From Dehalococcoidia bacterium (GTDB lineage: Bacteria; Chloroflexota; Dehalococcoidia; Bin125), in the NCBI GenBank assembly GCA_022828105.1, contig JAJEJC010000001.1:109471-173470 (forward strand): a stretch of DNA of 64,000 nt, written 5' to 3'. The position numbers and the translations under genes were made by a program. This document shows positions 1-64,000 of the stretch, one piece after another. Numbering within the stretch: position 1 is the first letter of the stretch; the number at the start of each line of letters is the position of its first letter. The notes below the pieces were generated by a model that did not search any database, was not told the DNA's origin, and saw only the letters and a program-made list of their open reading frames with translations.

Positions 1-5
1 GCAGT

Positions 6-602
6 TTGTTGCTGATCATCGAGGCATTCTCGCCCGGCCTGGTCGGACCAGGCGTGTTCGGTGCGATCATGCTGATCTTTGGCTTCTTCGCACTCGGACC
101 GCTGGACACGAACCCGGCCGGCATTGCGCTGCTGGTGCTGGCCATCATTCTGTTGATCGCGGAGGTGTTTGTCGCCGGCTTTGGCTTCCTCGGGATCGGC
201 GGGATCATTGCGTTGATCCTGGGTGGACTGTTGTTGATCGGCGATGCGTCGGTCGACGCGGAACGGGTGTCAATCTGGGCGCTGATCGTCGGGGCGGGCC
301 TGGTCGGCCTGGTGGTCTTCGGGCTGGGCACACTGATCGCGGTGGATCGGCGGAGGCCAAAGTGGACGTACCGCAGTCGGCAAGGAATCGTGGGCAAGGA
401 AGGTCATGCGCACAACACGCTCGCGCCGGGCGGCACCGTGATGATCGACGCCGAGCTGTGGTCGGCGCGGTCCGCCGCCGGCATGGAGATACCTGAGGGC
501 GCGACGATTACGGTCGTCGGGACCGAAGGGCTGACGGCGATTGTCGAGTCGCTGGAAGCGGACCCGTCGCCGCAAGAGGAACCACAAGACGATGAGTCCT
601 AG
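6..602 (+). CDS. NfeD-like membrane protein; N-terminus may lie upstream of the window
   Basis: Several hydrophobic TM segments (FGAIMLIFGFFALGPL, LLVLAIILLIAEVFVAGFGFLGIGGIIALILGGLLLIG) are followed by a C-terminal soluble beta-rich tail (GKEGHAHNTLAPGGTVMIDAELWSARS...ITVVGTEG), as in the NfeD/YuaF short-form family. Confidence 0.55.
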   Translation: MLLIIEAFSPGLVGPGVFGAIMLIFGFFALGPLDTNPAGIALLVLAIILLIAEVFVAGFGFLGIGGIIALILGGLLLIGDASVDAERVSIWALIVGAGLVGLVVFGLGTLIAVDRRRPKWTYRSRQGIVGKEGHAHNTLAPGGTVMIDAELWSARSAAGMEIPEGATITVVGTEGLTAIVESLEADPSPQEEPQDDES

Positions 603-975
603 CGCCTTCGATTCTTACTTCGACGAGCTGGGCGATGCAGAACGGCGCGTCGCGCTCGCCGTGCGCGACGCCGTCCGCGAGGCCGTGGGAGCGAATCCGC
701 GCATCTCGGAAACCACCAAATGGAGCTATCCCGCCTGGGTGCATTCGGGCAAGCGCGGCAACATGTGCAGCATCATGGGCGCCAACGGCTATGTCCGACT
801 GCAATTCTTCCGGGGCGCCGAGTTGCCAGGCTCGGAGTCGAGACTGGAGGGAACGGGTAAGGGAATGAGACACCTGAAAGTCTGGTGCGACCGAGCGTTT
901 CCTGGCACAGCGATCCGCTCATTGGTCTCAGACGCAGTGTCCCTGCACGGCAGTCACGGCAATCAGCAGACCTAG
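592..975 (+). CDS. DUF1801 (YdhG-like) domain protein
   Basis: ATG at 592 (MSPSAFDSYFDELGDAERRVALAVRDAVREAV...TKWSYPAW...NMCSIMGANGYVRLQFFRGAEL) matches the DUF1801 pattern. It overlaps the upstream stop by 11 nt. Confidence 0.5.
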   Translation: MSPSAFDSYFDELGDAERRVALAVRDAVREAVGANPRISETTKWSYPAWVHSGKRGNMCSIMGANGYVRLQFFRGAELPGSESRLEGTGKGMRHLKVWCDRAFPGTAIRSLVSDAVSLHGSHGNQQT

Positions 976-1019
976 TCCAGCTGCCTCCGGATCACGGCCC
1001 CGGCGCAGAAGCGAAGGCT

Positions 1020-1388
1020 CTAGTAGGAGTGGATCGCGCGCTTGGAGTTGCGGGGGCGTTGGGGAATCCGTGCGGCGCGGCCGGTGCGGTCGCGGAGGTA
1101 GTACAGGCGGGAGCGGCGGACACGTCCGCGCCGGGTGACTTCAACCTTCTCGATGCGCGGAGAGTGATAGAGGAACGTGCGCTCGACGCCGATGCCCTTG
1201 GTCACGCGGCGGACTGTGAAGTTGGACGACGTTCCTTGCTTCTTGCGCCGGATCACGACGCCTTCGAAGACCTGGGTGCGTTCTCGGTCGCCCTCGACGA
1301 TCACGGCATGGACGCGGACGGTGTCGCCGGGCTGGAAATCCTCAATTGCCGGGTTGCGTTCATAGGTCAGAAGATCACTGCGGTCCAT
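1020..1388 (-). CDS. rplS: 50S ribosomal protein L19
   Basis: [83 protein letters not shown] is the canonical L19 sequence. Confidence 0.95.
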
Positions 1389-1487
1389 GGGGACAACTCC
1401 GGACAGGACAATGCGGAAACGGACGTGTCTCCATCTTATGGCGCGATCAGGCTTGCATTCCAGCGAAGCGCCGTCCTGAGCCGGGGC

Positions 1488-2204
1488 CTAGCTCGTTGCC
1501 TCCGACACATCGCCGAGATCCGCACCCAGCTCCGCCAACATGTCGGGACGGCGCTGTCGAGTGCGTTGACGCTGCTGCTCGCGACGCCAGCGCTCAACGG
1601 CGCCGTGATCGCCGCTGAGCAGGACTTCGGGAACGCGCCAGCCGCGAAACTCGGGCGGACGCGTGTACTGCGGGTACTCGAGCAGCCCTTCCGCAAACGA
1701 CTCTTCGACGGTCGACTGCAAGGAACCCAGCGCCCCGGGCTGAAGACGAACGACTGCATCGGTCAGCACGACGGCTGCCGGTTCACCACCGGAGAGGACG
1801 TAGTCGCCGATTGAGACTTCGACGTCCGCCAGATGCTCGCGGACCCGTTCGTCTACTCCTTCGTAGCGTCCGCAGAGGATGATCAACCGCTCTTCGGCAG
1901 CGAGCCGGCGGGCGAGCGCCTGGTCGAGCCGTCGGCCCTGCGGCGTGAGCAGAATGCAGCGTCCCGGATTGCCTTGCTCGCGCAGGTGCTCGACGGCCCG
2001 AAACCAGGGCTCCGGCTTCATCACCATGCCGGCTCCGCCGCCGTAGGGATAGTCGTCGACCGTGCGATGTCGGTCGCTGGTGTAGCGACGTAAGTCGTGG
2101 ACGTAGATCTCCACGATTCCGCGATCGCGGGCGCGTCTGACGATGCTGTGTTCAAACGCGCCCGCAACGAGCGGCGGGAAGATTGTGACCAGATCGATTC
2201 TCAT
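1488..2204 (-). CDS. trmD: tRNA (guanine37-N1)-methyltransferase TrmD
   Basis: MRIDLVTIFP...YPYGGGAGMVMKPEP...ILLTPQGRRL...LIILCGRYEGVDERV...DYVLSGGEPAAVVLTDAVVRL are SPOUT-knot TrmD motifs. Confidence 0.95.
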   Translation of the reverse strand: MRIDLVTIFPPLVAGAFEHSIVRRARDRGIVEIYVHDLRRYTSDRHRTVDDYPYGGGAGMVMKPEPWFRAVEHLREQGNPGRCILLTPQGRRLDQALARRLAAEERLIILCGRYEGVDERVREHLADVEVSIGDYVLSGGEPAAVVLTDAVVRLQPGALGSLQSTVEESFAEGLLEYPQYTRPPEFRGWRVPEVLLSGDHGAVERWRREQQRQRTRQRRPDMLAELGADLGDVSEATS

Positions 2205-3424
2205 TCGCGCCCGAGCGCGGCGTCGGGGTCCCAGCGGCGAGTGCCGTTCGAGCCGGCCGCCGAATTGGCCGATGCCTGCCGACTGTGGAGGAAGGTGGGC
2301 GTGGCGAGCTCGTCGAGGCTGCGCGGCGCCACCGGCTTGAAGGTCAGGTTGTCGAGGATTTCTTCGCGGGTCGGCTGTCGAGGCTCGTCGGACAGCATGG
2401 CGAAGGCCGTCTGCCTGTTCGGAGCCTGCTCGTAGCCTGCTGCCGGATGCGTTTGCGCCTGGTGAGCCGGCTCGAAGCCGGTGGCGATTAGCGTCATCTG
2501 GATATCGCCGTCAAGCGTGTCGTCGATCACGGTTCCCATGATGATCTCGGCGTTGGGATGGACCTTCTCGCGGACGAAGTCGGCGATCTGCTGGAGCTCC
2601 AGCATGCCCAGGTCTCCTGCCGAAGTGACGTTGTAGAGCACCCTGGTCGCACCGTGGATGCTGTCCTCGAGCAACGGCGAGTGGATCGCTTCTTCCGCGG
2701 CGTCGATCGCGCGGTTGTCGCCGGAGCCATGACCCAGCGCCATCAGCGCGTGTCCGCCGCCGCCCATGACCTTTTTCACGTCATTGAAGTCAAGGTTGAT
2801 CTCGCCCGGCACCGTCAGCACGTCGGAGATGCCGCGCACGGCCTGGCGCAGCACGTCGTCGGCGCGACCGAATGCCTGGGTCACCGTCAGGCTGCGGTCG
2901 TTCTTGTCGATCAGCCGCTGGTTGGGGATCACGATTACGGTGTCGGCGACTTCGTTGAGGCGCTCGATGCCGTCCTGCGCCGCGTCGGCGCGAGGCACTC
3001 CCTCAAACTCGAAGGGTCGAGTGACGACCGCGATCGTCAGTGCGCCGGCCTGACGCGCCATCTCTGCGACGATTGGCGCAGCGCCGGTCCCGGTGCCGCC
3101 GCCCATACCGGCGGTGATGAATGCCATGTCGACATCACTGAACAGGTCGCGGATTTCGTCACGGCTGTTCTCGGCCGCGCGAGCGCCGCGCTCGGGATCG
3201 CCGCCGACACCAAGACCGTCGGACTCCGCATCGGCGATCCGGATCACCGTCTCCGCCTGAGCGGCGGACAACTGCTGGTTGTCCGTGTTGACGGCGACGA
3301 ATTCGACCCCGCGAATCTCGTCGTCGATCATGCGGTTGACGGCATTGCAGCCGCCTCCGCCGACTCCAACGACGGTGATTGGCGGGATACCCTCGTCTCG
3401 GCTGTTGCGGTTACGAATGACCAT
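2201..3424 (-). CDS. ftsZ: cell division GTPase FtsZ
   Basis: GVGGGGCNAVNRM, FITAGMGGGTGTGAAP and a C-terminal DELATPTFL peptide are present. It overlaps the trmD start by 4 nt. Confidence 0.97.
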   Translation of the reverse strand: MVIRNRNSRDEGIPPITVVGVGGGGCNAVNRMIDDEIRGVEFVAVNTDNQQLSAAQAETVIRIADAESDGLGVGGDPERGARAAENSRDEIRDLFSDVDMAFITAGMGGGTGTGAAPIVAEMARQAGALTIAVVTRPFEFEGVPRADAAQDGIERLNEVADTVIVIPNQRLIDKNDRSLTVTQAFGRADDVLRQAVRGISDVLTVPGEINLDFNDVKKVMGGGGHALMALGHGSGDNRAIDAAEEAIHSPLLEDSIHGATRVLYNVTSAGDLGMLELQQIADFVREKVHPNAEIIMGTVIDDTLDGDIQMTLIATGFEPAHQAQTHPAAGYEQAPNRQTAFAMLSDEPRQPTREEILDNLTFKPVAPRSLDELATPTFLHSRQASANSAAGSNGTRRWDPDAALGRE

Positions 3425-3482
3425 TCGGCGCTCCTCTCTCTACGTTGTAGTGGCTCAACAGGGTGTGAATGTTCGTGCGTTC

Positions 3483-4760
3483 CTAGCTGTTCGGGTTGAA
3501 GACGCGGACGAAGCGGGACAGACCGGACACCAGTGGGACCAGCAGCGAACCGCCCGGCTCTTTGTGCCGACCGAGCGTGCCGGGCTGACCGGTGGAGATC
3601 GCGTCGCCGGAGTCGAGCATCCAATCAAGCATCCCGACCGCGCCCAACGCGTCGGGGTGTCGCAGCTTGTCGGCGAGTCCGAAGAGGTCGCCCGGCTCAC
3701 CGATGCGTGTCGGCGATTCAAGCGCCTTGCTGAACAGCAGATCGATTCCGCGCAGGGATGCGCCCCCGCCGGTCAGGATGATGCCGCCGGCAACGGCCTG
3801 CTGGAGCTGCGACTCGGTGATTCGATTGGCAATCATGCTGATCACTTCGCTGGAGCGGGCGTTGATGATCTCGGCGACCAACGACGGATCGGCGCTGTGT
3901 AATCCTCCGTTCGCCGAGAATCCGCGCAACTGAATCGCCGCCTCATCGTTCGGCACCAGTTGCGGAATTGCCCAGCCGTGCGAGCGCATCACGGACAATG
4001 CTTCGTCGTTGGCGCAGTGCAGTCCGACCGAGAGATCGCGGGCGATGTGCGAGGTACCGATGGGCAGGGCGGAAGTATGGGAGATTGCGCCGTCTTCGAA
4101 AGCGGTCAACGTCGTCGTGCCGGCATCGAGTCCGACCACCAGCGCGCCGAACTCCTTTTCGTCGCTGCGCACGGCGCGCTCGGCGGCGACGACTGGCTTG
4201 GCGGCGATGAGTTCGACATCGACCCCGGCATTCTGCACGCAGTGGGCGGCATTCTGGATTGCACTGTGCGACGCAGTGACGAGGTGCATGGAGACATCGA
4301 GCCGCTGCCCGTGTTGTCCGCGTGGATCGAACGAGCGGCGCTCGGAGTCGACGACGTAGTAGCGAGGGATCGCATGGACCAGCGAGGAGACCTGGTTGAT
4401 CGTGACCGCGCGTCCGGAATCGATGGCGCGGACCAGATCGGCATCGCGGATCGGTTCTCCCAGCGAGGGCAAGGCGACCGCGCCGCGATTGTTCATGCTC
4501 TGTAGATGCGCTCCGGAGACGGCGATGCCGACAGAGAGGATCTGTCGACCGGAGGATGCCTCAGCCTGGTCCAACGATGCGCGAATCGAGTCGGCGGCAC
4601 GCGAGACGTGGCTGATCTGTCCGGCTTCGATGCCGCTCGACGGCGCCTGTCCGACGCCGAGAATGTGCAGCTGCCCAAGTTCGTCGCGCTCGCCGACGAC
4701 CGTCGTGATCACGGATGTTCCCAGATCAATCGCAACGCTGGCGTTGGAAGTTGGCGGCAT
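3483..4760 (-). CDS. ftsA: cell division protein FtsA
   Basis: Actin-like ATPase (IDLGTSVITTVVGE...VVGLDAGTTTLTAF...) located immediately upstream of ftsZ. Confidence 0.93.
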   Translation of the reverse strand: MPPTSNASVAIDLGTSVITTVVGERDELGQLHILGVGQAPSSGIEAGQISHVSRAADSIRASLDQAEASSGRQILSVGIAVSGAHLQSMNNRGAVALPSLGEPIRDADLVRAIDSGRAVTINQVSSLVHAIPRYYVVDSERRSFDPRGQHGQRLDVSMHLVTASHSAIQNAAHCVQNAGVDVELIAAKPVVAAERAVRSDEKEFGALVVGLDAGTTTLTAFEDGAISHTSALPIGTSHIARDLSVGLHCANDEALSVMRSHGWAIPQLVPNDEAAIQLRGFSANGGLHSADPSLVAEIINARSSEVISMIANRITESQLQQAVAGGIILTGGGASLRGIDLLFSKALESPTRIGEPGDLFGLADKLRHPDALGAVGMLDWMLDSGDAISTGQPGTLGRHKEPGGSLLVPLVSGLSRFVRVFNPNS

Positions 4761-4790
4761 GATCGCTCCTGGATTCGTGTTTCTCAGTTG

Positions 4791-5777
4791 CTATTGAGTG
4801 GGCGCCGTCGCCGAGCTTGCGAGCAGGTTCGGCGGTTCCGGAGTGGTGGTGACGGCCGCGGCGCTGGAGTCGCGATTGAGGACGCCTCGACCAAGGTTGA
4901 TTCCGATTTCGACCCGCGGACGAAGCCCGAATCGCAGATCGGCGAAAAGCAGTGGTTGTCCGCGGCGTTGGGCTTCCGCTTCGAGTAGCTCCCAGACGGT
5001 GTACTTGAAGTCGAGTCCGTCAGCGCCACCGAACACGATCCGTCCGTGTTCGGTGACAACTACGAGTCCGTCGACGAGCGACCACTCGAAGGCAAGAATG
5101 GCCGGCAGCGGCAGTGGCGCGCCACGCTGATGTAGCTCGTCCGCCATCCGCAGCGCGGTCGTGTCGACCTGCGCGCCTGCGGCGATCGCAGGCAAGGCCG
5201 AAATCTGGGTCACTATCGGTCCGTCGTACGAGGGCGCGGGGCCCTCAAGGACGATGCCGTCTGAATCAATTGCCCACACCGTGTTGTTGGCCCGCCACCG
5301 GCCCCAGGGCGCTCGCTCCACTATGACGATTTTGATGCCGTTTGGCCAGTCCCGGCTGATTTCGACATCCTTGACCATCGGCAGCGCGCGAATTCGTTGA
5401 CGCGCGGCATCCAGGTCGGCCAGCAGCACGTGTTGGCCCTTCACTCCGGCTAGCTGTTTCACCGAGGCGGCGGAAACGACGCTCGCGCCTTCGACTTCGA
5501 CTCGGCTGATGTCCAGCAGCGGAGAGTTGAGAATCGCGAGCGCTGCGCCCAAGGCAGCGATTGCGAGCACGAGTGAGGCGAACACGAGCAGCGGCCAACG
5601 AATCCTGAACGGAGCCCGCGCGCGTGCCGCCGATGCCGACGCCAGGCGAGTGATGAACGCTCGACGCCGACCTGGCGGGACCGGACGCACGACCACGTCG
5701 CCTACCGGCGGGGACTGTTCCGTTGGCGGCTGATGTTGGTCATTACTGCGCTCATCGCTTAAGTGCATGTTGTTCAC
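4791..5777 (-). CDS. ftsQ: cell division protein FtsQ/DivIB (POTRA domain)
   Basis: Single TM (WPLLVFASLVLAIAALGAALAIL) followed by a POTRA-like region (ISRVEVEGASVVSAASVKQ), sitting between ddl and ftsA. The start is uncertain and may be internal. Confidence 0.75.
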   Translation of the reverse strand: MNNMHLSDERSNDQHQPPTEQSPPVGDVVVRPVPPGRRRAFITRLASASAARARAPFRIRWPLLVFASLVLAIAALGAALAILNSPLLDISRVEVEGASVVSAASVKQLAGVKGQHVLLADLDAARQRIRALPMVKDVEISRDWPNGIKIVIVERAPWGRWRANNTVWAIDSDGIVLEGPAPSYDGPIVTQISALPAIAAGAQVDTTALRMADELHQRGAPLPLPAILAFEWSLVDGLVVVTEHGRIVFGGADGLDFKYTVWELLEAEAQRRGQPLLFADLRFGLRPRVEIGINLGRGVLNRDSSAAAVTTTPEPPNLLASSATAPTQ

Positions 5778-6886
5778 TGACGCGCCTCGCGATCGAGTGA
5801 GGCGCGGCCGTCGGCCGCATTGCTGCGGCGCTCGATGGCCAGGGCGACGAGTCGGTCGATCAGCTCGCTCAGCGGTATTCCGGCGACTTCGAAGACGCGC
5901 GGGTACATCGAGGCCGAAGTGAAGCCCGGGATTGTGTTCAGTTCACCGAGCCAGAATCGACCGTTGGCGTCGACCAGGAAGTCGGCGCGGACCATGCCCT
6001 CGGCGCCGACGGCGTGCCAGGCCTCGACCGCTGTGTGCCGAAGCTGTTTGGCGAGGTCGATGTCGAGTTCCGCCGGCGCGATCAGCTCGGTCGTTGGGTC
6101 TTCGTACTTGGCGATGTAGTCGTAGAACGCTCGCTGCGTGCGAATCTCGCCAAACGGCGAGACGACCGGAGGTCGGCCGTCCGGCGAGCCAAGCACGCCG
6201 CACTCGATCTCGCGCGGCGACGGCATTGCCTCTTCGATCAGCACCTCGGAGTCGCAGGCGAAGGCGGCGGCCAGGGCGTCGGCGGCTTCCTCTCGCGAGT
6301 CGACGCGGCCGGCGCCGATGCTGGACCCGCCGCGGGACGGCTTGACGAAGTACGGATAGCCGAGCTCTGAGGCGTTCCGAATGACGGCTACAGAGTCGTC
6401 GCGCCATGCCGCGCACGAGACCGCGATCCCGGGCGCAACGGGGATGCCGACCTCGCGCAGAATCTGTTTGCAGCGCGCTTTGTCCATGGCAAGCGCGGAG
6501 GCGGCGACGCCGGAGCCAATGTAGGGCACGTCGAGCGTCTCGATGAATCCCTGGAGCACGCCGTCTTCACCGGACGTGCCGTGGATCAGGGGAAAGACGG
6601 CATCGCACGCCACCAGGGCGGCGAGCGTCGCCTGGGGGACGCGATTGGACCGAGGCGCAGCGGGAGCGGCGATCTCCTCGCGACCGCCCTTCTGGATGAT
6701 TGACAGGGCTCGGCTCGATTCGTCGGGTGTGAGCCAGAGGCCGTCGCGCGAGACTGCGAACGGGATGATCTGCCAGCGCTTCGTGCTGGCCGCAGCCATC
6801 ACCGCCTGCGCGGAGCGGATCGAGATCACGTGTTCGACGGTCGCGCCGCCGAAAATCACGCCCAATCTTCGGCGTGCCTCAGTCAC
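5774..6886 (-). CDS. ddl: D-alanine--D-alanine ligase
   Basis: LGVIFGGATVEHVISIRSA...YPYFVKPSRGGSSIGAGRV...GELNTIPGFTSASMYPR is an ATP-grasp Ddl. Confidence 0.92.
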   Translation of the reverse strand: MTEARRRLGVIFGGATVEHVISIRSAQAVMAAASTKRWQIIPFAVSRDGLWLTPDESSRALSIIQKGGREEIAAPAAPRSNRVPQATLAALVACDAVFPLIHGTSGEDGVLQGFIETLDVPYIGSGVAASALAMDKARCKQILREVGIPVAPGIAVSCAAWRDDSVAVIRNASELGYPYFVKPSRGGSSIGAGRVDSREEAADALAAAFACDSEVLIEEAMPSPREIECGVLGSPDGRPPVVSPFGEIRTQRAFYDYIAKYEDPTTELIAPAELDIDLAKQLRHTAVEAWHAVGAEGMVRADFLVDANGRFWLGELNTIPGFTSASMYPRVFEVAGIPLSELIDRLVALAIERRSNAADGRASLDREARQ

Positions 6887-7811
6887 TCGCCGCCTCCTCG
6901 CCGGTCACCGCGATTTCCGGCTCCAGGGTTATGCCGAATCGCGTCTCGACCGTCTCACGAACCTGAGCGATGAGCGCGAGAAAGTCGCTGGCGCACGCGC
7001 CGGCGACGTCGGTGTTGAGGATGTAGTTGGCGTGCAGTTGGGACACGCAAGCTGCGCCTACGCTCGCGCCCTTGAGTCCGGCTTGATCGATCAACTGTCC
7101 GGCCGAGCGCGGATCGTCCGGTGGATTCTTGAATGTGGAACCGAGCGAAGGTCCGCTCGGCGCGTTGGCTTTGCGCAAGGACTCCACGCGATCGATTTCG
7201 GCCAGCGAGGCGAACACGTCGCCTTCGCGTAGCTGCAGGGTGAGCGAAGTGACGATGTGGTCGCTGAGGTCGCCATCGCGCAGTCGCGACGTGCGGTAGC
7301 CCAGTTCCAGATCCGCGGCCTCGAACTGGACGAGCGTCCCACTCTGGTCAATGGCGCGGACCGCGACCAGCACGTCGGAGAGGTCGGATCCGTACGCCCC
7401 GGCGTTGGTTGGCAGGCCGCCGCCGACTGCGCCGGGGATGCCCGCGGCCCACTCAAGCCCGGAGAGCCCGGCGCGCGCGGTTGAACGGGCCAGCGCTGCA
7501 AATCGGATTCCGGATTCGACCTCAATCCGATCATCGTCGAGACGTCGACAGCCGCGCGTTTCGTTCTTGAGCACGACGCCGCGGATCCCGCCGTCGCGGA
7601 TCAGCACGTTGGAGCCTGCGCCAAGCAAGGTCAGCGGAGTTCCCGAGCAGCGAACGGTCCTGACCAGATCGAAGAGCGCGTCGGCGTTGCGAACGTTGAC
7701 AAACCAGTCGGCCGCGCCGCCGACCTGAACGAACGTGTGACGACTGAGCGGCTCGCTGCGACGCGCGTTGTGTTCCTGGAGCAGCGCCTGGAGGATCTGA
7801 TTGCGGGTCAC
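6879..7811 (-). CDS. murB: UDP-N-acetylenolpyruvoylglucosamine reductase
   Basis: FAD-binding MurB (HTFVQVGGAADWFV...LGAGSNVLIRDGGIRGVV; C-terminal GSTFKNPP...AGQLID). Confidence 0.92.
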   Translation of the reverse strand: MTRNQILQALLQEHNARRSEPLSRHTFVQVGGAADWFVNVRNADALFDLVRTVRCSGTPLTLLGAGSNVLIRDGGIRGVVLKNETRGCRRLDDDRIEVESGIRFAALARSTARAGLSGLEWAAGIPGAVGGGLPTNAGAYGSDLSDVLVAVRAIDQSGTLVQFEAADLELGYRTSRLRDGDLSDHIVTSLTLQLREGDVFASLAEIDRVESLRKANAPSGPSLGSTFKNPPDDPRSAGQLIDQAGLKGASVGAACVSQLHANYILNTDVAGACASDFLALIAQVRETVETRFGITLEPEIAVTGEEAASD

Positions 7812-9175
7812 GCAGCGCCGCCGATCGATCGGCGCAACTCGCGCAGGATGATCGGTCCGGCCGCGTCGATGTCGCCGGCGCCCATCGTGATGATCAAGTC
7901 ATTGGGCAGCGCCTGCTTTGCGGCGACGCGCGCGCTCTGATCGATCGAGCCGCCGTATGCGGCTGAAGCGGAAATCTCGGTTGCGAGTTGCTCCGAGTTC
8001 ATCTCGTCGCCGCTCATGTCGCGGGCCGCGTAGGTATCGACCGTGTAGACAAGATCGGCTGCATCGAAGCAGGTACGGAAGCCGTCCAACAGGTATGACG
8101 TGCGCGTGTACGTGTGCGGCTGAAACAGCACCACAATGCGGCGATCGGGCCAGCGCTGCTTTGCGGCGTCAATCGCGGCGGACACCTCCGTCGGGTGATG
8201 CGCGTAGTCGTCGAGAACGATCACGCCACCCGCTTCGCCGTGCAACTGGAAGCGCCGGTTGACTCCGCGGAAGGCTCGCAGCGCCTCGACTGACTCCCCA
8301 AGGTCGAAGCCGGACTGTTCCAGCGCGGCGAGCGCGGCAGCGGCATTCTGCAGCTGGTACCGGCCTGGTTGGAGTAGCGCACCCATGTGTTGCCCACTGG
8401 AGGTCGTGAGCAGAAATCCGTCGGCGCGCTCGCGGATGGAGTAGTCGGCGTCGCCGTCTGCCGAGCAGGTGACGACTCGCACATCCGGCCGCCGGACGCT
8501 GAGACGCTGCGCGATCTGTGCTGCCGCCGGTGAGTCGCTGCCGACAACGAGCGTGCCGCCGGTCTTGAGCGTCTCCACATAGTCCAGGAACGCGGCTTCG
8601 AGCGCGTCCTGCGATCCGTAGTAGTCGAGGTGGTCCGCTTCGCAATTGGTCAGCACTGCGACCGCCGGGGTGTAGTGATGAAACGCACGACCGTACTCGT
8701 CCGCTTCGAGCACCAGCCAGGGATCGGTGCCACGTCGGGCGTGCACGCAGAAGTCCGGCGCTTCGCCGCCGATCACGAAGCCGGTGTCGCGGCCGGAGGC
8801 TCGCATGGCGTGCGCGATCATTGCCGTCGTCGTGGTCTTGCCGTGGGTCCCGCCGACCGCGATGACATTGCGCGGCGCGGCGATGTCGCTGAGTAGCTCC
8901 GCTCGGGTCTGAACCGGAATGCCCAGTTCGAGCGCGCGGGCAATCTCGGGGTGCGACTCAGGGACGGCGGCAGTGCGCACAACCTGGGTCGCCATCGTGA
9001 CGTGGTGTTCGTTATGTCCAATGAGGACCCTCGCGCCGCGGCTGCGCAGCGAGTCCAGGATTGGCGCGTCGGATCGGTCGCAACCTGATACCACCAGGCC
9101 ATCGTCCAACAGAATGTGGGCAAGGGCCGACATGTGGATGCCGCCGATACCGACGAAGTGAACGTTGATCGTCAT
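7808..9175 (-). CDS. murC: UDP-N-acetylmuramate--L-alanine ligase
   Basis: HFVGIGGIHMSALA...VIAVGGTHGKTTTTAMIA are the Mur ligase motifs. Confidence 0.94.
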   Translation of the reverse strand: MTINVHFVGIGGIHMSALAHILLDDGLVVSGCDRSDAPILDSLRSRGARVLIGHNEHHVTMATQVVRTAAVPESHPEIARALELGIPVQTRAELLSDIAAPRNVIAVGGTHGKTTTTAMIAHAMRASGRDTGFVIGGEAPDFCVHARRGTDPWLVLEADEYGRAFHHYTPAVAVLTNCEADHLDYYGSQDALEAAFLDYVETLKTGGTLVVGSDSPAAAQIAQRLSVRRPDVRVVTCSADGDADYSIRERADGFLLTTSSGQHMGALLQPGRYQLQNAAAALAALEQSGFDLGESVEALRAFRGVNRRFQLHGEAGGVIVLDDYAHHPTEVSAAIDAAKQRWPDRRIVVLFQPHTYTRTSYLLDGFRTCFDAADLVYTVDTYAARDMSGDEMNSEQLATEISASAAYGGSIDQSARVAAKQALPNDLIITMGAGDIDAAGPIILRELRRSIGGAA

Positions 9176-9182
9176 CGTTACG

Positions 9183-10292
9183 TCACTTTGCCACAGTCAT
9201 GATTACTTCGGCAATACGCACGTCGGCATCGACGCGCCGAAGCCGCCGCATGGCATCGCGCATTGACTCCAGTTGCTCTGAGTCGGCGAGGAGCGCGGCG
9301 GTGAGGTCGAAGAGTTGATCGCCGACGGACTCGTCCTCGATCACGACGGCCGCGCCGGCATCGGCCAGGAGTTGCGCGTTGTATCGCTGGTGGCCACCGG
9401 CCTCGCCGAGCGGCGCGAGGATGGCCGGGAGCGCAGCGGCGGGATACTCGCCCATCACGGACGCTCCGGCGCGAGACACGGCGAGGTCGCAGGCCGCCAT
9501 CGCCAGAGGCATCTCTTCGGACATGTAGGAATAGAGCCGGTAGCGGGAGCGAAGCCTGGGCGGCAGCGCTTCGCGCAGCCTGGCGAGTCGGTCATAGTCG
9601 TCTCGCCCGGAAATGTGCAGGAGCTGGGTCTGGGTGAGCCAATCCTCAATTCGCTCGGCGATGCAGTCGTTGATTCGCCGCGCGCCGCGAACGGCCCCGG
9701 TCACGAGCAGAGCGGGTCCGCCGTTGAGCTGAAAGTGTGCCCGAGCGAGCGGCTTGTCGAGGTCGTGGAATCCCTGGCGCAACGGATATCCGGTGACGAC
9801 CGCTTTGCCCGGCCGATAGCTCCTGGCTGCACGATCGTGGGTGACGCAAATGCGGCTGGCCAACGGCGCGAGCAGGCGCAGGGTCCAGCCCGGCTCGATG
9901 TCGGGCTGGAGCAGGACGATCGGTCGGCGCATCAACCAGGCCGCGATGCCGACCGGCGCAGAAACATACCCGCCGGTGAGAAACACGACATGAGGCCGAA
10001 AGCGGGCGATCAACATCAGCGCATCGAGCACGCCGGTAGCGGTCGCACCAATGGAGAGCAGCTGGGAGAGCGGATTGCGCCCTCGCAGCGCGCGGGCGGC
10101 AATCGTCGCGTAGGCGAGGCCGGACTCAACGGCGAGCTCCGACTCGACGCCGTCGGCCGTGCCGGCGAAGCGAAACTCAATCTCGGCGTCTTGCTCATCC
10201 GCCTTGCGGCGCAGCGCGTCGGCAGCGGCGAAGGCAGGGAAGACGTGGCCTCCCGAGCCGCCTCCGGATAGCAGTACGCGAAGACTCCGCAC
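9183..10292 (-). CDS. murG: undecaprenyldiphospho-muramoylpentapeptide beta-N-acetylglucosaminyltransferase
   Basis: LLSGGGSGGHVFPAFAAADAL is the GT28 N-terminus. GTG start. Confidence 0.94.
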   Translation of the reverse strand: MRSLRVLLSGGGSGGHVFPAFAAADALRRKADEQDAEIEFRFAGTADGVESELAVESGLAYATIAARALRGRNPLSQLLSIGATATGVLDALMLIARFRPHVVFLTGGYVSAPVGIAAWLMRRPIVLLQPDIEPGWTLRLLAPLASRICVTHDRAARSYRPGKAVVTGYPLRQGFHDLDKPLARAHFQLNGGPALLVTGAVRGARRINDCIAERIEDWLTQTQLLHISGRDDYDRLARLREALPPRLRSRYRLYSYMSEEMPLAMAACDLAVSRAGASVMGEYPAAALPAILAPLGEAGGHQRYNAQLLADAGAAVVIEDESVGDQLFDLTAALLADSEQLESMRDAMRRLRRVDADVRIAEVIMTVAK

Positions 10293-11659
10293 TACTCGCC
10301 GTCCCCTCGTCCGCTGTGGAAGGGAGACGGCTTGCGTTGGCGCTGCGGGCGCGGGGCGACATCGCGGGTCGGCGTAGGGTCGTCGAGGGGCGGATCGGCG
10401 GAGACGGGCAGCTCGCCTCGCCCGTAGCGAGAGATGGAGACGAGGATGCCCGCTGCGGCCATCGATGCGATCAGCGCCGACGAACCAAAACTGAGGAAGG
10501 GCAGGGGGATGCCGGTCAGGACGATCGTCCGCGTGACGCCGGCGATGTTGAAGAATGCCTGCAGCGCGAACCAGGCGACGATGCCAAAGGCAAGCAGTGT
10601 GCCGAATCGATCCTCGGCGCGTACTCCGGCGCGAATGCCGCGATAGATCAACAGGGCAAAGATGCCCAAGACTATCATCGCGCCGAGCATTCCCGTCTCC
10701 TCACCGATAATGGCGAAGACGCCGTCGGTGTGGGCCGAAGGCACATAGAAGAACTTCTGCCGCGACGCGCCGAGTCCGACGCCGGTCAAGCCACCCGAGC
10801 CGAGCGTTGAGACCAGATTGATGATCTGGAATCCGGCGTCCTGCGCGAACTCCTCGGCGTTGAAGAAGGTGCGCACGCGCTCCAGGCCGTAGCCGAACAG
10901 GCCGATGATCAGGAAGAGCACGCCACTGCCGCCGATGAAGAGGATCACCATGTGCTTCAGCGCCGCTCCGGCGAGGAAGAACATGACCACGCCCGTGGCC
11001 GCGATTGCTGCGAAGGTACCCAGGTCGGGCTCCAGCATGATCAGACCGCCCACGCTGCCGATGATGAAGCAGAACGGGACCAGACCAAGTGGAATGCGCT
11101 TGATCTCGTCGCCCTTTGCCGCGAGCCAGGCTGCGACATAGATGCAGATGGCGAGCTTGGCAAACTCGGACGGCTGCAACGCCGGCAGCGAGCCAATCTG
11201 GATCCAGCGCTGCGCGCCGTTCTCTTCGTGTCCGACACCGGGGACCAGCACGAGCATCAACAGGACCAGTGCGCCGCCGATCATCAATGATGAGATCGAC
11301 TGCCAGCGGCGGTAGTCGATGTTGGCCAACAGGCCGAATGCAATCAGGCCGATTCCGGCGCCGATTACCTGGCGAACGGCGAAGTGGTGCGTGTTGCCGT
11401 GCAGTTCTTGCGAGATCGCGAGCGACGACGAGAATACGAAAACCAGGCCGATAAAGACGAGCGCCAACACGGAAACGATTAGCACCCAGTCGGGTGGAGA
11501 GGCGGGGCGGCGCAGCCTGCGGATCATGCGCTTGCCGACTATGAGGCGATTGTCAGTGCCGGGCGTTGCGGTCGTTGCGCGGCCCGGCACGCGAACCCGT
11601 CCCAGCACTCCGGTTGCGTCTGACTGAACCTGCGGCGCGGCGGCGCGATCAACGCTCAT
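10292..11659 (-). CDS. ftsW: SEDS-family peptidoglycan glycosyltransferase FtsW
   Basis: About 10 TM segments with SEDS motifs (SLPALQPSEFAKLAICIYVAAWLA...GVGLGASRQKFFYVPSAHTDGVFAIIGEETG). The start was chosen at ATG 11659, which overlaps the murD stop by 11 nt; the ORF-track start at 11842 would overlap murD by about 190 nt. Confidence 0.88.
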   Translation of the reverse strand: MSVDRAAAPQVQSDATGVLGRVRVPGRATTATPGTDNRLIVGKRMIRRLRRPASPPDWVLIVSVLALVFIGLVFVFSSSLAISQELHGNTHHFAVRQVIGAGIGLIAFGLLANIDYRRWQSISSLMIGGALVLLMLVLVPGVGHEENGAQRWIQIGSLPALQPSEFAKLAICIYVAAWLAAKGDEIKRIPLGLVPFCFIIGSVGGLIMLEPDLGTFAAIAATGVVMFFLAGAALKHMVILFIGGSGVLFLIIGLFGYGLERVRTFFNAEEFAQDAGFQIINLVSTLGSGGLTGVGLGASRQKFFYVPSAHTDGVFAIIGEETGMLGAMIVLGIFALLIYRGIRAGVRAEDRFGTLLAFGIVAWFALQAFFNIAGVTRTIVLTGIPLPFLSFGSSALIASMAAAGILVSISRYGRGELPVSADPPLDDPTPTRDVAPRPQRQRKPSPFHSGRGDGE

Positions 11660-12998
11660 GGTCCGGCTTCCCTTCCCGCCGCAGTACGGCGACGAGGTTG
11701 CGGAAGTGCTGGCCCCGGGCCTCGAAGTTTGGGTAGGCGTCGAACGAGGTGCCGCCCGGCGAGAGCAGGACCGCATCGCCTGGTTGCGCAACCCCGACGG
11801 AATCACCGAATGCCGACTCGAGATCTCCGGCGTAGTGCGCATCGATGCGTTGCGCGGAGCACCAGGCCGCCCACTGTTCTCCGGCCTCGCCGAACAGCAC
11901 CACCCGGCGCACGCGACGGCGCAGTTCGTCGGCGAGCGGATCGAGGGGCAAGCGCTTGTCTCGACCGCCGAGCATCAACACGATTGGCGCATCAATCGCC
12001 TTGAGTCCGGCCAGCGTTCGCTCAGGGGTGGTCGCGATCGAGTCGTTGATGAATCGCACGCCGTCTATTTCGGCGACCAACTCCAGCCGATGCGGCACGC
12101 CACTGAACGCTGACAGCACCTCCGCAGCGGTCTGGTCAGCGACGAGGTCGCCGACGATCGCGAGCGCCGCTAGGACGTTACGCAGATTGTGTTCGCCGGG
12201 AATCTTCAGCTCAGCGGCATCCAGGATGTGCCGGTCGCCGCGGATGACCCTGCCGGAGTCGCAATGTGCGGCCGCGCGGCAGGACGACTCGCCGACGCCA
12301 AACCAGGCAGCGGCGGCGGGCGTCAGTTGGGACGCGCGAGCCGCGCGCGGCTCGTCGAACGGCAGCACGACCTGGTCGGTCGCTGTCTGGTACTCGACGA
12401 TCCGGTACTTCAATGACTGGTAATCGTCCCACTCGAACTGATCCAGATGGTTTGGCGTGATGTTGGTGATTGCTGCGACTTGCGGGCTGCGGGTCGTGCG
12501 CAAGAGCTGGGTGTGCGACAGCTCGGCGACAACGGTGGTTTGCTCGGATGTTTCCGGAAGCTGGCCCAGCAGTCCTCGGCCGATGTTGCCACCGACCACG
12601 CAGTCGATGCCGGCGCGGCTGAGCAACTCGTGCACGATCGTCGTGGTGGTCGTCTTGCCTGCGCTGCCGGTGATGCCGATCACCCGATCCGAGGGGCAGC
12701 GCTCGAGAAACACCTGGGTAGGGCCGAAGACCGGCAAGTCACGCTTGCCCGCCTCGGCCAGCAGCGTGCAATCCCATGGCACGCCCTGGCTCGCCACAAG
12801 TGCGTCGAGGTTCTTGAGCAACGAGAGGTCGTCCTGCGAGCGCATGGCACGGCGAGGATTGCGATCTACGGTGATCACCTCCGCGCCCTCGCGGACCAGG
12901 AACTGGAACGCGTCGCGGCCCTCGATGCCCATCCCGACGACTGCGACACGCTGTCCGGCAAACGAGGCAGGGGCTTCAACCGGCATTGGCAGGCTCAT
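11649..12998 (-). CDS. murD: UDP-N-acetylmuramoylalanine--D-glutamate ligase
   Basis: Start MSLPMPVEAPASFAGQRVAVVGMGIEG...VIGITGSAGKTTTTTIV. It occupies the 3' 450 codons of the 840-aa track ORF; the upstream part of that ORF is the other-frame image of mraY. Confidence 0.94.
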   Translation of the reverse strand: MSLPMPVEAPASFAGQRVAVVGMGIEGRDAFQFLVREGAEVITVDRNPRRAMRSQDDLSLLKNLDALVASQGVPWDCTLLAEAGKRDLPVFGPTQVFLERCPSDRVIGITGSAGKTTTTTIVHELLSRAGIDCVVGGNIGRGLLGQLPETSEQTTVVAELSHTQLLRTTRSPQVAAITNITPNHLDQFEWDDYQSLKYRIVEYQTATDQVVLPFDEPRAARASQLTPAAAAWFGVGESSCRAAAHCDSGRVIRGDRHILDAAELKIPGEHNLRNVLAALAIVGDLVADQTAAEVLSAFSGVPHRLELVAEIDGVRFINDSIATTPERTLAGLKAIDAPIVLMLGGRDKRLPLDPLADELRRRVRRVVLFGEAGEQWAAWCSAQRIDAHYAGDLESAFGDSVGVAQPGDAVLLSPGGTSFDAYPNFEARGQHFRNLVAVLRREGKPDHER

Positions 12999-13984
12999 CT
13001 GGGCACCTGCAATGCCAGGGCGACGCCGAGAATGCCGCCCGCGATCGCGACCAACCAGAAGCGGGTGACGATCTGCGGCTCGGACCAACCGCCCATTTCG
13101 AAGTGATTGTGCAGCGGCGCCATGCGAAAGATGCGGCGACCCTCTCCGCTTTGCCTGCGGGTCCACTTGAACCAGCCGACCTGCAGAATGTCGGACGTCG
13201 CTTCGAGCACGAACACAATGCCGATGACCGGGAGCAAGAGCCAGTGACCGGTCATCAGCGCGATGATCGCCAGGGTGCCGCCCAACGCCATCGCGCCGGT
13301 GTCGCCCATGAATATCTTGGCCGGATGCGCGTTGAACCAGAGGAACCCGAGCACAGCGCCCACGGTCGTGAAGGCGAACCGGACGAGGAAGTCCTGCTCC
13401 TGTCCGACCGCGATCACGCCGAATGCGGCAATCGCAATCGCGCCGGTGCCGCCGCACAGCGTGTCGAGCCCGTCGGAGATGGCCACTGAGATGACGGTAG
13501 CGAACACCGTGACCGCGGCGATCACCACGTAGGCGGGACCGAGTTGGAACTGTCCGAGCCAGGGCACGTTGAGCGACTGTACATCGAGCGCGAAGTACAA
13601 CACGAGGCCGACGGCGACGGAGAACAGGGTGAGCAGCGTGAACTTGAGCTTCCAGGTCAAGCCGTTCTGGACTCGGTCGACAAGCGTGCCGAGATCGTCC
13701 ACGTATCCCAGCGCACCCAGCGCGATGACACCGACAAGCGGCAGCAGGATCGACCAGCGGTCGCCTTCGACGAGGTTGGCGACGATGGTCAAGACGACGA
13801 TCGGGATCAGGAAGATCAGCCCACCCATGGTCGGCGTGCCGGCCTTGACCTGATGGCTGCTCGGCCCCTCGTCGGAAATCGCCTTGCCCGACTTGCGCTG
13901 TTCGAGCCAGCGGATGATGAACGGCCCGATGACCAACGCCATCACAAACGAGATTCCGGCCGTGCCGAGCGAAAACGTGGTCAC
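12995..13984 (-). CDS. mraY: phospho-N-acetylmuramoyl-pentapeptide transferase
   Basis: PTMGGLIFLIPIVV...GYVDDLGTLVD...FMGDTGAMALGG. GTG start, overlapping murD by 4 nt. Confidence 0.96.
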   Translation of the reverse strand: MTTFSLGTAGISFVMALVIGPFIIRWLEQRKSGKAISDEGPSSHQVKAGTPTMGGLIFLIPIVVLTIVANLVEGDRWSILLPLVGVIALGALGYVDDLGTLVDRVQNGLTWKLKFTLLTLFSVAVGLVLYFALDVQSLNVPWLGQFQLGPAYVVIAAVTVFATVISVAISDGLDTLCGGTGAIAIAAFGVIAVGQEQDFLVRFAFTTVGAVLGFLWFNAHPAKIFMGDTGAMALGGTLAIIALMTGHWLLLPVIGIVFVLEATSDILQVGWFKWTRRQSGEGRRIFRMAPLHNHFEMGGWSEPQIVTRFWLVAIAGGILGVALALQVPR

Positions 13985-15345
13985 GAGGCGGCCAGCCTCT
14001 CAACCACCCGTTCCAGGTGCATGGCATGGGATGCCTTGACCAGCAGCGTGTCGGTGCGTTCCAGCGAGCTGCGCAGTATCTGGACGGCCCGCTCGGCGTC
14101 TTCGACCCAGCAGGCGCGCGGATGCCCAGCCTCGCGGGCTGCGTCGACGATCGCCTGCGAACGCGTGCCAACCGCGATCAACCAGTCGCAGCGCGCAGCG
14201 GCGTACTCACCCACTTCGCGGTGAGCGGCCAGTTCTTCGCTGCCCAATTCGTACATATCGCCCAACAAGGCGACACGGCCGCCAGGACATTCGGAGAGGA
14301 GGTCAAGCGCAGCCCGCATCGAGAGCGGCGCTGCGTTGTAGGAGTCGTCGATGATGCCGGCGCCGTTCCAGGCGGTCCGCCGCACGAGGCGCGATCCGGA
14401 GGACAGGCTGCGAACGGCAGCGTCGATCTGGGCGAGTTCGAGGCCTGCTCGCAAACCGACCGCGGCCGCCGCCAGCGTCGTCATCACCTGGTGCGCGCCG
14501 GGCAAGGGAGTGGCAATGCGCTGCTCGCGCGCACTTCGTTGATCGACAAGCGTAAATTCGACGCCGTCGAATCCCCGCGCCTCAACGTTGACTGCCCGCA
14601 GATCGCAGTCCTCGCCGAGGCCGTAGGTGACGGTCTCGGCGCGCGCGCGTGTCGACATCCGTCGGACTCGCGGATCGTCGCCGTTGAGGACGGCCAGTCC
14701 GCTCGACGGAAGCGAGGCGGGCAGCAAGCCCTTGATCCGCTCCGTGTCGTCCAACGTGCCGAAGCGTTCGAGGTGCGTTGGCCCCACGTTGGTGACGATG
14801 CCGATGTCCGCCTGCGCGGAGGAGACGAGCAGTTCCATCTCAGCCTGCGAGTAAGGGCCGATCTCGATTACGGCCCATGCATCGGCCGGATCGATGCCGA
14901 GCAGGGCAATCGGCAGTCCGATGTCGCCGTTGAAGTTGCGCGGCGACTCGTGCACGGCCGCGTGGCGAGCAAGCAACTGGGTAGTCGCCTCGCGCACGGT
15001 GGTCTTGCCGACACTTCCGGTGATGCCCACCACCTGCGCGTCCATGCGCGCGCGCCAGTTCCGCCCTGCCGCCTGCAGCGCTGTGAGCGGATCGTCAACC
15101 ACGAACAGGCGATCTCCGCTCAGTCCCGATGCCGTCGAGACCAACGCCGAAGAGGCTCCACGCGCCAATGCGTCGTCGACGAACCGGTGACCATCCATGT
15201 GTTCACCGCGCAGCGCCACGAAGAGACTGCCCGGAGTGGCATCGCGGGAGTCGATCACAATGTTCGAGAACGGCGCGGCGTCCGTCTGCGGCCGGCTGTG
15301 CAGCAACGGCTGGAGCAGATCACCCAGGTCGCGCGAGGAGATCAC
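13981..15345 (-). CDS. murF: UDP-N-acetylmuramoyl-tripeptide--D-alanyl-D-alanine ligase
   Basis: DSRDATPGSLFVALRGEHMDGHRFV...VVGITGSVGKTTVRE are MurF N-terminal motifs. Confidence 0.92.
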   Translation of the reverse strand: MISSRDLGDLLQPLLHSRPQTDAAPFSNIVIDSRDATPGSLFVALRGEHMDGHRFVDDALARGASSALVSTASGLSGDRLFVVDDPLTALQAAGRNWRARMDAQVVGITGSVGKTTVREATTQLLARHAAVHESPRNFNGDIGLPIALLGIDPADAWAVIEIGPYSQAEMELLVSSAQADIGIVTNVGPTHLERFGTLDDTERIKGLLPASLPSSGLAVLNGDDPRVRRMSTRARAETVTYGLGEDCDLRAVNVEARGFDGVEFTLVDQRSAREQRIATPLPGAHQVMTTLAAAAVGLRAGLELAQIDAAVRSLSSGSRLVRRTAWNGAGIIDDSYNAAPLSMRAALDLLSECPGGRVALLGDMYELGSEELAAHREVGEYAAARCDWLIAVGTRSQAIVDAAREAGHPRACWVEDAERAVQILRSSLERTDTLLVKASHAMHLERVVERLAAS

Positions 15346-17249
15346 TCGACTTCCTCCTGGCCTGCGACTTCTTCCTGGTCGACGATGTATGTGACCGGCG
15401 ACACCTGGTCCTCGGCGTCGACCGTGGCGGTCAGCGCGGATTGGTCATCCGGCTCATCGCTTGGACGATCCAGGGCAGCTGACGGTGCGGTGTTCCAGGA
15501 TGTGGGATCAGCGATGTACGCAGTCGGCGGCACTCCGAGGTAAGGCAGGACGACGGTCATCAGATCGGAGAAGACTGGCGCGGCCACGATGCCGCCGAAG
15601 AGCTCGCCCTGGGGTCGATCGATGCGGATCAACACGACGACGCGCGGATCGTCGGCCGGCGCAAACCCGGCGAATGATGCAATCGACTCGTCCTCGAGGT
15701 AGATGCCGTCCTCGACCACATCCGAGGTGCCTGACTTGCCGGCGATCGGCCATCCTTCGACCTGGGCGGGGTGGCCCAGGACTCCGTCGACCACCGCCTG
15801 CATCATCCGCGTGACGGTGGCCGCGCTCTCTCGGCTGATCGCGCGGTCCTCGACTCGCGGCTCGAAGTGTTGCACGCCCTCGTCGGTGATGATGGCCGAC
15901 ACCAGTCGTGGACGCACGGGCACGCCGCCGCGGGCGATCGTCGCGTAGGCCTGGAGAATCTGCAGCGGAGTAACGGCAATGCCCTGGCCGAACGAGTTGG
16001 TCGCGAGTTGCGACGGAGACCAGCGAATGTCAGTCGAGTCGGTGACCACCCCTCCAATCTCACCCGGAAGGCCGGACTCGGTACTGGCCCCAAAACCAAA
16101 TCGGTAGAGGTACTCGTAGTACGTGCGCGCGCCGAGCTGCTGGGCCACCCAGACGCTGCCGGTGTTCAACGATCGCTGGAGCACCTGCGTCATCGTCTGC
16201 TCACCGTGGTAGCTCAGGTCGAAGTTCTTGATCGTGCGGTCCTCGATCACCACCGCGCCGGTGTCGATGAACGTGGTCTCGGGCGAGACGAGGCCTGTGT
16301 CGAGCGCCGCCGCCATCGTGACGACCTTCATCGTCGATCCGGGCTCGTAAATGTCCGACGCCGCACGTGATCTGAGCAGAGCGATCGATTCCGGCAGTTC
16401 GAGATCGATGGTCATCGGGTTGTAGGTCGGCAACGAAGCCAACGCGAGGATGTCCCCGTTGCGCGGGTCCATCATGATGATGTGTCCGCCGCTCGCGTCC
16501 CACTCCTCGACGGCGCGCTGCAGGGTGGCCTCGGCAATCCACTGCAGATTGCGGTCGATGGTCAGGACGATTGACGCGCCCTGTTGGTAGGGCAGCTCGG
16601 CGCGCGGGCCGAAGGGAATCGGATTGCCGAGCCCGTCGACTTCCTGGACCAGCAATCCCGCCTCGCCGCCGAGCAGTTCGTCGAGTTGGTACTCAAGGCC
16701 GGCCAGCCCCTGCTCGTCGCGGCCGACCAGGCCGATCACCTGCGCGGCCATCGAACCTTCGACATATCGGCGCGATGACGTCTTGCGGACCTGCACGCCG
16801 TGTAACGCTTCGGCGTGAATTTGCGCGCCGAGCGCGCCCGAGAGCCCGTAAGCGATCAGCGCGTCATGGCCGCCCTGCGCTGCGGTTTGGGCAGCCAGGG
16901 AGAGCACCACCGACTCATCCGCGCGGAGCAGCTCGGCGAGCCGCCGCGAGGCGTCGGTTGCTTGAAACTGTGATCGCGCCCAGAGCCGCGTGTCGACATG
17001 AACTTCCCAGGCGTCGATCGAAGTGGCGAGGGGGAAACCGTTGCGGTCGAGGATAGCGCCGCGGGGACCCTTGGTTTCAATTGCCCAGGTGCGGTCCGCA
17101 TAAGTTTCGTGTTGTTCGTGGTCGAGCACCTGGATCATGACCAGCCGGACCACAATAACGGCGGCCAGCGCGACAAAGAGCGCGATGACTGCGCGCATTC
17201 GCCAGGTCGAGACCGACTCGAAGCCGCTGCCCAAGGAGGGACTCGCCAA
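15342..17249 (-). CDS. ftsI: penicillin-binding protein (FtsI-type transpeptidase)
   Basis: N-terminal TM, PBP dimerisation domain and transpeptidase domain (STMKVVTMAAAL = SxxK; SNTG-like; KSGTS = KTG-like). Confidence 0.9.
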   Translation of the reverse strand: MASPSLGSGFESVSTWRMRAVIALFVALAAVIVVRLVMIQVLDHEQHETYADRTWAIETKGPRGAILDRNGFPLATSIDAWEVHVDTRLWARSQFQATDASRRLAELLRADESVVLSLAAQTAAQGGHDALIAYGLSGALGAQIHAEALHGVQVRKTSSRRYVEGSMAAQVIGLVGRDEQGLAGLEYQLDELLGGEAGLLVQEVDGLGNPIPFGPRAELPYQQGASIVLTIDRNLQWIAEATLQRAVEEWDASGGHIIMMDPRNGDILALASLPTYNPMTIDLELPESIALLRSRAASDIYEPGSTMKVVTMAAALDTGLVSPETTFIDTGAVVIEDRTIKNFDLSYHGEQTMTQVLQRSLNTGSVWVAQQLGARTYYEYLYRFGFGASTESGLPGEIGGVVTDSTDIRWSPSQLATNSFGQGIAVTPLQILQAYATIARGGVPVRPRLVSAIITDEGVQHFEPRVEDRAISRESAATVTRMMQAVVDGVLGHPAQVEGWPIAGKSGTSDVVEDGIYLEDESIASFAGFAPADDPRVVVLIRIDRPQGELFGGIVAAPVFSDLMTVVLPYLGVPPTAYIADPTSWNTAPSAALDRPSDEPDDQSALTATVDAEDQVSPVTYIVDQEEVAGQEEVE

Positions 17250-17288
17250 TGCCCTGCTCCTCCGTCGCTGTGCCTCGCTTGACGATTC

Positions 17289-17861
17289 TCAGTTGAAGAC
17301 CAATGCGTCGATCATCGCTTGCCAGATGGAGCCGCCCGCTTGCAGTTTGCCGAAGTCCGCGTCAGTGCCAGCGGTAGTCGGCAGGAAGCGAGTCGGCATC
17401 GTCCGCGCCGGCGGAGGTTGACTCACGTCCAGGACGACCGTCGGACGGGCCGGCACCATGTTGAAACGCTCGACCGCCTGCTGCTGGACTCGAGACAGCG
17501 ATCCGAGCTGGCCGACGTGCGCGGCCAACGAACGGATCTCGGAGTTCAGCCGCTCACGTTCTGCTTCCAATGCGCGTAACTCCGAGCCGCTCTCAGTAAC
17601 GCTGGATGTGCGCAACACCGGCAAGACGGCTGCAATGCAGAGCCCGATCACCGCGAGCCAGGCCCAAGCGGGCATTCTGCCGGTGTAGCGCGGCCTGCGC
17701 GGCAACAGCGGACGCGGCAGCGCGTGCCAGGCATCGCTGGCGGCCGAGGTCGGCAGCGACGCGTCGAGCGTCGTGCTGGGTTTGGCCGTCGTCATTGAAA
17801 CGCCGTCCGCCGCTGAGAAGTTCCCGAGCGCGATCGTGGGGGAGACCACGGGTCGGACCAC
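17289..17861 (-). CDS. ftsL: FtsL-like septum formation initiator (single TM plus coiled coil)
   Basis: TM (AWAWLAVIGLCIAAVLPVL) followed by a coiled coil (LRALEAERERLNSEIRSLAAHVGQL), in the ftsL position upstream of ftsI. GTG start; an in-frame stop lies 9 codons upstream. Confidence 0.5.
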   Translation of the reverse strand: MVRPVVSPTIALGNFSAADGVSMTTAKPSTTLDASLPTSAASDAWHALPRPLLPRRPRYTGRMPAWAWLAVIGLCIAAVLPVLRTSSVTESGSELRALEAERERLNSEIRSLAAHVGQLGSLSRVQQQAVERFNMVPARPTVVLDVSQPPPARTMPTRFLPTTAGTDADFGKLQAGGSIWQAMIDALVFN

Positions 17862-18222
17862 GCGTCGGGTGTTGCGATAGTCGTGTTACGGAAAGTAGCC
17901 GCCGCTCCAGGCAGTCGGCAGCGGCGGAGCCTAGAGTGAGACGGACTCGCGAGCGGGCTCGGCGAAATCGCTCGGCGGTCGTTGAGCGGACCGTGCGCGC
18001 AGACAGGGGGACGTGGTCCACGATCGTCATGACCGATGGTCACGCGCAACCGTGTTCCAGTGGTTTGGCGGCGGGGCTTCTCCTTCACTGTAGTGGCTGT
18101 TAGGTAGTCCCCTGCGCACGATCCGCTCAACGATCTCCGAGCGCCCGAGCGGCGCCCGCGGTCTCCTTTCCCTGTGGTCGCGACCAACGCGAATGACACG
18201 GAGCGCTCTGACGAGTGAGGCA

Positions 18223-19122
18223 TCAGGTCGCCTCCGCCGCTCGCATCCGGGCGCTTCTGGCGCGCGGATTGCGCTCAATCTCTTCTGTGGAAGGACGCAT
18301 GACGCGACGCGTCAGCGTGTGCAACGTCGGCGCTTCAGCGGCCGACTGCTCGCGAAGGACGTCTTTCACGATCCTGTCTTCGAGCGAGTGAAATGCGATT
18401 ACCACGAGTCGGCCGCCGACTCGAAGCGTGCCTCGGGCTCGGGAGAGAAAGGCGGCGAGACGTTCGAGTTCGCGGTTGACTTCGAGCCGGATGGCCTGGA
18501 ACACGCGAGTCGCCGGATGAGTGCGGGCGCCCGGACGAACGCCGACGGCATCAACCACGGCCTGCGCCAGTTGGGCGGTCGTCTCGATTGGACGGCGCCG
18601 GACGATTCCCTGCGCGATGCGTCGGGAACGGCGCTCTTCGCCGTACTCGAAGATCAGGTCGGCCAACTGGTCGACCGGCCAGTCATTGACGATCTCTTGC
18701 GCGCTGATCGCGCCGGCCCCCTGTTGGGGTCCCATGCGCATGTCCAGAGGCCCATCGGAGCGGAATGAGAATCCTCGCTCGGGACTGTCCAACTGGAGCG
18801 AGGACACGCCCAGATCGCAAAGGATGCCGTCGAGCGGCGTCATTCCCGCCTCAGCGGCTGCGTCTGCCGCGTCGTCGAGCCAGCACTGGGCCAGCGTGAA
18901 CCGCGAGGCGAACGGCGCCAGGCGCCGGCCTGCGGCTTCAATCGCGTCGGGGTCGGCATCCAGACCCAACAGCCGACCGTCGGGTGCGGAGGCGCTGAGC
19001 ACCGCCTGGGCGTGTCCCCCGAGTCCCACGGTCGCGTCGAGGTAGCGCCCGCCCGGCTTCACGTCGAGCATGGCCAGCGCTTCATTGAGCATCACCGGGG
19101 TGTGGACGGGCAAGGATGTCAT
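18223..19122 (-). CDS. rsmH: 16S rRNA (cytosine1402-N4)-methyltransferase
   Basis: HTPVMLNEAL...YLDATVGLGGHA...GILCDLGVSSLQLD...RGFSFRSDGPLDMRM. Confidence 0.95.
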   Translation of the reverse strand: MTSLPVHTPVMLNEALAMLDVKPGGRYLDATVGLGGHAQAVLSASAPDGRLLGLDADPDAIEAAGRRLAPFASRFTLAQCWLDDAADAAAEAGMTPLDGILCDLGVSSLQLDSPERGFSFRSDGPLDMRMGPQQGAGAISAQEIVNDWPVDQLADLIFEYGEERRSRRIAQGIVRRRPIETTAQLAQAVVDAVGVRPGARTHPATRVFQAIRLEVNRELERLAAFLSRARGTLRVGGRLVVIAFHSLEDRIVKDVLREQSAAEAPTLHTLTRRVMRPSTEEIERNPRARSARMRAAEAT

Positions 19123-19598
19123 ATCGACGCCTCGCTCGGATCGAACGAGTCGGCGGAGGCCATCGAGTCCGCCAGGTCCTGCAACAACTGCGCGTAGGAG
19201 TCGTCGATCGCCGATTGTTCGGTTCGCCAGGCGTCGCTGCTCCAGATCTCCAGGTAGTCGCCCATTCCAATGATCGTCGTATCTCCGTGGAGATCGCGCT
19301 GTTCCCGCAACGGCTGCGGAATCACGATTCGGCCCTGACGGTCAAGGTCGACCCGGCGCACTCGTCCGAAGAAACTTCGCGCGAGTCGCCGATCGGTGGC
19401 CTTCAGCTTGTCGCCCACGGTGCGCGTCCGCTTCTCCTGGGCGTATCCGTCGGGTGTGTAGAGCTCGAGTTGTCCGTCGGGACCGGGAAGTAGGAAGCCG
19501 CCGTGCTCGAAGAGCAGGCGGTAGGCGGCCGGAATCGCCAGACGACCGCGGTCGTCAACGCGATGTTCGTACTCCCCTGTGAAATCGAGCGTTGCCAC
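19119..19598 (-). CDS. mraZ: transcriptional regulator MraZ
   Basis: Two-repeat MraZ (DDRGRLAIPAAYR... and DRQGRIVIPQPLRE). GTG start. Confidence 0.94.
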   Translation of the reverse strand: MATLDFTGEYEHRVDDRGRLAIPAAYRLLFEHGGFLLPGPDGQLELYTPDGYAQEKRTRTVGDKLKATDRRLARSFFGRVRRVDLDRQGRIVIPQPLREQRDLHGDTTIIGMGDYLEIWSSDAWRTEQSAIDDSYAQLLQDLADSMASADSFDPSEASI

Positions 19599-19643
19599 GG
19601 GAGATGCCCTCTTCGAGTGTCGGTCTCTCGTTATGACTGGTCA

Positions 19644-19659
19644 AACCACTGTTCCCCAC
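19644..19659 (-). promoter_or_regulatory. candidate MraZ operator: GTGGGGAACAGTGGTT on the mraZ strand, two GTGG(G/T) repeats with 10-bp spacing
   Basis: Direct repeats spaced by one helical turn lie about 45-60 nt upstream of the mraZ start, overlapping a CCCACttcGTGGG dyad. This is consistent with the known GTGG-type MraZ boxes. Confidence 0.3.
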
Positions 19660-19867
19660 TTCGTGGGTACTTCATGACTGTAGGAGCACTAACAGCGGAA
19701 TGCAAGGGAAAATTCTGGGAAAGTGCTCCCGTCGCCGGGATCGGCGACGATCCTGTCTACTTGCGATGTGGAAACACGTCGCGATGCCCGTAAATTCGAG
19801 GAAACGCCGTGCCCGCAGAGACGACGTAACGCTCATTGCGCAGTTCTCCGCGAAACCTGTTGGAACA

Positions 19868-20377
19868 ATGGCGGCAGCGATGAATGCACGCGCATCCCAA
19901 ACTCCGAATGCGGCGGTGCTGACGCTCTCCGACCAGGGAGCGGCGGGACTGCGCGCCGACACTTCGGGTCCGGCGATTGTGGAGCGCCTAGAATCGCTGG
20001 GAATTCCCGTGGTCGAGCATGCGATGCAGTCCGACGATCCGGACGGCATCGTGGCTCAGCTCCAGCGCTGGATCGATGCCGGGGTCTCGCTGATTGTCAC
20101 TACCGGCGGCACCGGATTCGGTCCGCGAGACCACACGCCGGAGGCGACGCGACGCGTGATTGAGCGCGACGCGCCGGGTCTGGCCGAGCTGATACGAGCC
20201 GACGGGTTGCGCCATACGCCGATGGCCGCGCTGTCGCGGGGCGTCTGCGGCATTGCCGGCCGCACGCTGATCGTCAATCTGCCAGGCTCCGAGCGAGCCG
20301 TCCGCGAGAACCTCGACTCACTGGTACCGGTTCTGCCGCATGCGCTGCAACTAATCGGCGGCGACACGGAACATTAG
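19868..20377 (+). CDS. mogA: molybdopterin adenylyltransferase / MoaB-MogA family
   Basis: AAVLTLSDQGAAGLRADTSGPAIVERL...SLIVTTGGTGFGPRDHTPEA carries the MogA GGTG motif. The start was chosen at ATG 19868; the track ORF extends to 19700. Confidence 0.82.
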   Translation: MAAAMNARASQTPNAAVLTLSDQGAAGLRADTSGPAIVERLESLGIPVVEHAMQSDDPDGIVAQLQRWIDAGVSLIVTTGGTGFGPRDHTPEATRRVIERDAPGLAELIRADGLRHTPMAALSRGVCGIAGRTLIVNLPGSERAVRENLDSLVPVLPHALQLIGGDTEH

Positions 20378-20445
20378 ACACCGAGCATTGAGCACTGCGC
20401 ACTGGGCGCTAAGCCGCGCTGGTCCACGCGCCTACACTGAACCAC

Positions 20446-22176
20446 ATGGCCCAACGCTCGTTTGCCCGCAACATCGCAGAGGCGCGCCGCCGGCTTGCCG
20501 CCGAGACCGGCACGGTACGCAAGGACTGGGGCGGCCGCCTGCCGATCGCGCTGGTGTACCCGAACAGCTACTACCTGGGGATGTCCAATCTGGGCCTGCA
20601 GACGATTTACGGATTGCTCAATCAGCGGCAGGACGTGGTCTGCGAACGCGCCTTCTACGACCCGCCGCACAAGAGCGAGCGCGGCGACGACCCTGCGCTG
20701 GGTCCGGTCACGATCGAATCACAACGGCCGCTGGCCGACTTTCCCGTGGTCGCCTACACGCTCACCTATGAGATCGACTACTACCACGTCGTTCGATCAC
20801 TCCAAGCGGCGCAGATCGAGCCGCTGAGCATCAACCGAGACGATGGCGACCCGCTGATCATCGCCGGCGGCGCAGCCGTGATCACCAATCCGCTGCCCCT
20901 GGCCGATTGCTTTGACGCCTTCGTGATCGGCGAGGCCGAGCCGATCCTGCAGGAGCTGGTGGACACGCTGAACGAGTATGGCTACAGCCCGCGAGCCGAC
21001 CAGCTCGACGCCCTGGCAAGGATTCCCGGCGTGTTCGTTCCCGCTCGAGGCGCAGGAACGGGAGTCGAACGTCAGTGGGTGCGCGACATATCGACCACCG
21101 AGGCGATGTCGCTGGTCCTGACCGACGAGACCGAGTTCAACCAGATGACGCTGATCGAGGCGGCGCGCGGCTGCGGACGCGGCTGCCGATTCTGCATCGC
21201 CGGCTATGTCTTCCGGCCGCCCCGATATCGGCCACTGGAGTCGCTGCTCAACCAGGTCGAGGCCGGACTCGAGCGCAGCAACCGCGTCGGACTATTGGGC
21301 GCGGCCGTGGCCGACCACCCGCAGCTCGCCGAACTCGCCGTTGAGGCCGACCGCATGGGCGGCCGCGTCTCCGTCTCTTCGCTGCGGGTCGACAATCTGG
21401 CGCCGGAACTGTTGGACGTACTCTCGCGCGGCGGCACCCGCACGGTGACGTTGGCGCCGGAGGCGGGCTCGGAGCGGATGCGCCAGCGGATCAACAAGGC
21501 CGTCTCGGAAGACCACATCGTCGACGCCGCCGACAAGGTCGGCGCGGCGGCAATGAACCGGCTCAAGCTCTACTTCATGATCGGCCTGCCCGACGAAGAG
21601 GACGAAGACGTCGATGAGATGGCCAAGCTCGGTCTCGCCGTCAAGGAGCGGCTCGACGCGCACGGTCACGGCACCGAACTGGTGATGTCGGTCGGACCGC
21701 TGGTGCCCAAGCCGGCGACGGCCTACCAGGAGCTGGTCCAGTCGGAGGCAGGGCTGGTCAAGCATCGCCAGCAGATTCTCCAGTCGGCCTTCCGCAAGAC
21801 CGGCATTCGGCTGCGCGGCGACAGTCCGACCTGGGCGCGAATCGACGATATCTGCTCGCGCTCGGACCAGCGACTGGCCCACGCGATCCTGGAGATGGAA
21901 GCGCCGTCCGCGCGCGAGTGGATGCGCGCCGCGAGCCTGTGGAATCTCGACGGACCGTTGCCCTGGGGCGGCGGACCCGGCCCCTGGTCGGCGGTCGAGA
22001 CCGGCATCACGGCGCGCTTCTTCGAGCGCGAACTCTCCAAGCACCTGAGGGAGAAGGCGACCATCGCCTGTCCGCCGCCCGAGATCGGCTGCAATATGTG
22101 CGGCGTCTGCGGCGGCAACGAGATTCCCTCCTACTCGCCCACCATCGTGCCGCTCGAAGCCGTTGCCGGAGGCTGA
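20446..22176 (+). CDS. B12-binding domain / radical SAM protein
   Basis: N-terminal B12-binding-like region and the CGRGCRFCIAGY radical-SAM CxxxCxxC motif. Confidence 0.8.
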   Translation: MAQRSFARNIAEARRRLAAETGTVRKDWGGRLPIALVYPNSYYLGMSNLGLQTIYGLLNQRQDVVCERAFYDPPHKSERGDDPALGPVTIESQRPLADFPVVAYTLTYEIDYYHVVRSLQAAQIEPLSINRDDGDPLIIAGGAAVITNPLPLADCFDAFVIGEAEPILQELVDTLNEYGYSPRADQLDALARIPGVFVPARGAGTGVERQWVRDISTTEAMSLVLTDETEFNQMTLIEAARGCGRGCRFCIAGYVFRPPRYRPLESLLNQVEAGLERSNRVGLLGAAVADHPQLAELAVEADRMGGRVSVSSLRVDNLAPELLDVLSRGGTRTVTLAPEAGSERMRQRINKAVSEDHIVDAADKVGAAAMNRLKLYFMIGLPDEEDEDVDEMAKLGLAVKERLDAHGHGTELVMSVGPLVPKPATAYQELVQSEAGLVKHRQQILQSAFRKTGIRLRGDSPTWARIDDICSRSDQRLAHAILEMEAPSAREWMRAASLWNLDGPLPWGGGPGPWSAVETGITARFFERELSKHLREKATIACPPPEIGCNMCGVCGGNEIPSYSPTIVPLEAVAGG

Positions 22177-22888
22177 CGTGTCGATCGCGAGCAACCTCGA
22201 TCGCGTCAACCATCAGATCGCCGACGCCTGCGCCCGCGCCGGACGCGACCCCTCGGAGGTCGCGTTGATCGCCGTCTCCAAGACGTTTCCGACCTCCTCG
22301 ATCGCCGAGGCGGCTGCCTGCGGTCAACGCCAGTTCGGGGAGAACCGGATACAGGAAGCGCTGGCCAAGATCGCCGAGCTTCCGCAACACGGCATCGAGG
22401 TCGATTCAGACATTGATCTGCACCTGATCGGCCACCTGCAGCGCAACAAGGCGAGGCACGCAGGACAGTTCGCGTCGGTGCAGTCGGTCGACAGCGTGCG
22501 CCTGGCCGAGGCGATCGCGCGCCGATTGGAGCGGGAGCTGCCGATCCTGCTCGAAGTCAACGTCGGGCAAGAAGCGAGCAAGGAAGGATTCCTCGTCTGC
22601 GACGTCGAAGATGCGTACACGCGGATCTCCAGCTTGCCGAACCTGCGGGTCGACGGCCTGATGACCGTCGCGCCGGAGGTTGCCGACGCGGAAGATGTGC
22701 GCCCGGTCTTTCGCCAGTTGCGCGAACTGGCAGAGCGCTTGTCGCTGTCCGAGCTGAGCATGGGTATGACCAACGACTACGCGGTCGCCATCGAGGAGGG
22801 CTCGACCATGGTCCGGATCGGGCGAGCCATTTTCGGCGATCGTCCCAGCGCAGCACGTCCGAGCGAGCCAAGTGGAGGTCCGCAATGA
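22163..22888 (+). CDS. yggS: YggS-family PLP homeostasis protein
   Basis: IAVSKTFP...GENRIQE...HLIGHLQRNKA...LLEVNVGQEASKEGF is the alanine-racemase-N fold. Confidence 0.88.
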   Translation: MPEADVSIASNLDRVNHQIADACARAGRDPSEVALIAVSKTFPTSSIAEAAACGQRQFGENRIQEALAKIAELPQHGIEVDSDIDLHLIGHLQRNKARHAGQFASVQSVDSVRLAEAIARRLERELPILLEVNVGQEASKEGFLVCDVEDAYTRISSLPNLRVDGLMTVAPEVADAEDVRPVFRQLRELAERLSLSELSMGMTNDYAVAIEEGSTMVRIGRAIFGDRPSAARPSEPSGGPQ

Positions 22889-23685
22889 CCAGGATCGCCG
22901 TGATCGGCGGCGGCACCATGGGCGCGACCTTCATCCGCGCCGTGACCGGCGCCGGGCTGGTCGTCGCGGCCGACCTCACGGTCTGCGAGATTGTGCCTGA
23001 ACGGCGGGAGTGGTTGGAGCGGGAGTTCGACGGCCTCAGCGTGACCGACACACAGAGCGAGGCCGTGGCTGGCAGCGACGCGGTCTACCTGTCGGTGAAG
23101 CCGCAGGACCTGGCCTCGTTGAGTGACGGCTCGGGGAGCGATGCCCGACTGCTGATTTCAATCCTTGCCGGCTCGACGATCGCCGAAGTGCAACGCTCGA
23201 CCGGCGCGAACCGCATCGTGCGGGCAATGCCCAACACTCCGGCCCAAATCGGCAAGGGATTCACCGCCTGGACGGCGACCGAGAGCGTGACGGAGGATGA
23301 CCGGAGCCTGGTCGGCGCACTGTTGGACACGATGGGCGAGCAGCTCTATGTGCCGGACGAATCGACGATTGACAAGATCACGGCGGTCTCGGGCAGCGGA
23401 CCGGCCTATGTCTTCCTGATCATCGAAGCGATGATTAACGCGGCAGTGCAGGTCGGCCTACGGCCGGACGACGCGCGCCGCATGGTGCTGCAAACCGTGA
23501 TCGGATCTGCCGAGTTCGCGGCTCATTCGGGACAACATCCAGCGGCGCTCAAGGATATGGTGACCTCACCGGGCGGAACCACCGCGGCCGGGTTGCGCGT
23601 GTTGGAACAGCGAGCGGTGCGCGCCGCGTTGATTGACGCCGTCGCCGCGGCGCACCGACGAGCGGAAGAGCTGGGATCACCATGA
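22885..23685 (+). CDS. proC: pyrroline-5-carboxylate reductase
   Basis: IAVIGGGTMGATF...LSVKPQD...SGSGPAYVFLIIEAM...VTSPGGTT. It overlaps neighbouring genes by 4 nt on both sides. Confidence 0.9.
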   Translation: MTRIAVIGGGTMGATFIRAVTGAGLVVAADLTVCEIVPERREWLEREFDGLSVTDTQSEAVAGSDAVYLSVKPQDLASLSDGSGSDARLLISILAGSTIAEVQRSTGANRIVRAMPNTPAQIGKGFTAWTATESVTEDDRSLVGALLDTMGEQLYVPDESTIDKITAVSGSGPAYVFLIIEAMINAAVQVGLRPDDARRMVLQTVIGSAEFAAHSGQHPAALKDMVTSPGGTTAAGLRVLEQRAVRAALIDAVAAAHRRAEELGSP

Positions 23686-23948
23686 GTGAAGTGCTGGTCA
23701 TCATCGGCATCGCGATCAACATCTACTCGTTCATCCTGCTCGCGCGCGTGCTGATGAGTTGGATCCCGATGTTCACGAATCGGCCGCTCGACCCATACAA
23801 TCCGCTGGTCAAGTTTCTACTCGACGTGACCGAGCCGGTCCTGGCCCCGCTGCGGCGATACCTGGTGATCGGGATGATCGACCTCTCGCCGCTTGCCGCG
23901 CTGATCCTGCTGCAGGTGATCGGCAGCGCAGTCCTCAACAGCGCCTGA
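23682..23948 (+). CDS. yggT: YggT-family membrane protein
   Basis: 88 aa with two TM segments and the YggT signature LLARVLMSWIP. Confidence 0.82.
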   Translation: MSEVLVIIGIAINIYSFILLARVLMSWIPMFTNRPLDPYNPLVKFLLDVTEPVLAPLRRYLVIGMIDLSPLAALILLQVIGSAVLNSA

Positions 23949-23960
23949 GCACCCATCGAG

Positions 23961-24010
23961 CTAGTTCTCGAACGTTTGCTTGACATTGTTCCATTCCTTC
24001 GGTAGCTTGC
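23961..24010 (+). promoter_or_regulatory. recA promoter (TTGACA-17-TAGCTT) with an overlapping Cheo-like imperfect palindrome GTTCtcGAACgtttGCTT
   Basis: -35 TTGACA at about 23979-23984 and -10 TAGCTT at about 24002-24007. GAAC/GTTC half-sites typical of Gram-positive-type LexA boxes overlap the -35. A strong SD (GGAGGG) sits 12 nt before the ATG at 24073. Confidence 0.3.
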
Positions 24011-24072
24011 GCAGCACAGACGTTCGCACACCTTCAACCAAAGCCGCGAACGATCCGGAGGGAGCGCATATT

Positions 24073-25284
24073 ATGACGAGTACCACGACCGTTGATCGCG
24101 ACACGCCGCTCGCACTGGGAACCGACACGCAGGAGCCCGCACAGGAGCCTTTGTCCATGACCACTGCCAACGAACCACCGCCCGCCGTCGAGGATCTGTT
24201 GGGAGACATGGAGCGCCGTTTCGGCGAGGGTGCGCTGATGCGCCTCGGCGACGCCGGCACGCGACTCAATGTGGACGGAATACCGACCGGCGCGCTCTCG
24301 CTCGATGTCGCCCTGGGTATCGGCGGCCTGCCGCGAGGCCGAATCGTCGAAATCTACGGTCCCGAGTCGGCCGGCAAGTCAACCGTCGCGCAGCACGTGA
24401 TCGCCGAAGCGCAACGCCTCGGCGGCCAGGCGGCTTACATCGATGTCGAGCATGCGCTTGATCCCGAGTTTGCCGGCCGGCTGGGCATCGACACCTCGCA
24501 ACTCCTGATCGCCCAACCAGACACCGGCGAGCAGGCGCTGGAGATCGCCGAAGCGCTCGTGCGCAGCAATGCGATCGACGTGGTCGTGGTCGACTCCGTC
24601 GCCGCCTTGGTCCCGCGCGCCGAGATCGAGGGGGAGATGGGAGACGTGCAGGTTGGACTCCAGGCCCGCCTGATGTCGCAGGCGCTGCGCAAGCTGACCG
24701 GCGTCGTGTCGCGTTCCAAGACCGTGCTGATCTTCATCAACCAGCTTCGCGAGAAGGTTGGCATCGTCTTCGGCAATCCCGAGACCACTCCTGGCGGCCG
24801 CGCGCTCAAGTTCTACTCCTCGGTCCGCATCGAGCTGCGCCGTGCCGAAACGCTCAAGGACGGGCAACTCGTAATCGGCTCGCGAGTCAAAGCCAAGGTG
24901 GTCAAGAACAAGGTCGCGCCGCCCTTCCGCACCGCCGAGTTCGATCTCATGTTCACTGCCGAGGAGTACGGCATCTCCAAGACCGGATGCCTGATCGACC
25001 TCGGCTCAGAAGCGGCGCCAGGCGCGCCGACTGGAGCGCCCTCGGTGATCAAGAAGCAGGGATCGTTCTACTCGTACGGCGAAACCCGCCTCGGACAGGG
25101 CCGCGAGCGGACCAAGGCCTTCCTGCGCGAGCACCCGGACGTAGCCGTCGAGATCGAAGATCGCATCCGCGAGGAACGAGGGCTGCCCAACGCTGTCACG
25201 CTGACTCCCGAGGAGGGCGCCGACGCGGCTGCTCCGATCGCCAAGCCTCCGCCGAAGAAGAAGGCTCGCGCCCGCGCGAGCTGA
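24073..25284 (+). CDS. recA: recombinase RecA
   Basis: [17 protein letters not shown] is the Walker A motif, followed by the L1/L2 loops and [11 protein letters not shown]. The start was chosen at ATG 24073 on the basis of the SD. There is an approximately 40-aa low-complexity N-terminal extension and a short [11 protein letters not shown] insertion near the C-terminus. Confidence 0.96.
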
Positions 25285-25327
25285 CCCGGCGAGTCGTGAG
25301 CAGCGCGCCATGCCATTGGGCTGAGCC

Positions 25328-25819
25328 GTGACCGCCGTCGTCTCCGTCCGACCCACTGGAGCCGTGTCCGTCGTCGACTTCGACGACGGCACGTCCTTCC
25401 GCTGCACGCGCGACTTTGCGCGTCGCTCGCAACTCGGTCGTGGACAGCAGATCGACGATGTCTTCGTGGCTCGCCTGCGCGAATCGGCTTCCCGCGACCT
25501 GGCGCTCTCCGAGGCGCAGCGACTGAATCGCCGCCAGCGATACAGCCGCCGCGAGATGCGCAACAAACTGCTCCATGGCGACATCACGGCTAGCGCTGCA
25601 GACCTGGCGCTGGACGAACTCGAAGGGCGCGGCGAACTCGATGATCTCGTCGTCGCGCGTCAGGCCGCGAGCAAGGGACTGCGCCAGTTGTTGAGTCGCG
25701 ATCCCTCCCTGACCGAGAGCGGCTTCTACACCGTGCAGCAGCGCAGGCTGTTGCTGCGCGGGTTCGGCTCGGGCACCGCTTCCGCCGCCTGCCGGGAGGC
25801 GTGGTTGGATGTGCGTTAG
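25328..25819 (+). CDS. recX: RecA regulator RecX
   Basis: About 160-aa helical-repeat protein located immediately after recA. Confidence 0.8.
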   Translation: MTAVVSVRPTGAVSVVDFDDGTSFRCTRDFARRSQLGRGQQIDDVFVARLRESASRDLALSEAQRLNRRQRYSRREMRNKLLHGDITASAADLALDELEGRGELDDLVVARQAASKGLRQLLSRDPSLTESGFYTVQQRRLLLRGFGSGTASAACREAWLDVR

Positions 25820-25977
25820 CCGCTACTGGCGCCGAATTGTCAGGGGTCGTAAACTGAGACTCCCAAACACCCTGCCGCCCGGGTCCGACCGAGAGGCGGA
25901 TGACGGCGGCGATCAATACGCAACTGTGATGACCGGCAACGCTTTCGCAATGCCACTTCAACTGAGTCGAGGACACC

Positions 25978-27468
25978 ATGTGGGGAGCCCTGATGAGGCT
26001 CCTGCGCGGCGGGCCCGATCCGCGGATCGAGGCCACGCTGGAAGCCGAACGCATCATGCAACAGGCCCGCGAACGGGCCGATCGCGAGGCGAGTGAGCGG
26101 CTACAGCAGGCGCAGGAGCAAGCCCGAACGGAACGCGACGAAATCCTGGCCGACGTGCGCGGCGCGCGCGACGACCTGCAGCGGGCAGTGGACCGCTTGG
26201 ACCGGCGCGAGTCGTCGTTGGACGATCGCGCCCGCTCGCTGGAAGAGCGAGACGACAACCTGAATCGCGACCGTGAACGGCTGGATCGCCGCAGCGCCCA
26301 GCTAGACGAGCGCGAAGCGGAGCACGACCGGCGGCTGGAAGAGGTATCCAACTTCACACGGGACGAAGCGCGCACTGTGCTCTTCGAGCAGGTCGAACAG
26401 GAGATCTCCGACGAGGCGAGCCGGCTCGTCCGCGAGGCCGAGCAGAAGGCCAAGGACGACGCGGACGCCCGCGCCCGCAAGATCGTGGCTACCGCCATCC
26501 AGCGCGTCGCCTCCGAGGTCACGACCGAGTCGACCGTCTCAATCGTCCAGATCCCCTCGGACGAAATGAAGGGCCGAATCATCGGTCGCGAGGGACGCAA
26601 CATTCGCGCCCTGGAGTCCGCGCTCGGCTGCGATCTGATCATTGACGACACGCCGGATGTCGTGACCGTCTCCGGCTTCGACCCGGTGCGCCGCGAAGTC
26701 GGCCGCCTGTCACTGAGCCGGCTGGTCTCCGACGGCCGCATTCATCCCACGCGGATCGAGGAGACGGTCGCCAAGGCCCAGCGGGACGTCGACCGAATCA
26801 TCCGCGAGTCGGGCGATGAGGCCGCCATTGAAGCGCACTGCAGCGGTCTCCCGCGCGAGATGCTTGACATCTTCGGCCGCCTCCGCTTCCGCACCAGCTA
26901 CGGCCAGAATCAGCTCCGCCACGCGGTCGAGACCGCGCACATTGGCGCGATGATCGCACAGGAGCTTCACGCCGACGTTGAAATCACACGGCGCGGCTCG
27001 CTGCTGCACGATGTGGGCAAGGCGATCGACCACGAGGTCGAGGGCACGCACGCAATCATTGGCGGCGACCTCGCCCGCCGCTTCAAGATGTCGGAGGAGA
27101 TCGCCCATTGCATCGAAGCGCACCACGACGAAGTTGAGCTGCGCACGGTCGAAGCGATCATCGTGCAGATGGCCGACGCCATTTCCGGCGGACGCCCCGG
27201 CGCGCGGCGCGAGTCGGTGGAACGCTACATCGAGCGCCTGCGCTCGCTTGAGGACATTGCGACATCGTTCGAGGGCGTGGGCCAGGCCTACGCAATCCAG
27301 GCCGGCCGCGAAGTGCGCGTCGTGGTTGACCCTCGCGAGGTCGATGACCTTGGCGCGATGCGGCTGGCGCGCGACATCTCGAAGCAAATCGAGGAGTCGC
27401 TGCAGTATCCCGGCCAGATTCGCGTCACCGTCCTGCGCGAAACCCGCGCGGCGGAGTACGCGCGATAG
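25978..27468 (+). CDS. rny: ribonuclease Y
   Basis: Coiled-coil N-terminus, KH domain (IPSDEMKGRIIGREGRNIRALE) and HD domain (HDVGKAIDHE...AHHDE). The N-terminal TM anchor is absent. Confidence 0.93.
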   Translation: MWGALMRLLRGGPDPRIEATLEAERIMQQARERADREASERLQQAQEQARTERDEILADVRGARDDLQRAVDRLDRRESSLDDRARSLEERDDNLNRDRERLDRRSAQLDEREAEHDRRLEEVSNFTRDEARTVLFEQVEQEISDEASRLVREAEQKAKDDADARARKIVATAIQRVASEVTTESTVSIVQIPSDEMKGRIIGREGRNIRALESALGCDLIIDDTPDVVTVSGFDPVRREVGRLSLSRLVSDGRIHPTRIEETVAKAQRDVDRIIRESGDEAAIEAHCSGLPREMLDIFGRLRFRTSYGQNQLRHAVETAHIGAMIAQELHADVEITRRGSLLHDVGKAIDHEVEGTHAIIGGDLARRFKMSEEIAHCIEAHHDEVELRTVEAIIVQMADAISGGRPGARRESVERYIERLRSLEDIATSFEGVGQAYAIQAGREVRVVVDPREVDDLGAMRLARDISKQIEESLQYPGQIRVTVLRETRAAEYAR

Positions 27469-27482
27469 CCAGCGAGGCAGGC

Positions 27483-28319
27483 GTGGCCAGGCTGGACCTG
27501 CACATGCACAGCACCCGCTCGGACGGCCGCCACGCGCCGGCGTGGGTCGTCCAACAGGCCGCAGCGCAGGGCGCTGAGCTGATCGCGCTCTCCGACCACG
27601 ACACCCTCGCCGGCGTCGAAGAGGCGCGCGAAGCGGGCAAACCGCTGAGCGTTACCGTCGTCGCCGCAGTCGAGGTCAGCGTCATTGATCAGGCATTGGG
27701 CGAGCTGCACGTGCTCGGCTATCTGCCGTCGCGCGACGAACTAGTCAACCTGGAACTGAAACTCTCGGAGTACCGCAACGAGCGCGTTGGCCGCGCGCGG
27801 CGCACGCTCGAACTGCTCCGGGATCTGGGCGCGGCCGTCGAGGAAGACGCGGTCTTGCGGCACGCAGACGGAGGCGTGATCGGCCGCCCGCATATCGCCC
27901 GGGCGCTGGTCGACGCGGGCCATGTCGAGTCCGTCCAGGAGGCCTTCGACCGCTTTTTGCACAACGGCGGCCCGGCTTTCGTCCAGCGCTCGGTGCTGAG
28001 CATGGAGGAATCGATCGAGCTGATTCACGGCGTCGGCGGCATCGCCTCGCTCGCTCACCCGACGCGATATCGGGAGACCGAAGCATCTATCGAGTCCTTC
28101 GCGGCGGCCGGTGGCGACGGAATCGAGATTTACTATCGCAACGACCCGCCTGATGTGGTCGCGAACGGCGAGCGGCTGGCGAGTCGACTTAGTCTCGTGG
28201 CGACCGGGGGCTCCGACTTCCATGGCATCCACCCCGACGAGATGCTGCCCGCGACAGTGCCGATCCCCGACCATGCCGCCGGGCGGCTGTTGGACTTGAT
28301 GAAAGACCTCGCCACATGA
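27483..28319 (+). CDS. PHP-family metal-dependent phosphoesterase
   Basis: [14 protein letters not shown]...ALSDHDT...LAHP...GGSDFHG are PHP His/Asp motifs. Confidence 0.8.
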
Positions 28320-28774
28320 CCGACTATCAGCTGCCGCTCGATGTCCGCGCCATCCAGCGGATCATCCCGCACCGATACCCGATCCTGCTGGTCGATCGGA
28401 TTGTCGAGCTTGAGCCGGGCGCGCGCGCCGTGGGGCTGAAGAACGTGTCGGCCAACGAATGGTTCTTTGAGGGCCACTTTCCCGGCAATCCGATCATGCC
28501 GGGTGTGTTGATCGTGGAGGCGCTTGCGCAGACGGGCGCGGTCGCGGCGCTCTCGGCGGATGAGTACAAAGACAAACTGGGCCTTTTCGCGGGAATCGAC
28601 GGCGTCCGTTTCCGCCGCCAGGTGGCGCCCGGCGATCAGCTCCGCCTCGAAGTCGAGATGGAACGTCTGCGCCGAGGGATCGGCCGGGCCGCTGCACGAG
28701 CCACGGTCGACGGCGACATCGCCGCCGAGGGTCGGCTCACCTTCGCCCTTGTTGATCCGCCCGACGAGGTCTAG
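28316..28774 (+). CDS. fabZ: 3-hydroxyacyl-ACP dehydratase FabZ
   Basis: [19 protein letters not shown]...[27 protein letters not shown] is the hot-dog fold catalytic motif. Confidence 0.93.
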
Positions 28775-28797
28775 CGATCAGGCCTGGCGTCCCTGCG

Positions 28798-29196
28798 TCA
28801 GAGGGAAATCGCCGCCCATAGTCCGAGTACCAGCCCGACGCTGACCACCGTCGTGATCGCGACCCATCGCAGGTCGCCTCGGACGTAGTGGAAGTCGTGC
28901 ATCGCGGCGGCGGCGCGGGCCCGACGGTCGCGACGCTCGTGCGCGCCGGAGGCGGCGCCTCGCGGTCCGCCGGGCTGTCGCGCTGCGCCGATCCGTGTCG
29001 GCTGCTGGACGCTGCCGCTCAGCGATGCGCCCGCAGGAGCCTGAGCTGCGCCCGCCTGCGCGGTCGGCAAGCGATCTTCCCGCGCTCTCCGACCTCGCCG
29101 ACCCTGCGGCCGTGCTGCCTGCTGAGAACGGTTCGAGCCGCCTCTGCCTCGTCGTGATCCGCGTGCCATCTGCAACCTCCGACGCTTGCCGATCAC
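28798..29196 (-). CDS. hypothetical small Arg-rich protein with a C-terminal TM
   Basis: The C-terminal segment MHDFHYVRGDLRWVAITTVVSVGLVLGLWAAISL has coding-like GC3. The N-terminal Arg-rich part may not be translated. Confidence 0.25.
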   Translation of the reverse strand: MIGKRRRLQMARGSRRGRGGSNRSQQAARPQGRRGRRAREDRLPTAQAGAAQAPAGASLSGSVQQPTRIGAARQPGGPRGAASGAHERRDRRARAAAAMHDFHYVRGDLRWVAITTVVSVGLVLGLWAAISL

Positions 29197-29245
29197 CCTA
29201 CGCTGTGTTGCCGTACTCTGCCAGTCGGCGTAGAGTGGGGCCTAC

Positions 29246-29322
29246 GGCCCCGTGGTGTAGCGGCCTAACACGCCACCCTGTCAAGGTGGAGATCGGCGGT
29301 TCGAATCCGCTCGGGGTCGCCA
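29246..29322 (+). tRNA. tRNA-Asp (anticodon GTC), CCA encoded
   Basis: Hand-folded cloverleaf. Acceptor GGCCCCG/CGGGGTC, D-stem GTGT/ACAC, anticodon stem CCACC/GGTGG with loop CTGTCAA (GTC), T-arm GGCGG-TTCGAAT-CCGCT, discriminator G, CCA. Confidence 0.9.
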
Positions 29323-29346
29323 CCTGCTTCCATTTCTTTGGTTTAC

Positions 29347-32300
29347 TTACCACGTATCGACGTATGGGCGTTTCTTGCCCGTTCGATGCGGCGTGGGCGG
29401 CAGCCGCTTGATGCCGTTGGTGATCCAAGTGCGGGTCTCGGCCGGATCGATCACATCGTCGAGGCCGCCGCCGGCGGCCGCGTTGACCGCCTTGGCGTTG
29501 TGGTAAGCCCGGTCGACCATCTTCTCGTAGGTCTCGATCCGCTCCTCCGAGTCTTCGATCGCGATCAGTTCTTTGCGATAGCCGAGCTTGACCGAGCCCT
29601 CGATGTTCATACCGGCGAATTCGGCCGTCGGCCAGGCGACCGTGAAGAAGCCGACCAGGGCGCTGGCGCCGCACATCGCCTGGACGCCCAGCCCGTACGC
29701 CTTGCGCACGACGACGCCGAAGAGCGGCACGCTGAGGTTGGCGCCGGTGTTGAACATCCGCGCGCAGTGGCGCACCAGCGCGGTCGCCTCAACGTCGGGG
29801 CCGACCATCATCCCGGGACAGTCCATCAGGCTCAGCACGGGAATGTCGAATGCGTCGCAAAGCTGGAGGAAGCGCGCGCCCTTGTCTGATCCGTCGGAGT
29901 CGATTGCGCCGGCGAGATGGTGCGGGTTGTTGGCGATCACGCCGATTGGGTGTCCTTCGACGCGGATAAATGCGGTAATGATCCCGATCCCGAACTGCTC
30001 GCGGATCTCGAGCACCGAGCCTTCATCGGCGATGGTGTCGATGATCTCGCGCATGTCATAGAGACGCAGCCGATTCTCAGGCACGATGTGCCGCAAGCGG
30101 CGCTGGTCGGGCGCGGTCCAGTCTGCGATTGGACCCTGGAAGTAGCTCAGGTACTTCTTGGCCACCTCGGTCGCTTCGTCTTCGTCCTTGCAGAGGATGT
30201 CGACGACCCCGTTCGGGACCTGGAACGACATCGGCCCGACTTCCTCGGGTGTGTAGATGCCGAGTCCGCCGCCTTCGATCATCGCCGGACCGCCCATGGC
30301 GACGGTTGAGCCCTCGGTGGCGATGATCACGTCGCAGCAGGCGAGCAGCGCGGTGTTGCCGGCGAAACAGCGGCCGTTGGTCACGCCAACCAGCGGCACC
30401 AGACCGGAGAGCTTGGAGAACTGCGTGAAGGTATAAGTGTCGAACGCGACGCCGGGACCGGTGCGGTCATCGCCCGGCCGCCCGCCGCCACCCTCGGTGT
30501 AGAAGACTATCGGGAACTGGAAGCGCCGCGCCATCTCAAACATGCGGTCCTGCTTGTAGTGGTTGCGACCGCCCTGCGTCCCCGCGAGCACGGTGTAGTC
30601 GTAATGCACCACAATCGCCCGCGCCGCCTGCTCGTCGAACAGGTCGCCGTTGATCGTCGCGGTGCCGGCCAGCAGGCCGTCGGCGGGCGTGTTCTCGCGA
30701 AGTTGCTCATCAGTGTTGCGCTGATGTTGGCGCGCGACGATCAGCGGCCAGTATTCCTGGAACGAGCCGGGATCGACGAGCTGCTCGATGTTCTCGCGCG
30801 GCATCCGGAAGCCCCGCGCGAGCCGTTTGGACACCGCCTCGGGTCGGTGCTCGTCCAGCGTGTAGGCGTGGCGTTCGTAACTCTCCTGCAGGTCGGGACG
30901 GATGAAGTCGGGATCGATCAGTTCACCGCCGCCGATCGCTTCGACCGAGACCTCCGCTTCGAGGATGAAGACGAGCGGGAATCCCTCGCGGATCACGTCT
31001 CCGACCGAGCAGGCGACGCCTTTGATCACGCCGTCGCGATCGGCCTGGATCACATGCTCCATCTTCATCGCTTCCATCGCGACGAGATCCTGACCCTGCC
31101 GCACCTCCTGGCCTTCTTCGACCATGATCGAAACAATCGTGCCCTGAATCGGCGCCGGCAGACCGATCGAACCCTCGGGTCCGGTGAGATCAGGAGCGTC
31201 CTCTGCGATGTCCTGGGTTGACTGCTCTTGCTTGACTCGCTGGTCGTGCTCGAACAGCGCCAGCGGATCGCGAGAGTCGACCCGCGCGCCGGCGAAGCCG
31301 GAGTCGGCCGCAGGCGCATCGGTTCTCAGGTAGCGGACGCGGTCGGTCCCGTTGGTGGCTGCCAGCTCCGACATCTGCTCATCGACCCAGCGCGTGTGCA
31401 CGCGGCCGCTGGCCAGATCATCATGACGGAGCACGTTGCCGAGGAAGGGAATGTTGGTCGCGACGCCCTCGATTCGGAACTCAGACAATGCCCGAAGCGA
31501 GCGGGTCACGGCGTCGGCAAAGTCTGGCGTGGTCGAGTGCGCGATCACCTTGGCCAGCAGCGAGTCGAACGCGGTCGAGGTCTGGTAGCCCACATAGCCA
31601 AACCCGTCGGTGCGGACGCCCGGGCCGGACGGGGCTTCGTACGCCTTGAGCACTCCTGCGGCAGGGCGGACCTCGCCGTCGGCGGTCAGCGTCTCCATGT
31701 TGACGCGCGTCTGAATCGCGAACCCGCGCGGCCGGAGCCAGGAGGGATCGTCCAGGCCGAGGTCGGCAATGCTTGCGCTCTGGGCAACTCGCAGTTGCGA
31801 CTGGACCAGGTCGACACCGGTGACCTGCTCGGTCACGGTGTGCTCAACCTGCAGCCGCGCGTTGGCCTCGAGGAAGTAGAAGCGGTCGTCCGAACCATCC
31901 GATGCGTCAAGCAGAAACTCGAACGTGCCCAGCGACAAGTAGCCGACGTCGCGGGCGATCTGCACCGCCGCGTCGACGATGTCGTCGCGCGTTTCTTGTT
32001 CCAGGTGCGGCGCCGGTGCAATCTCGACGATCTTTTGGAATCGCCGCTGGACCGAGCACTCGCGTTCCCAGAGATGGGCGACGCCGCCGTGTAGATCGCC
32101 GATGATCTGCACTTCGATGTGCCGCGCTCGGGGGATGAGCTGCTCGACGTACAGTGCGCCGGAACCAAACGCCATCTGCGCCTCGGATTCGCAGCGCTGC
32201 CAGGCCGATTCGAGTTCATCGAATTGGTGCACCGCCCGCGAGCCGCGACCGCCGCCACCGGCGACCGCTTTGATCATCAATGCTGCGCTGTCGCCGAGCG

Positions 32301-32757
32301 ATTCGAAAAATTCCGCCGCTTCGCTCAGACTGACCGACTTGTCCGACCCTTCGATCACGGCCACGCCCGCCTCGCGGGCCGCCTGTCGCGCCCTGACCTT
32401 GTCGCCGAACAGATCGAGCAGGTGCGGCGTCGGGCCGACGAATGTGATGCCCGCGTCGCGGCAGGCGCGGGCGAAGTCGGCCGACTCGGCCAGGAATCCG
32501 TAGCCGGGATGGACGGCGTCGCAACCGGCCGATTGCGCCGCGGCGATCAGCCCGTCGATGTCGAGGTACGCGGGCACGCCGAGTCCGTCGAGCGCGACCG
32601 CTTCATCCGCCGCGTGGACGTGCAGCGAGCGGTCGTCGTCCTGCGAGTAGACCGCAACCGTGCCGATACCGAGGTCGGACGCCGCGCGAGCGACGCGAAT
32701 GGCGATCTCGCCACGATTGGCGATCAACAGCTTGGACACGGCTCTACTCGGCGGCAT
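29347..32757 (-). CDS. single-chain acyl-CoA carboxylase (biotin carboxylase + BCCP + carboxyltransferase fused, 1136 aa)
   Basis: N-terminal BC (LLIANRGEIAIRVARAA...ATP-grasp), central biotinyl domain (EAMKMEH) and a C-terminal AccD/PccB-like carboxyltransferase (GGGGRPGDD...MGGPAMIEGGGLG...MDCPGMMVGPDVE). Confidence 0.9.
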   Translation of the reverse strand: MPPSRAVSKLLIANRGEIAIRVARAASDLGIGTVAVYSQDDDRSLHVHAADEAVALDGLGVPAYLDIDGLIAAAQSAGCDAVHPGYGFLAESADFARACRDAGITFVGPTPHLLDLFGDKVRARQAAREAGVAVIEGSDKSVSLSEAAEFFESLGDSAALMIKAVAGGGGRGSRAVHQFDELESAWQRCESEAQMAFGSGALYVEQLIPRARHIEVQIIGDLHGGVAHLWERECSVQRRFQKIVEIAPAPHLEQETRDDIVDAAVQIARDVGYLSLGTFEFLLDASDGSDDRFYFLEANARLQVEHTVTEQVTGVDLVQSQLRVAQSASIADLGLDDPSWLRPRGFAIQTRVNMETLTADGEVRPAAGVLKAYEAPSGPGVRTDGFGYVGYQTSTAFDSLLAKVIAHSTTPDFADAVTRSLRALSEFRIEGVATNIPFLGNVLRHDDLASGRVHTRWVDEQMSELAATNGTDRVRYLRTDAPAADSGFAGARVDSRDPLALFEHDQRVKQEQSTQDIAEDAPDLTGPEGSIGLPAPIQGTIVSIMVEEGQEVRQGQDLVAMEAMKMEHVIQADRDGVIKGVACSVGDVIREGFPLVFILEAEVSVEAIGGGELIDPDFIRPDLQESYERHAYTLDEHRPEAVSKRLARGFRMPRENIEQLVDPGSFQEYWPLIVARQHQRNTDEQLRENTPADGLLAGTATINGDLFDEQAARAIVVHYDYTVLAGTQGGRNHYKQDRMFEMARRFQFPIVFYTEGGGGRPGDDRTGPGVAFDTYTFTQFSKLSGLVPLVGVTNGRCFAGNTALLACCDVIIATEGSTVAMGGPAMIEGGGLGIYTPEEVGPMSFQVPNGVVDILCKDEDEATEVAKKYLSYFQGPIADWTAPDQRRLRHIVPENRLRLYDMREIIDTIADEGSVLEIREQFGIGIITAFIRVEGHPIGVIANNPHHLAGAIDSDGSDKGARFLQLCDAFDIPVLSLMDCPGMMVGPDVEATALVRHCARMFNTGANLSVPLFGVVVRKAYGLGVQAMCGASALVGFFTVAWPTAEFAGMNIEGSVKLGYRKELIAIEDSEERIETYEKMVDRAYHNAKAVNAAAGGGLDDVIDPAETRTWITNGIKRLPPTPHRTGKKRPYVDTW

Positions 32758-32873
32758 GAGTTCACTCCAGACTCAGAGAGGGAGGGTCGGTCGAATCACG
32801 GCATGTGAAGTCAAGATATCAGCGGGATCGTCAACCGCTCCCGCGCCGACCTGGGCACAGTCGATCCCCTCCG

Positions 32874-35372
32874 TCAGTCAACGGCCACCCTCTCGCCGGC
32901 CCGCACATCGTCCATCGTCCCGCTGATGCCCCGTTCGACCAGCGAGCGGTACTCCGCCTCGGTCATCCCCAACTCCTGGGCAAACACCTCGAACGAGTGT
33001 TGGCCGACGCATGGCGACGGCCTGAGCTGCCGATCTTCCGACCCGCTGAATCGCCACGGCGCGCCCGGCAGCCACGACGGTCCGACCTCGGGATGCTCGA
33101 CCGACTGCACGAATCCGTTGGCCAGGTAGAGCGGGTCGGGCTCCATGAACTGCTCGTACGGCTTCGCCACCCGTGCGGCGTCCATGCCGAGCTCCAGGAG
33201 TCGGCGCTCCACGGAGTCCGCAGGTTGAGACGAGGTCCAACCGCCGATGATCTCGTCAAGCGCCGACTCGTTGCGTTTGCGAGATGCGGCGTCCATGAAT
33301 CGCGGATCAGCCGCCAGTTCGTGCGCCCCCAGTTCGAGACAGAGGGACGTCCACTCGGACTCGCTGCCGACCGCAATCGCGACCCACTCGTCGTCGCCCG
33401 CGCAGGGGAAGACGTTGTGCGGCGCGCGCTCACGGTCGCGATTGCCGAGCGGGACCGGCAAGCGGCCGGTGGCGTCGTACTCGGCGATCGCGTCGCCGAC
33501 GACCACGCCCATCGCCTCAAGCATGGCCACGTCGATCCGTTGTGGTCCGCCGACTCGTTCGCGGCGAGCCAGCGCGGCGATCACGGCCGCGGCCATCGCA
33601 TAGCCGGAGATCGAGTCGGGATACAGGCCGCCCGTATTCATGCCCGGGTCGCCGTCGTAGCCGTGGATCGAGGACAGTCCCGACATCGGTTCGGTCGTCG
33701 CGCCGTTGGCAGGATAGGCGGAGAAGGGTCCGGTCACGCCGTAGCCCGAGATCGAGGCAAGGATCACGTCGGGGCGCCGTGCGGCCAACGCGTCCAGGGT
33801 GATCCCCCAGCCGTCCAGCACGCCGGGCCGGAAATTCTCGCAGACGACATCGAAGTTCGGCATCATGCGCCAAAAGATGTCCTTGCCCTCGTCGGTGTTC
33901 AGATCGAGCGTGATTCCGCGCTTGTTCAGATTGACCGCGTTGTAGACCCCCTGCGTGTTCTCGGGATGTTGCGTCTTCGACTCGTCCAGGACCGCCTTGC
34001 CGACCCAGGGCCGCAGCAGCCGCCAGATGTCGATCCGACGCAGCGCTTCGATCTGCACCACGTCCGCGCCCAGGAATCCCAGCAGCTCCGTGCCAAACGT
34101 CCCGCTCCACGCCTGCGTGAAGGTCAGGATGCGGATGCCGTCGAGCGGACCGTTCGAGGTCGGCGGTGAGCCCCCCACTGCCTTCGGCATCTCCCCCCGC
34201 TTCGCGGGGGGAGAGCGGCGATCCTGGTCCGCTCCCAGCCTTGGCGCCGGCGATCCTTGCGACCAGCTTGGCGGGGAGATCGGATGCAGATCGCCCGACG
34301 CGCGCACCGTCCGCCCCTCGATCTCTGTCTCGACGATGAACCCGCGCGATTGCAACTGTTCGTTTTCGACCAGCTCCGGAATCGTCTGCAGCACCCCGGA
34401 GATGCAGCGCAGCGCGGCCAGTCTGTGGAACAGCGGCCACTTCTGCATCGCCGGCAGCTCGCGAGCCACGCCCGCCACGACGGCGGTCAAGTCCTGCGAG
34501 TAGCGTTGGTTGCGCGCCTGCAACTCCTCGCGCGCGCCCTGGTCGGGCAGATTGAACAGCGCCATCGCCTCGCGCCAGTTGTGCCAGTCGCCGAAGCCAA
34601 AGTTCATCCGCCCGTCGGCGGCGTCCCAGAGCGGTCCCGGCTCGCCGCGAGGCCGGCCGCCGGTCGCGCCGCGCGACCAGCCGCTGCCCTGGTAGATCGC
34701 GCCGATGGTCCAGGGGTAGACGGTGTGCGTCATCGCCTCAATCTCGCGGACATCGACCAGTTCAGGAGCGGCAGACTCGGAGCGACGACGCAAGGCAGCG
34801 GTCGCGGCGACGAACGCGGCGAGTCCGCCCATGTAGCCGAACTGGCGCGAGGGCAGCGAGAGCGGTGGCTCGTCCTGGAGTGCGTTCACGTGCGCCCAGC
34901 CGCAGCGCGCATTCAGCGTCAGGCTGCTGCCCGGCGCATTCGCCATCGGACCTTCCAGTCCATAGGGCGTGACCGAGAGATGAACCGCGTCGGGCCGCAT
35001 CGCCGTAAGCGGCCAATCCGAGAGCGCGCTCGGGCCATCGGTCGTCACCACCACATCGGCCGCGGCGATCCACGGCTCGGACTCTGCCTCGTCGGCGATT
35101 ACGACCGAGCGCTTGCCCCAGTTGACGTAGGCGTGCAGCGCCGAGCGCTCGACGCCGGCTTGGTCGTCGAGGAAGGGCGCTTCATGCCGGAGCGGATGAC
35201 CCTCGGGCGGCTCCAACATCACCACCTCTGCGCCGTGGTCGGCGAACAGCCGAGCCGCGAACGCTCCCGACATCCGCCGCGACAGGTCAACCACCAGCAG
35301 GCCGTCGTAAGCGGGAACAAGCTCCTCGGTCATTGCGTCGCTCACCCAATGCTCAGTGTGATTCAGCATCAC
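32874..35372 (-). CDS. tandem-fused family III (CaiB/BaiF) CoA-transferase, two complete domains in one 832-aa ORF
   Basis: Domain 1 (LVVDLSRRMSGAFAARLFADHGAEVVMLEPPEG) and domain 2 (IRILTFTQAWSGTFGTELLGFLGADVVQIE) are each about 400 aa. The linker contains a repeat-element copy in frame. Confidence 0.82.
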   Translation of the reverse strand: MMLNHTEHWVSDAMTEELVPAYDGLLVVDLSRRMSGAFAARLFADHGAEVVMLEPPEGHPLRHEAPFLDDQAGVERSALHAYVNWGKRSVVIADEAESEPWIAAADVVVTTDGPSALSDWPLTAMRPDAVHLSVTPYGLEGPMANAPGSSLTLNARCGWAHVNALQDEPPLSLPSRQFGYMGGLAAFVAATAALRRRSESAAPELVDVREIEAMTHTVYPWTIGAIYQGSGWSRGATGGRPRGEPGPLWDAADGRMNFGFGDWHNWREAMALFNLPDQGAREELQARNQRYSQDLTAVVAGVARELPAMQKWPLFHRLAALRCISGVLQTIPELVENEQLQSRGFIVETEIEGRTVRASGDLHPISPPSWSQGSPAPRLGADQDRRSPPAKRGEMPKAVGGSPPTSNGPLDGIRILTFTQAWSGTFGTELLGFLGADVVQIEALRRIDIWRLLRPWVGKAVLDESKTQHPENTQGVYNAVNLNKRGITLDLNTDEGKDIFWRMMPNFDVVCENFRPGVLDGWGITLDALAARRPDVILASISGYGVTGPFSAYPANGATTEPMSGLSSIHGYDGDPGMNTGGLYPDSISGYAMAAAVIAALARRERVGGPQRIDVAMLEAMGVVVGDAIAEYDATGRLPVPLGNRDRERAPHNVFPCAGDDEWVAIAVGSESEWTSLCLELGAHELAADPRFMDAASRKRNESALDEIIGGWTSSQPADSVERRLLELGMDAARVAKPYEQFMEPDPLYLANGFVQSVEHPEVGPSWLPGAPWRFSGSEDRQLRPSPCVGQHSFEVFAQELGMTEAEYRSLVERGISGTMDDVRAGERVAVD
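34158..34205 (+). repeat. REP/MITE-like element copy inside the CoA-transferase inter-domain linker (GAGCCCCCCACTGCCTTCGGCATCTCCCCCCGCTTCGCGGGGGGAGAG)
   Basis: Translated in frame as ...SPPAKRGEMPKAVGGSPP... between the two CoA-transferase domains. Confidence 0.8.
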
Positions 35373-35428
35373 GTTATCCGATGCTGCCGAGTTCCTGACC
35401 TATCCTCAGCCGACAGCAGGAGGACGAC

Positions 35429-36958
35429 ATGGCGAGTTACGACGACATCATCATCGGTGCGGGTTCGGCGGGTGCGGTGATTGCGGCTCGGTTGTCGGAG
35501 GACCCGAACCGGCGTGTGCTGTTGTTGGAGGCGGGACCGGATTACACGCGGGTCGAGGACATGCCGCGCGACCTGCTCAAGCCGTGGGTATCGTGGCGCG
35601 ACCACGACTGGGGCTTCCAGGCCAACGCCCGCCACGGCCGCGAGTTCCCCCTGCATCGCGGCAAGGTGATGGGCGGCTCATCGGCCGTCAACGGGACCAT
35701 CGCCTTGCGCGGCGTTCCCGGCGATTTCGAGTCGTGGGTCGCGATGGGCTGCGACGAGTGGGGCTTCGAAGACGTCCTGCCCTACTACCGGCGTCTTGAG
35801 TCCGATCCCGAAGGCGGCGACTTCCACGGTCGGTCGGGGCCTGTGCCGATCGAGCGCGAGCCGGAAGAGAACTGGCAGCCGTTGCAGCGGGCCTTCTACG
35901 ACGCCTGCCGCGACAACGGATTCGACGATGTCTGGGACCACAATTTGCCCGACGCGACCGGCGTCGGGCCCTGGCCGCGCAACCGCAGCAACGGCAACCG
36001 CATGTCGACCAACATCGCCTACCTGCTCGGCATCCGCGACCGCCCCAACCTCACCATCCGCCACGGCGTGCTGGTCGACCGGCTGAGCTTCGACGCCGAG
36101 TCCGGCGCGCGCGTCAACGGCGTCGTGCGGGCCGACGGCGAAGTCATTCACGCCGATCGCGTCTGCGTCTCGGCCGGCGCGGCGGTGTCGCCGGCGATCC
36201 TGCTGCGCAGCGGGATCGGACCCGCCGAAAAGCTTGGCCCGCACGGGATCGCACAGCGGGCGGCGCTGCCCGGCGTCGGCGAGAACCTGATCGACCACTT
36301 TGGCACCGGGGTGCAGGCGTTTCCCAGGCCGGAGGTCGTTCACGATCCCGACGTCGTCACCGAGATCGGCGTGCGCTACACCGCGCCCGGCTCGGACCAG
36401 TTCAACGACATGCAGCTCGCGATCTCGACGATCTGGGACGAGGAGCAGGTGCGCGGTCTGACCGAGGCGCCGCGCCGGCATCCATCGTTCGGGATCGGCG
36501 CGGTGATCCAGCGCCCGAACTCGCGAGGATCGGTGACGCTGCGCTCGACCGACCCGTCCGACCAGCCGCAGCTCGACATGAACTACGCCTCGCATCCCGA
36601 AGACCTGCGCCGGCTGATGGACGGTTTGCGGCTGTCCTGGGAGATCATGCACTCGGACGCGATCATGCCGTTCGTCGAGCGCGTGATCGCGCCGCGGCCC
36701 GAGGTGATCGAGTCCGACAACGCCCTGGCCGACTACATCCTCCGCACCACGTCCACCACGTGGCACATCTGCGGCTCGGCCCGCATGGGCCAACCGACCG
36801 ACCCGCTGGCCGTCACCGATCAGCGAGGCCGCGTCCATCAGGTCGACAACCTCAGGGTCGCCGACACCTCAATCATGCCCAACATCGTGAGCTGCAATAC
36901 CAACCTGACCGCAATCATGATCGGCGAGCGGGTGGCGGAGTCGATGCAGAGCGACTGA
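35429..36958 (+). CDS. GMC-family FAD-dependent oxidoreductase
   Basis: DIIIGAGSAGAVIAARLSEDPNRRVLLLEAGP is the Rossmann motif, and C-terminal GMC signatures are present (HICGSARMG, NLRVADTSIMP). Confidence 0.9.
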   Translation: MASYDDIIIGAGSAGAVIAARLSEDPNRRVLLLEAGPDYTRVEDMPRDLLKPWVSWRDHDWGFQANARHGREFPLHRGKVMGGSSAVNGTIALRGVPGDFESWVAMGCDEWGFEDVLPYYRRLESDPEGGDFHGRSGPVPIEREPEENWQPLQRAFYDACRDNGFDDVWDHNLPDATGVGPWPRNRSNGNRMSTNIAYLLGIRDRPNLTIRHGVLVDRLSFDAESGARVNGVVRADGEVIHADRVCVSAGAAVSPAILLRSGIGPAEKLGPHGIAQRAALPGVGENLIDHFGTGVQAFPRPEVVHDPDVVTEIGVRYTAPGSDQFNDMQLAISTIWDEEQVRGLTEAPRRHPSFGIGAVIQRPNSRGSVTLRSTDPSDQPQLDMNYASHPEDLRRLMDGLRLSWEIMHSDAIMPFVERVIAPRPEVIESDNALADYILRTTSTTWHICGSARMGQPTDPLAVTDQRGRVHQVDNLRVADTSIMPNIVSCNTNLTAIMIGERVAESMQSD

Positions 36959-36972
36959 TCTCAATCGGTCCC

Positions 36973-36995
36973 AGCCCCCCGCCTACGCGGGGGCG
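36973..36995 (+). repeat. minimal hairpin related to the family (GCCCCCCGC-CTAC-GCGGGGGC) between convergent GMC and MFS genes
   Basis: Seen directly; it could act as a bidirectional terminator. Confidence 0.5.
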
Positions 36996-37024
36996 ACTCA
37001 TTCATAAGTTCTCGCGCGAATCTC

Positions 37025-38707
37025 TTATGGCACGCCCGACTTCTGCGGCCTCGCCGATGCCAACGACCTGACATGCGGGGCGAACGCCCTTGCGCCATTC
37101 GGCGAGGAGCCGTTGGCTGAGAGTGCCGGCTGTGGAGATGCCTCGGGACCGCCCAGCGACGTGGCCTGCTCGAGGCGTTGACGGCGGGGGACCAGGATCC
37201 AGCCGACGACGCCCGCGACCACGGCGAAGCTGATCCCGAAGAAGAAGGTGCGCTTGATCGACTGCACGAACGAGTCGGTCAGGGTCGCCTGCACGTCTGC
37301 GGCGATGCCGGGATCGAGTCCCGGCAGCAGGTGATAGGCCGCGCCGATGCCCGAGGCCATCGTGTCGATGTCGGCGGTGGAGAGCGGCAGACCGCTGAGG
37401 CCGTCGCGGACGCCGGAGGCGTACATCACGGCGGCGAAACTGCCGAGGATGGCGATCGACATCGTGCCGCCCAACTCCTGGCCGGTCGTGGTCACCGCCG
37501 ACGCTTTGCCGGCCATGTCGACCGGCACGGCGGCCATCGAGGTATCGGTCGTGGCCGGCATATGCAGAGAGCCTCCGATGCCAAGCCAGGCGAGCGCCAG
37601 TCCGACCATCCAGTAGGGCGTGTCGACCGCCAGCACCAGGGCCAGGATCAGCAGGCAACCGCCGCCGTGCATGGTCGGCGCCCAGAAGAGCAGGAATCGC
37701 GGACCGACCCTGGGCAGGATGAACCCGGCGATCGGCGCGCAGACGATCATCACGACGGCCAGCGGCATCACGCGCAGGCCGCTCTCGGCGGCCGAGACGC
37801 CCTGCACAAGTTGGAAGAACTGGGGCAGATAGAACAACACCCCCATCAACGCGAACATGATGAAGAACATGCCGACCATTGCGCCGACGAAGTCGCGTTG
37901 CTTGAAGAATCCAAGCGGCATCAGCGGCTGCTCGGTGCGCCGCTCGATCAGGATGAACGCCGAAAGCGAGAGCACGGCCACCGTGATCGTGGCGAGGATC
38001 ACCGGGTCGTCCCAACCGCGCGGGATGCCTTCGATGATCGAAAAGACCAGCGCCAGCATGCCGACCGTGCCGGTCAGCGCGCCGGGCACATCGAGTCGGG
38101 TGTGCAACACGGACTTGGTCGAGGGCACGATGGTCAAGGCGACCAGCGCCAGCGCCGACAGCGGGGCGGGCACCCAGAAGACGGCCGACCAGTCGATCTG
38201 ATCGACCAGCGTCCCGCCCAGGAACGGGCCCAGGGCCATGCCGATACCCATTGCCCCGGCCCAGATACCGAACGCCTTGCTGCGCTCCCGGCGCGGGAAC
38301 ACCGCGGTCAGCGTGGACAGCGTCTGAGGTAGCACGAGCGCGCCGCCGATTCCCTGCAATCCGCGGCCGATGATCAGGAAGTTGGCGTCGGGCGAGAAGG
38401 CTACGCCGATCGATGCGATGGTGAACACGGTGAGACCGATGCCGAGGATCCGGCGGCGGCCGAAGCGGTCGCCCAGCGCGCCGGCCAGCAGCAGCAGGCC
38501 GCCGAACAGCACCAGGTAGACGTCGACGACCCAGAGCGACTGCGACTCGGACATCTCGAAGACGCGCTTGATCGTCGGCAGCGCCGTGTTCACGATCGTC
38601 GCGTCGAGCGAGACGATGGTCTGCGATCCGGCAAGGATTGCCAACACGACCCAGCGCCGTCGCGGGCTGACGTCGACGGAGGCGACGATGCCGTCGGCGG
38701 CACTCAC
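37025..38707 (-). CDS. MFS transporter, DHA2 (14-TM) family
   Basis: LDATIVNTALPTIKRVFEMSESQSLWVVDVYLVLFGGLLLLAGALGDRFGRRR. Confidence 0.88.
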   Translation of the reverse strand: MSAADGIVASVDVSPRRRWVVLAILAGSQTIVSLDATIVNTALPTIKRVFEMSESQSLWVVDVYLVLFGGLLLLAGALGDRFGRRRILGIGLTVFTIASIGVAFSPDANFLIIGRGLQGIGGALVLPQTLSTLTAVFPRRERSKAFGIWAGAMGIGMALGPFLGGTLVDQIDWSAVFWVPAPLSALALVALTIVPSTKSVLHTRLDVPGALTGTVGMLALVFSIIEGIPRGWDDPVILATITVAVLSLSAFILIERRTEQPLMPLGFFKQRDFVGAMVGMFFIMFALMGVLFYLPQFFQLVQGVSAAESGLRVMPLAVVMIVCAPIAGFILPRVGPRFLLFWAPTMHGGGCLLILALVLAVDTPYWMVGLALAWLGIGGSLHMPATTDTSMAAVPVDMAGKASAVTTTGQELGGTMSIAILGSFAAVMYASGVRDGLSGLPLSTADIDTMASGIGAAYHLLPGLDPGIAADVQATLTDSFVQSIKRTFFFGISFAVVAGVVGWILVPRRQRLEQATSLGGPEASPQPALSANGSSPNGARAFAPHVRSLASARPQKSGVP

Positions 38708-38773
38708 GGCGCGTCCGCTGCGTGGTCGGGGGTCCTGGCAGGCATGCTCATTACGGCAAGGCTACCGAACGCG

Positions 38774-40510
38774 CTAGGGCACGCCCGACTTCTGGGGACG
38801 CACCAACGCCGTTGCCTGCGCAGCAAGGCGGAGGTCGCCCGCGCCGTTGGCGGATGCGCCGGCCGGTCGGGCGGCGGTCCGACCGTTGGCCGAGGCGCCG
38901 TTGGCGGCGGCCTCCGGGGCCAGGGTCAACTTGCATGAGGAATCGACGGGCTTGCCGTCTTCCCACTGCATCTGTGTCTGACGTTGCCGCTTGGGGACCA
39001 GGATCCAACCGACTACCCCGGAAATGAGCGCGAAGATGATGCCGAAGCGCATCGTGTCGGTGATCGCGTCGACGAAGGACTCGCGCAGCACGAGTTGGGT
39101 CTCCTGGAGCAGCGATGCATCCAGCGTCGGCAAGACCTGCTGCGCCGCCCCGATGCCGGTCGCGAGGATTTCCACGGACTGTTCCGGCAGTCCAATTGGA
39201 GCAAGCCCTGAGTTGACCCCGGAGGAGTACACGGCTGCAGCGAAGGAACCGAGAATCGCAATCGCCAGCGTGCCGCCGAGCTGGCGTCCGGCATTGTTGA
39301 CCGCCGACGCTTTGCCAGCCAGGTCGACCGGCACCGAGGCCATCGCCGTGTCGGTGGTGGCCGGCATATGCATCGCGCCGCCCATACCGAGGAAGGCCAG
39401 GCCCAGGCCGATTATCCAGTAGGGCGTGTCGATATCGAGGACGAAGCTGAACAACAGCAGCGCCCCGCCGCCGTGGATCGCAGGAGCCCAGAAGAGCATG
39501 AAGCGTGGACCCAGCACCGGCAACAGGCGCGCCGCGACCGGCGCGAAGAACATCATCATTAGCGCCAGCGGCATCAGCCGCGCGCCGCTCTCGGTGGCCG
39601 ACATGCCCTGCACCAGTTGGAAGAACTGCGGCATGTAGAACATGACGCCCATCAAGGCGAACATGATGAAGAACATCCCGATCATCGACCCGGTGAAGTC
39701 GCGCTGCTTGAAGAACGCCATCGGCAGCAGCGGCTGATCGGTGCGCCGCTCGATGATGATGAACAGCAGCGCCGACACGATCGCGACCGCGAACGATCCC
39801 ACGATCAGCGAGTCGGTCCAGCCCTTCTGGATGCCCTCGATGATTGCGAAAACGATGGCGACCATGGCGATCGTGCCGGTGATCGCGCCGGGCACGTCGA
39901 GCTTGGTGTGCAACTGCGAGCGCGACTCCGGCACCACCGCCATGCCGAGCATCGACAGCGCCGCGATCGGCGCGGGCACCCAGAAGACGCCCGCCCAGCC
40001 GATCAGGTCGACGAGCACGCCGCCGACCAGCGGGCCGAAGGCCATGCCGAATCCCATCGCGCCGGCCCAGATGCCGATTGCCCGGCCTCGTTCCTCGCGC
40101 GGGAAGACCGCAGTCAGGATCGACAGCGTCTGCGGGATCACGAGCGCGCCGCCGAGACCCTGGAGACCGCGTCCGACGATCAGGAAGTTGGCATCGGGCG
40201 AGAAAGCCACCGCGATCGAGGCGGCGACAAAGATGCCCATGCCGATCATCAAGGTCTTGCGGCGACCGAAGCGGTCGCCCAGCGCGCCGGCCAGGAGCAG
40301 CAGGCCGCCGAAGATCACCATGTACGCGTCGGCGACCCAGAGCGATTGCGACTCCGACATCTCGAAGGCGCGTTTAATCGCGGGCAGGGCGGTGTTGATG
40401 ATCGTCGCGTCGAGCTGGACCAGCATCTGCGCGCCGGCCAGCACCAGCAGGATCGCCCAACGGCGCCGGTTCGTCGCCGGCCCCGCGCTCGTCGTCGGCT
40501 GAGCGCTCAT
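38774..40510 (-). CDS. MFS transporter, DHA2 family (tandem paralog of the downstream gene)
   Basis: LDATIINTALPAIKRAFEMSESQSLWVADAYMVIFGGLLLLAGALGDRFGRRK, which is about 60-70% identical to the neighbouring gene. Confidence 0.88.
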   Translation of the reverse strand: MSAQPTTSAGPATNRRRWAILLVLAGAQMLVQLDATIINTALPAIKRAFEMSESQSLWVADAYMVIFGGLLLLAGALGDRFGRRKTLMIGMGIFVAASIAVAFSPDANFLIVGRGLQGLGGALVIPQTLSILTAVFPREERGRAIGIWAGAMGFGMAFGPLVGGVLVDLIGWAGVFWVPAPIAALSMLGMAVVPESRSQLHTKLDVPGAITGTIAMVAIVFAIIEGIQKGWTDSLIVGSFAVAIVSALLFIIIERRTDQPLLPMAFFKQRDFTGSMIGMFFIMFALMGVMFYMPQFFQLVQGMSATESGARLMPLALMMMFFAPVAARLLPVLGPRFMLFWAPAIHGGGALLLFSFVLDIDTPYWIIGLGLAFLGMGGAMHMPATTDTAMASVPVDLAGKASAVNNAGRQLGGTLAIAILGSFAAAVYSSGVNSGLAPIGLPEQSVEILATGIGAAQQVLPTLDASLLQETQLVLRESFVDAITDTMRFGIIFALISGVVGWILVPKRQRQTQMQWEDGKPVDSSCKLTLAPEAAANGASANGRTAARPAGASANGAGDLRLAAQATALVRPQKSGVP

Positions 40511-40965
40511 GCCATCCGCCAGCGCGGCTGGACCAGGTCGTCGGCCGTCCGCTCAAAGACGACCCGGACCGGCGCGCCGATTTGCATCGCGCCGCCCAGG
40601 GGCGCGTCGACGATCGTTCCCATTAGTTTGATCTCGGGCACGTCGTCGAGTTCGACCAGCGCCACAACGTAGGGTCCGAACTCACGCAGCGAGGGGTGCG
40701 CCGGATGCACGACTTCGACCCAGGACCAGACTGTCCCGGTACCCGCCACTTCTTCCCAATCCATGTTGAAGCTGTAGCAGCTGTGGCAGATCAGCTCGGG
40801 CGGATACTGGTGAGCGACGCAGTCGGTACAGGACTGGACGACGAGCCGCCCTTCGGCTGCGGCGTCAAAGTAGCCGGCGTTGATTGGGCATTCGGGGTCG
40901 GGCGCGGTCATCCCATCGGGAAAGAACGGCTCGTCGAGGAACTCTGAGGCGGGTCGGGTCGTCAT
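40507..40965 (-). CDS. DUF35 / OB-fold zinc-ribbon protein (thiolase partner family)
   Basis: Cys4 ribbon (CTDCVAHQYPPELICHSC) plus an OB-fold. Its stop overlaps the MFS start (ATGA). Confidence 0.75.
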   Translation of the reverse strand: MTTRPASEFLDEPFFPDGMTAPDPECPINAGYFDAAAEGRLVVQSCTDCVAHQYPPELICHSCYSFNMDWEEVAGTGTVWSWVEVVHPAHPSLREFGPYVVALVELDDVPEIKLMGTIVDAPLGGAMQIGAPVRVVFERTADDLVQPRWRMA

Positions 40966-41009
40966 GTCTCGGAGGGTAACGTGTCGGCGCGAAGATAATC
41001 TCTATTGCC

Positions 41010-41981
41010 ATGCGACGCATGTGGTCCGCTGCGATCCTCTCATCTGCCTGCCTTGTGCTGTTTGCGGCAGCACCGACGCGAGCACTTGCCGAGCCTCCGC
41101 TGTGCGGTCTCGCCGCGAGTTTCGAGCGGGAAGTCATGCAGTCTGGGGCGACGCTCGGCGCGGCGGTCTATGACCTGGACGCGCAGATTATCTGGTCCGG
41201 CGGCGTCGACGGCCCGTACGCGATGCACAGCATGGTCAAACCGGCGATCGCCTGGGCGATCATGACCGACGCCTACGAACAGGGGATCGAACTGACCAAG
41301 TTGCAGCGCGACGCGCTGTTCTACATGGTTGCTTGGTCGCAGAACGCGGACGTCAACACCCTGCTCGGCATGATTGGTGGACTGTCCGGTCTGAGCGAGT
41401 ACTACGCCCGACTCGGAGTACGCGAACTGGCTAGGCTCCAGCACGAGAGCCGATGGGGTTCCGGTCGAGCCAGCCCGTCGGATCTGGCGAGGCTGTTCGC
41501 TGCGCTGGCAGTGTCGCAGGAGGTGCCGGACGCGGTCCGCGCCGAAGGATTCGAGCTCCTTCGCCAGAGTGTCCCGGAGCACGTCTGGGGAGCAACGATT
41601 CCGACGCGCAGACTGGTCGGATGGGAGTCGTTGATCAAGACCGGCAACTTCATTCTCGGCGGCGCCGACAGTCAAGACATCGACGGCGAAACCGACGCGT
41701 CGCCGGAGTCATCCGCGGATCGGGCCGCTCAAGCAGACTTCAATGGGGCAGAGGATGAGGTTGTGCGGATGAACAGCGCCGCGATCTGGTTGGAGGCCCC
41801 GTGGCTCGACGGACGGCCGCGATACGTCATTGCGATCATGCAGGAGAGCGGTCTCGGATGGTCCCGCTCACGGGCGCTGCAGGACCGGATCGGGGCGACG
41901 CTCGCCAATGCGATCGCCGACCGGCTGCTTGGGCAATTTCATACTCCTCGAGGGCATTGCCTCAAGCGAATGCTGTACTAG
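41010..41981 (+). CDS. secreted class A beta-lactamase-fold serine hydrolase
   Basis: Signal peptide (AAILSSACLVLFAAAPTRALA), SxxK (SMVK), an SDN-like SQN motif and KTG (LIKTGNF). Confidence 0.7.
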   Translation: MRRMWSAAILSSACLVLFAAAPTRALAEPPLCGLAASFEREVMQSGATLGAAVYDLDAQIIWSGGVDGPYAMHSMVKPAIAWAIMTDAYEQGIELTKLQRDALFYMVAWSQNADVNTLLGMIGGLSGLSEYYARLGVRELARLQHESRWGSGRASPSDLARLFAALAVSQEVPDAVRAEGFELLRQSVPEHVWGATIPTRRLVGWESLIKTGNFILGGADSQDIDGETDASPESSADRAAQADFNGAEDEVVRMNSAAIWLEAPWLDGRPRYVIAIMQESGLGWSRSRALQDRIGATLANAIADRLLGQFHTPRGHCLKRMLY

Positions 41982-41982
41982 C

Positions 41983-43194
41983 TCAGTTGCGGAAGATCGC
42001 CGAAGAGATAGGCGCAGAGGCTGGGCCTGCCGCGACGATGCAGGTCCGCGCGCCTTCGACCGGAGTGGTGGAGTCGCCGCGCAACTGGCGCACCGCCTCG
42101 ACGGCGAGGTTGAATCCGTGCGTGTAGGCCTCGGCGAGATTGCCGCCCGAGGTGTTGATCGGGAACTCGCCCGCATGCGGCGCGCTCGGATCGGCGACCT
42201 GCCTCGCCTCCAGCCGGCCGCCCTCGCAGAACGGTCCGCCTTCGCCGACCGCGCAGAACTTGTGATCCTCGAACGAGGTCAACACCTGACCGGTGAAGTT
42301 CTCGTAGAACTGGCCGCAGTCAATCTCGTCGGGTCCCATGCCGGCTGCCGAGTAGAGCCGATCGACCATCGTCGTGTAGTTCGAACTCATGAAATCGTCG
42401 TGCCAGAAGCCGTCGACGACATTGCCCTGGCGGTGCCCGGATCCCTGCACCGACGCGGCGAGGTAGACCGGCGTGTCGGTGAAGTCCTTCGCGATCTCGG
42501 CCGTGGTCAGGATCATGGCTGCCGCGCCGTCGGTCTCGAGGCAGCAGTCATAGAGGCGGTAGGGGTCGGCGATCATCCTGGAGTTCTGGTGGTCTTCCAG
42601 CGTGATCGGCCGTCCGTTCATTACAGCGCGAGGATTGTTCTGGGCATGCTTGTTGGCGGCGACGGCGATCTGTCCGAGTTGCGCCGAGGTCGTGCCGTAC
42701 TCATGCATGTGGCGCTGCATCTTCATCGCGAGGAACTGCGCGGGCGACATCAGACCTTGCGGCACGTTGAAGGCGTACTGGCCGCGCAATCGACCGCCGC
42801 GGCGCGACTGACCGAAGCGACCGAACTCGCCCTGCGCCAGCGCCCGATAGACGACCACGAAGTTGGCGTAGCCGGCAACGATCCCGGCCGCCGCGTTGCC
42901 GATTGCGGCGCAAACGCCCCCGCCGCCACCGCCGTAGACCATCGAGGCGAAGGCGTAGTGGGGCAGATCCAGCGCGGTCGAGAGGCGGTTGGGGTCGTTG
43001 CGGTCGGCCGAGTAGGAGGAGAAGCCGTCCAACATCCGAGGTTCGAGTCCCGCGTCGGCACAGGCGGCGAGAATTGCCTCGAGCGCCAGGCGAAACTCCG
43101 GGCGGCCGACCCGGCCGTGCTTCGTGTACTCGGTCTCGCCGACACCGATCACGGCTACGCGGTCGCGGATGTTGCGGTCGTACTCGTATGCCAT
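41983..43194 (-). CDS. thiolase-like protein (SCP-x / DUF35-associated lipid-transfer type)
   Basis: MAYEYDRNIRDRVAVIGVGETEY...GGGGGGVCAAIGNAA...PINTSGGNLAEAYTHGFN. The start is ATG 43192-43194; the 941-aa track ORF is a GC-driven upstream extension. Confidence 0.85.
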   Translation of the reverse strand: MAYEYDRNIRDRVAVIGVGETEYTKHGRVGRPEFRLALEAILAACADAGLEPRMLDGFSSYSADRNDPNRLSTALDLPHYAFASMVYGGGGGGVCAAIGNAAAGIVAGYANFVVVYRALAQGEFGRFGQSRRGGRLRGQYAFNVPQGLMSPAQFLAMKMQRHMHEYGTTSAQLGQIAVAANKHAQNNPRAVMNGRPITLEDHQNSRMIADPYRLYDCCLETDGAAAMILTTAEIAKDFTDTPVYLAASVQGSGHRQGNVVDGFWHDDFMSSNYTTMVDRLYSAAGMGPDEIDCGQFYENFTGQVLTSFEDHKFCAVGEGGPFCEGGRLEARQVADPSAPHAGEFPINTSGGNLAEAYTHGFNLAVEAVRQLRGDSTTPVEGARTCIVAAGPASAPISSAIFRN

Positions 43195-43278
43195 GTCAGC
43201 CTCCCTCGACTCAGAGGAGGGTAGGCGATCGCTCGGGGCTATCCTCAACTCGCATTCCTTCAGAGAGGGAGTTTCGAC

Positions 43279-44571
43279 ATGACCGACTTTGCCAACCTGC
43301 CCGTTGCCGAACCTGCGTCGTTGGGGATCGATCCTGATCGGCTTGCCCGCACCGATGCGCGCATGGCTCAGGCGGTCGAGAACCGCGAAGTGCCCGGCGT
43401 GGTGACCGTGTTGATCCGGCACGGACACCTTGCCCACGTCTCGGCGCACGGCTACCTCGACGCCGGACGGGAGACTCCCTTGCCGTTCGACGCGCTGTTC
43501 CGCATGTACTCGCAGACCAAGCCGGTCACGGCGGCGCTGACGATGCAGTTGCAGGAAGAGGGCGTCTTCTACGTCGACGAGCCGATCACGAAGTGGCTGC
43601 CTGAGTTCGAGCATCGGCAGGTGCTGGCCCCGTTCGATCCGCCCAACAAGGTGCGCGGCGAGGGTCTGCTGATGGGTCAGACGGTACCGATGACAAGGCA
43701 GATCACGATTCGCGATCTGCTGACGATGACCTCGGGTCTGCCTTCGTTCAGCAACATTCCCTCGGCGATGTTCCCGATGCTCGAACCGGCCTGGAGCGGG
43801 ACGGAGTTCGGCATCACCAATCCGGGCGTCGTCGATACGTCGGTTTCGGCGGAGACGCGCGTGCTGCAGATGGCGCAGTTGCCCAACGCGAGGCAGCCAG
43901 GCGCGGCCTGGGAGTACGCCGCCGACTTCGACGTGCTGACCCTGCTGCTCGAACGCGCCGCTGGTCAGAACCTCGACGCGCTGTTCCAGGAGCGTATCTT
44001 CGGCCCGCTCGGGGTCGAAGGCTGCGGCTTCTATTGCCCGCCCGAGGACGCCGATCGCCTCGTCACCAACCACCACTGGTCCGAGACGGACGCGCTCAAC
44101 CCTGTGGAGCGTCCCGAGGACTCGCACAAGGTGCGTGAGTCGGTGGGGCAGCAGATCTCCGGCAACGGCCTCTACGGAGGCGTTTTGATGACGCCTGCGG
44201 CCTACACACGATTCGCCGCGATGCTGCTCAACGGCGGCGAGCTTGACGGTCAGCGCGTGCTGGGTCGGAAGACGATCGAGCTGATGACCTCGAATCATCT
44301 CGGCGCGATTTGCGGCACCGAAATCGACCTGACCGGCCCCGGTTACGGCTTCGGTTTCGGCTACGCGGTCCGCGACCGGATTGCGGGGACGGCCTACCCG
44401 GGCAGCATCGGCACCTACGGCTGGGGCGGCGCGGCGGGGACGTGGTTCTTCGTCGACCCGTCCGAGAACCTGGCCGGCCTCTTCTTCACCCACGTCTTCA
44501 TGTACCAGTTCAACCCGGCCGCGTACCTGGAGACGGACTTCGAGAAGGGCGTCTACGAGGCGTTGATGTAG
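43279..44571 (+). CDS. beta-lactamase/transpeptidase-like serine hydrolase (class C / esterase family)
   Basis: SQTK (SxxK), a PF00144-like architecture and C-terminal GWGGAAGTWFFVDP. Confidence 0.85.
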   Translation: MTDFANLPVAEPASLGIDPDRLARTDARMAQAVENREVPGVVTVLIRHGHLAHVSAHGYLDAGRETPLPFDALFRMYSQTKPVTAALTMQLQEEGVFYVDEPITKWLPEFEHRQVLAPFDPPNKVRGEGLLMGQTVPMTRQITIRDLLTMTSGLPSFSNIPSAMFPMLEPAWSGTEFGITNPGVVDTSVSAETRVLQMAQLPNARQPGAAWEYAADFDVLTLLLERAAGQNLDALFQERIFGPLGVEGCGFYCPPEDADRLVTNHHWSETDALNPVERPEDSHKVRESVGQQISGNGLYGGVLMTPAAYTRFAAMLLNGGELDGQRVLGRKTIELMTSNHLGAICGTEIDLTGPGYGFGFGYAVRDRIAGTAYPGSIGTYGWGGAAGTWFFVDPSENLAGLFFTHVFMYQFNPAAYLETDFEKGVYEALM

Positions 44572-44573
44572 CG

Positions 44574-45014
44574 TCATTCGCGTTCCGGCAGCGATCGCCA
44601 GAGCGCCGCGGCCAGGAAGGGCAGGATGATCACCTGGCCATAGGCGCCGGGCGGCGGCTTGTCGATGTTGAGCGGCTTGGATCGGCCGACGAGGATGCGT
44701 CCGATGTTGTCCAGGAGGTTGATCAACAGGATCAGGGGGATCAGTCCTCGATAGCGGATCAGGGCGAGCCAGGCGAGGCCGGCAAGGAGGAGTTGTTCGA
44801 GTCCCCATTGGGCGAAGATGGCGACGATGTTCTGGCCGCCCGCGACATCGAGGTCTATCCCGGCGATGGAGGCGGCGCCACCGTCTTTGCGAAAGACGTG
44901 GACGCAGCTTCGGAAGGTGATGACGAGGCAGAGGAAGAGGTAGAACCTGGTGACCCAGGGATCGCCCTGATAGGTCTTGGCGTCGTCGGGGAGGATTGAA
45001 CTGACGGATCGCAC
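44574..45014 (-). CDS. hypothetical membrane protein
   Basis: Three to four hydrophobic segments with no recognisable family. Confidence 0.4.
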   Translation of the reverse strand: MRSVSSILPDDAKTYQGDPWVTRFYLFLCLVITFRSCVHVFRKDGGAASIAGIDLDVAGGQNIVAIFAQWGLEQLLLAGLAWLALIRYRGLIPLILLINLLDNIGRILVGRSKPLNIDKPPPGAYGQVIILPFLAAALWRSLPERE

Positions 45015-45018
45015 TTGT

Positions 45019-45348
45019 TCAGTCCTCCATTCCCTCGGTCAACGATTCTGGAATGTCTCTGGCAGTGTGCAGGACTCGCCAGAGATCGATGTGGTTGTCT
45101 TGCTCTACGTAGAAGGCCATGTACGGAAAGCCGCCAATCGGCCACGCGCGAACGCCGGGTAACCGCTGCCGGCGTCCGATTCGTGGCGATCCAGAGGAGG
45201 GAAGCTGGCCGATATGCAGGTATGCCTGTTCCAAGGCATCAATAAAGGATCGCGCTACGGACGCTGACGCTTCAGCCAGATAGTGTGCGATGATCTGATC
45301 GATGTCGGCCATCGCCCTGTCCCTGGGAACAATTGGCTTCCCGCTCAC
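45019..45348 (-). CDS. parE: type II toxin ParE/RelE family
   Basis: About 100 aa (IDQIIAHYLAEASASVARSFIDALEQAYLHIGQLP...WPIGGFPYMAFYVEQDNHIDLWRVLHTARD). The upstream gene overlaps its start by 4 nt. Confidence 0.72.
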   Translation of the reverse strand: MSGKPIVPRDRAMADIDQIIAHYLAEASASVARSFIDALEQAYLHIGQLPSSGSPRIGRRQRLPGVRAWPIGGFPYMAFYVEQDNHIDLWRVLHTARDIPESLTEGMED

Positions 45349-45584
45349 GACGGTTCATGCTCGCGGACACGCCTACGAAGCTCTTCAAAGTACTCCGCAT
45401 CCGCCACGCCCGCTGGCGGTGAGTTCATACCCTCAATGAGCAGATCACGCAGCTTGTGAGTGTCTTGCTCTCTGCGAATCAGGTCGCGGATGTATTCGCT
45501 GGATGAGGCATAGCCTCGCTCTGCTACCTGCTGATCTACGAAGGACTTTTGTGACTCGGGGAGGGAGACATTCATTGTGCTCAT
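45345..45584 (-). CDS. parD: type II antitoxin ParD (CopG/RHH)
   Basis: MSTMNVSLPESQKSFVDQQVAERGYASSSEYIRDLIRRE is the ParD/COG3609 pattern. The start was chosen at the internal ATG 45584. Confidence 0.72.
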   Translation of the reverse strand: MSTMNVSLPESQKSFVDQQVAERGYASSSEYIRDLIRREQDTHKLRDLLIEGMNSPPAGVADAEYFEELRRRVREHEPS

Positions 45585-45654
45585 TGGATCACTCTCTTGG
45601 CATTGGCAAAGATTGACAATCTTTGCCAAGAACGGTTCATCACAGGGTACATCT

Positions 45655-46827
45655 TCAGTCCCCGATGGTCCGGGTTGGGAAGTCCCTGGCGGGGTGGGCT
45701 TTAAGGACTTCTTCGTCGAGGTCGATGCCGAGGCCGGGGGTTGTGGGGAGGGCGATGTGGCTGTCTTCGACCTGGAAGGCGGGTGTGGCGGCCTGTTGGC
45801 CCCAGGGTTCGAAGTTGACGAAGTACTCGGTGATGATGAAGTTGGGCATCGTGGCGGCGGCGTTGAGGGTTGAGGCGAGGGCGACGGTGGTCGAGTTGTA
45901 GTTGTGCGGGGCGACGGCGACGAAGTAGACCTCCGCCATAGCGGCGATTTCGGTCAGTTCCTTGATCCCGCCGACGTTGGCGACATCGGGGTTGATGATC
46001 TCGGCGGCGCGCTGCTCGAAGGCCTCGCGGAATTCGAACTTGGTGTAGAGCTCCTCGCCGGTGACGGTTGGGATGTTGATCTGCGCGGTGGCGGCGGCGA
46101 GGGCGGTCATGTTCTCGGCCCAGACCGGCTCCTCGAACCAGAACGGCTCGTACTCCTCGACCATCTGCGAGAGTCGGACGGCGTTGGACGGGCTGAGGCG
46201 GCGGTGGATTTCCAGCAGCACGTCGACGTCGGGTCCGACGGCCTCGCGCACAGCGCGCACGCGCTCGGCGGCGAGGCGGAGTTCCTTCATCCCGACGTAG
46301 CTCCGCCACTTGCCGGGCACGGGGTCGAACTTGAGGGCGGTGAAGCCTCGCTCGACCATGGCGCGTGCGCGGGCCTGGAGCTCATCGATGTCATCCATCC
46401 TGGCCCAGCCGTTGGCGTAGACGCGCAGCCGATCGCGGACCGCGCCGCCGAGGAGCTGGTGGACGGGCAGGCCCGCGCGCTTGCCGGCCAGGTCCCACAT
46501 TGCCTGTTCGACGCCGGAGACGGCGGAGTAAAGGTCCATCGCGCCGCGGCGGTTGCCGAAGTCGTTGTAGATCGCGTCAGTCCAGGGCTTGATCCGGGCG
46601 GCGTCCCAGCCGACGATGTAGCGCCGCATGGCGTCGAGGTGGGCGGTGATCTGGATGTCGCGGTCGGACTGGGTGTAGCACTCGCCCCAGCCGTGCAGAC
46701 CGTCGGCGGTTTCGAGTCGGACGAAGCAGAGGTTCTTGCCGGCGATGTAGCGGTCGGGCTGGCCGCTGTCCGGCGCGGTTGGGTGAACGAGGTAGTAGCG
46801 CAGGTCGACGATGGTGGAGTCGGTCAT
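45655..46827 (-). CDS. enolase-superfamily enzyme (mandelate racemase / muconate lactonizing enzyme family dehydratase)
   Basis: MR/MLE N- and C-terminal domains (KFDPVPG...LLEIHRRL...FEEP...). The start is ATG 46825-46827; the upstream part of the track ORF is a translated repeat. Confidence 0.86.
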   Translation of the reverse strand: MTDSTIVDLRYYLVHPTAPDSGQPDRYIAGKNLCFVRLETADGLHGWGECYTQSDRDIQITAHLDAMRRYIVGWDAARIKPWTDAIYNDFGNRRGAMDLYSAVSGVEQAMWDLAGKRAGLPVHQLLGGAVRDRLRVYANGWARMDDIDELQARARAMVERGFTALKFDPVPGKWRSYVGMKELRLAAERVRAVREAVGPDVDVLLEIHRRLSPSNAVRLSQMVEEYEPFWFEEPVWAENMTALAAATAQINIPTVTGEELYTKFEFREAFEQRAAEIINPDVANVGGIKELTEIAAMAEVYFVAVAPHNYNSTTVALASTLNAAATMPNFIITEYFVNFEPWGQQAATPAFQVEDSHIALPTTPGLGIDLDEEVLKAHPARDFPTRTIGD

Positions 46828-46878
46828 TGGGGGCTCGCAATCAGTTGGGGCCGGGTCGCTCATACGATATCGGCGTGT

Positions 46879-46938
46879 GGGGCAGCCCCCCTCTGCCTTC
46901 GGCATCTCCCCCCGCCTGACGGCGGGGGGAGAGGGGAA
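46879..46938 (+). repeat. GC-rich REP/MITE-like element, canonical copy (GGGGCAGCCCCCCTCTG-GCCTTCGGC-ATCTCCCCCCGCCTGACGGCGGGGGGAGAGGGGAA)
   Basis: Seen directly; located upstream of the enolase-superfamily gene. Confidence 0.85.
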
Positions 46939-47101
46939 TAGGCGGGGACGCGGGAGGGCGGTCCGCGCCGACATCGTGGTCGTCAAGCGGGCACGGGGCG
47001 CTGAAGAGCGCGTCGTAGAGCAGGCGCTGGCGGTCGGTTGGAAAAAACGGCGTTCAGCGTGCAGCTGCTCGACTACGCCCCGCAGCGGCCAATCTGCGGG
47101 A

Positions 47102-47476
47102 TTAGGGCGGTTCATCATCGTCATGGTTGGAGCCGTCCTCGTCTTCCGGTTCGTCGCTGGCGATGCCGAAGTGCGCTTCGGCGCGTGCGATTTCTTCTTC
47201 GGTCGGGGGCGAGCCGTTCTGAATCTCAACGACCCGTTTGTAGCCGGGGCTGATCTCCTCGGGGACTTCATTGGCGTCGTTGTGCAAGGCCGCGCGGGCG
47301 GTGTCGTAGGCGAGCCTGGCTTCGTAGTGGGCCTGGGCGTAGAGACCCTTGATGTGGGCGAGGGCTTTGGTGGCGCTGTGCTGGACGTAGGCGGGGCCGT
47401 TGGTGGCCTGGTGTCGGAGTTGGTCGATGATGGCGTCGTTGGTGAAGGGGAGGGGTGGGTTGGCGGCATGGGACAT
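47102..47476 (-). CDS. hypothetical small protein with an acidic C-terminal tail
   Basis: MSHAANPPLPFTND...ASDEPEDEDGSNHDDDEPP, with GGAG 10 nt upstream of ATG 47476. It lies co-directionally immediately downstream of the nuclease gene. Confidence 0.4.
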   Translation of the reverse strand: MSHAANPPLPFTNDAIIDQLRHQATNGPAYVQHSATKALAHIKGLYAQAHYEARLAYDTARAALHNDANEVPEEISPGYKRVVEIQNGSPPTEEEIARAEAHFGIASDEPEDEDGSNHDDDEPP

Positions 47477-47570
47477 GAGGTGAACTCCTGCTCGTGGTGT
47501 CAGGGGTTCGATCTTATGCACACTGGTGTTCGATGTGGGGTGTGAGGGTGTGGTGGGGTTGACTGGAGGA

Positions 47571-48537
47571 CTATTCATGTGTGATCGAGACGCTGTCGTT
47601 GGCGACGATGATGAAGTTGGTGGAGCCGGGGATGACGCGCCCGTCGCGCTCGGCGTAGGCGAGCCAGCGGACGCCGCTCCACTTCCAGAGCGCGGCGACG
47701 CTGTAATCGGTCAACAGCGAGAAGAGATAGGCCGCGGTCCAATGCGGGGCTGACTCGAGGGACGGAGTGGGGACGGAAGCCGCGGATTCGCCGGTCCGAG
47801 CGCTGCGGAGGGAGATGGGTGCGGTTGTTGCGTCGGAAGACGTTGACGTGGTGGTCTGGCTGTCCTGGTCCACCGTGATGGCGGCGCAATCACGGGCCAG
47901 TGCCGCTTCATTAGCCAGGCGCTCCGCGGGATCGATCAACAGTCCGTAGTTTGCCTTGACCTGGATGGTGATCGTGGCAATGTGCTTGCGCTGGGCGCAA
48001 CTGCCGCCGCTCCACTCAGCGAGATCATGGTCGGATTTGCTGATGTTGGTACTGGCCAGCAGACACCATTGATTGAGCGGATCGTTGGCGAACTGGCGCT
48101 TTTGGGCGGCGGTCCAGGTCGAGGCGCTGGAATCGTAGGCTTCCTTCAGGGCGACGATGTGATCGACGTGTTCGGATGAAGCGCAGCCGAGGCGGGCACG
48201 GGCGGCGCTGGAGTTGTAACTCCAGTTGTCGCGGTCGTAGCCGGTGGAGGAGGTGGGGCCTGTGCCTGAGGATCCGGTCGATGTACCAGGCCAAAGCGGG
48301 TTGGATTCGCAGCCGACGCCGTCTCCGTCGCGGTCGTGTCCATGACCATCGATCACCTTGTAGGGATAGTGGCTGGCGCAGTTGCCGTCAGCCGAGATAT
48401 GCGCTACCCCCCCCCCCCCCACTTAACGATGCGTTTACAAAGGCAGCCATTCCGGCGACGAGCCCGACGCCGACGAGCAATGCAAGACGAACTGTGCGGG
48501 GTCGGCTGATGTTTGCGCGTGCGTGGCTGCTGACCAT
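47571..48537 (-). CDS. secreted Excalibur + DUF1524/HNH-like nuclease, interrupted by a frameshift at a G14 homopolymer
   Basis: The 5' frame (48537-48421) encodes the Sec signal peptide MVSSHARANISRPRTVRLALLVGVGLVAGMAAFVNAS-LSGGGGG and stops at 48388. The +1 frame from 48422 encodes GGGGVAHISADGNCASHYPYKVIDGHGHDRDGDGVGCE (Excalibur DxDxDGxxCE), then EHVDHIVALK...NDPLNQW...NISKSDHD (His-Me finger). Tract 48407-48420. Confidence 0.7.
48407..48420 (-). repeat. homopolymeric tract (G)14 on the coding strand at the signal-peptide/mature-protein junction
   Basis: Fourteen consecutive C on the plus strand. A tract length of 13 or 16 would restore one ORF. Confidence 0.95.
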
Positions 48538-48628
48538 GTTGTGCTCCGGTTGGTTTGAGGGACGTTTAGGGAAGCATCGCACAGGATTGGGTCGTCTGTT
48601 GTGCGGTTGACTTGGGTGCCGCGTGAGC

Positions 48629-48720
48629 GGGGAGCCCCCCTCTGTCCCCTGCCTACGCAGGGGCAGGCTCCTACGGGACATCTCCCCCCGCCTGACAGCG
48701 GGGGGAGAGGGGAAGGGGGG
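48629..48720 (+). repeat. REP/MITE-like element, long variant with nested hairpins (GTCCC[CCCTGC-CTAC-GCAGGG]...GGGAC, then CATCTCCCCCCGCCTGACAGCGGGGGGAGAGGGGAAGGGGGG)
   Basis: Seen directly in the divergent intergenic region between the nuclease gene and the 48749 gene. Confidence 0.85.
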
Positions 48721-48748
48721 ACTGCGGCTAACTGTTAGGGTGCGGGCC

Positions 48749-49228
48749 ATGTCTTTGTTTGAGTCCTCCCAGTGTGAGTTTGAGACTGCGTTTCAGCTTC
48801 TTCCGGAGATCAGCCCGGAGGCGCCGGACTGGGGCGGTCGGTTCCGTCGGGAGATGCCGTCGGTCCCGTCGCCGTACTACGGGGTCAATGTGGTGGACGT
48901 TCGGCGGGAGCACTACGACGCCGTGTTCCAGAACATCCAGGGCCAGGTGCAGGGCGCGGAGCAGCTATTCGGCGGGCGGCTGCATTTCTTTTCGGCGACG
49001 GACTACGGGGAGATCCGGCGCGTCATCTTCATCATCTACTTCGAGAGCTTTCCCGCGACCGAGAGCGTGCTTGAGATGCTGCGCGCAGGCGGAATGGATG
49101 TGGGCGACGACGCGAGCGAGATTCCCGACATCTGGACAGGGTTCGACCTCTGGACCGATTTCACTCGTCTAGCGGAGGGCTATACGTGGTGGATCGCGCC
49201 TGCGATGGCGGAGCACGAGTCGCCGTAG
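48749..49228 (+). CDS. hypothetical cytoplasmic protein (about 160 aa)
   Basis: ATG 48749 (MSLFESSQCEFETAFQLLPEISPEAPDWGGRF...). No family recognised. The track ORF extends upstream into the repeat. Confidence 0.5.
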   Translation: MSLFESSQCEFETAFQLLPEISPEAPDWGGRFRREMPSVPSPYYGVNVVDVRREHYDAVFQNIQGQVQGAEQLFGGRLHFFSATDYGEIRRVIFIIYFESFPATESVLEMLRAGGMDVGDDASEIPDIWTGFDLWTDFTRLAEGYTWWIAPAMAEHESP

Positions 49229-49250
49229 GGTTTCGGTGGCGGAGCGGGAC

Positions 49251-49333
49251 GGGGATGCCCCTTGAGCCTTCGGCATTTCCCGCCGCTGCTCGGGCGGAGA
49301 GGGAGCGGGTCCCTGTGGTCACAGGGACTAGGA
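49251..49333 (+). repeat. degenerate REP/MITE-like copy with CCCTGTGGTCACAGGG hairpin
   Basis: Its GCCTTCGGCAT module is shared with the canonical copies. Confidence 0.6.
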
Positions 49334-49355
49334 GTCGTCCAGCCTAGGCCGGCGT

Positions 49356-49415
49356 GGGGGAGCCCCCCTCTGTCACTACGTGACATCTCCCCCCGCCTTC
49401 GGCGGGGGGAGATGG
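49356..49415 (+). repeat. REP/MITE-like element (GGGGAGCCCCCCTCTG-TCACTACGTGA-CATCTCCCCCCGCCTTCGGCGGGGGGAGATGG)
   Basis: Located between convergent genes (48749 gene and the vWA gene). Confidence 0.85.
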
Positions 49416-49426
49416 AGCCGAGCGGG

Positions 49427-51280
49427 TTAGCCGGCGTAACCGGGGTCTTCGGATTGGCGCTCCTCGGCGACGGCGCCCATGGCCTGGAGGAGCTGGGCGA
49501 AGTCGCGGCCTGCCTGTGAGTCGAGGATGGTCGCCGGGAGATCTCGATATCGCCGGGCGATCTCGTTGAGGTTTTCGGCAGCGAGTTCCATCGTTTCCCG
49601 ACTCAAGCCGTCCTGACCGAACCAGCTATAGCGGTCGGCGGCGAGGGCGACGACTGTGCCGAGGTCGAGCAGGTCGTCGTCGCCGAAGCGCGAGACGGCG
49701 CTGATCATCTCCACCTGCTGGCGGTTCGACTCTTCCGACATCGGCGTCAGCCAGCGCAGCTCGATCTCACCGAGATCTACGACGTCGTCGTTTAGCGCAT
49801 CGCCGGTCAGTTCGACCTCGTAGAAGATGGTCGTGGCCGAGCCCATCGGGATCTCTGCGAACTCCCGGCGGTCCTGTTCAAAGTTGCGGTCGGCGGTGAC
49901 CCGGTTCTCGTAGCCGACGAGACGCCAGCCGGCGACGGCGTGTTCGTCCCAGCGGACCTGGGCGCGGGCCTGGTCGGCGAATGGGACCGAGAGTGCGAGC
50001 CAGTTCTCGCGGCTGAAGGTTGAGCGGGCCTGATCAACGTCCTGTAGATAGCGGTACCAGCCGTTGCCGTACTGGGCGAGCTGTTCGAGCAGCACGTCGT
50101 TGTAGTTGGCGATGCCCACGCCGACCGTGATCAGTCGTAACGGGTTGGAGTCGTTGCGATCTTCGGCCGTGCGCAGAATGGTGAACGGGTCGGTGGCGTC
50201 GACGTTGGCGACGCCGTCGGACATGAGGATCACGTAGTTGTAGGCGTCGGGCCGCTCGCGGCGGATGTCGTCGGCGAGTTCGACGCCGAGGTTGAGTCCG
50301 GCCTGGACATTGGTGGAGTCGAGCGGCGTCAACCGGTCGATGACGCGCTGGATGCCGCGGTCGCCCGGGCGCTCGTGCCTGGCGTGGTCGACGATGCCGT
50401 TGGAGAAGAGCACGACGGCAATGCGGTCGTCGTCGCCGAGCCCGCGGCGGATCGATTCGGCCGCAGCGCGGGCAATCTCGACGCGGTTGCCGTCGCGCAT
50501 GGAACCGGAGGAGTCAAGCACGAGAGTGACGTTGAGCGGGGTGTTGTCGACGAACTCGGGCGCCTGCGTGGCGATGCGGACGAGGTGGAGGTCGTCGTTG
50601 AGCGGGTGCTCGACGATGTCGGCGGTGACGGCGAAGCTGTCATCGACATCGGGACCGTCATAGCGGTAGTTGAAGGCGTTGATCCATTCCTCGGCGCGGA
50701 CCAAGGCGGGATCGATGGCATAGCCGTTCTGGACCCAGTTGAGGGCGAGGAAGTACGAGGTGCGGTCGACGTCGAGGGAGAAGGTGGAGGTGTCGTCCTG
50801 GTCGGTGTCGCGCCAGCCGAGGGTCGGATAGTCCTCGAAGTTGGTCGCACCGGGTCGGGGACGGAGAGTGACCTGCTCCTGTTCGTCCTCCGGGTATGGC
50901 CCGCCGGAGTTGGGGAAGGCGGCGCTGCTATCCTCCTCCGCTTCCTCCTGCATGGCCTGTGCTTGGGCCTGTTCTTGGGCCTGTTCTTGGGCCTGCTGCT
51001 GCATGGCCTGCTCTTGCTGCTGCATGGCCTGCTGTTGTTGCTGCACGGCCTGCTCTTGCTCTTGCTGGTACTGGACATGCTGGGGTTGCTGGGATTCCTG
51101 TTGCTGCGCCTGCGCGACCGCGGTCGGCTGCTCCGCTTGCGGCTCGGCCTGCTGGACGGACTGCCGGGCGTCCTGATCGTCGCTGCACGCCGCGAGCAGG
51201 ATGGCGGCGGCGATGATCGGCAGGGCGATTGCTGCGGCGCTGCGTTTGAGGAATCTGCGGGTTCGCTGGATCGTTGTCAT
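49427..51280 (-). CDS. lipoprotein with a Gln-rich low-complexity linker and a von Willebrand factor A domain (YfbK-like)
   Basis: Signal peptide plus lipobox (ILLAAC) and the MIDAS motif DSSGSM (VTLVLDSSGSMRDGNRVE). The linker is AVQQQQQAMQQQEQAMQQQAQEQAQEQAQAQAMQEE. Confidence 0.8.
   Translation of the reverse strand: MTTIQRTRRFLKRSAAAIALPIIAAAILLAACSDDQDARQSVQQAEPQAEQPTAVAQAQQQESQQPQHVQYQQEQEQAVQQQQQAMQQQEQAMQQQAQEQAQEQAQAQAMQEEAEEDSSAAFPNSGGPYPEDEQEQVTLRPRPGATNFEDYPTLGWRDTDQDDTSTFSLDVDRTSYFLALNWVQNGYAIDPALVRAEEWINAFNYRYDGPDVDDSFAVTADIVEHPLNDDLHLVRIATQAPEFVDNTPLNVTLVLDSSGSMRDGNRVEIARAAAESIRRGLGDDDRIAVVLFSNGIVDHARHERPGDRGIQRVIDRLTPLDSTNVQAGLNLGVELADDIRRERPDAYNYVILMSDGVANVDATDPFTILRTAEDRNDSNPLRLITVGVGIANYNDVLLEQLAQYGNGWYRYLQDVDQARSTFSRENWLALSVPFADQARAQVRWDEHAVAGWRLVGYENRVTADRNFEQDRREFAEIPMGSATTIFYEVELTGDALNDDVVDLGEIELRWLTPMSEESNRQQVEMISAVSRFGDDDLLDLGTVVALAADRYSWFGQDGLSRETMELAAENLNEIARRYRDLPATILDSQAGRDFAQLLQAMGAVAEERQSEDPGYAG
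50950..51110. repeat. in-frame tandem DNA repeats (GGCCTGTTCTTG x3; CTGCATGGCCTGCTCTTGCTG x2) encoding the Q-rich linker
   Basis: Seen directly. Confidence 0.8.
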
Positions 51281-51390
51281 GGTGGCCTCCTGACCGACGT
51301 GTGCAGGGGCGTCTGAGTTGCGACCGTCAGTCGCCCCGTTGGGGAGTTAGACGTCAGAGGGTCGGAGATGGTTCCCGGCGGCTGGTGAGC

Positions 51391-51566
51391 GGGGCGGGGC
51401 GCCCCCTCTGTCACTACGTGACATCTCCCCCCTGGAAGGGGGGAGAGGCAGACGGATGCCCTCCCCCCCCCGGCATGGAGGCGGGGGGAGATGCCGAAGG
51501 CAGACGGATGCCATCTCCCCCCGCCTGACGGCGGGGGGAGACGCCGAAGGCAGAGGGGGTTCGCCT
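51391..51566. repeat. nested array of at least three REP/MITE-like units in alternating orientation
   Basis: GCCCCCTCTGTCACTACGTGACATCTCCCCCCTGGAAGGGGGGAGAGGCAGACGGATGCC...GGAGGCGGGGGGAGATGCCGAAGGCAGACGG...CATCTCCCCCCGCCTGACGGCGGGGGGAGACGCCGAAGGCAGAGGGGG, in the divergent intergenic region between the vWA gene and the ThuA-like gene. Confidence 0.85.
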
Positions 51567-51606
51567 ATCATTGGCGCACTTGCTGACTACTGAGAGAGAG
51601 GGCACC

Positions 51607-52422
51607 ATGGCCAGCGCTCCGACCCGTGTACATGTAGTGACTGGTGGGTTTCCGCCCGGATCGCATGGCGGGCATGACATGGACTTCGCGCGGCTGAAGT
51701 TGCTGGAGATGCTGTACGAGGACGGCAACGTCCGCGCGACGACGGGCAACGACTTCACCGATATGTGGAAGTGGCTGCAGGTGACCGACGTGCTGGTCAC
51801 GTACACGGCCGGTCCGTACGCCGACGATCCGCAGAATGAGATCCTGCGCGACTGGATTGGCAATGGCGGGCACTGGGTTGGCTTGCACGGGACATCGGGC
51901 GGCAAGGCCGCGCGCATGGGCGACGGCAAGCGGCAGATGGTGAAGATGGACCATCATGAGACGCTCGGCGGCTTCTTCATCAACCACCCGCCGATCAAGC
52001 GCTTCACGGTGGACGTCCAGAACGTGAACTCGCCGATCCTTGAGGGTCTGCCGGAGCAGTTCGACGTGATCGACGAGCCGTACATGATTGAGATCACGGA
52101 CCGTCCGAACACGGACATCCTGCTGACGGCGCCGATCGGTCCGGACAACTGGCCCGACTTCGGCTTCGATTACGACGAGGACACGGCGATCGAGGACGAC
52201 GGCGTGACGCGGGTGTTCGGCTACACGCGCGGGATCGGCGAGGGCGGGGTGTGCTATATCGCGCTGGGTCACTGCCACTCGCCGCTGACCAACTCGCAGC
52301 CGTTCGTCGAGGACAACGCGAAGGACGAGAACGGGGACAATCCTCGGACGCTGCGGTTTACGTGGGAGACGGAGGAGTACGCACAGTTGCTGCGGAACAC
52401 GCTGAGCTGGTCGAGGGGCTGA
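51607..52422 (+). CDS. ThuA-like (type-1 glutamine-amidotransferase-like) protein
   Basis: VHVVTGGFPPGSHGGHD...WLQVTDVLVTYTAG...GGHWVGLHG match the ThuA (PF06283) pattern. Start ATG 51607. Confidence 0.78.
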   Translation: MASAPTRVHVVTGGFPPGSHGGHDMDFARLKLLEMLYEDGNVRATTGNDFTDMWKWLQVTDVLVTYTAGPYADDPQNEILRDWIGNGGHWVGLHGTSGGKAARMGDGKRQMVKMDHHETLGGFFINHPPIKRFTVDVQNVNSPILEGLPEQFDVIDEPYMIEITDRPNTDILLTAPIGPDNWPDFGFDYDEDTAIEDDGVTRVFGYTRGIGEGGVCYIALGHCHSPLTNSQPFVEDNAKDENGDNPRTLRFTWETEEYAQLLRNTLSWSRG

Positions 52423-52452
52423 TTGACCGTCAACCGGTCGGCGTTTCTTGTT

Positions 52453-52510
52453 GGGAGCCCCCCTCTGCCTTCGGCATCTCCCCCCGCCTGACGGCGGGAG
52501 GAGAGGGGAA
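52453..52510 (+). repeat. REP/MITE-like element (3' arm mutated to GGCGGGAGGAGAG) followed by two further GC hairpins to about 52612
   Basis: Located between convergent genes (ThuA-like and the alpha/beta hydrolase). Confidence 0.8.
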
Positions 52511-52637
52511 GAAGGCAATAGGCAACTCCCCTTGCGGGGCGCGGGGAGAGCAGTAGGGGGAACCGAGCGGGTCCCCCTGAGCAAGTCAGGGGCAGGCTCT
52601 GCGTGAAGCAGGGACTTGGAGCCGGGCGGTGACTTTG

Positions 52638-53660
52638 CTATTCGCCGATGACGGGTTCGGGGAGGACGTCGAGGAGGGGGGCGAAGGGGTCGAGTTCTTC
52701 TTCGGCGAGGCGGGCGTCGGGTGCGGCGACGGGCGTGACGACCTCCGGGTGCTGGCTGAAGAGGGCGGCGAAGATTGACTCGGCGTGCTCGATGAAGCCG
52801 AGCGAGCCGACGCCGTCGACGTAGATCGGGCGGCAGTCGGGCAGTTCGGAGGCGATGCGGCGGCCCATCTGGATGGGATGGGATTCGTCGAGCATGGCGT
52901 GCCAGAGCATGACCGGGAAGCGAACGTCGCCGAGTTCGAAACCCCAGGGCTCGAGATGGCGGCGGGCTTCGTCGCCGGCTGCGGCGGGTCCCTGGCGGAA
53001 CGCTTCGCGCAGGTCGGTGATGCGGTTGGTGAGCGTGGGCTCGGAGCCGAGGATGACGCCGTCGACGGGGGGCATGCGCTTGATCTGCTCGGCGACGACA
53101 CGGTCAGGCCGCTTCTGGACCGAGCGTCCGTAGCCGCGCATCCAGAGCGAGGCGAGTCGGCGGGACTTGAGGAAGAGGGTGTAGATCAGGCGCCACTCGT
53201 AGGACATGCCTTCGAGCACGTCGCCAGAGTCGATGGCGCCGAGTCCGGAGATGAGGGCGACGCGGTGCAGCCGCTCGGGCATCTTGAGGGCGCAGGCGAG
53301 CGTGTAGGGCAGGCCGGCGGAGATGCCGGCTACGGAGAACTTCTCGAACTCGAGGTAGTCGGCGAGCTGGCGCAGGTCGGCGGGCCAATCGAGGATGGTG
53401 CGCTCGGCCAGCGGGTCGGAGTAGCCGAAGCCGGGCCGCTCGGGCGCAATCAGTCGGACGCCGGCGCGGGCGGCTCCCGGCGCCATGACGGCGGCCGCCA
53501 TGCGTGAGGAAGGGATGCCGTGGTGAAAGAAGAGGGGCTCGCCCCTGGGGTCGCCGTACTCGGCCCAGCTCAACGCTCGGCCATCGGACAGCCGCATCAC
53601 ACTATGTGGCGGCTCGGGGTCGTCGTCGTCGATGCGGCTGGAGGGCTCGGCGATTGTCAT
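52638..53660 (-). CDS. alpha/beta-fold hydrolase
   Basis: Nucleophile elbow GISAG and the general fold pattern. Start ATG 53658-53660 (MTIAEPSS); the track ORF extends into the repeat. Confidence 0.8.
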   Translation of the reverse strand: MTIAEPSSRIDDDDPEPPHSVMRLSDGRALSWAEYGDPRGEPLFFHHGIPSSRMAAAVMAPGAARAGVRLIAPERPGFGYSDPLAERTILDWPADLRQLADYLEFEKFSVAGISAGLPYTLACALKMPERLHRVALISGLGAIDSGDVLEGMSYEWRLIYTLFLKSRRLASLWMRGYGRSVQKRPDRVVAEQIKRMPPVDGVILGSEPTLTNRITDLREAFRQGPAAAGDEARRHLEPWGFELGDVRFPVMLWHAMLDESHPIQMGRRIASELPDCRPIYVDGVGSLGFIEHAESIFAALFSQHPEVVTPVAAPDARLAEEELDPFAPLLDVLPEPVIGE

Positions 53661-53696
53661 GTAGTGAGATCGTATCACTCGCTGCGAAGAGAGCGT

Positions 53697-53756
53697 GGGG
53701 AGCCCCCCTCTGTCTCTACGAGACATCTCCCCCCGCTTCGCGGGGGGAGAGGGAAC
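53697..53756 (+). repeat. REP/MITE-like element (GGGGAGCCCCCCTCTG-TCTCTACGAGA-CATCTCCCCCCGCTTCGCGGGGGGAGAGGGAA)
   Basis: Located between two co-directional genes. Confidence 0.85.
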
Positions 53757-53761
53757 CGGAG

Positions 53762-55510
53762 TTAGTCGGTGGGTTCGGAGACGAGGAGTTCGGCTTCGAC
53801 GTCGTCGGCGAGGTTTTCGATGACGGGGGTCTCGCCCAGGGCTCCGTCCTCGACCTGCATGTCGAAGGCGTCGGCGAAGTAGCGGTAGGACTGATACTGG
53901 TCGCCGTACTTCATGTGGCCGGCGGTGTGGTGGGCGGCGGCCATGAGCAGGGTGTTGCGCGACTCGGACGAGGTGCGGCGGTAGTCCTCCAGCATGCAGA
54001 GGCCGATTTCCTGATTGTGCGGGTCATTGCCCTGCTTGGCGATGCCATTGGCGAGGGTTTCGACCAGCGGTCCGTCGTCGTAGCCGAGGCTGAGGTAGTT
54101 CTCGACCCAGAAGACGGACTGCTCCATGTCGAGCGAGAGCATGGCGTCATTGAGTTCGCTGAGCGCCTGGCCCTGGGAGACCTGCGTCGCTTCGCCGCCC
54201 TTGTCGTAGGCGGCGAAGTAGGTGGCTGCGCCACGGGTCTTGTTGCCCTTGGAGTTGAGCGCCCAGTGCGCGCACTGGTTGATGAAGTTGGCGGCGACGA
54301 AGAGCAGCTTGGTCTTGTGCGGGTGGTCGAAGTGTTCGTAGAACCAGCCGAGGGTGTTGCAGTATTCGTAGCCGTGCTGGGGCATGGAGAAGTTGGCCGG
54401 CAGGCCGCATTCGAGGACGACCCGGGCGGCGGCGATCTGGATGGCGTCGAGGATCGACTTGGGCGAGCGTCCGGCCTTGAGCAGGTCGGAGAGCAGGGCG
54501 ATGTAGGACTCCTGCGGCTCGTTGATGATCGTGCGGATGACCATCTCCGACTCGGGGCCGGAGAGCGGGATCTGGTTGGTGAAGAGTTCCTGGTCGCGGG
54601 TCGACCTGGTGGTCGCGGAGAGAGAGGAACTGGGCGCCTCCTCTTCGAGGTGGTACATCATGATCTGGCAGGCGGACTCGTAGAGCGAGTACCAGCGCGG
54701 GCCGACGGCGATGTCGGGGACGCCGGCGTAGAGGACGTGGTGGGCGTTCTCCCAGCCGATGGCGCGTCCCAGCTCGACGGTGCTGCGGGCGCGGAACGAC
54801 TTGTGTCCGGTGGTGTAGGAGCGGTTCCAGTACATGCGGTCCTGAACGTCGATCAGTCCGGCAAAGACGAGTTGGGCGAGGATTTCCTCGCGGCGCTCGG
54901 GGAACTGCTCCCAGAGGCCGAGGAAGAGGGCGTACTCGTCGTCGACGTGTCCGTACTGGACCATCGTGAGCCAGGTGTTGAGGCCTTCCTCGAGTGAGCC
55001 GTCCCAGCGGGTCGGCTGCTGATCGTCCCAGTGCGCAGCGGGCGGGGCGGGGCCGTCGGGGTACTGCTCGGGGTCGTAGGTGCGGCGCGAGTAATGGCCG
55101 GGCATCCTGCCCTTGAGCTGATTCCAGATGTCGAGCCCGGTGGGCACGTACCAGGCGGTCTGGCTCAGCGGCAGGTGCCGCAGTTCTTCGGAGACGTAGT
55201 TCTGCAGGTTGAGCGTGGCGCGGGAGGAGAGCAGACAGTGGTCGTTGTTGACGAAGCGGACGATGCCCTCGTCGATGCGCTGGTGATAGGGAACGTGGGT
55301 GTAGGGCGCGTGGGCGCGGATCGTCTCTGAGAGGATCTCGGTGGTGGGCCGCCCGTCCTTGATCAGGTCGAATGCCTGCTGCAGGGCGGAGGTGTTGTCG
55401 CGCTCGACGATGGTCTTGCGATAACGGTCGTAGGCGGCGGCGGTCTTGCGGTCCATGTAGGCGGGGGATGCGCCGCTGTCACCGGTGCCGGATGTCTTGT
55501 GCAGGCTCAT
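53762..55510 (-). CDS. hypothetical protein, 583 aa, mainly alpha-helical, no family recognised
   Basis: Start ATG 55508-55510 (MSLHKTSGTGDSGASPAYMDRK...). Long stop-free ORF with coding-like composition. The 60 codons upstream are a translated repeat. Confidence 0.6.
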   Translation of the reverse strand: MSLHKTSGTGDSGASPAYMDRKTAAAYDRYRKTIVERDNTSALQQAFDLIKDGRPTTEILSETIRAHAPYTHVPYHQRIDEGIVRFVNNDHCLLSSRATLNLQNYVSEELRHLPLSQTAWYVPTGLDIWNQLKGRMPGHYSRRTYDPEQYPDGPAPPAAHWDDQQPTRWDGSLEEGLNTWLTMVQYGHVDDEYALFLGLWEQFPERREEILAQLVFAGLIDVQDRMYWNRSYTTGHKSFRARSTVELGRAIGWENAHHVLYAGVPDIAVGPRWYSLYESACQIMMYHLEEEAPSSSLSATTRSTRDQELFTNQIPLSGPESEMVIRTIINEPQESYIALLSDLLKAGRSPKSILDAIQIAAARVVLECGLPANFSMPQHGYEYCNTLGWFYEHFDHPHKTKLLFVAANFINQCAHWALNSKGNKTRGAATYFAAYDKGGEATQVSQGQALSELNDAMLSLDMEQSVFWVENYLSLGYDDGPLVETLANGIAKQGNDPHNQEIGLCMLEDYRRTSSESRNTLLMAAAHHTAGHMKYGDQYQSYRYFADAFDMQVEDGALGETPVIENLADDVEAELLVSEPTD

Positions 55511-55580
55511 GGAGCGCTCCAGGCAGTTGGAACTGTTGAATCTGTTGCGCAGTATAGCGAGCATGGGTACGGGGATCGGT

Positions 55581-55676
55581 GGGGAGCCCTCCTTCAGCCT
55601 TTGGCAGCTTCCCCCCAGAGGGGGGAAGCGGGGGACCAGCCGGCGGCTCTCCTCCAGAGGAGGAAGCGGGGGAACG
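55581..55676 (+). repeat. variant GC-rich double-hairpin element (CTTCCCCCC-AGA-GGGGGGAAG and TCCTCC-AGA-GGAGGA)
   Basis: Shares the 5' GGGGAGCCC box with the main family. It lies in the divergent intergenic region between the 583-aa gene and the DUF1800 gene. Confidence 0.6.
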
Positions 55677-55793
55677 ATCTGCATTTGGCGATGCTGCAAT
55701 GTCCTATATTGCGGCTGTAGAGCGAATGCCGGGGCTTGACAGCCTCTGCGTACTCGCGGACGGTAACTTCTGAAGCGTTTGGAAGGTGATTTG

Positions 55794-57194
55794 ATGTCTG
55801 ACGATCAACGAGCGCTGGTCGCTCACCTGATGCGTCGCGCAGGAGCCGGCGCGACACCGGCCGAACTGGACGCGTTGGCGGAACGGCCGTATGACGAGAT
55901 TGTCGAAGACCTGATCAATCCGCCGCCGACTGCGGACGAGGACGACGATCTGATCTTCCGCTACTTCCCCTCGCTGGCCAACTCGGACACGCCCTGGCCG
56001 TGGAGCGCGCGCTGGATCTACTGGATGGTGAACTCGGAGTCGCCGCTGCGCGAGAAGATGGCGTTGTTCTGGCACCACGTGTTCGCGACGGCCTGGTTCA
56101 AATCGGAGCACGGGCCATCAATGCCGGTGCATGTCCAGATGTTCCGCGACCATGGCCTGGACAACATGCGCGTGCTGCTCGGTGAGCTGTCACGCGACCC
56201 GGCGATGATCTTCTGGCTGGACAACGTCGAGTCGGTCAAGGGCGCGCCGAACGAGAACTACGGGCGCGAGCTGTTGGAACTGTTCTCGATGGGCGTGGGC
56301 AACTACACCGAGGACGACATCAAGGCGGCGGCGTACAGCTTTACGGGCTGGACCTTTGAGCAGCCGATTCCGCTCTATCCGCACGGCGGCTACCCGTCGC
56401 ACTTCGTCTATCGCGAGGATCTGCACGACGACTCGGAGAAGACGTTCCTGGGCCAGACCGGCCAGTGGAACGGCGACGACATCATCGACATCATCGTGCA
56501 GCAGCCGGCGACGGGCCGCTTCATCGGCCGGCACCTGTACAACTTCTTCGTCAAAGACGAGCCGGGCGTGTCGGCCTGGTCAGTGACCGAGCCGGGCAAC
56601 CCGGGGGCGGTCGACGAATTGGCGTCGGCGTTTGCAGAGTCGAACGGCGACCTGCGCGCGGTGATGCGGGTGCTGTTCAACGCCGAATGGTTCAAGCAGG
56701 AGCGCTACGAGCGCGTCAAGTGCCCGGCCGAATGGGTGGCGGGCGCGTACAAGCTGTCGGGCAAGCTGGGCATGCCGCAGCCGGAGATGTGGAATCTGCA
56801 CCTGACGATGGGCGCGATGGGTCAGACGCTGATGGACCCGCCCTCAGTCGAGGGCTGGCACACCGGCAAGGAATGGATCGACGGCGGCACGCTGATGGAG
56901 CGGATCAACTTCGCCTCCAAACTGGTCTCCGATCCGTCGACGCCGGTGGTGCAGGAGCTGGTCAGCCGGCTGCAGGAGCGGGGCGCGAGCAGTCCCGACG
57001 AGCTGGTGGACGCGGCGCTCGATATCGCCGGACCGCTGGCCGTATCGGACAACACGCGCGCGGCGCTGCTCGAAGCGGCGTCGGCGGGCGGCGACCTGTC
57101 CTACGGCAGCGACGAGGATCGCGACGCAGTCGGCGAGCGCGCGGCCCAGGCGCTGCGCCTGGTGATTGCATCGCCCGAGTACCAGTTCGCGTAA
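55794..57194 (+). CDS. DUF1800 family protein
   Basis: The DUF1800 N-terminal signature (LVAHLMRRAGAGATPAEL) runs throughout. Start ATG 55794 with SD GGAAGG. No signal peptide. Confidence 0.85.
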   Translation: MSDDQRALVAHLMRRAGAGATPAELDALAERPYDEIVEDLINPPPTADEDDDLIFRYFPSLANSDTPWPWSARWIYWMVNSESPLREKMALFWHHVFATAWFKSEHGPSMPVHVQMFRDHGLDNMRVLLGELSRDPAMIFWLDNVESVKGAPNENYGRELLELFSMGVGNYTEDDIKAAAYSFTGWTFEQPIPLYPHGGYPSHFVYREDLHDDSEKTFLGQTGQWNGDDIIDIIVQQPATGRFIGRHLYNFFVKDEPGVSAWSVTEPGNPGAVDELASAFAESNGDLRAVMRVLFNAEWFKQERYERVKCPAEWVAGAYKLSGKLGMPQPEMWNLHLTMGAMGQTLMDPPSVEGWHTGKEWIDGGTLMERINFASKLVSDPSTPVVQELVSRLQERGASSPDELVDAALDIAGPLAVSDNTRAALLEAASAGGDLSYGSDEDRDAVGERAAQALRLVIASPEYQFA

Positions 57195-57248
57195 ACCGGA
57201 CATTCAGACGAACACGCCTACGAACACGCAACGGAACGGAACACGTCA

Positions 57249-58403
57249 ATGAGCGGCAACGGACACAAGGATCCCGTCCTGGTCATCGTCCAGCTTTCGG
57301 GCGGGAACGACTTCATGAACACGTTGGTGCCGTACACCAACGGTCACTACTACGACTCGCGGCCGCTGGTCGGCGTGCCCGAGGACGAGGTGATGCCGAT
57401 CAACGAGACGCTAGGGTTCAACCCGGCGGCGGAGCGGCTGAAGGGCATGTACGACGCCGGCGATGTGGCGGTGATCCAGGGGATCGGATATCCGAACTCG
57501 TCGCGGTCGCACTTCCGCGGCATGGACATCATGCACACCTGCGAGCCGGACCGGATCTCGACCGAGGGCTGGGTGGCCAAGCTGATCCAGCGGCTCGACC
57601 CGGAGTCGGCCAATCCGCTGACGGGCGTGAACATCGGACGCGGTCTGCCGCGGGCGATGGCGGCGCCGGGCGTGACGGCGACGTCGGTGGGCGACCTGGA
57701 CAACTACGGTCTGATGCCGGACATCCAGGCGGAAGAGGATCGCAACCGCGACCTGGAGATCTTCAAGCGGATGTACACGCCGGCGATCGGCGCGGGGATG
57801 GTGATGGACTACCTGCGCCAGACCGGGACCGACTCGCTGGCCGGCGCGGACCTGCTGGCCCCGGTGCCGGGGATGTACGAGTCCTCGGTCGAGTACGGCG
57901 CGAATCCGATTGCCAAGGCGCTGCGCGACGTAGCACGGATTCACACGGCCGGTCTGGGCACGCGCGTGTTCTACACGAATCACATCGGTTACGACACGCA
58001 CTCGCACCAGCCGCCGGTGCATCCAGGGCTGCTGCGCGACGTCTCGGGGGCGCTGGACGACTTTATGACCGACCTGCGCGAACACGACGCGGCGGAGGAA
58101 GTCTCGATTCTCGTCTTTACCGAGTTCGGGCGGCGGATGAAGGACAACGGCTCGGGGACCGACCACGGCTCCGGGGGCGGCGCGTTCATCATCGGCGAGC
58201 ACGTCAAGGGCGGCCTCTACGCCGAGTACCCGTCGATTGATCCGAAGGACTGGCTGAACGGCGAAGACCTCTACCACACGATCGACTTCCGCGGCATCTA
58301 CGGCACCATGCTGGAGCAGTGGATGGGCATCGAGCCCGAGGAGATTGTGGTCGGAGATTTCGAGCAGGTCCAGCCGTTCGAGCGGACGATGCTGGCGAAC
58401 TAG
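57249..58403 (+). CDS. DUF1501 family protein (sulfatase/alkaline-phosphatase-like)
   Basis: PVLVIVQLSGGNDFMNTLVPY is the signature DUF1501 start, followed by HFRGMD and GTDHGSGG. An in-frame TAA immediately upstream rules out an N-terminal signal peptide. Confidence 0.85.
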   Translation: MSGNGHKDPVLVIVQLSGGNDFMNTLVPYTNGHYYDSRPLVGVPEDEVMPINETLGFNPAAERLKGMYDAGDVAVIQGIGYPNSSRSHFRGMDIMHTCEPDRISTEGWVAKLIQRLDPESANPLTGVNIGRGLPRAMAAPGVTATSVGDLDNYGLMPDIQAEEDRNRDLEIFKRMYTPAIGAGMVMDYLRQTGTDSLAGADLLAPVPGMYESSVEYGANPIAKALRDVARIHTAGLGTRVFYTNHIGYDTHSHQPPVHPGLLRDVSGALDDFMTDLREHDAAEEVSILVFTEFGRRMKDNGSGTDHGSGGGAFIIGEHVKGGLYAEYPSIDPKDWLNGEDLYHTIDFRGIYGTMLEQWMGIEPEEIVVGDFEQVQPFERTMLAN

Positions 58404-58470
58404 GGGACCCTCACCCTAGCCCTCTCACAGAGGGAGAGGGGATCGGAGCCGCCCATTGCAGGGGCGACAG
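58404..58470 (+). repeat. short GC-rich hairpin element (CCTCTC-ACAGAGG-GAGAGG), weak variant
   Basis: Located between the DUF1501 stop and the NHL start. Confidence 0.4.
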
Positions 58471-58484
58471 ATGGAGGAGTGAAC

Positions 58485-59507
58485 ATGGCGTTTCCACATG
58501 CGTTGCTGCGGGCTGGATATCCGTACGAGCGGGTGCTCGGGATGCGACGAGTAACGACGTTTCCGGTCGACATTGCGATCGGCGACGACCGCATCTATGT
58601 GATCGGCCGGACCGAACTCGGCGTGGGCGGCAATATCCGCATGGTCTCATTGAAGACCGACGACGAGCTCGGCGACGACCTGACGCACGGCGACATGGGC
58701 ACGATGGCGGATACCGGTCACCTCTGGCCGGTCCAGCTCGTGCGCACCGACGACGGCAACCTGCACCTGTTGGACGAGGGTCTGCACAACGTCACGACGT
58801 ACTCGCCCGACGGCGAGAAGCTGGGTCAGTGGGGCGAAGAGGGATCGGGTCCGGGACAGCTCAACCGTCCGTCAGGGCTGGCGTTCGACGCCGAGGGCAA
58901 TGCCTGGGTCGTCGACACGCAGAATCACCGGGTGCAGCAGTTCTCGTCCGAGGGCGAGTACATCGGCGGTTTCGGCGGGCCCGGCGACGGACCGGGTCAG
59001 TTCAACATGCCCTGGGGCATCGCGATTGACGCCGAGGGCGACCTGTACGTCTCGGACTGGCGCAACGACCGCGTTCAGAAGCTGACCACGTCGGGCGAGC
59101 ACATCATGGACTTCGGCACGCGGCCGGGCTACGAGGTGCGCCATCCGAGCGGTCTGGCAGTGGACGAGCACGGCGACCTGTACGTCTGCGAGCGGGACCA
59201 GAACCGGGTCGTGATGTACGACCATCGGGGCCGCTACGTCGAGTCTTTTCTGGGCGCGGCTACGCTGTCGAAGATGGGCCGCGAGTACATCCGCGCGAAT
59301 CAGAAGACGCTGCGTCTGCGCGAGATGACATCGCTGGAGCCGCAGCGGGTGCTGCGCTTCCCGCAGAGCGTGCGCTACCAGGACGGCCGGCTGTACATCT
59401 GCGATTTCGGCAGCCACCGCATCCAGATCTACAAGAAGGACGCGGAGCCGCTGAGCGAGGCGCAGATCATGCCGGAGCTGCGGGCGCCGACGCTGTCGAC
59501 GACGTAG
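58485..59507 (+). CDS. NHL-repeat beta-propeller protein
   Basis: Six NHL-like repeats (LNRPSGLAFDAEGNAWVVDTQNHRVQQF; FNMPWGIAIDAEGDLYVSDWRNDRVQKL; VRHPSGLAVDEHGDLYVCERDQNRVVMY ...). Start ATG 58485 with SD GGAGGAG. No signal peptide. Confidence 0.8.
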   Translation: MAFPHALLRAGYPYERVLGMRRVTTFPVDIAIGDDRIYVIGRTELGVGGNIRMVSLKTDDELGDDLTHGDMGTMADTGHLWPVQLVRTDDGNLHLLDEGLHNVTTYSPDGEKLGQWGEEGSGPGQLNRPSGLAFDAEGNAWVVDTQNHRVQQFSSEGEYIGGFGGPGDGPGQFNMPWGIAIDAEGDLYVSDWRNDRVQKLTTSGEHIMDFGTRPGYEVRHPSGLAVDEHGDLYVCERDQNRVVMYDHRGRYVESFLGAATLSKMGREYIRANQKTLRLREMTSLEPQRVLRFPQSVRYQDGRLYICDFGSHRIQIYKKDAEPLSEAQIMPELRAPTLSTT

Positions 59508-59522
59508 TGAGCCGATTCCCTT

Positions 59523-59572
59523 TCCCCCCGCTTGGCGGGGGGAGATGTCACGGAGTGACAGAGGGGGGCTCC
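59523..59572 (-). repeat. REP/MITE-like element in inverted orientation (CCCCCCGCTTGGCGGGGGGAGATGTCACGGAGTGACAGAGGGGGGCTCC)
   Basis: This is the reverse complement of the canonical architecture, ending 2 nt before the MNT start codon. Confidence 0.85.
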
Positions 59573-59574
59573 GC

Positions 59575-59913
59575 ATGCCCATGGTGTTCGGCTTCGCCAC
59601 ACATCGTCAGCAGCAGCTTGAGGCGGAGTTTCTCAGGATCGCGGGTTCAATGCGTCAGTTGGGCGCGGAACGGTTCTGGTTGGCCGGCGACCTGGCAATG
59701 GATCGCGTGAGGCCGGACTCGGAGCTGGAGTTGCTGGTCGTGCATGAGACCGAGCAGCCGTTTCAGCGGCGTTCCGATTTCTTTCAGACGCACCTGCGTC
59801 CGCAGGTCGGGACGAGGTTCATTGTCTATACACCGGACGAGTTCCTGGAGTTGTGCGAGCAGGACCCGTTGATCGTTGCGATCACGTCGCAGAGCGACGA
59901 GGTGATCGTTTGA
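59575..59913 (+). CDS. minimal nucleotidyltransferase (MNT) domain protein, HEPN/MNT antitoxin-type
   Basis: WLAGDLAMDRVRPDSELELLVV aligns with the GSxxxGxxxxxSDxDLLV motif, with both Asp replaced by Glu. The C-terminal half is typical of MNT. Confidence 0.65.
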   Translation: MPMVFGFATHRQQQLEAEFLRIAGSMRQLGAERFWLAGDLAMDRVRPDSELELLVVHETEQPFQRRSDFFQTHLRPQVGTRFIVYTPDEFLELCEQDPLIVAITSQSDEVIV

Positions 59914-60326
59914 GCGGCGGCGAGCAACAACGGTCGCAGTCGGACCGCTGGTTGCAGCAGTCGCAGCATGATCTCGATGCGGCTCGCCATGCGGCGGCGG
60001 GCGAGTTTCACGCGCTGGCCTGTTTCCTCTGTCAGCAGTCGGCCGAGAAGGCGGTGGCGGGTTACCTGTTCGCGCGCGGGGCGGATCACGTCTGGGGTCA
60101 CGCGCTGGCCGACCTGTGCGAGGACGCGATGCAACTGGACACGTCGTTCGACGTGATCAAGTCGGTGGCGATGCTGTTGGACAAGCATTACCAGCCGACT
60201 CGATATCCAAGCGGCCTGCCTGGCGGCGTGCCGCATCTTGCGTATGATCAGGTTGACTCCGGCCGGGCGATTGATATCGCCGTGGATGTGCTGGAGTTTG
60301 TCAAGACGCGACTGCGCTCCCTGTAA
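59910..60326 (+). CDS. HEPN domain protein (PF05168-like)
   Basis: The HEPN helical pattern includes a conserved ...YQPTRYP segment. It overlaps the MNT stop (TTG at 59910), and an alternative in-frame ATG lies at 59853. Confidence 0.6.
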   Translation: MSGGEQQRSQSDRWLQQSQHDLDAARHAAAGEFHALACFLCQQSAEKAVAGYLFARGADHVWGHALADLCEDAMQLDTSFDVIKSVAMLLDKHYQPTRYPSGLPGGVPHLAYDQVDSGRAIDIAVDVLEFVKTRLRSL

Positions 60327-60351
60327 TGTTGGCGAGGCGGCCGAGCGAGCG

Positions 60352-60645
60352 ATGATCCAGTTTCGACATGTGCGTTTGAACGAGTATCACTGCGCGATGC
60401 TTGAGGACCTGTTGGAATTCCAGGATGCGCCGGAGCGGAAGGTAGTGTTCGTCGAAGAGCGTGTGTCGACACGAGGCTTGATCTTTCAGCCGGCCCTGCG
60501 GCGGCGCGGGTATCACCCCGGCGTACTGGCCAAGTTGGCCGAGCATGGCCTGGTCGATCTGACTCATGTGGGCGAAGATCGGTATCGAGTGTACGTGACT
60601 CCGGTGGGTCGCGACTGTTACGACGACATGTGCGGCCTGACGTGA
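60352..60645 (+). CDS. hypothetical small protein (97 aa)
   Basis: ATG 60352 (MIQFRHVRLNEYHCAMLEDLL...). It overlaps the downstream MutY-like start by 16 nt. Confidence 0.4.
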   Translation: MIQFRHVRLNEYHCAMLEDLLEFQDAPERKVVFVEERVSTRGLIFQPALRRRGYHPGVLAKLAEHGLVDLTHVGEDRYRVYVTPVGRDCYDDMCGLT

Positions 60646-61586
60646 GCGCAGAGTCACGACGGGAGATTGAGCCGGAGCTTCCACGACCGTTGCCGCCGCA
60701 GCGTCTGGGCGCCATCCGGAGACGGCTGTTGCGCTGGTATGACGAGCACGAGCAACCGTTTCCCTGGCGCACGGCGGCCGATCCGTACGCCGCGTTGGTC
60801 GCGGCCGTGTGCGCTCAGCAGACACAGATGTCGCGTGTGTTGCAAATTTACGATCGCTGGATGACCGCGTTTCCCACGATCCACGCCCTGGCTGCGGCGT
60901 CGGACGCCGACGCCTTGCGGGTTTGGGATCGGGCGGGCTATCCAAAGCGTGCGTTGTACCTGCATCAGACGGCGACGATCGTTTGTGAACACTACGGCGG
61001 CTTGCTGCCTCGAACGAGAGACGAGTTGTTAGCGCTGCCCGGAGTCGGCCCGTTTTCCGCGGCGATTGTGCTGAGTTTCGGCTTTGGGATTGACGCCGCA
61101 GCAATCGATACAAACATCGTGAGAGTGTTGGGACGTGTGCTGTTCGGCGACCTGCAACCAGTCCGCGAGACGCCGGCGGCGCAGATACGCTGGGCGGCCG
61201 AGCGATTGCTACCAGATAACCAGGCGGAACGCTGGAATCCGGCGCTGATGGACTTCGGCGCGGCGGTCTGTGCGGCGAAGCCGAGGTGCGCACAGTGCCC
61301 GCTGTCTACGCTTTGCGCGGCCTATCCGAGATTTGCCGGCGGCGAAGAGGCGCAGGCGGCTCGAATGCAGCCTCCGTTTCGAGGGTCGCATCGGGAACTT
61401 CGCGGACTGATCGTCTCACAGTTGCGCACAAGCGAGGAACCGCTGCAGCGCACAGTTGTGATCGCGCGCGTTGCACGATTGGCGCGCGCCAAGCAGTCGC
61501 GAGTGACACTGGCGTTGGACTCAGTGATCGCCGACGGGCTGGTTCATGATTGTGGCGACATACTCTATCTCGGTTCCGGCGACTAG
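60630..61586 (+). CDS. HhH-GPD base-excision glycosylase, MutY/Nth family with [4Fe-4S] motif; no NUDIX-like C-terminal domain
   Basis: VCAQQTQMSRV...LPGVGPFSAAIV (HhH-GPD) and CAAKPRCAQCPLSTLC (Cx6Cx2Cx5C). The C-terminal 90 aa are unrelated to the MutY 8-oxoG domain. GTG start, uncertain. Confidence 0.78.
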   Translation: MRPDVSAESRREIEPELPRPLPPQRLGAIRRRLLRWYDEHEQPFPWRTAADPYAALVAAVCAQQTQMSRVLQIYDRWMTAFPTIHALAAASDADALRVWDRAGYPKRALYLHQTATIVCEHYGGLLPRTRDELLALPGVGPFSAAIVLSFGFGIDAAAIDTNIVRVLGRVLFGDLQPVRETPAAQIRWAAERLLPDNQAERWNPALMDFGAAVCAAKPRCAQCPLSTLCAAYPRFAGGEEAQAARMQPPFRGSHRELRGLIVSQLRTSEEPLQRTVVIARVARLARAKQSRVTLALDSVIADGLVHDCGDILYLGSGD

Positions 61587-61617
61587 TTGACTCCCAGGCC
61601 ATGGCGATGCATATAAT
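61587..61617 (+). promoter_or_regulatory. near-consensus sigma-70-type promoter (TTGACT ... TATAAT)
   Basis: TTGACTcccaggccatggcgatgcaTATAAT, with an 18-19 nt spacer. It is conspicuous in a roughly 68% GC genome and lies about 85 nt upstream of ATG 61702, whose SD is GAGAGGA. Confidence 0.35.
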
Positions 61618-61701
61618 CAAATTGGCACTGGTGCCGAAGCGACGTTACCAGGCAGTGACACGCGGATCGCACCGCTCAGGCATGAGAGGACAGCAACGAC
61701 A

Positions 61702-62244
61702 ATGGCGAACGAGTTTGCATCACAACTGCAATCCGAGCTGAAGGGGATTGACTCGGAAATCTCACGACTTGAAAACAAGCGCCGATTGATCCAAGAGCTG
61801 CTCGACAACGAGTCCGGGGGTGGGTCGTCGAGCGGCGCAGGCCGTGCGCCGGCCAAGCGCCGCGCTTCGCGTCGAGCCGGCGGAGGCGGCCCGGCCAAGC
61901 GTCAGCGACGGCCGCGCGGCCTGATCACCGGCAAGGTGCGAGAGTTCCTCGGGCAGCAGTCGCAGCCGGTGCACGCCACCGAGATCCTGGCCTTCCTGGA
62001 GAAGAACGATGCCGCGCCGCAATCGGCGAAGCCAATGCCGACACTGCAGTCGACCTTGCAGCGGATGAAGGAAATGGGCGAGATTGAGAACCGCGGCCGC
62101 AACCGCTGGTCGCTGGTCACCTCGGGCAACGGATTGCAGCCCGCGGCCGCGCCGACACCCACGCCTGCGCCAGTGCGCGCGGACGGTCCGCCGGTGGTGC
62201 GGTCGACGACCACCTTCGGCAGCAGACCGACGGCCTCGCAGTAA
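61702..62244 (+). CDS. hypothetical DNA-binding-like protein (N-terminal coiled coil, Lys/Arg-rich linker, predicted C-terminal winged helix)
   Basis: LQSELKGIDSEISRLENKRRLIQELL; RAPAKRRASRRAGGGGPAKRQRRPRG; VHATEILAFLEKN...TLQSTLQRMKEMGEIENRGRNRWSLV. Confidence 0.5.
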   Translation: MANEFASQLQSELKGIDSEISRLENKRRLIQELLDNESGGGSSSGAGRAPAKRRASRRAGGGGPAKRQRRPRGLITGKVREFLGQQSQPVHATEILAFLEKNDAAPQSAKPMPTLQSTLQRMKEMGEIENRGRNRWSLVTSGNGLQPAAAPTPTPAPVRADGPPVVRSTTTFGSRPTASQ

Positions 62245-62380
62245 CGCATTAGCTCGGTTGCGCCGGGCAGCCCGGCGCGCCGAGCCGGTACCATGGCGAC
62301 GCTAGCCAGGATTGCGCCCGGCTTTGACCGCCACATTGGCGCGTGCTCGGCGTCGATACGCAAGCGGAAGAGGGAACACC

Positions 62381-62701
62381 ATGCTGTTTGAGCTACGTCA
62401 GTACACGATCAACGAGGGACGCAGAGAAGAGTTCGTCAGCCTGATGGAGGAGAAGATCATTCCCTTCCAGACGGCGCGAGGAATGACCATTCTCGGATCG
62501 TTTGTGTCCGAAGAGGACGACCGCACGTACGTCTGGATCCGACGGTTCCACTCGGAGGAGGAGCGCGAGCGACTCTACGATGCGGTCTACAACTCGGACT
62601 ACTGGAAGACCGAGATCGCACCCAGCGTGGGGGAGATGATGAGTCGCGAGTCGATTTCGGTGAAGCGGCTTGAGGCGACGCCGCGATCGCCGATCCAGTA
62701 G
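62381..62701 (+). CDS. NIPSNAP family protein
   Basis: MLFELRQYTINEGRREEF...GSFVSEEDDRTYVWIRRFHSEEERERLYDAVYNSDYWK. ATG 62381 with SD GGAAGAGGGA. Confidence 0.75.
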   Translation: MLFELRQYTINEGRREEFVSLMEEKIIPFQTARGMTILGSFVSEEDDRTYVWIRRFHSEEERERLYDAVYNSDYWKTEIAPSVGEMMSRESISVKRLEATPRSPIQ

Positions 62702-62762
62702 ACCAGCAGACTGGCAGATTGACTGATCCGCGCGGCGATGACCGGCTGGCCGGCCTGAACCT

Positions 62763-63605
62763 GTGACCACCACCACTTCCGGCGATCCGCTGTTCACGTT
62801 CGAGGGCGAATGTTTCGTGCCTACTAATCGTTCGCGCGGTCCGTGGTCGCCGGACGCGCTGCATGGCAGTCCGGTGGCGGCGCTGATTACCTACTGCGTG
62901 GAGCGGCGCCTGGGCGAACTCGTTGGCGAGCGCAACGGCAAGGGCGGAGGCGAGGGAGAACAGACGGGCTCTCTGCGGGTGGCGCGACAGACGATCGAAC
63001 TGTTCCGTCCTGTGCCGTTCGCGCGACTGGACGTTGCAATCGAGCCGGTGCGAATCGGCCGACGGATCGCGGTGTTCCAGACGCTCATTCACGCGGAAGG
63101 CAAGCTGCTGACGCAGGCGTCGACGCTGTGCCTGCGTGCCGGGAGTCAGCTCGGTTCGGTCGGCGCGGAGTTCGCGTCGGAGCCACCGGGCGCGCCGGAG
63201 GAGGCGACGCCGAGCCTGGTGGAGCGAGCGGGCAACCGCTGGACTTCGTATCCGGGCACGCTGGAGATGCGCCACGCGGTCCCACCGGGCGGATCGGAGC
63301 CGCCCGTGGTCTGGATCCGCGCCGACGCGCCGGTGTTGGCCGATGCCCCGTTCACGTCGACGGTGCGAGCCGCGAGCATCGCCGACTTCGTCTCGCCGTT
63401 CGCCAACATGCAACCGGGACGAAGCGGCTATGTCAATGCCGACATCACGCTGCACTTGAACCGCGTGCCGGAGGGCGAGTGGCACTATGTGCGGATTGTG
63501 TCGAGAGGCGCGAGTGACGGGATTGCGACGGCACAGGCGGTGCTAGGCGACCGGAGGGGCGCATACGGCGCGAGCTCGGCAGCGAGCCTGATCAACCTCT
63601 CTTGA
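62763..63605 (+). CDS. thioesterase-like superfamily protein (acyl-CoA thioesterase II-like)
   Basis: Double hot-dog-like pattern (WSPDALHGSPVAALI...; HLNRVPEGEWHYVRIVSRGASDGIATAQAVLGDRRG). Confidence 0.65.
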   Translation: MTTTTSGDPLFTFEGECFVPTNRSRGPWSPDALHGSPVAALITYCVERRLGELVGERNGKGGGEGEQTGSLRVARQTIELFRPVPFARLDVAIEPVRIGRRIAVFQTLIHAEGKLLTQASTLCLRAGSQLGSVGAEFASEPPGAPEEATPSLVERAGNRWTSYPGTLEMRHAVPPGGSEPPVVWIRADAPVLADAPFTSTVRAASIADFVSPFANMQPGRSGYVNADITLHLNRVPEGEWHYVRIVSRGASDGIATAQAVLGDRRGAYGASSAASLINLS

Positions 63606-63669
63606 TCGGCGACGTACCTGCACACCTGCCTGGATAGCGGCAAGTTTGCAGGATCGGTAGTCTCTAGGC

Positions 63670-64000
63670 ATGGCAGGACGCATCGTTGGCATGATCACCG
63701 TGCTCACGCTACTCGGCGTGATTGCCTCGGCGGCGGTATTGCTGTTTCTGGCGTTCGACGCGGAAGATGAGTCCGGGCAGCGCTCTGCTGAACTGTTTGC
63801 CGAGTCGGTGGCCCGCTCGTTGCTGAATGCGGACATTCGCGGGCTCAGCGATGCGGAAGTCGACGCGTTGATTCGGCTCAACACTGCGAGCGATTTGCAG
63901 GAAGAGGCCGCCAACCTGACCCACATCTGGGTGTTCAACCCGGAGGCGAGGCAGGTTGCGACGTCGGCGGGCACACCAACCGCGCGACGCGCGGAGATTA
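63670..64000 (+). CDS. hypothetical membrane-anchored protein, 3'-truncated by the window end
   Basis: N-terminal TM (IVGMITVLTLLGVIASAAVLLFLAF), after which the window ends. Confidence 0.35.
   Translation, partial: MAGRIVGMITVLTLLGVIASAAVLLFLAFDAEDESGQRSAELFAESVARSLLNADIRGLSDAEVDALIRLNTASDLQEEAANLTHIWVFNPEARQVATSAGTPTARRAEI

Follow-up and report, generated by a model that had tools for sequence, protein, structure and literature searches.

A poly-G tract in the leader of a predicted exported nuclease as a probable phase-variation switch in an apparently sponge-associated Chloroflexota bacterium

The locus and its encoded protein

The window, the whole 64-kb stretch of DNA analysed here (65.7% GC), carries on its minus strand a nuclease gene split by a candidate hypermutable tract, an uninterrupted G14 homopolymer (48407..48420, minus strand; C14 on the plus strand), with ...GTAAACGCATCGTTAAGT before it and TAGCGCATATCTCGGCTGACGG after it. 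Sequence reading confirmed the run of exactly 14 G at 48420-48407 reported by the initial annotation, and translation confirmed the signal-peptide-like ORF that had been described as starting at ATG 48537 and ending at 48388, five codons past the tract. As assembled, in the OFF state, this 5' reading frame (48388..48537, minus strand) opens at ATG 48537-48535, reads MVSSHARANISRPRTVRLALLVGVGLVAGMAAFVNASLSGGGGGSAYLG up to its stop, and is made up of the start codon, an n-region (RPRTVR), a hydrophobic core (LALLVGVGLVAGMAAFV), the tract, five out-of-frame codons following the tract's last codon (GGT), and the closing TGA (48390-48388). A GGAG motif 6 nt before the ATG (48544..48547, minus strand) resembles a Shine-Dalgarno sequence and may function as one.

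The reading frame of the mature protein (47571..48407, minus strand; VAHISADGNC...) begins with the last G of the tract and continues for 278 codons to TAG 47573-47571, intact and without a second lesion; the ORF list carries it as a frame of 283 aa at 47571-48422. In silico, tracts of 13 or 16 G joined leader and nuclease into one protein, as first proposed, with a length of 321 or 322 aa and not the 320 aa given then, which was off by one. Tracts of 12, 14 or 15 G led to early stops and no continuous protein, so that in these translations a change of a single repeat unit toggles between the full-length and the truncated product. The ON frame reads G14 as four Gly codons and the first base of a Val codon (G/TA). 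This G/TA junction is conserved: read in the ON frame it specifies Val, and at tract lengths divisible by three it gives a TAA or TAG stop straight away, as in the related locus L095.

The tract is positioned between the hydrophobic core and a conserved A-x-A cleavage motif, in a putative Sec-type leader whose features (RPRTVR and then the core) were recognised by inspection. The motif itself, I-S-A (48390..48398, minus strand), is of the -3/-1 A-x-A type and, judged from the alignment, a predicted signal-peptidase I site, with cleavage between 48390 and 48389, just ahead of a conserved D/H-G-x-C. Alignments of 22 and of 102 sequences both show the corresponding pattern, [AVI]-x-[AG] before the cut and [DH]G after it, to be conserved, in 22 to about 90 sequences. 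Cleavage at 48390/48389 would place the poly-Gly stretch inside the removed leader. Six conserved Cys residues fit an exported protein; secretion and leader cleavage are both predictions, the alternative being an uncleaved signal anchor.

Downstream of the leader, the initial annotation had named a His-Me-finger nuclease core and an Excalibur motif in the +1 frame. The former was borne out by Pfam: the GmrSD_C domain (formerly DUF1524, PF07510; residues 113-174, 48015..48200, minus strand), with EHVDH, ANDxxN and NxSKSD in succession, scored 25.1 bits against a cut-off of 23, within the range of its homologues (23.7-30.4 bits). An alignment of 22 sequences showed no variation at nine residues (E122, H123, D125, H126, N151, N155, N164, K167 and D169), to which individual catalytic roles may be assigned by inference, and the encoded nuclease would presumably act as a DNase. 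The latter stood as a motif, DRDGDGVGCE (residues 68-77 of the 321-aa protein; 48306..48335, minus strand), an Excalibur-like and putatively Ca-binding loop that is invariant in the alignment, but not as a Pfam assignment at this locus, where PF05901 reached 18.3 bits, under the cut-off of 22, and only model positions 23-36 (the DxDxDGxGCE end) were matched. Homologue P0006 passed the same model at 26.3 bits, and many homologues carry precomputed PF05901 matches. The C-terminal part (residues ~240-321; 47574..47819, minus strand) is a beta-rich domain by alignment and AlphaFold (pLDDT 60-76), with conserved W..W..Y and PGS and no Pfam match; other subclades have a different repeated C-terminal module in its place.

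AlphaFold modelled the core with a pLDDT of 72-87, as strands at residues 122-126 and 156-160 followed by helices, in a whole model of moderate confidence (mean pLDDT 56.5). The top seven Foldseek matches in the PDB were all secreted nucleases of the Vvn/endonuclease I type (probability 0.96-0.99), with weak statistics (E values of 0.06-0.17, and TM-scores of 0.23 when normalised to the query and of 0.34 when normalised to the target). A PDB sequence search with the family profile returned no relative, only a spurious 20-residue match to beta-lactoglobulin, and an NCBIfam scan of the protein returned no family. Identity with a GmrSD type IV restriction enzyme was ruled out: unlike those enzymes, the protein has no DUF262/ParB-like domain (no DUF262 match was found), it carries a hydrophobic leader and an Excalibur-like motif N-terminally and is predicted to be exported, and the neighbouring genes are unrelated.

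An ORF of 124 aa with a D/E-rich tail lies downstream of the nuclease gene (47102..47476, minus strand), and a small acidic ORF is similarly placed 3' of the nuclease in L002 and L094 (17-31% identity). Its product is a possible partner or inhibitor of the nuclease, its membership of the unit being uncertain; Pfam and PHROGs scans of the small flanking ORFs, this one included, returned nothing. On the other side, 144 nt upstream of the start codon, a REP-like perfect palindrome, TCTCCCCCCGC-CTGACA-GCGGGGGGAGA (48681..48708), occurs in six exact copies in the window where none are expected; it is context, outside the switch. An origin of the tract from these C6/G6 palindromes was rejected, since the flanks of the tract lack similarity to the element and its codon position is fixed in the family. 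A promoter and terminator scan of 47000-48900 gave no sigma-70-like promoter and terminator-like matches at chance level, and an Rfam scan of the window gave a single tRNA (29246-29319).

Within the window, the G14 is the sole homopolymer longer than 9. There are none of 7 or 8 and one of 9, a G9 at 51463-51471 that is intergenic and part of a repeat element, and Tandem Repeats Finder (TRF) detected no further candidate phase-variable repeat across the window. Under an independent-base model, 0.018 G/C runs of at least 14 are expected in 64 kb, in agreement with the earlier judgement that such a run is improbable by chance. The same model predicts 37 runs of at least 7 against the 2 present, which indicates that the genome avoids long runs and makes the G14 a strong outlier. 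Codon bias was ruled out as a source of the poly-G by Gly codon usage: within the tract every Gly codon is GGG, whereas in the remainder of these genes GGG makes up 16% of them.

Tract length in a sister sample and in related loci

A sister sample from the same study (ENA KELL22-1_SAMN22237339 scaffold_115, here L099) carries the same region. Over 20,966 nt (window 37571-58537) the two sequences show 0 mismatches and a single 1-nt gap, located at the tract, which is G13 in L099 and G14 in the window; the G9 at 51463-51471, used as a control run, has equal length in both. The protein encoded by L099 (P0121) is exactly the repaired 321-aa protein, its N-terminus matching the 5' ORF and its residues 44-321 being 100% identical to the mature frame of the window. 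A difference of 13 versus 14 between sister samples is also what a consensus miscall of +/-1 at a long G run would produce. The two sequences belong to BioSamples SAMN22237338 (window) and SAMN22237339 (L099); by the study to which the contig name code points, probably BioProject PRJNA768976 (Kelly et al. 2022), the data are probably NovaSeq 2x150. A miscall of +/-1 at the window's own G14 is the alternative that is still to be reckoned with.

An uninterrupted tract of G9 to G24 was found at the same codon position in eleven other loci (ten distinct sequences, 44-73% amino acid identity), six of them in frame and five out of frame. The ON alleles are G14 in L002 and L003 (two independent assemblies) and in L004, G16 in L005, G10 in L096 and G13 in L098; the OFF alleles are G24 in L001 and L094, G9 in L095 (GGG GGG GGG TAA) and L097, and G12 in L100. 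The tract is on the coding strand in every locus that bears it. Clusters of proteins at 90% identity contained G9, G12 and G13 tracts and Gly counts of 3 to 5, and their members added further Gly-count variants and out-of-frame N-termini; through in-frame length changes, relatives carry 3 to 6 Gly. The orthologues are single genes and not two separate ones, the latter being an arrangement that had been named as evidence against a switch. Gene callers split or mis-start the nuclease gene in about half of the assemblies, giving false N-termini such as MDCSPRSRRCFGCNHSVKRGGG... and MCGGCAERRKDGHEDHRQVG..., which is a practical lesson for annotation.

Not all of these alleles are equally trustworthy. 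Both G24 alleles lie on long-read-style contigs, one of them at 4x coverage, and their frames are therefore unreliable. The OFF alleles with G12 and with G9, the latter seen in two short-read datasets independent of each other, come from short-read-style assemblies (SAMN12290844, SAMN12291159 and SRR18249256), and at tracts this short miscalls are unlikely. L002 and L003 are 23 SNPs apart, yet both have G14, so point mutations can at times outpace changes in tract length; selection for the ON state could be a cause.

Homologous loci of 80 other genomes, ~500 kb altogether, contained a single run of at least 8, at an unrelated site, and among 71 non-Chloroflexi loci, mostly actinobacterial, a homopolymer tract was absent from the corresponding site. 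The nearest GTDB representatives, sponge-type Chloroflexi/Dehalococcoidia MAGs with at most 61% identity that served as a negative control, were all without the tract, and in a rough NJ tree its distribution was patchy, some close relatives lacking it. The metagenome contigs searched yielded 7 loci, none of them close. No relative of the nuclease was found among the viral contigs searched, and the family is thus not evidently phage-borne. Terminase genes adjoin the nuclease in L002/L003 and in L094.

Fourfold-site identity between subclades is 0.27-0.47, compared with 0.31 expected at saturation. Across this near-saturated synonymous divergence, the tract has been kept at the orthologous site beyond neutral expectation. 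In all OFF loci the mature frame can be read from end to end, a second lesion being absent from each of these alleles. Values of dN/dS were 0.19-0.36 with OFF alleles included, and 0.31 for the OFF-OFF pair L095/L097, a pattern by which OFF alleles remain under purifying selection.

Proposed slipped-strand switching and its rivals

The tract recurs at the same site in relatives, where its length differs and leaves the gene in frame in some and out of frame in others, and is therefore most likely a slippage-driven on/off switch. We consider the locus to be, with good probability, a translational phase-variation (contingency) switch operating by slipped-strand mispairing in the leader of an exported nuclease. 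Phase variation had been suggested from the window alone and now gains comparative support from the G13 of the sister sample, the tracts of the orthologues, the saturated divergence across which they persist and the purifying selection on OFF alleles. At G/C tracts of at least 8 in Neisseria, Campylobacter and Haemophilus, high-frequency slippage is established. By the mechanism proposed here, slipped-strand mispairing during replication would add or remove G residues; lengths of 13 or 16 (3n+1, to which 10 also conforms) would put leader and nuclease in one frame and allow export of the enzyme (ON), whereas at 14 G, as assembled, translation would end after 49 codons and no exported nuclease would be made (OFF). 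With the poly-Gly stretch in the cleaved part of the leader, in-frame length changes would be tolerated because the stretch is removed with it, and the tract could stay long and mutable. By analogy with known tracts, switching at the locus would be frequent and reversible.

The bacterium appears to be a sponge-associated, Dehalococcoidia-type member of the Chloroflexota and a host-associated symbiont. The earlier description of the genome as of a non-pathogen type needs qualifying in this respect, as contingency loci are expected in such a lifestyle. Our guess is that the payoff would lie in toggling between degrading and sparing extracellular DNA, or in varying an exposed protein seen by the host or by phage. 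In a more tentative extension, to which we lean less than to its contrary, this would be an old contingency locus of uncultivated sponge-symbiont Chloroflexota, selected for mutability itself across lineages with saturated synonymous sites, through which a mutualist bet-hedges nuclease secretion. Recombination among strains living together would exchange its 5' end, as in the L004/L005 mosaic, which would mark a diversifying interaction factor, exposed to host, phage or competitors, and not a housekeeping one, and OFF alleles might be leaky through RNA-polymerase or ribosome slippage.

Foremost among the rival explanations is that sequencing or assembly went wrong at the homopolymer wherever an OFF state was called, the real sequence being an in-frame G13 that encodes flexible poly-Gly without meaningful switching. 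One G makes up the whole difference between the window and the sister sample, every platform is error-prone at long G runs, the two G24 OFF alleles derive from the long-read-style contigs described above, and six of the eleven related loci, together with several cluster members, are in frame. Against this, the OFF state also occurs at G9 and G12, where consensus errors are improbable, and a plain poly-Gly linker would not remain 100% GGG at near-saturated synonymous divergence. PCR stutter tends towards contraction, whereas the window is +1 relative to the ON allele. Even if the window's own tract were miscalled, a coding G13 would be expected to slip at high frequency. We regard error as an unlikely account of the locus.

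Less probable still is recoding, by which RNA-polymerase or ribosomal slippage would yield in-frame product at any tract length, at a reduced level, the tract serving to tune dosage. Transcriptional slippage at homopolymers is established, mainly for A/T runs (background in PMC3711429). Tracts of at least 10 exceed the RNA:DNA hybrid, so that realignment would carry no base-pair cost, and purifying selection on OFF alleles would also follow from continued expression. Slippage at G/C runs is, however, less documented than at A/T runs, and the family conserves no fixed frameshift: most orthologues are in frame and lengths run from 9 to 24, unlike programmed sites. Recoding would in any case add leakiness to DNA-level phase variation, not replace it.

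That the window copy is a pseudogene, a dispensable nuclease gene decaying after a frameshift, would accord with the gene being split as assembled and with the truncation of some family members on short contigs. We rejected this very improbable reading on dN/dS, which is about 0.2-0.3 for OFF alleles, and on the lack of second lesions, here over 278 downstream codons; apart from the tract, the copy does not differ from the sister sample's ON allele, and the site of the lesion is precisely the tract that is kept, at varying length, across the clade. Most improbable of all is a structural role, in which the run, for instance as a G-quadruplex or as a promoter of R-loops on the sense strand, would modulate transcription or translation with only incidental effects on frame. 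Intramolecular G-quadruplexes are in principle possible at 14-24 G, and all the tracts lie on the coding strand; but G9 and G10, which keep the same position, fall short of what a stable three-tetrad quadruplex needs, and the conserved G/TA junction (Val or immediate stop) points to reading-frame logic.

Relation to known nucleases and phase-variable systems

The endonuclease I family (Vibrio Vvn, V. cholerae Dns, E. coli EndoI; PF04231), which comprises exported, disulfide-containing, non-specific His-Me-finger nucleases, provides the best structural matches to our model, at the weak Foldseek E values given above, and differs from the protein in that Pfam places the latter in GmrSD_C (PF07510) and not in Endonuclease_1. 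Dns is regulated by quorum sensing, not by a repeat tract. Nucleases of the endonuclease I family limit the uptake of foreign DNA and are active only after export (PMC5714182). The same source recognises a subgroup of DUF1524 proteins as 'putative extracellular nucleases'. With actinobacterial DUF1524 and Excalibur nucleases ('HNH endonuclease family') the protein shares a PF07510 core, a hydrophobic leader at the N-terminus and an Excalibur-like, putatively Ca-binding motif; in our protein this motif precedes the core, while PMC5714182 gives its position as C-terminal.

Our literature search found no paper tying repeat-mediated phase variation to Chloroflexota, sponge symbionts or an extracellular nuclease. 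This is the first case that we could find of such a switch in Chloroflexota or sponge symbionts, the mechanism itself being known, mainly from pathogens; what is understood of phase variation at repeats comes almost wholly from cultivable pathogens and commensals. If the interpretation is correct, the strategy also operates in an uncultivated, high-GC, beneficial animal symbiont, and a secreted nuclease would be a factor under fluctuating selection in the sponge. The tract would then offer a marker by which ON/OFF ratios could be scored in existing metagenomic reads across hosts, tissues and time.

As in the phasomes of Campylobacter jejuni and Helicobacter, where intragenic G/C homopolymers of ~8-13 nt occur in mixed ON/OFF assemblies (PMC6321876, PMC8437040, PMC2823697), the tract is conserved at the orthologous site and polymorphic in length between strains. 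The genomes in question are low in GC and carry dozens of tracts, the majority in genes for surface glycans, unlike the 66% GC genome considered here, which otherwise avoids runs longer than 6 and has one coding tract in 64 kb. Homopolymer frameshift switching in high-GC bacteria outside the classical mucosal pathogens has a parallel in Mycobacterium tuberculosis glpK, with reversible frameshifts at a 7C homopolymer in a high-GC genome (mentioned in PMC11868660); that tract differs in being much shorter (7 C) and in lying in the gene of a cytoplasmic metabolic enzyme, not in a leader peptide.

The design has a precedent in pilC of Neisseria gonorrhoeae and N. meningitidis, whose phase variation through homo-guanine tracts in the signal-peptide region is mentioned in PMC5354566, citing Jonsson 1991. 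There, as here, a poly-G tract occupies the leader-coding part of the gene for an exported protein and frameshifts switch it ON or OFF (at our locus, by prediction), the tract being placed in a region absent from the mature protein, where its length is free to vary. The two differ in lineage (Betaproteobacteria versus Chloroflexota), in lifestyle (human pathogen versus sponge symbiont) and in cargo, PilC being a pilus adhesin or assembly factor and the present protein a nuclease. The switching of pilC has been measured experimentally, whereas that of the nuclease is a prediction from sequence.

Reading frames at the tract and the encoded nuclease

A run of 14 G on the minus strand (48420-48407) separates a 49-codon ORF (MVSSHARANISRPRTVRLALLVGVGLVAGMAAFVNASLSGGGGGSAYLG; ATG 48537, stop TGA 48390-48388, GGAG 6 nt 5' of the start) from a frame that opens in the tract and runs for 278 more codons to TAG 47573-47571. 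The initial annotation had described the same split. When the tract was exchanged in silico, 13 G gave a single 321-aa protein and 16 G a single 322-aa protein, one or two residues longer than the 320 aa first proposed, while no single continuous protein resulted from 12, 14 or 15 G. The window has a GC content of 65.7% and contains no homopolymer of length 7 or 8, one of length 9 (intergenic), and the G14. Under an independent-base model 37 runs of at least 7 would be expected against the two observed, and only 0.018 G/C runs of at least 14, which bears out the claim that such a run is very unlikely by chance; the G14 thus stands out strongly from a genome where long homopolymers are otherwise avoided.

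The fused protein scores 25.1 bits (cut-off 23) against Pfam GmrSD_C, a His-Me-finger nuclease domain previously named DUF1524, in agreement with the nuclease core originally placed after the tract. The Excalibur assignment held in part: the loop DxDGDGVGCE is invariant in an alignment of 22 sequences, as are the EHVDH ... ANDxxN ... NxSKSD core and six cysteines, but only the end of the Excalibur model was matched, at 18.3 bits and under the cut-off of 22. An NCBIfam scan of the fused protein returned no match. The AlphaFold model is confident in the core only (residues 100-215, pLDDT 72-87) and moderate in the C-terminal beta domain; its seven best PDB matches are secreted or periplasmic endonucleases of the endonuclease I/Vvn/Dns type (probability 0.96-0.99, with weak E-values of 0.06-0.17). 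In the His-Me-finger classification, the DUF1524 group includes proteins that have an Excalibur domain as well as transmembrane helices and are listed as 'putative extracellular nucleases' (PMC5714182). Identity as a GmrSD restriction enzyme was rejected, since the fused protein lacks a DUF262 domain. At the N-terminus, a basic n-region precedes a hydrophobic core of 17 residues, and a small-x-small motif (ISA, ASA, AEA, ...) is conserved in the family immediately N-terminal to a conserved D/H-G-x-C, suggesting a putative cleavable Sec leader with the poly-Gly within its c-region. All named relatives of the nuclease are Chloroflexota MAGs.

Tract length in a sister sample and in relatives

The window contig corresponds to ENA ERZ23491425 'KELL22-1_SAMN22237338_METAG-scaffold_1' (942,667 nt). 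The 90% cluster holding the 283-aa ORF product has a second member, P0121, which is identical at every residue to the 'repaired' 13-G protein; its gene lies among the same neighbours on scaffold_115 of KELL22-1_SAMN22237339, the adjacent BioSample. Over the 20,966 nt compared (window 37571-58537), the two scaffolds have no mismatch and differ by one gap of 1 nt, at the tract (G13 against G14 in the window), so tract length is their sole difference there; the intergenic G9 has length 9 in both. The same organism is therefore ON, with leader and nuclease in one frame, in SAMN22237339 and OFF in the window, in two independently assembled samples. The study code KELL22-1 probably denotes Kelly et al. 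2022, on Caribbean Ircinia sponge metagenomes (PMC9531527), as judged from the name only, and by the same route the samples were probably sequenced on a NovaSeq 6000 (2x150; PMC9531527). Proteins annotated as 'MAG: ribonuclease Y [Chloroflexi bacterium]' share 96% identity with the RNase Y encoded in the window (25978-27468).

Comparison with orthologs agrees with the contingency-locus reading of the initial annotation: in DNA from the closest homologues and from a second subclade (~44% identity to the window protein), every locus carries a pure G run, from G9 to G24, at the same place, 3' of the hydrophobic core and 5-10 codons 5' of the A-x-A motif. ON lengths are G14 in L002 and L003 (two independent short-read assemblies, with GC directly 5' of the tract) and in L004, G16 in L005, from the same metagenome as L004, G10 in L096 and G13 in L098. 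OFF lengths are G24 in L001 (a long-read-style contig, 4x) and in L094, which shares its metagenome with L004 and L005, G9 in L095 (GGG GGG GGG TAA) and L097, and G12 in L100. Other members of the same 90% clusters have 3, 4 or 5 in-frame Gly or an out-of-frame N-terminus. TA directly follows the tract in all tract loci but L001, so that the ON frame reads G|TA (Val) and a 3n frame meets an immediate TAA or TAG. Within the relative loci (3-7 kb each) the tract is the sole run of at least 8, and 80 loci from other genomes (~500 kb) contain one such run altogether, at an unrelated site. A G tract is therefore conserved in the nuclease gene, and its presence in the window is no accident of assembly.

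A miscall by one base of a 13-14 G run may have occurred in the window assembly; even were its 14 wrong, a 13-G coding tract would be expected to slip often. Homopolymer error as the whole explanation of the OFF states fares less well: the two G24 calls (L001, L094) are unreliable, but OFF states also occur at G9 in two independent datasets and at G12, in short-read-style assemblies, both short-read-style and long-read-style assemblies contain ON and OFF states, and the window allele is +1, whereas PCR stutter favours -1 changes.

In public gene calls, OFF alleles have been given false wrong-frame N-termini such as MDCSPRSRRCFGCNHSVKRGGG and MCGGCAERRKDGHEDHRQVGHRGSPDRRDLWGG (P0002, P0030, P0050, P0067, P0125, P0126), and the calls for P0001, P0123 and P0128 begin at a GTG within the tract; such artefacts of annotation are systematic at the nuclease locus.

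Flanking DNA and recombination

L004 and L005 represent co-resident strains of one metagenome (ERZ21830300; L004 2800-3500) with flanks 98.7-100% identical. Identity falls to only 62-77% over the upstream region, leader, tract and first ~170 nuclease codons, and returns to 100% in the 3' half of the gene; recombination has thus left a mosaic around the 5' end of the nuclease gene. Two lineages have a phage-type gene for the terminase large subunit directly next to the nuclease. These genes are orthologous (64% identity; phrog_2, E 2e-23) and lie at 1593-3029 in L002, 1598-2818 in L003 (off the contig end) and 1489-2880 on the minus strand in L094. They could be what is left of a prophage or GTA; the window has no terminase gene beside the nuclease, and no nuclease relative was found in IMG/VR.

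In three loci (window 47102-47476, minus strand; L002 1298-1642; L094 4394-4732), the nuclease gene is followed by a short ORF (112-124 aa) whose C-terminal tail is strongly acidic. The copies are 17-31% identical, with tails ending in D/E-x-PP in the window and L094, and matched no Pfam or PHROG family; the product could be a partner of the nuclease or inhibit it. Coordinate conversion places a ParD/ParE toxin-antitoxin pair ~2 kb further downstream than the nuclease, beyond an MR_MLE enolase-superfamily gene (window region 42200-43700, from 12953-13518 of L099, the locus on the sister scaffold). About 0.9 kb upstream of the nuclease gene and on the same strand, ORF 49427-51280 (minus strand) encodes a secreted-looking vWA/YfbK_C protein, in which a tandem repeat of period 12/21 (50954-51066) specifies a Gln/Glu/Ala-rich low-complexity stretch near the N-terminus. 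Elsewhere the window holds ordinary chromosomal genes (MurC, FtsW, RNase Y, a biotin carboxylase fusion, a tRNA at 29246-29319).

Intergenic DNA of the window contains REP-like perfect palindromes, TCTCCCCCCGC-loop-GCGGGGGGAGA, at 34190-34214, 46905-46932, 48681-48708, 49386-49412, 51514-51541 and 53726-53750 (6 exact copies against 0 expected; 19 half-sites against ~2), which account for the excess of C6/G6 runs. A tandem array at 51446-51554 includes the G9 (minus strand, 51463-51471). Related elements in L094, L095 and L096 indicate a family common to this Chloroflexota group. Two mechanical minus-strand ORFs overrun real gene starts by crossing REP elements: 45655-47469 (604 aa, against a real 390-aa MR_MLE enzyme gene) and 48388-48750 (120 aa from 48750, against the nuclease start at 48537). 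REP copies, when translated, yield recurrent pseudo-peptides, e.g. 'SPPAVRRGEM'.

Maintenance of the tract and a proposed switch

GGG supplies 41 of 259 Gly codons (16%) outside the tract in the ten tract-bearing genes compared, and 100% within it. At conserved residues, the fraction of fourfold sites identical between subclades is 0.27-0.47, where saturation would give 0.31, so neutral drift would long ago have broken the G run. In a rough NJ tree, tract-bearing genes fall in at least 3 places, and close relatives such as P0020 ('...SGGRLEP') and P0027 ('...SAGSVEP') have no tract; a tree this rough does not separate repeated loss or locking from the transfer of 5' segments, either of which suits the patchy pattern. 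OFF alleles were rejected as pseudogenes, because the mature frame is open over its full length in every OFF locus and pairs that include an OFF allele have an NG86 dN/dS of 0.19-0.36 (0.31 for the OFF pair L095/L097).

We consider it likely that the nuclease locus is genuinely phase-variable. Slipped-strand mispairing would alter tract length, with 3n+1 lengths (10, 13, 16) fusing leader to nuclease for export and other lengths leading to termination within a few codons. Since cleavage would remove the Gly run with the leader, 3-6 Gly would be tolerated and the tract could stay long. Slippage of RNA polymerase or the ribosome could possibly make OFF alleles leaky. Speculatively, and by analogy with Vvn/Dns (PMC5714182), the payoff could lie in controlling extracellular DNA degradation versus DNA availability or, equally speculatively, in varying an exposed protein. 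The mechanism itself is of a known kind, and Neisseria pilC likewise has homo-guanine tracts in its signal-peptide region (PMC5354566); within the searchable literature, its novelty lies in the phylum, the setting in a symbiont, the cargo and how deeply the tract is conserved.

Follow-up and report, generated by a model that had tools for sequence, protein, structure and literature searches.

The question raised by this locus is what kind of element recurs, with a hairpin of variable sequence at its centre, between the genes of a Dehalococcoidia bacterium. A preliminary description of the window (the whole stretch of 64,000 nucleotides analysed here) had noted that the middle hairpin changes between copies and retains its pairing, and had proposed an element selected for its structure, possibly an ncRNA or a processing or termination signal. 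All coordinates and sequences that it quoted were read back from the window and proved exact. A covariance model (CM) search of both strands found 12 copies of this ~55–60-nt intergenic repeat in the window, and CTCCCCCC occurs there 18 times against 2.9 expected. Judging from the arrangement of its tracts, the repeat is best taken for a variant form of the known BoxC/PIT "intrastrand triplex" DNA repeats, with a hairpin in place of one short loop, and the fold is probably selected at the level of single-stranded DNA.

The full representative copy lies at 49357..49420 on the + strand (CM match, 71.4 bits). Direct reading of this copy gives a 5′ module A, CCCCCCTCT (49363-49371), the hairpin B, TGTCACTACGTGACA (49371-49385), a pyrimidine arm Y2, TCTCCCCCC (49386-49394), a GCC-TTC-GGC stem extension and loop (49395-49403), and a purine arm R, GGGGGGAGA (49404-49412). 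Folded as single-stranded DNA, it reached −23.4 kcal/mol (z −4.96), and the copies in general form a pair of neighbouring hairpins, the z-scores of the intact ones ranging from −2.8 to −5.0. The folding was computed with ViennaRNA, which treats Watson-Crick pairing only and has triplexes outside its model. As previously described, the loops of the 3′ hairpin vary between copies while the C6/G6 stems stay intact.

The same B, TGTCACTACGTGACA, recurs at 51409-51423 in the + strand copy at 51396..51454 (CM match and fold; loop TGGAA). This copy opens a composite of three units that lies between divergent genes, and is followed on the − strand by a partial copy inverted relative to it (51454..51504, 19.6 bits) and by a copy at 51506..51566 (41.6 bits, fold z −4.49) that reads ...GGCGGGGGGAGACGCCGAAGGCAGAGGGGG on the + strand; the composite (51396-51566) is the only inverted one in the window. 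The + strand copy at 53697..53758, between two − strand genes, gave the CM match of 82.1 bits and folds likewise; its B, TGTCTCTACGAGACA (53711-53725), is a compensated variant in which CAC/GTG is changed to CTC/GAG. A further type of B, TGCCTTCGGCA, was confirmed in the + strand copies at 46880..46940 (CM match and fold; loop TGAC; between two − strand genes) and 52452..52512 (CM match; between convergent genes), and is additionally present in the + strand CM match at 34165..34222, where A is CCCCCCACT. The 52452 copy has a fold z of only −1.66, and a single G>A in its purine arm breaks one pair. The + strand copy at 48629..48716 (CM match), between divergent genes, has an enlarged B with the stem TGTCCC...GGGACA (48643-48680), into which a ~23-nt insertion (about 48649-48671) with the conserved GGGGCAGGCT at its end is nested; the nested CCCCTGC-CTAC-GCAGGGG pairing was verified. 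Long and short B also alternate at the orthologous sites L077/L103 and L033/L040. On the − strand, the copy at 59513..59574 (75.2 bits, with fold) carries TGTCACTCCGTGACA as B. The + strand copy at 49252..49308 is degenerate (CCCCTTGA-GCCTTCGGC-ATTTCCCGCCGC...GGGCGGAGAG), matches the model weakly (18.8 bits) and belongs to the direct-repeat family D3.

The covariation of B was examined in an alignment of 150 copies from 100 sources (the window and 99 genome loci), in which 97.5% of the B cells are paired. At one stem position the pairs are UA 79, CG 64 and GC 3; at a second they are AU 43, CG 29, GC 10 and UA 3. None of 500 shuffles matched the observed value on any of five measures, and every slid register scored far lower. 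An independent metagenome sample gave 97.4% pairing and covariation at the two positions seen before. In addition, the left and right B of single palindromic elements from Rhizobiales differ by a base pair, each being internally compensated; what is conserved is therefore each local hairpin as a unit. B is 11–35 nt long, mostly 11, 14 or 15 nt. These results show that the folded single-stranded state of B, and not its sequence, is preserved. The earlier proposal of compensatory change thus held in two independent samples, and with it the view that structure rather than sequence is kept; the suggested ncRNA or processing or termination signal gained no support, as discussed below.

One symmetry escaped the preliminary description. 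Module A, CCCCCCTCT, repeats in mirror order the 5′ arm of the C6/G6 hairpin, TCTCCCCCC; on the G-rich strand the order is therefore Y(TCTCCCCCC)-loop-R(GGGGGGAGA)-[hairpin B]-RH(AGAGGGGGG). As far as sequence can tell, this layout is that of a class II purine-motif intrastrand triplex, with a covarying hairpin replacing the 3-nt second loop. The window copies have the three tracts consecutively with stems of at least 8 nt, and the third tract suits antiparallel binding to the purine tract (G.G-C, A.A-T or T.A-T), a rule under which the class tolerates one mismatch. The 34165 copy, with AGTGGGGGG as its RH tract, remains compatible, T.A-T being a permitted triple. About 0.9 Mb contained 131 perfect hairpins of the main family (F1). 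A third tract at most 65 nt away is perfect (9/9) for 124 of them and reaches 8/9 or better for 129. An independent scan of metagenome sequence, with Y, R and the dinucleotide TG as its only fixed elements, gave 140 cases, of which 75 had a perfect third tract and 97 one of at least 8/9, against chance expectations of 1.7% and 5.9%, respectively.

The mirror rule extends to other sequences. Unselected purine/pyrimidine hairpins from related loci were accompanied by a fitting third tract (at least 8/9) in 34 of 38 cases, about 24 of them perfect, with a chance level of 5–9%. These families pair GGGGGGAAG with GAAGGGGGG, GGGGGAAGG with GGAAGGGGG or GGATGGGGG, GGGAGAGGG with GGGTGAGGG, GGGGAGAAG with GATGAGGGG, and AGGGGGAGG with GGTGGGGGT. 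Variant families alter the three tracts jointly: perfect F2 copies in locus L034 read CCCCCCTTC, CTTCCCCCC and GGGGGGAAG, and the diverged F2-type copy of the window (55581..55637, + strand, CM match; A CCCTCCTTC, B AGCCTTTGGCA(G), Y2 CTTCCCCCC, R GGGGGGAAG) differs from the main type in all three tracts together. In alignment A3, the final four positions of A, set against R in parallel register, match it in 99.2% of cells, and in three sequences A (T>C), Y2 (T>C) and R (A>G) are altered jointly at the expense of the nominal closing pair of B. The tracts of the main family, a C run followed by TCT, are of low complexity. The mirror symmetry of that family could therefore be partly coincidental, and the argument rests mainly on the smaller variant families. 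Other folds can also be drawn. In about half of the copies the purine arm is followed by GGGG, which could pair with A to give an ordinary three-way junction, as happens at minimum energy in the 46880 and 52452 copies; the G6 tracts might form G-quadruplex-like folds instead of a triplex.

Since module A mirrors the C6 arm, we placed the element in the BoxC/PIT/TMECO class of intrastrand triplexes, whose classes were defined by Holder et al. 2015 (PMC4666352), with B as the second loop. Like those elements, the repeat has Y-R-RH tracts consecutively on one strand (class II), G/C-rich 9-nt tracts and loops more variable than the tracts; it is strictly intergenic, multi-copy, without a linked transposase and unstable at orthologous sites. 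Both occur singly and as inverted pairs with unlike halves, type A and type B in E. coli and short-B and long-B here. The tracts themselves differ: C6TCT/G6AGA in the window family departs from the TMECO consensus, CCCTCNCCC N3-6 GGGNGAGGG N3 GGGNGAGGG (PMC4666352). Loop 2, 3 nt in TMECO, is a covarying hairpin of the length given above, which exceeds the 1–6 nt of the ITxF search and mostly also the 0–10 nt of the Hoyne et al. 2000 search. The short-loop limit is a search criterion and not a physical requirement, and the element was therefore filed as a variant. A hairpin stem extended by G-C pairs past the tracts is peculiar to the repeat, as is a possible orientation bias with GC skew, none being reported for TMECO. 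TMECO is hosted by E. coli and other Proteobacteria, and the repeat by Chloroflexota, with related forms elsewhere.

We give a probability of about 55% to the reading that the repeat is a family of dispersed non-coding DNA that follows the BoxC/PIT/TMECO plan, whose fold would matter in single-stranded DNA. On the G-rich strand, TCTCCCCCC and GGGGGGAGA are the two arms of the C6/G6 Watson-Crick hairpin. AGAGGGGGG follows as the third tract; it mirrors the purine arm and would therefore be able to lie antiparallel in the major groove, with G.G-C and A(T).A-T triples. The C-rich strand, having the same layout, would give a class IV pyrimidine motif. Hairpin B is a self-contained stem-loop linking the purine arm to the third tract at the end of the helix, constrained in its pairing and free in its sequence. 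The fold would act in single-stranded DNA, for example during transient unwinding at replication, rather than in a dedicated RNA, and copies would persist or multiply only with the fold intact. That the repeat can form a triplex is suggested by its symmetry. TMECO oligonucleotides do fold as triplexes by CD and NMR, with Tm of 70–82 °C, and in vivo DMS footprinting in E. coli gave no stable triplex and TMECO has no known function (PMC4666352). The repeat shares with H-DNA the homopurine/homopyrimidine mirror symmetry that permits a Hoogsteen or reverse-Hoogsteen third strand, but its mirror halves are separated by a structured hairpin. With three tracts on one strand and a built-in Watson-Crick hairpin, the fold would need single-stranded DNA and not, as in H-DNA, supercoiled duplex.

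The repeat was found in Chloroflexota (Dehalococcoidia and Anaerolineae), with related forms in Rhizobiales, Rhodobacteraceae, Oscillibacter and Bacteroidales. Its short G/C-rich intergenic palindromes, high copy number, preference for gene 3′ ends, singlets and inverted doublets, and mosaics with other small modules recall REP/BIME/REPIN elements, whose pairing, in REPINs, is reportedly conserved. A REP is, however, one imperfect palindrome and species-specific, whereas the unit here comprises two adjacent hairpins and a mirror tract, with near-identical tracts across phyla and variable loops and B. Dehalococcoidia loci contain 33 head-to-head inverted doublets, each about 230 nt long, whose spacer is conserved and whose outer ends are inverted; 29 of the 33 combine a short B with a long B, and none has identical B. 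In Rhizobiales loci, A-B-Y2-loop-R modules form MITE-like tail-to-tail pairs of 160–180 nt, which may correspond to the named intergenic mosaic or palindromic repeats of Rhizobiales (RIME, Sm-repeats, Bru-RS). Copies at orthologous sites differ in presence and orientation; the site in L076 orthologous to 34165 holds a copy with the opposite orientation and a different B.

The orientation of the copies bears on the suggested RNA function. Rfam gave no match to the repeat: the sole match in the window at the gathering threshold is a tRNA away from the copies, and E ≤ 10 adds only chance miRNA-like matches; intrinsic terminator scoring found none of the window copies terminator-like and none with a T-run. 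Copies occur in both orientations relative to genes, also between divergent genes. A structured ncRNA or intrinsic terminator is not supported by these results. RNA stems tolerate G.U; here G.T (13) and A.C (14) mismatches are equally rare, which likewise argues against an ncRNA, processing or termination signal. A cis-acting mRNA element (a 3′-end stabiliser, a terminator without a U-tract or an RBS-sequestering switch), with hairpins B and C selected as RNA structure, is unlikely though conceivable. It would suit the excess of copies between convergent genes (29, against 8 between divergent genes), the mostly antisense copies in tandem-gene spacers, where the mRNA usually has the sequence of the G-rich strand (30 vs 13, p = 0.014), and the presence of GGGGGGAGAUG on the G-rich strand. 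The G-rich tract AGAGGGGGG of the 59513 copy ends 6 nt ahead of the ATG at 59576, and an ATG inside the 34165 element, which sits between two CoA-transferase III domains within one uninterrupted − strand ORF, could start the downstream domain. Nevertheless, about 30% of the tandem-spacer copies point the opposite way, three window copies lie between divergent genes, and local GC skew explains orientation much better than gene direction does (logit coefficients 1.9 vs −0.4 per SD). In the genome-locus sample, singlet orientation follows GC skew (39/8 vs 15/39, p = 3e-8; per locus, p = 5e-10), also within gene-orientation strata; among the 43 singlets of the metagenome sample the link was not significantly replicated (OR 1.7, p = 0.5). 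In E. coli, PIT elements have neither promoter nor terminator activity (cited in PMC4666352), and purine-motif triplexes do not form in RNA (PMC4666352). The tracts, conserved across phyla, could instead be the recognition sequence of a double-stranded DNA or cruciform site for a nucleoid protein, gyrase or recombinase, a quite improbable explanation. REP/BIME elements in E. coli bind gyrase, IHF and Pol I, but a duplex reader would need neither a self-complementary B across many sequences nor a mirror rather than inverted repeat, and no candidate protein is known. That the family is duplicated junk, with covariation inherited from a few master copies, is hardly credible, even though a few types of B dominate (TGCCTTCGGCA 61 times, TGTCACTCCGTGACA 28 times). 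The 220 instances contain 69 distinct B sequences, most of which, singletons included, are fully paired, and there is therefore no handful of master copies; the metagenome scan gave 46 distinct linkers. One stem position uses all four bases with the complement each time, compensated pairs are ~20 times commoner than unpaired intermediates, and orthologous copies stay intact in diverged flanks (L006/L050, identical tracts and stems, flanks 84–93% identical). The earlier rejection of simple duplication is thus upheld.

A rather unlikely, though conceivable, origin is a REP/REPIN- or MITE-like non-autonomous mobile element whose hairpins B and C are recognised on single-stranded DNA by an HUH/Y1 transposase such as RAYT. 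Only copies with intact hairpins would then be copied, giving covariation, and the triplex layout would be compatible with this. Copy number, intergenic position near gene 3′ ends, differences at orthologous sites, the doublets and tail-to-tail pairs, and the spread over several phyla all fit mobility, as does the skew-linked orientation (cf. IS200/IS605 elements). Against it, the ORFs of 116 genome loci and the window show no enrichment of any transposase family, the neighbouring genes that were tested have housekeeping functions, and RAYT, which accompanies REP/REPIN, was not found in these about 0.96 Mb by phmmer and tblastn with E. coli RayT. No IS related to the repeat was found in the sampled DNA. 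Comparison of occupied and empty sites revealed no target-site duplication, the intergenic DNA being too diverged for exact borders. A transposase would also leave unexplained both the mirror relation of the 5′ tract to the hairpin arm and the covariation of the two, and Holder et al. found no association of TMECO with mobile elements (PMC4666352). No true TMECO-type copies were seen in the window; the related Chloroflexota loci of the sample contain true BoxC/TMECO-type copies that are 97% identical to those of E. coli.

The repeat is composed, as read on its C-rich strand, of a tract A (CCCCCCTCT), a hairpin B that begins with TG and ends with CA but is variable in its interior, a pyrimidine arm Y2 (TCTCCCCCC, to which GC or GCC is frequently added), a loop that varies, and a purine arm R (GGGGGGAGA). 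GGGGAA terminates approximately half of the copies, and the window contains 18 occurrences of CTCCCCCC, where 2.9 would be expected. A search using a covariance model trained on 15 copies found 12 copies in the window, nine on the plus strand and three on the minus strand, including a three-unit composite (51396–51566) and a diverged copy (55581). The fold computation showed that intact copies, as single-stranded DNA, form two directly adjacent hairpins with z-scores of −2.8 to −5.0. The sequences and coordinates quoted in the preliminary description all proved exact when re-read in the window. At 59537–59578, the G-rich third tract AGAGGGGGG of a minus-strand copy stops 6 nt upstream of the ATG at 59576, and could serve as the ribosome-binding site of the gene starting there.

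The preliminary description had taken the base changes in hairpin B as compensatory, and this covariation is genuine. An exact-pattern scan of species-representative genomes yielded at least 116 loci, and the 220 instances among the matches listed contained at least 69 distinct B sequences, most of which, singletons included, were fully paired hairpins. In a model-based alignment of 150 copies from the window and the matches listed, pairing was intact in 97.5% of the cells; none of 500 shuffles matched the observed pairing values, and every slid register gave much lower ones. One B position was occupied by UA, CG, and GC in 79, 64, and 3 copies, respectively, and a second by AU, CG, GC, and UA in 43, 29, 10, and 3 copies. 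An independent metagenome sample was 97.4% paired and displayed covariation at the same two positions. The variants might have been a few master copies, each spread as it stood, but the number of distinct B sequences, the rarity of unpaired intermediates (compensated pairs are approximately 20 times commoner), and the replicated covariation rule this out. In the palindromic elements of Rhizobiales, the left and right B may differ by one base pair, each being compensated internally, indicating that the conserved unit is the local hairpin and not a long-range pairing.

A symmetry overlooked in the preliminary description connects B with the rest of the repeat: module A mirrors Y2 instead of complementing it. 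The order on the G-rich strand is Y (TCTCCCCCC), loop 1, R (GGGGGGAGA), B, and RH (AGAGGGGGG), where RH is module A on this strand. The purine arm is repeated backward, as an antiparallel reverse-Hoogsteen strand requires (G.G-C, A.A-T, and T.A-T), and B occupies the position of the linker that must connect two strand ends at one end of the helix. In a census of all perfect 9-nt homopyrimidine/homopurine hairpins in approximately 0.9 Mb of loci, the main type (C6TCT/G6AGA) contributed 131 hairpins, 124 of which had a perfect third tract no more than 65 nt away. The census also caught 38 hairpins of other sequence types, outside the search pattern; the third tract matched at 8 or more of 9 positions in 34 of them and perfectly in approximately 24, compared to 5–9% and 0.2–1.7%, respectively, at random places in the same DNA. 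In these types A, Y2, and R, read on the C-rich strand, were altered together: CCCCCCTTC, CTTCCCCCC, and GGGGGGAAG (twice in locus L034 and, with one mismatch, in window copy 55581); CCCCCCTTCC, CCTTCCCCC, and GGGGGAAGG; CCCCTCATC, CTTCTCCCC, and GGGGAGAAG; and, in a BoxC type, CCCTCACCC, CCCTCTCCC, and GGGAGAGGG. The C-rich third tract occasionally contains A, which is T on the G-rich strand. The G-rich strand obeys the rule better because T is legal in the purine motif and A is illegal in the pyrimidine motif.

The symmetry was also found in a prospective metagenome scan that constrained nothing beyond Y, R, and the TG that follows. The third tract was perfect in 75 and near-perfect in 97 of 140 cases, and the linker was a simple hairpin, in 46 distinct versions, in 69 of the 97 near-perfect cases. 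In the metagenome alignment, the last four positions of A matched R in the parallel register in 99.2% of the cells, and three sequences combined T>C changes in both A and Y2 with A>G in R. A scan of viral contigs for hairpins of the diverged type seen in copy 55581 and L034, which is a rough control only, gave mostly plain hairpins, with a third tract at 8 or more of 9 positions in 8 of 39 and a perfect one in a single case.

Motifs of the BoxC/PIT/TMECO kind have been known for approximately 30 years, and we know of no in vivo structure or function demonstrated for them. This three-tract layout, described for E. coli BoxC, was found anew in PIT elements (Hoyne et al. 2000) and, under the name TMECO, was the subject of later work (Holder et al. 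2015, PMC4666352). The latter work describes four classes of intrastrand triplex and TMECO oligonucleotides that fold as triplexes by CD and NMR, with Tm values of 70–82 °C. TMECO motifs, reported in Proteobacteria only, are strictly intergenic, form inverted pairs in which type A always accompanies type B, are associated with elevated local genomic variability, lack promoter or terminator activity, and showed no stable triplex when footprinted with DMS in vivo (PMC4666352). We found genuine motifs of this type, CCCTCTCCC-N3-GGGAGAGGG-YTA-GGGTGAGGG, in many loci of Chloroflexota MAGs (L027, L029, L034, L041, L065, L068, L070, L076, L084, L088, L097, L100, L102, and L110). Over 38 nt they share 97% identity with the copies in E. 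coli (L117:301–338), whose genome holds the motif at approximately 15 places, a striking near-identity for an intergenic 38-mer in different phyla. A literature search with the literal repeat sequence returned unrelated papers only. On sequence grounds, the repeat is best read as a hairpin-linked variant of this known intrastrand-triplex class and not as an ncRNA gene.

The preliminary description had favored an ncRNA or a processing or termination signal on the strength of the covarying stems, and several observations argue against the ncRNA. No relevant Rfam family was found for the repeat at gathering and E-value thresholds, no copy resembled an intrinsic terminator, and G.T (13) and A.C (14) mismatches were equally rare. 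Orientation relative to genes was mixed: copies fell in convergent (29), tandem (43), and divergent (8) spacers, and the mRNA strand of the tandem spacers was the G-rich strand in 30 versus 13 (p = 0.014), with exceptions. These counts are approximate because sense and antisense frames are alike at 66% GC and the gene calls, based on codon versus reverse-codon log-odds, are usable for long genes only. A peptide-coding minigene, CRISPR, and attC were also rejected as identities of the repeat, and a UNCG tetraloop was ruled out since each loop is a triloop with a C-G closing pair. Directly after the stop of a ThuA-like gene (52422) and shortly before the repeat copy 52452 lies a hairpin that resembles a terminator and has a T-rich tail (52423–52441); should it be a real terminator, termination there would not need the repeat.

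Local GC skew predicted the orientation of single copies in the genome sample much more strongly than gene direction did. The C-rich strand lay on the G>C strand in 39 of 47 copies and the reverse held in 39 of 54 (p = 3 × 10^-8); the link was also seen per locus (p = 5 × 10^-10) and persisted within gene-orientation strata. Among 43 single copies from metagenomes, an underpowered sample, it was not significant (OR 1.7, p = 0.5), and we regard the association as a strong lead, not a result. The skew of the window is approximately 0 at 12–42 kb and rises to between +0.13 and +0.18 at 44000–58000 regardless of gene direction. The plus-strand copies cluster in this high-skew zone, and nearly all intergenic regions at 46.8–55.7 kb hold one.

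These observations raise the possibility, to which we assign a probability of only about 0.3, that hairpin-clamped intrastrand triplex elements constitute a class of DNA repeats spanning several phyla (Chloroflexota, Alphaproteobacteria, and some Firmicutes and Bacteroidota) whose folded single-stranded state is selected in vivo. In this view the replication fork would dictate which way the elements point, and the lagging-strand template would be spared the very stable G-rich fold. If this is correct, the covariation of B and of the three tracts would be the first evolutionary evidence of BoxC/PIT-type folding in cells, supplying what the TMECO biochemistry could not show. For the main reading as a triplex-class variant, triplex formation itself, the relevance of the single-stranded state, and any link to replication are inferences. 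A hairpin in place of a loop, remade dozens of times and fully compensated each time, together with the co-change of the tracts, provides comparative-genomic evidence for the folded state, and the B variants offer a natural "mutant plus compensation" series for experiments. Searches for triplex motifs with limits on loop length overlook a large and phylogenetically wide set of such elements.

The copies differ between related loci. In window copy 34165 and its L076 counterpart, whose flanks are approximately 80% identical, the C6/G6 hairpin sits at the same position, but the orientations are opposite and B differs. A doublet in L063 is missing from L078 and one copy in L006 from L050; the orthologous copies of L006 and L050 are identical in all tracts and stems, with flanks 84–93% identical. 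No target duplications were delimited at orthologous sites, where intergenic DNA is too diverged for exact insertion borders. No transposase was found near the copies in the window and the locus flanks, and no homolog of E. coli RayT in the sampled 0.96 Mb. ORF clustering of all loci gave metabolic paralogs only (CoA-transferase III, luciferase-like monooxygenase, and ABC transporters) and no transposase. The neighbors of paired copies include MTHFR, an Fe-S assembly protein, an aminotransferase, a peptidase, and a catalase-peroxidase.

In many Dehalococcoidia genomes the element is mainly a head-to-head doublet of approximately 230 nt, in which the spacer is conserved and the outer ends are inverted. 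None of 33 doublets had the same B in both halves and 29 combined a short with a long type, paralleling the pairing of unlike types in TMECO. Long B consists of short B plus a nested module ending in GGGGCAGGCT (L077 versus L103; L033 versus L040). Rhizobiales have tail-to-tail pairs of 160–180 nt, and loci of Rhizobiales/Rhodobacteraceae (L001, L012, L042, L066, L072, L074, and L081) carry the same modules as palindromic elements of 60–180 nt, whose outermost flanks are copy-specific yet mutually inverted (e.g., TCTACGGCGCC...GGCGCCGTAGA). By name, the Rhizobiales elements may correspond to RIME or Bru-RS. In the window, a second small module with the conserved GGGGCAGGCT is nested in B of copy 48629 (48649–48671) and stands free at 52564–52625, and a related GAGCGGGTCCC...GGGAC hairpin lies at 49303–49335; overall, the intergenic regions resemble mosaics in which several hairpin modules are combined.

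The repeats cause spurious ORFs and read-through fusions in annotation (for example, the peptides ...PPLSLRDISP... and ...GEMPKAEGG...). The minus-strand ORF 32874–35372 runs uninterrupted through copy 34165, which encodes the linker DRRSPPAKRGEMPKAVGGSP between two complete CoA-transferase III domains. The frame is also open across the element in the L076 ortholog (4668–7181), where the element is opposite in orientation, and in a similar gene of L055 (2408–5068). The ORF may be a real fusion or read-through; alternatively, the downstream gene begins at the ATG within the element. The frame of a gene at 47571–48422 (possibly to 48537), which matches GmrSD_C weakly, is broken by a 12-C run (48408–48420); possible explanations are a frameshift, phase variation of the tract, and misassembly. 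Tandem 21-nt CAG/CTG-rich repeats (50943–51065) encode a Gln-rich low-complexity stretch within a von Willebrand factor A-domain gene (49427–51280, minus strand). Two adjacent paralogous genes on the minus strand (37025–38707 and 38774–40510; direct-repeat families D1 and D2) are 74–77% identical in DNA sequence with a spacing of 1806 nt.

Follow-up and report, generated by a model that had tools for sequence, protein, structure and literature searches.

Our results indicate that the window, the whole 64,000-nt stretch of Dehalococcoidia DNA that was analysed, carries a trio of same-strand genes encoding a DUF1800 protein, a DUF1501 protein and a predicted NHL-repeat beta-propeller, all without a leader for export. 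Judged by its sequence relatives, the DUF1501 protein is a member of a distinct leaderless group within a family that usually bears Tat signals. We give a slightly better than even chance to the reading that this is a derived cytoplasmic DUF1800/DUF1501 two-protein system, which acquired the NHL protein as a fixed third component; the cytoplasmic location would follow from the absent signals. DUF1501 is a very large family of the alkaline-phosphatase superfamily without known function, and 12,240 of its representatives (clusters at 50% identity, E ≤ 1e-3) are homologous to the window protein over the full length. NCBIfam has no name for DUF1800 or DUF1501, and in the literature searched no function is assigned to either, in agreement with their description in the first-pass annotation as an uncharacterised pair. 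The literature found on either DUF does not mention an NHL partner.

According to gene calls and Pfam, the trio consists of the DUF1800 gene (55794..57194, plus strand, 466 aa), the DUF1501 gene (57249..58403, plus strand, 384 aa) and the NHL gene (58485..59507, plus strand, 340 aa), the last also recognised by NCBIfam. The DUF1800 match (PF08811) extends over model positions 1-418 of 419, with an E value of 3e-104 and 349.8 bits against a gathering threshold of 26.1. The DUF1501 match (PF07394; E 3e-22, 79.6 bits with the cut-off at 27) covers only the C-terminal part, residues 231-360. The NHL match (PF01436; E 7e-33, 111 bits) has four scored repeats, and six blade motifs are readable in the sequence, at residues 37, 93, ~140, 187, 232 and 303. 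The trio probably makes up a single operon (55794-59507), to which an MNT-like/HEPN pair is often added.

Our leader survey comprised the 141 best DUF1501 representatives with complete N-termini. The N-terminus is extended by 20 residues or more in 125 of them, and 118 of these 125 extensions contain a twin-arginine (RR) motif, which bears out the earlier statement that DUF1501 proteins almost always have a Tat signal. The nearest relatives of the window protein (41-98% identity) start at the core, without extension; Tat-bearing representatives are 31-41% identical to it. The first-pass annotation had proposed to see whether leaderless forms make up a clade. In a neighbour-joining tree, those related to the window protein cluster as a monophyletic group, with only moderate support for the full group (bootstrap 11/20). 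P0277, a leaderless representative that is further removed (37% identity) and has DUF1800 without an adjacent NHL gene, falls outside this group.

As far as can be read from the sequence, the missing leader is structural and does not stem from annotation. The DUF1501 start has an in-frame stop 54 nt upstream of it, and the DUF1800 start one 27 nt upstream. The latter could be extended by five codons at most (TTG at 55779; in-frame TAA at 55764), and its ATG at 55794 is preceded by the Shine-Dalgarno sequence GGAAGGTGA. No hydrophobic stretch (h-region) or RRxFL motif was found in any of the three frames within the 240 nt upstream of each start of the trio. Localisation was called with regular expressions and hydropathy heuristics; the maximum Kyte-Doolittle mean over 19 residues is 0.76-1.03, so that no transmembrane segment is predicted. 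Identical short N-termini recur in 80 independent assemblies, many of which are complete long-read chromosomes, and some relatives have spacers of no more than 9-20 nt. All of these observations stand against a misplaced start codon or a frameshift error in the sequence that hides a Tat signal, a reading for which we found no supporting point and whose probability we regard as negligible. The leaderless pair described from the sequence thus has neither signal peptide, nor transmembrane segment, nor room for a hidden leader, and the upstream start concealed by a sequencing error, which had been named as what could overturn it, is refuted at the sequence level. The in-frame TAA that had been placed 55 nt 5' of DUF1501 does exist, and it is the DUF1800 stop codon itself (57192-57194). 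In the window, both genes are in the same frame with this single TAA between them; since the frame is common to the two in just 25/77 relatives, as expected by chance, there is no indication of readthrough or fusion, which was rejected.

The partnership with an NHL protein had been suggested from the window only, and it turned out to be real and conserved. In the leaderless group, 80 of 82 loci have the NHL gene after the pair, the other two ending before the NHL position, and DUF1800 is present in 77, the remaining five having no upstream flank. Wherever there is enough flank, all three genes are found together, with identities falling to 64% for DUF1501 and 43% for NHL, and a Poribacteria genome has them too. 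The trio also occurs in two more distant leaderless loci, with DUF1501 identities of 52% and 41%, and in L083 and L086 it is still present at an NHL identity of 31-37%. In the sample examined, the propeller was found only with the leaderless group. Such a strictly linked partner is a new clue to the DUF1800/DUF1501 family. ThuA, the other partner proposed earlier, did not hold: it is kept only in close relatives (DUF1501 identity ≥86%), and was rejected together with the alpha/beta hydrolase and the 582-aa gene, which are likewise kept only in close relatives. No neighbour gene that would indicate a substrate was found across the loci.

The NHL protein has no signal and shows strong sequence similarity to the NHL domains of TRIM71 and PknD. 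Features specific to its subfamily are the conserved motif LRxGYPY..GMRRVT near the N-terminus, an insertion at ~257-290 and a C-terminal tail that is likewise conserved. Translation starts at ATG 58485 and not at GTG 58479, with GGAGGA 6 nt upstream and a conserved MAFPHALLR start. A sub-threshold NCBIfam match to ScyF is probably repeat similarity only. Since this protein, of the TRIM/PknD binding type, has no recognisable catalytic site, its role is a guess; most likely it would supply substrate recognition or a second step, acting on an imported or cell-made substrate.

The DUF1501 protein has the alkaline-phosphatase-superfamily fold, with the GGxD, SHF, DxH and (T/S)DHG motifs conserved, and an adjacent DUF1800 gene lies upstream, consistent with membership of the family. 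It begins nine residues before the first strand and has no Tat leader, a feature typical of the family which lies outside the Pfam definition. The metal-site motifs singled out for inspection in the first-pass annotation are both present, HFRGMD at residues 88-93 and GTDHG at 303-307, and none of the putative metal-site or nucleophile residues has been lost. S87 (57507), with H88, is the putative nucleophile, and D21, D249, H251, D305 and H306 are putative metal ligands, assigned from motif order and secondary-structure position and not by superposition. In leaderless and Tat-bearing forms, S87, H88, D249, H251, D305 and H306 do not vary, and the conservation of D21 is 95% or higher. DUF1501 may therefore be the catalytic subunit, a metal-dependent phosphoryl- or sulfuryl-transfer hydrolase, in which the nucleophile would be Ser87, placed where helix 88-97 begins, and the five ligands would bind metals. 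Neither DUF1501 nor DUF1800 has a solved relative by sequence, and what long DUF1501 representatives have in addition is either an unassigned extension or a type IX secretion sorting tail, with no fusion hinting at a function.

The DUF1800 protein is mostly helical, without a signal peptide. Its AlphaFold2 model (pLDDT 81) has no match among solved structures, and no weak Pfam link to PSD1 or PSCyt appears at E ≤ 10. The N-terminal motif AHLxRRAGxG belongs to the domain and is no Tat motif. A start at the core is normal for DUF1800 of the ~430-480-residue type, and signal-less DUF1800 stands beside Tat-bearing DUF1501 in at least six cases (L081, L087, Miltoncostaea, Chondrinema, Persicobacter and Methylobacterium). 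The earlier claim that both proteins are unusually leaderless is thus correct for DUF1501 and overstated for DUF1800, given that signal-less DUF1800 is common even beside a Tat-bearing DUF1501. Four long proteobacterial DUF1800 proteins (Vibrio, Sphingomonas, Ralstonia and Agarilytica) have their own Sec or lipoprotein signals. Taken with the signal-less cases, this indicates that DUF1800 and DUF1501 work on one and the same side of the membrane, and the signal-less cases suggest that the two proteins form a complex. We propose that DUF1800 is a partner subunit of DUF1501 with a non-catalytic or unknown role, and it may be an obligate helical one. In exported relatives, signal-less DUF1800 would most likely cross the membrane bound to Tat-bearing DUF1501, by 'hitchhiking'; with both signals absent, as in the window, the same complex would stay in the cytoplasm. 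The physical complex, the hydrolytic chemistry and the NHL role, like the cytoplasmic location, are inferred. The proposal that DUF1800 and DUF1501 form a jointly exported complex, as suggested by the frequent signal-less DUF1800 beside Tat-DUF1501, is a testable hypothesis for the whole family, and the naturally signal-less trio should ease expression and purification compared with Tat-exported forms.

Tat 'hitchhiker' complexes are known in Escherichia coli, such as hydrogenase-2 HybO/HybC and DmsAB. The exported relatives resemble them in that DUF1501 carries the Tat signal and the adjacent DUF1800 often has none; in the window, in contrast, neither subunit has a signal, and the co-export of DUF1800 with DUF1501 is something that we infer. 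The Tat-exported DUF1800/DUF1501 pairs of Proteobacteria, Bacteroidota, Actinomycetota and Thermus share with the window the families, their order, the short spacers and the conserved DUF1501 residues, whereas the window DUF1501 has no Tat leader and the NHL gene is always appended in its group. Pairs of DUF1800 and DUF1501 have been noted beside bacterial chitin synthases (PMC5122149). In Planctomycetes and Verrucomicrobia, DUF1501 occurs with PSCyt/PSD1 (DUF1549/DUF1553) modules, which likewise combine a DUF1501 catalytic-type protein with a large partner and have an equally unknown function (PMC3542564). The partner in the window is instead DUF1800, without cytochrome-c motif domains, and the DUF1501-module proteins of the PVC group carry signal peptides or Tat motifs and have no NHL protein, unlike the window trio.

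The closest solved folds to DUF1501 are nucleotide pyrophosphatases/phosphodiesterases (10-15% identity in structural alignment). Compared with these and with PafA/PhoK-type alkaline phosphatases, the identity of 9-15% means a fold-level resemblance only. Unlike NPP and PafA/PhoK, DUF1501 has a putative Ser nucleophile in an S-H-F motif and would need a separate DUF1800 partner. No Pfam Phosphodiest or Alk_phosphatase match was found, for Phosphodiest not even at E ≤ 10, and membership of the Phosphodiest family, with its Thr nucleophile and two-zinc site, was rejected. There is no Pfam Sulfatase match either. The formylglycine motif of type I sulfatases (C/S-x-P/A-x-R) is fitted only by C98-E-P-D-R, by chance; C98 is off the nucleophile position, and R102 is not conserved in orthologues.

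In its fullest form, the preferred reading would make the trio a cytoplasmic enzyme of three subunits, so far unrecognised, that marine and sponge-associated Chloroflexota have in common with a Poribacteria genome. Its ancestor would be a hydrolase complex of the periplasm, exported by Tat, which moved inside and gained the propeller so as to act on some unusual organic compound, phosphorylated or sulfated, that the cell imports or, in a variant, to act with MNT-like/HEPN on nucleotides. So elaborate a scenario is tentative, and rather unlikely as a whole. The trio could still be exported, with the help of an unlinked Tat-signal protein or by a non-classical route, and work outside the cytoplasm like its relatives. 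Hitchhiking may already exist in the family, as the signal-less DUF1800 proteins beside Tat-bearing DUF1501 suggest, and the host does make Tat-type leaders, as seen in a VWA lipoprotein 4.5 kb upstream which starts with TRRFLK followed by a lipobox. However, no protein of the trio has a leader, this absence is stable across more than 80 genomes including that of Poribacteria, and what is otherwise conserved nearby across the group is only the signal-less MNT-like/HEPN pair; export is quite improbable.

It is also improbable that the gene order is merely inherited and that NHL is functionally unlinked to the DUF1800/DUF1501 pair. A single class, Dehalococcoidia, supplies most of the 82 loci, so that shared ancestry inflates the synteny counts, and the MNT-like and HEPN genes are kept in 59-61 loci without an obvious functional link. 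Yet the other flanking genes change beyond close relatives and the trio persists, even in another phylum; NHL is missing from 13/13 Tat-type loci, and its subfamily has conserved N- and C-terminal extensions of its own. The MNT-like and HEPN genes could instead belong with the trio in a five-gene module, in which the leaderless DUF1501 would not be an enzyme for a metabolite and which would process, for example, nucleotides or nucleotide-derived signals. The NPP-like folds closest to DUF1501 would fit such a module, as would the position of both genes, closely spaced 3' of NHL on its strand, with a start and a stop overlapping in TTGA. However, MNT-like/HEPN are missing beside the trio in about a quarter of the loci, thousands of exported relatives have this catalytic core and no such neighbours, and the MNT motif is degenerate, which leaves this module with little chance of being correct. 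The cytoplasmic system with a fixed NHL component is thus the reading that we prefer.

The two downstream genes were compared with HEPN/MNT toxin-antitoxin pairs. The protein at the position of the minimal nucleotidyltransferase (MNT; 59545..59913, plus strand, 122 aa) matches no family, and where an MNT would have GS-x(n)-DxD it has GD...ELE. The HEPN side is supported: the HEPN-domain protein of the TT1696/TM0613 type (59910..60326, plus strand) was recognised by Pfam with 77 bits and matches TT1696 at 4.5e-21; its TTG start overlaps the upstream stop. Both genes are optional neighbours, kept downstream in 59/82 (MNT-like) and 61/82 (HEPN) loci.

Upstream of the trio, a divergent intergenic region (55511..55793) separates DUF1800 from the 582-aa gene on the minus strand. 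It holds a perfect GC hairpin with a 10-bp stem (55607-55629), GGAAGCGGGGGA in two copies and, presumably, the operon promoter; a promoter and terminator scan found none, this region included. The direct repeats reported in the 54-nt plus-strand spacer between DUF1800 and DUF1501 (57195..57248) are present, as two copies of ACGAACACGC at 57208-57217 and 57220-57229. They are lineage-specific and not conserved: a repeat search reported no direct-repeat family, only L005 among 77 relatives shares them, and a role as a conserved regulatory element was rejected. The DUF1501-NHL spacer contains a GC-rich, REP-like hairpin (58414..58440, CCCTAGCCCTCT/AGAGGGAGAGGG), an element type that many relatives also have between DUF1800 and DUF1501. 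Just 5' of the DUF1501 ATG, AACGGAACGGAAC (57230-57242) replaces the GGAGG Shine-Dalgarno and is kept in close relatives.

Gene calling resolved positions 55794-59507 into three same-strand ORFs (+). The first, from the ATG at 55794, encodes a DUF1800 protein of 466 aa (Pfam 349.8 bits); the ribosome-binding site GGAAGGTGA lies ahead of this ATG, and an in-frame TAA at 55764 leaves upstream room for five codons at most. DUF1501 follows in the same frame after a 54-nt gap (57249-58403, +; 384 aa, Pfam 79.6 bits). The TAA described upstream of it in the first-pass annotation is present, but is the stop codon of DUF1800 itself. For the NHL-repeat gene (+; Pfam 111 bits), which ends at 59507, ATG 58485 appears a more likely start than GTG 58479, because GGAGGA lies 6 nt upstream and the start MAFPHALLR is kept in relatives. 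None of the three proteins contains a hydrophobic segment (maximum 19-residue Kyte-Doolittle mean 0.76-1.03), and neither an h-region nor an RRxFL motif was found in any frame upstream of the three starts. The descriptive part of the finding, a trio devoid of export signals, is therefore confirmed, and a sequencing artefact as the cause of the missing leader is effectively excluded.

When 1.84 billion cluster representatives were searched exhaustively with HMMER, 12,240 DUF1501 relatives emerged at E<=1e-3, and N-termini were surveyed in the best 141 whose match reached the N-terminus. An extension of at least 20 residues was present in 125 of the 141, and 118 of these 125 had an RR motif with a hydrophobic stretch behind it, e.g. 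MSISRRDLLKSGAAVVAVGLA; the 16 without extension were fragments or the nearest relatives of the query (41-67% identity). DUF1501 relatives are thus mostly Tat-bearing and the leaderless form is unusual, as had been proposed. The 120 closest clusters at 90% identity all have lengths of 383-393 aa. A neighbour-joining tree built from 140 full-length DUF1501 sequences grouped the window protein with six Chloroflexota homologues and the cluster representatives P0242, P0244, P0267 and P0364, with a Tat-bearing sequence as sister. A leaderless clade is upheld to the extent that the relatives of the window protein group together, but bootstrap support was moderate (11/20) and the distant representative P0277 fell outside; the remaining 'leaderless' tips, apart from P0277, were truncated gene calls.

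The closest genomes are metagenome-assembled Chloroflexota/Dehalococcoidia, many of them complete long-read chromosomes and many seemingly sponge-derived, judging from isolate names; the best match is VXQT01000027 (98%). A VWA/YfbK-like lipoprotein of 617 aa (49427-51280, -) begins MTTIQRTRRFLKRSAAAIALPIIAAAILLAAC, with the canonical twin-arginine motif TRRFLK, an h-region and then a lipobox (LLAAC). The host therefore uses Tat-type (lipoprotein) leaders, and the leaderless state of DUF1501 does not reflect a lineage-wide absence of such signals.

The main new result is a third partner particular to this group, the NHL gene. Leaderless loci were gathered from GTDB species genomes (80) and metagenomes (two). 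Of these 82, 80 have an NHL gene after DUF1501 and 77 have DUF1800 before it, the exceptions being contigs that end too early. In 13 Tat-type loci, no NHL gene adjoins the pair. Within the genome set the trio is kept down to 64% DUF1501 and 43% NHL identity, including a 5.1-Mb Poribacteria chromosome, and it recurs in the distant leaderless loci L083 (DUF1501 52%, NHL 37%) and L086 (41% and 31%); the short contig of P0244 has an NHL-like fragment downstream. P0277 (37% identity) has DUF1800 and no adjacent NHL gene. All other flanking genes differ beyond close relatives, including the alpha/beta hydrolase, the upstream 582-aa gene and the ThuA-like gene, so that ThuA, also suggested as a partner, is kept in close relatives only. 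The sequence of the NHL protein is that of a classical propeller of the TRIM71/PknD type; its subfamily-specific conserved features, an N-terminal motif (LRxGYPY...GMRRVT), an insertion at about residues 257-290 and a conserved C-terminal tail, could be docking surfaces. With the Poribacteria trio (L079; OY282374.1, 4581-8294; 64% DUF1501 identity) the arrangement extends to a second phylum, which suggests lateral transfer.

The lack of a signal on DUF1800 had also been taken as unusual, and this does not hold. In the 13 Tat-type loci, the DUF1800 N-terminus was readable in 11, and at least six partners of Tat-bearing DUF1501 start directly at the HLLRRAGFG core (L081, L087, Miltoncostaea, Chondrinema, Persicobacter and Methylobacterium; 432-482 aa). 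Sec or lipoprotein signals of their own are present on four longer proteobacterial proteins (Vibrio, Sphingomonas, Ralstonia and Agarilytica; 546-612 aa), and the DUF1800 of Azospirillum is ambiguous. Since some DUF1800 proteins are exported on their own signals, DUF1800 acts on whichever side of the membrane DUF1501 does. The signal-less DUF1800 proteins most likely travel bound to DUF1501 as folded Tat substrate; hydrogenase and DMSO-reductase subunits are known to be carried in this way. The arrangement is indirect evidence of a DUF1800-DUF1501 complex, and carriage of DUF1800 by DUF1501 would explain why losing one leader would relocate both proteins.

Inspection of the conserved motifs, those of the proposed metal site included, showed these residues to be common to leaderless and Tat-type DUF1501: G18 and G19, D21 (at least 95%), S87, H88 and F89, D249 and H251, E292, F293, G294 and R295, G303, D305, H306 and G307, and D346 and R348. 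Judged from motif order and predicted secondary structure rather than superposition, the putative nucleophile Ser87, at the N-terminus of helix 88-97, is where the superfamily has its nucleophile, and the Asp and His residues match the metal-ligand order of NPP and alkaline phosphatase. Only six positions set the leaderless proteins apart from the Tat-type ones and none lies in the conserved motifs; their chemistry is therefore probably unchanged. C98-E-P-D-R (residues 98-102, window 57540-57554) fits the sulfatase formylglycine pattern C-x-P-x-R and was rejected: R102 varies among orthologues, and C98 is at the far end of the helix. C-x-P is kept in the Chloroflexota subgroup, and Ala replaces Cys in Tat-type relatives.

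The interpretation that fits best is that the DUF1800/DUF1501 system occurs here in a derived cytoplasmic form and has recruited an NHL propeller. Metal-dependent catalysis would fall to DUF1501, with DUF1800 as an obligate partner and NHL serving in substrate recognition or a second step; location in the cell, assembly into a complex, chemistry and substrate are all inferred. A less likely rival is that the trio is exported by hitchhiking on an unlinked partner. Another is that its adjacency is mere inherited gene order, against which stand the turnover of the other flanking genes and the NHL-free Tat-type loci, and a third is functional integration with the MNT-like/HEPN pair downstream. The leaderless trio is real and, as a variant of a known uncharacterised system, well populated. 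The literature looked at assigns no function to DUF1800 or DUF1501, offering only Tat motifs, gene neighbourhoods and proteome lists, and no earlier description of the leaderless trio was found in the literature searched. The trio makes a tractable way into a very large uncharacterised family and yields two testable hypotheses, a DUF1800-DUF1501 complex and NHL as third subunit.

A motif scan between 55400 and 60700 found no promoter or terminator motif, which is compatible with one transcript and no proof of it. The direct repeat ACGAACACGC reported in the DUF1800-DUF1501 spacer is real, but only one relative has the same repeat. This spacer ranges from 9 to >1000 nt across relatives; its conserved part among close relatives is AACGGAACGGAAC, just before the DUF1501 ATG, and distant relatives have GGAGG at the same place. 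The DUF1501-NHL spacer holds a REP-like hairpin (58414-58440), and many relatives have the same element between DUF1800 and DUF1501. Such GC-rich hairpins, of the type CCCTCTCCCAGAGGGAGAGGG, also occur at 55607-55673 and in spacers of loci L001, L003 and L007-L039; as they lie in different spacers of different relatives, their behaviour is like that of extragenic palindromes that are mobile or have been inserted repeatedly.

Downstream of the NHL gene (59545-60326, +) come a 122-aa protein in the MNT position, whose nucleotidyltransferase motif is degenerate (GD...ELE), and then a HEPN protein of the TT1696 type; the TTG that starts the latter overlaps the preceding stop codon (TTGA). In 59-61 of 82 related loci (40-89% identity) this pair comes after the NHL gene, an order unusually stable for a toxin-antitoxin-like pair. 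Divergent from DUF1800 (53762-~55510, -) is a conserved protein of ~582 aa that matches nothing in Pfam or NCBIfam and is retained in close relatives alone (>=74% identity for this protein). Over ~44000-56000, + strand GC skew climbs from about 0.02 to 0.1-0.19 past 44 kb, and 44.8-49.4 kb holds few convincing ORFs. Several ORFs on either strand in the second half of the window encode related peptides, ISPRLTAGGEG at about 46.9, 48.7 and 52.5 kb and the looser ISPRQAGGKG at about 59.5 kb. An ORF run at ~2200-19600 (-) resembles a dcw (cell-division/cell-wall) cluster by its FtsZ/FtsA-like and Mur-like N-termini, read from N-terminal sequences only; so read, it would imply that the host makes peptidoglycan.
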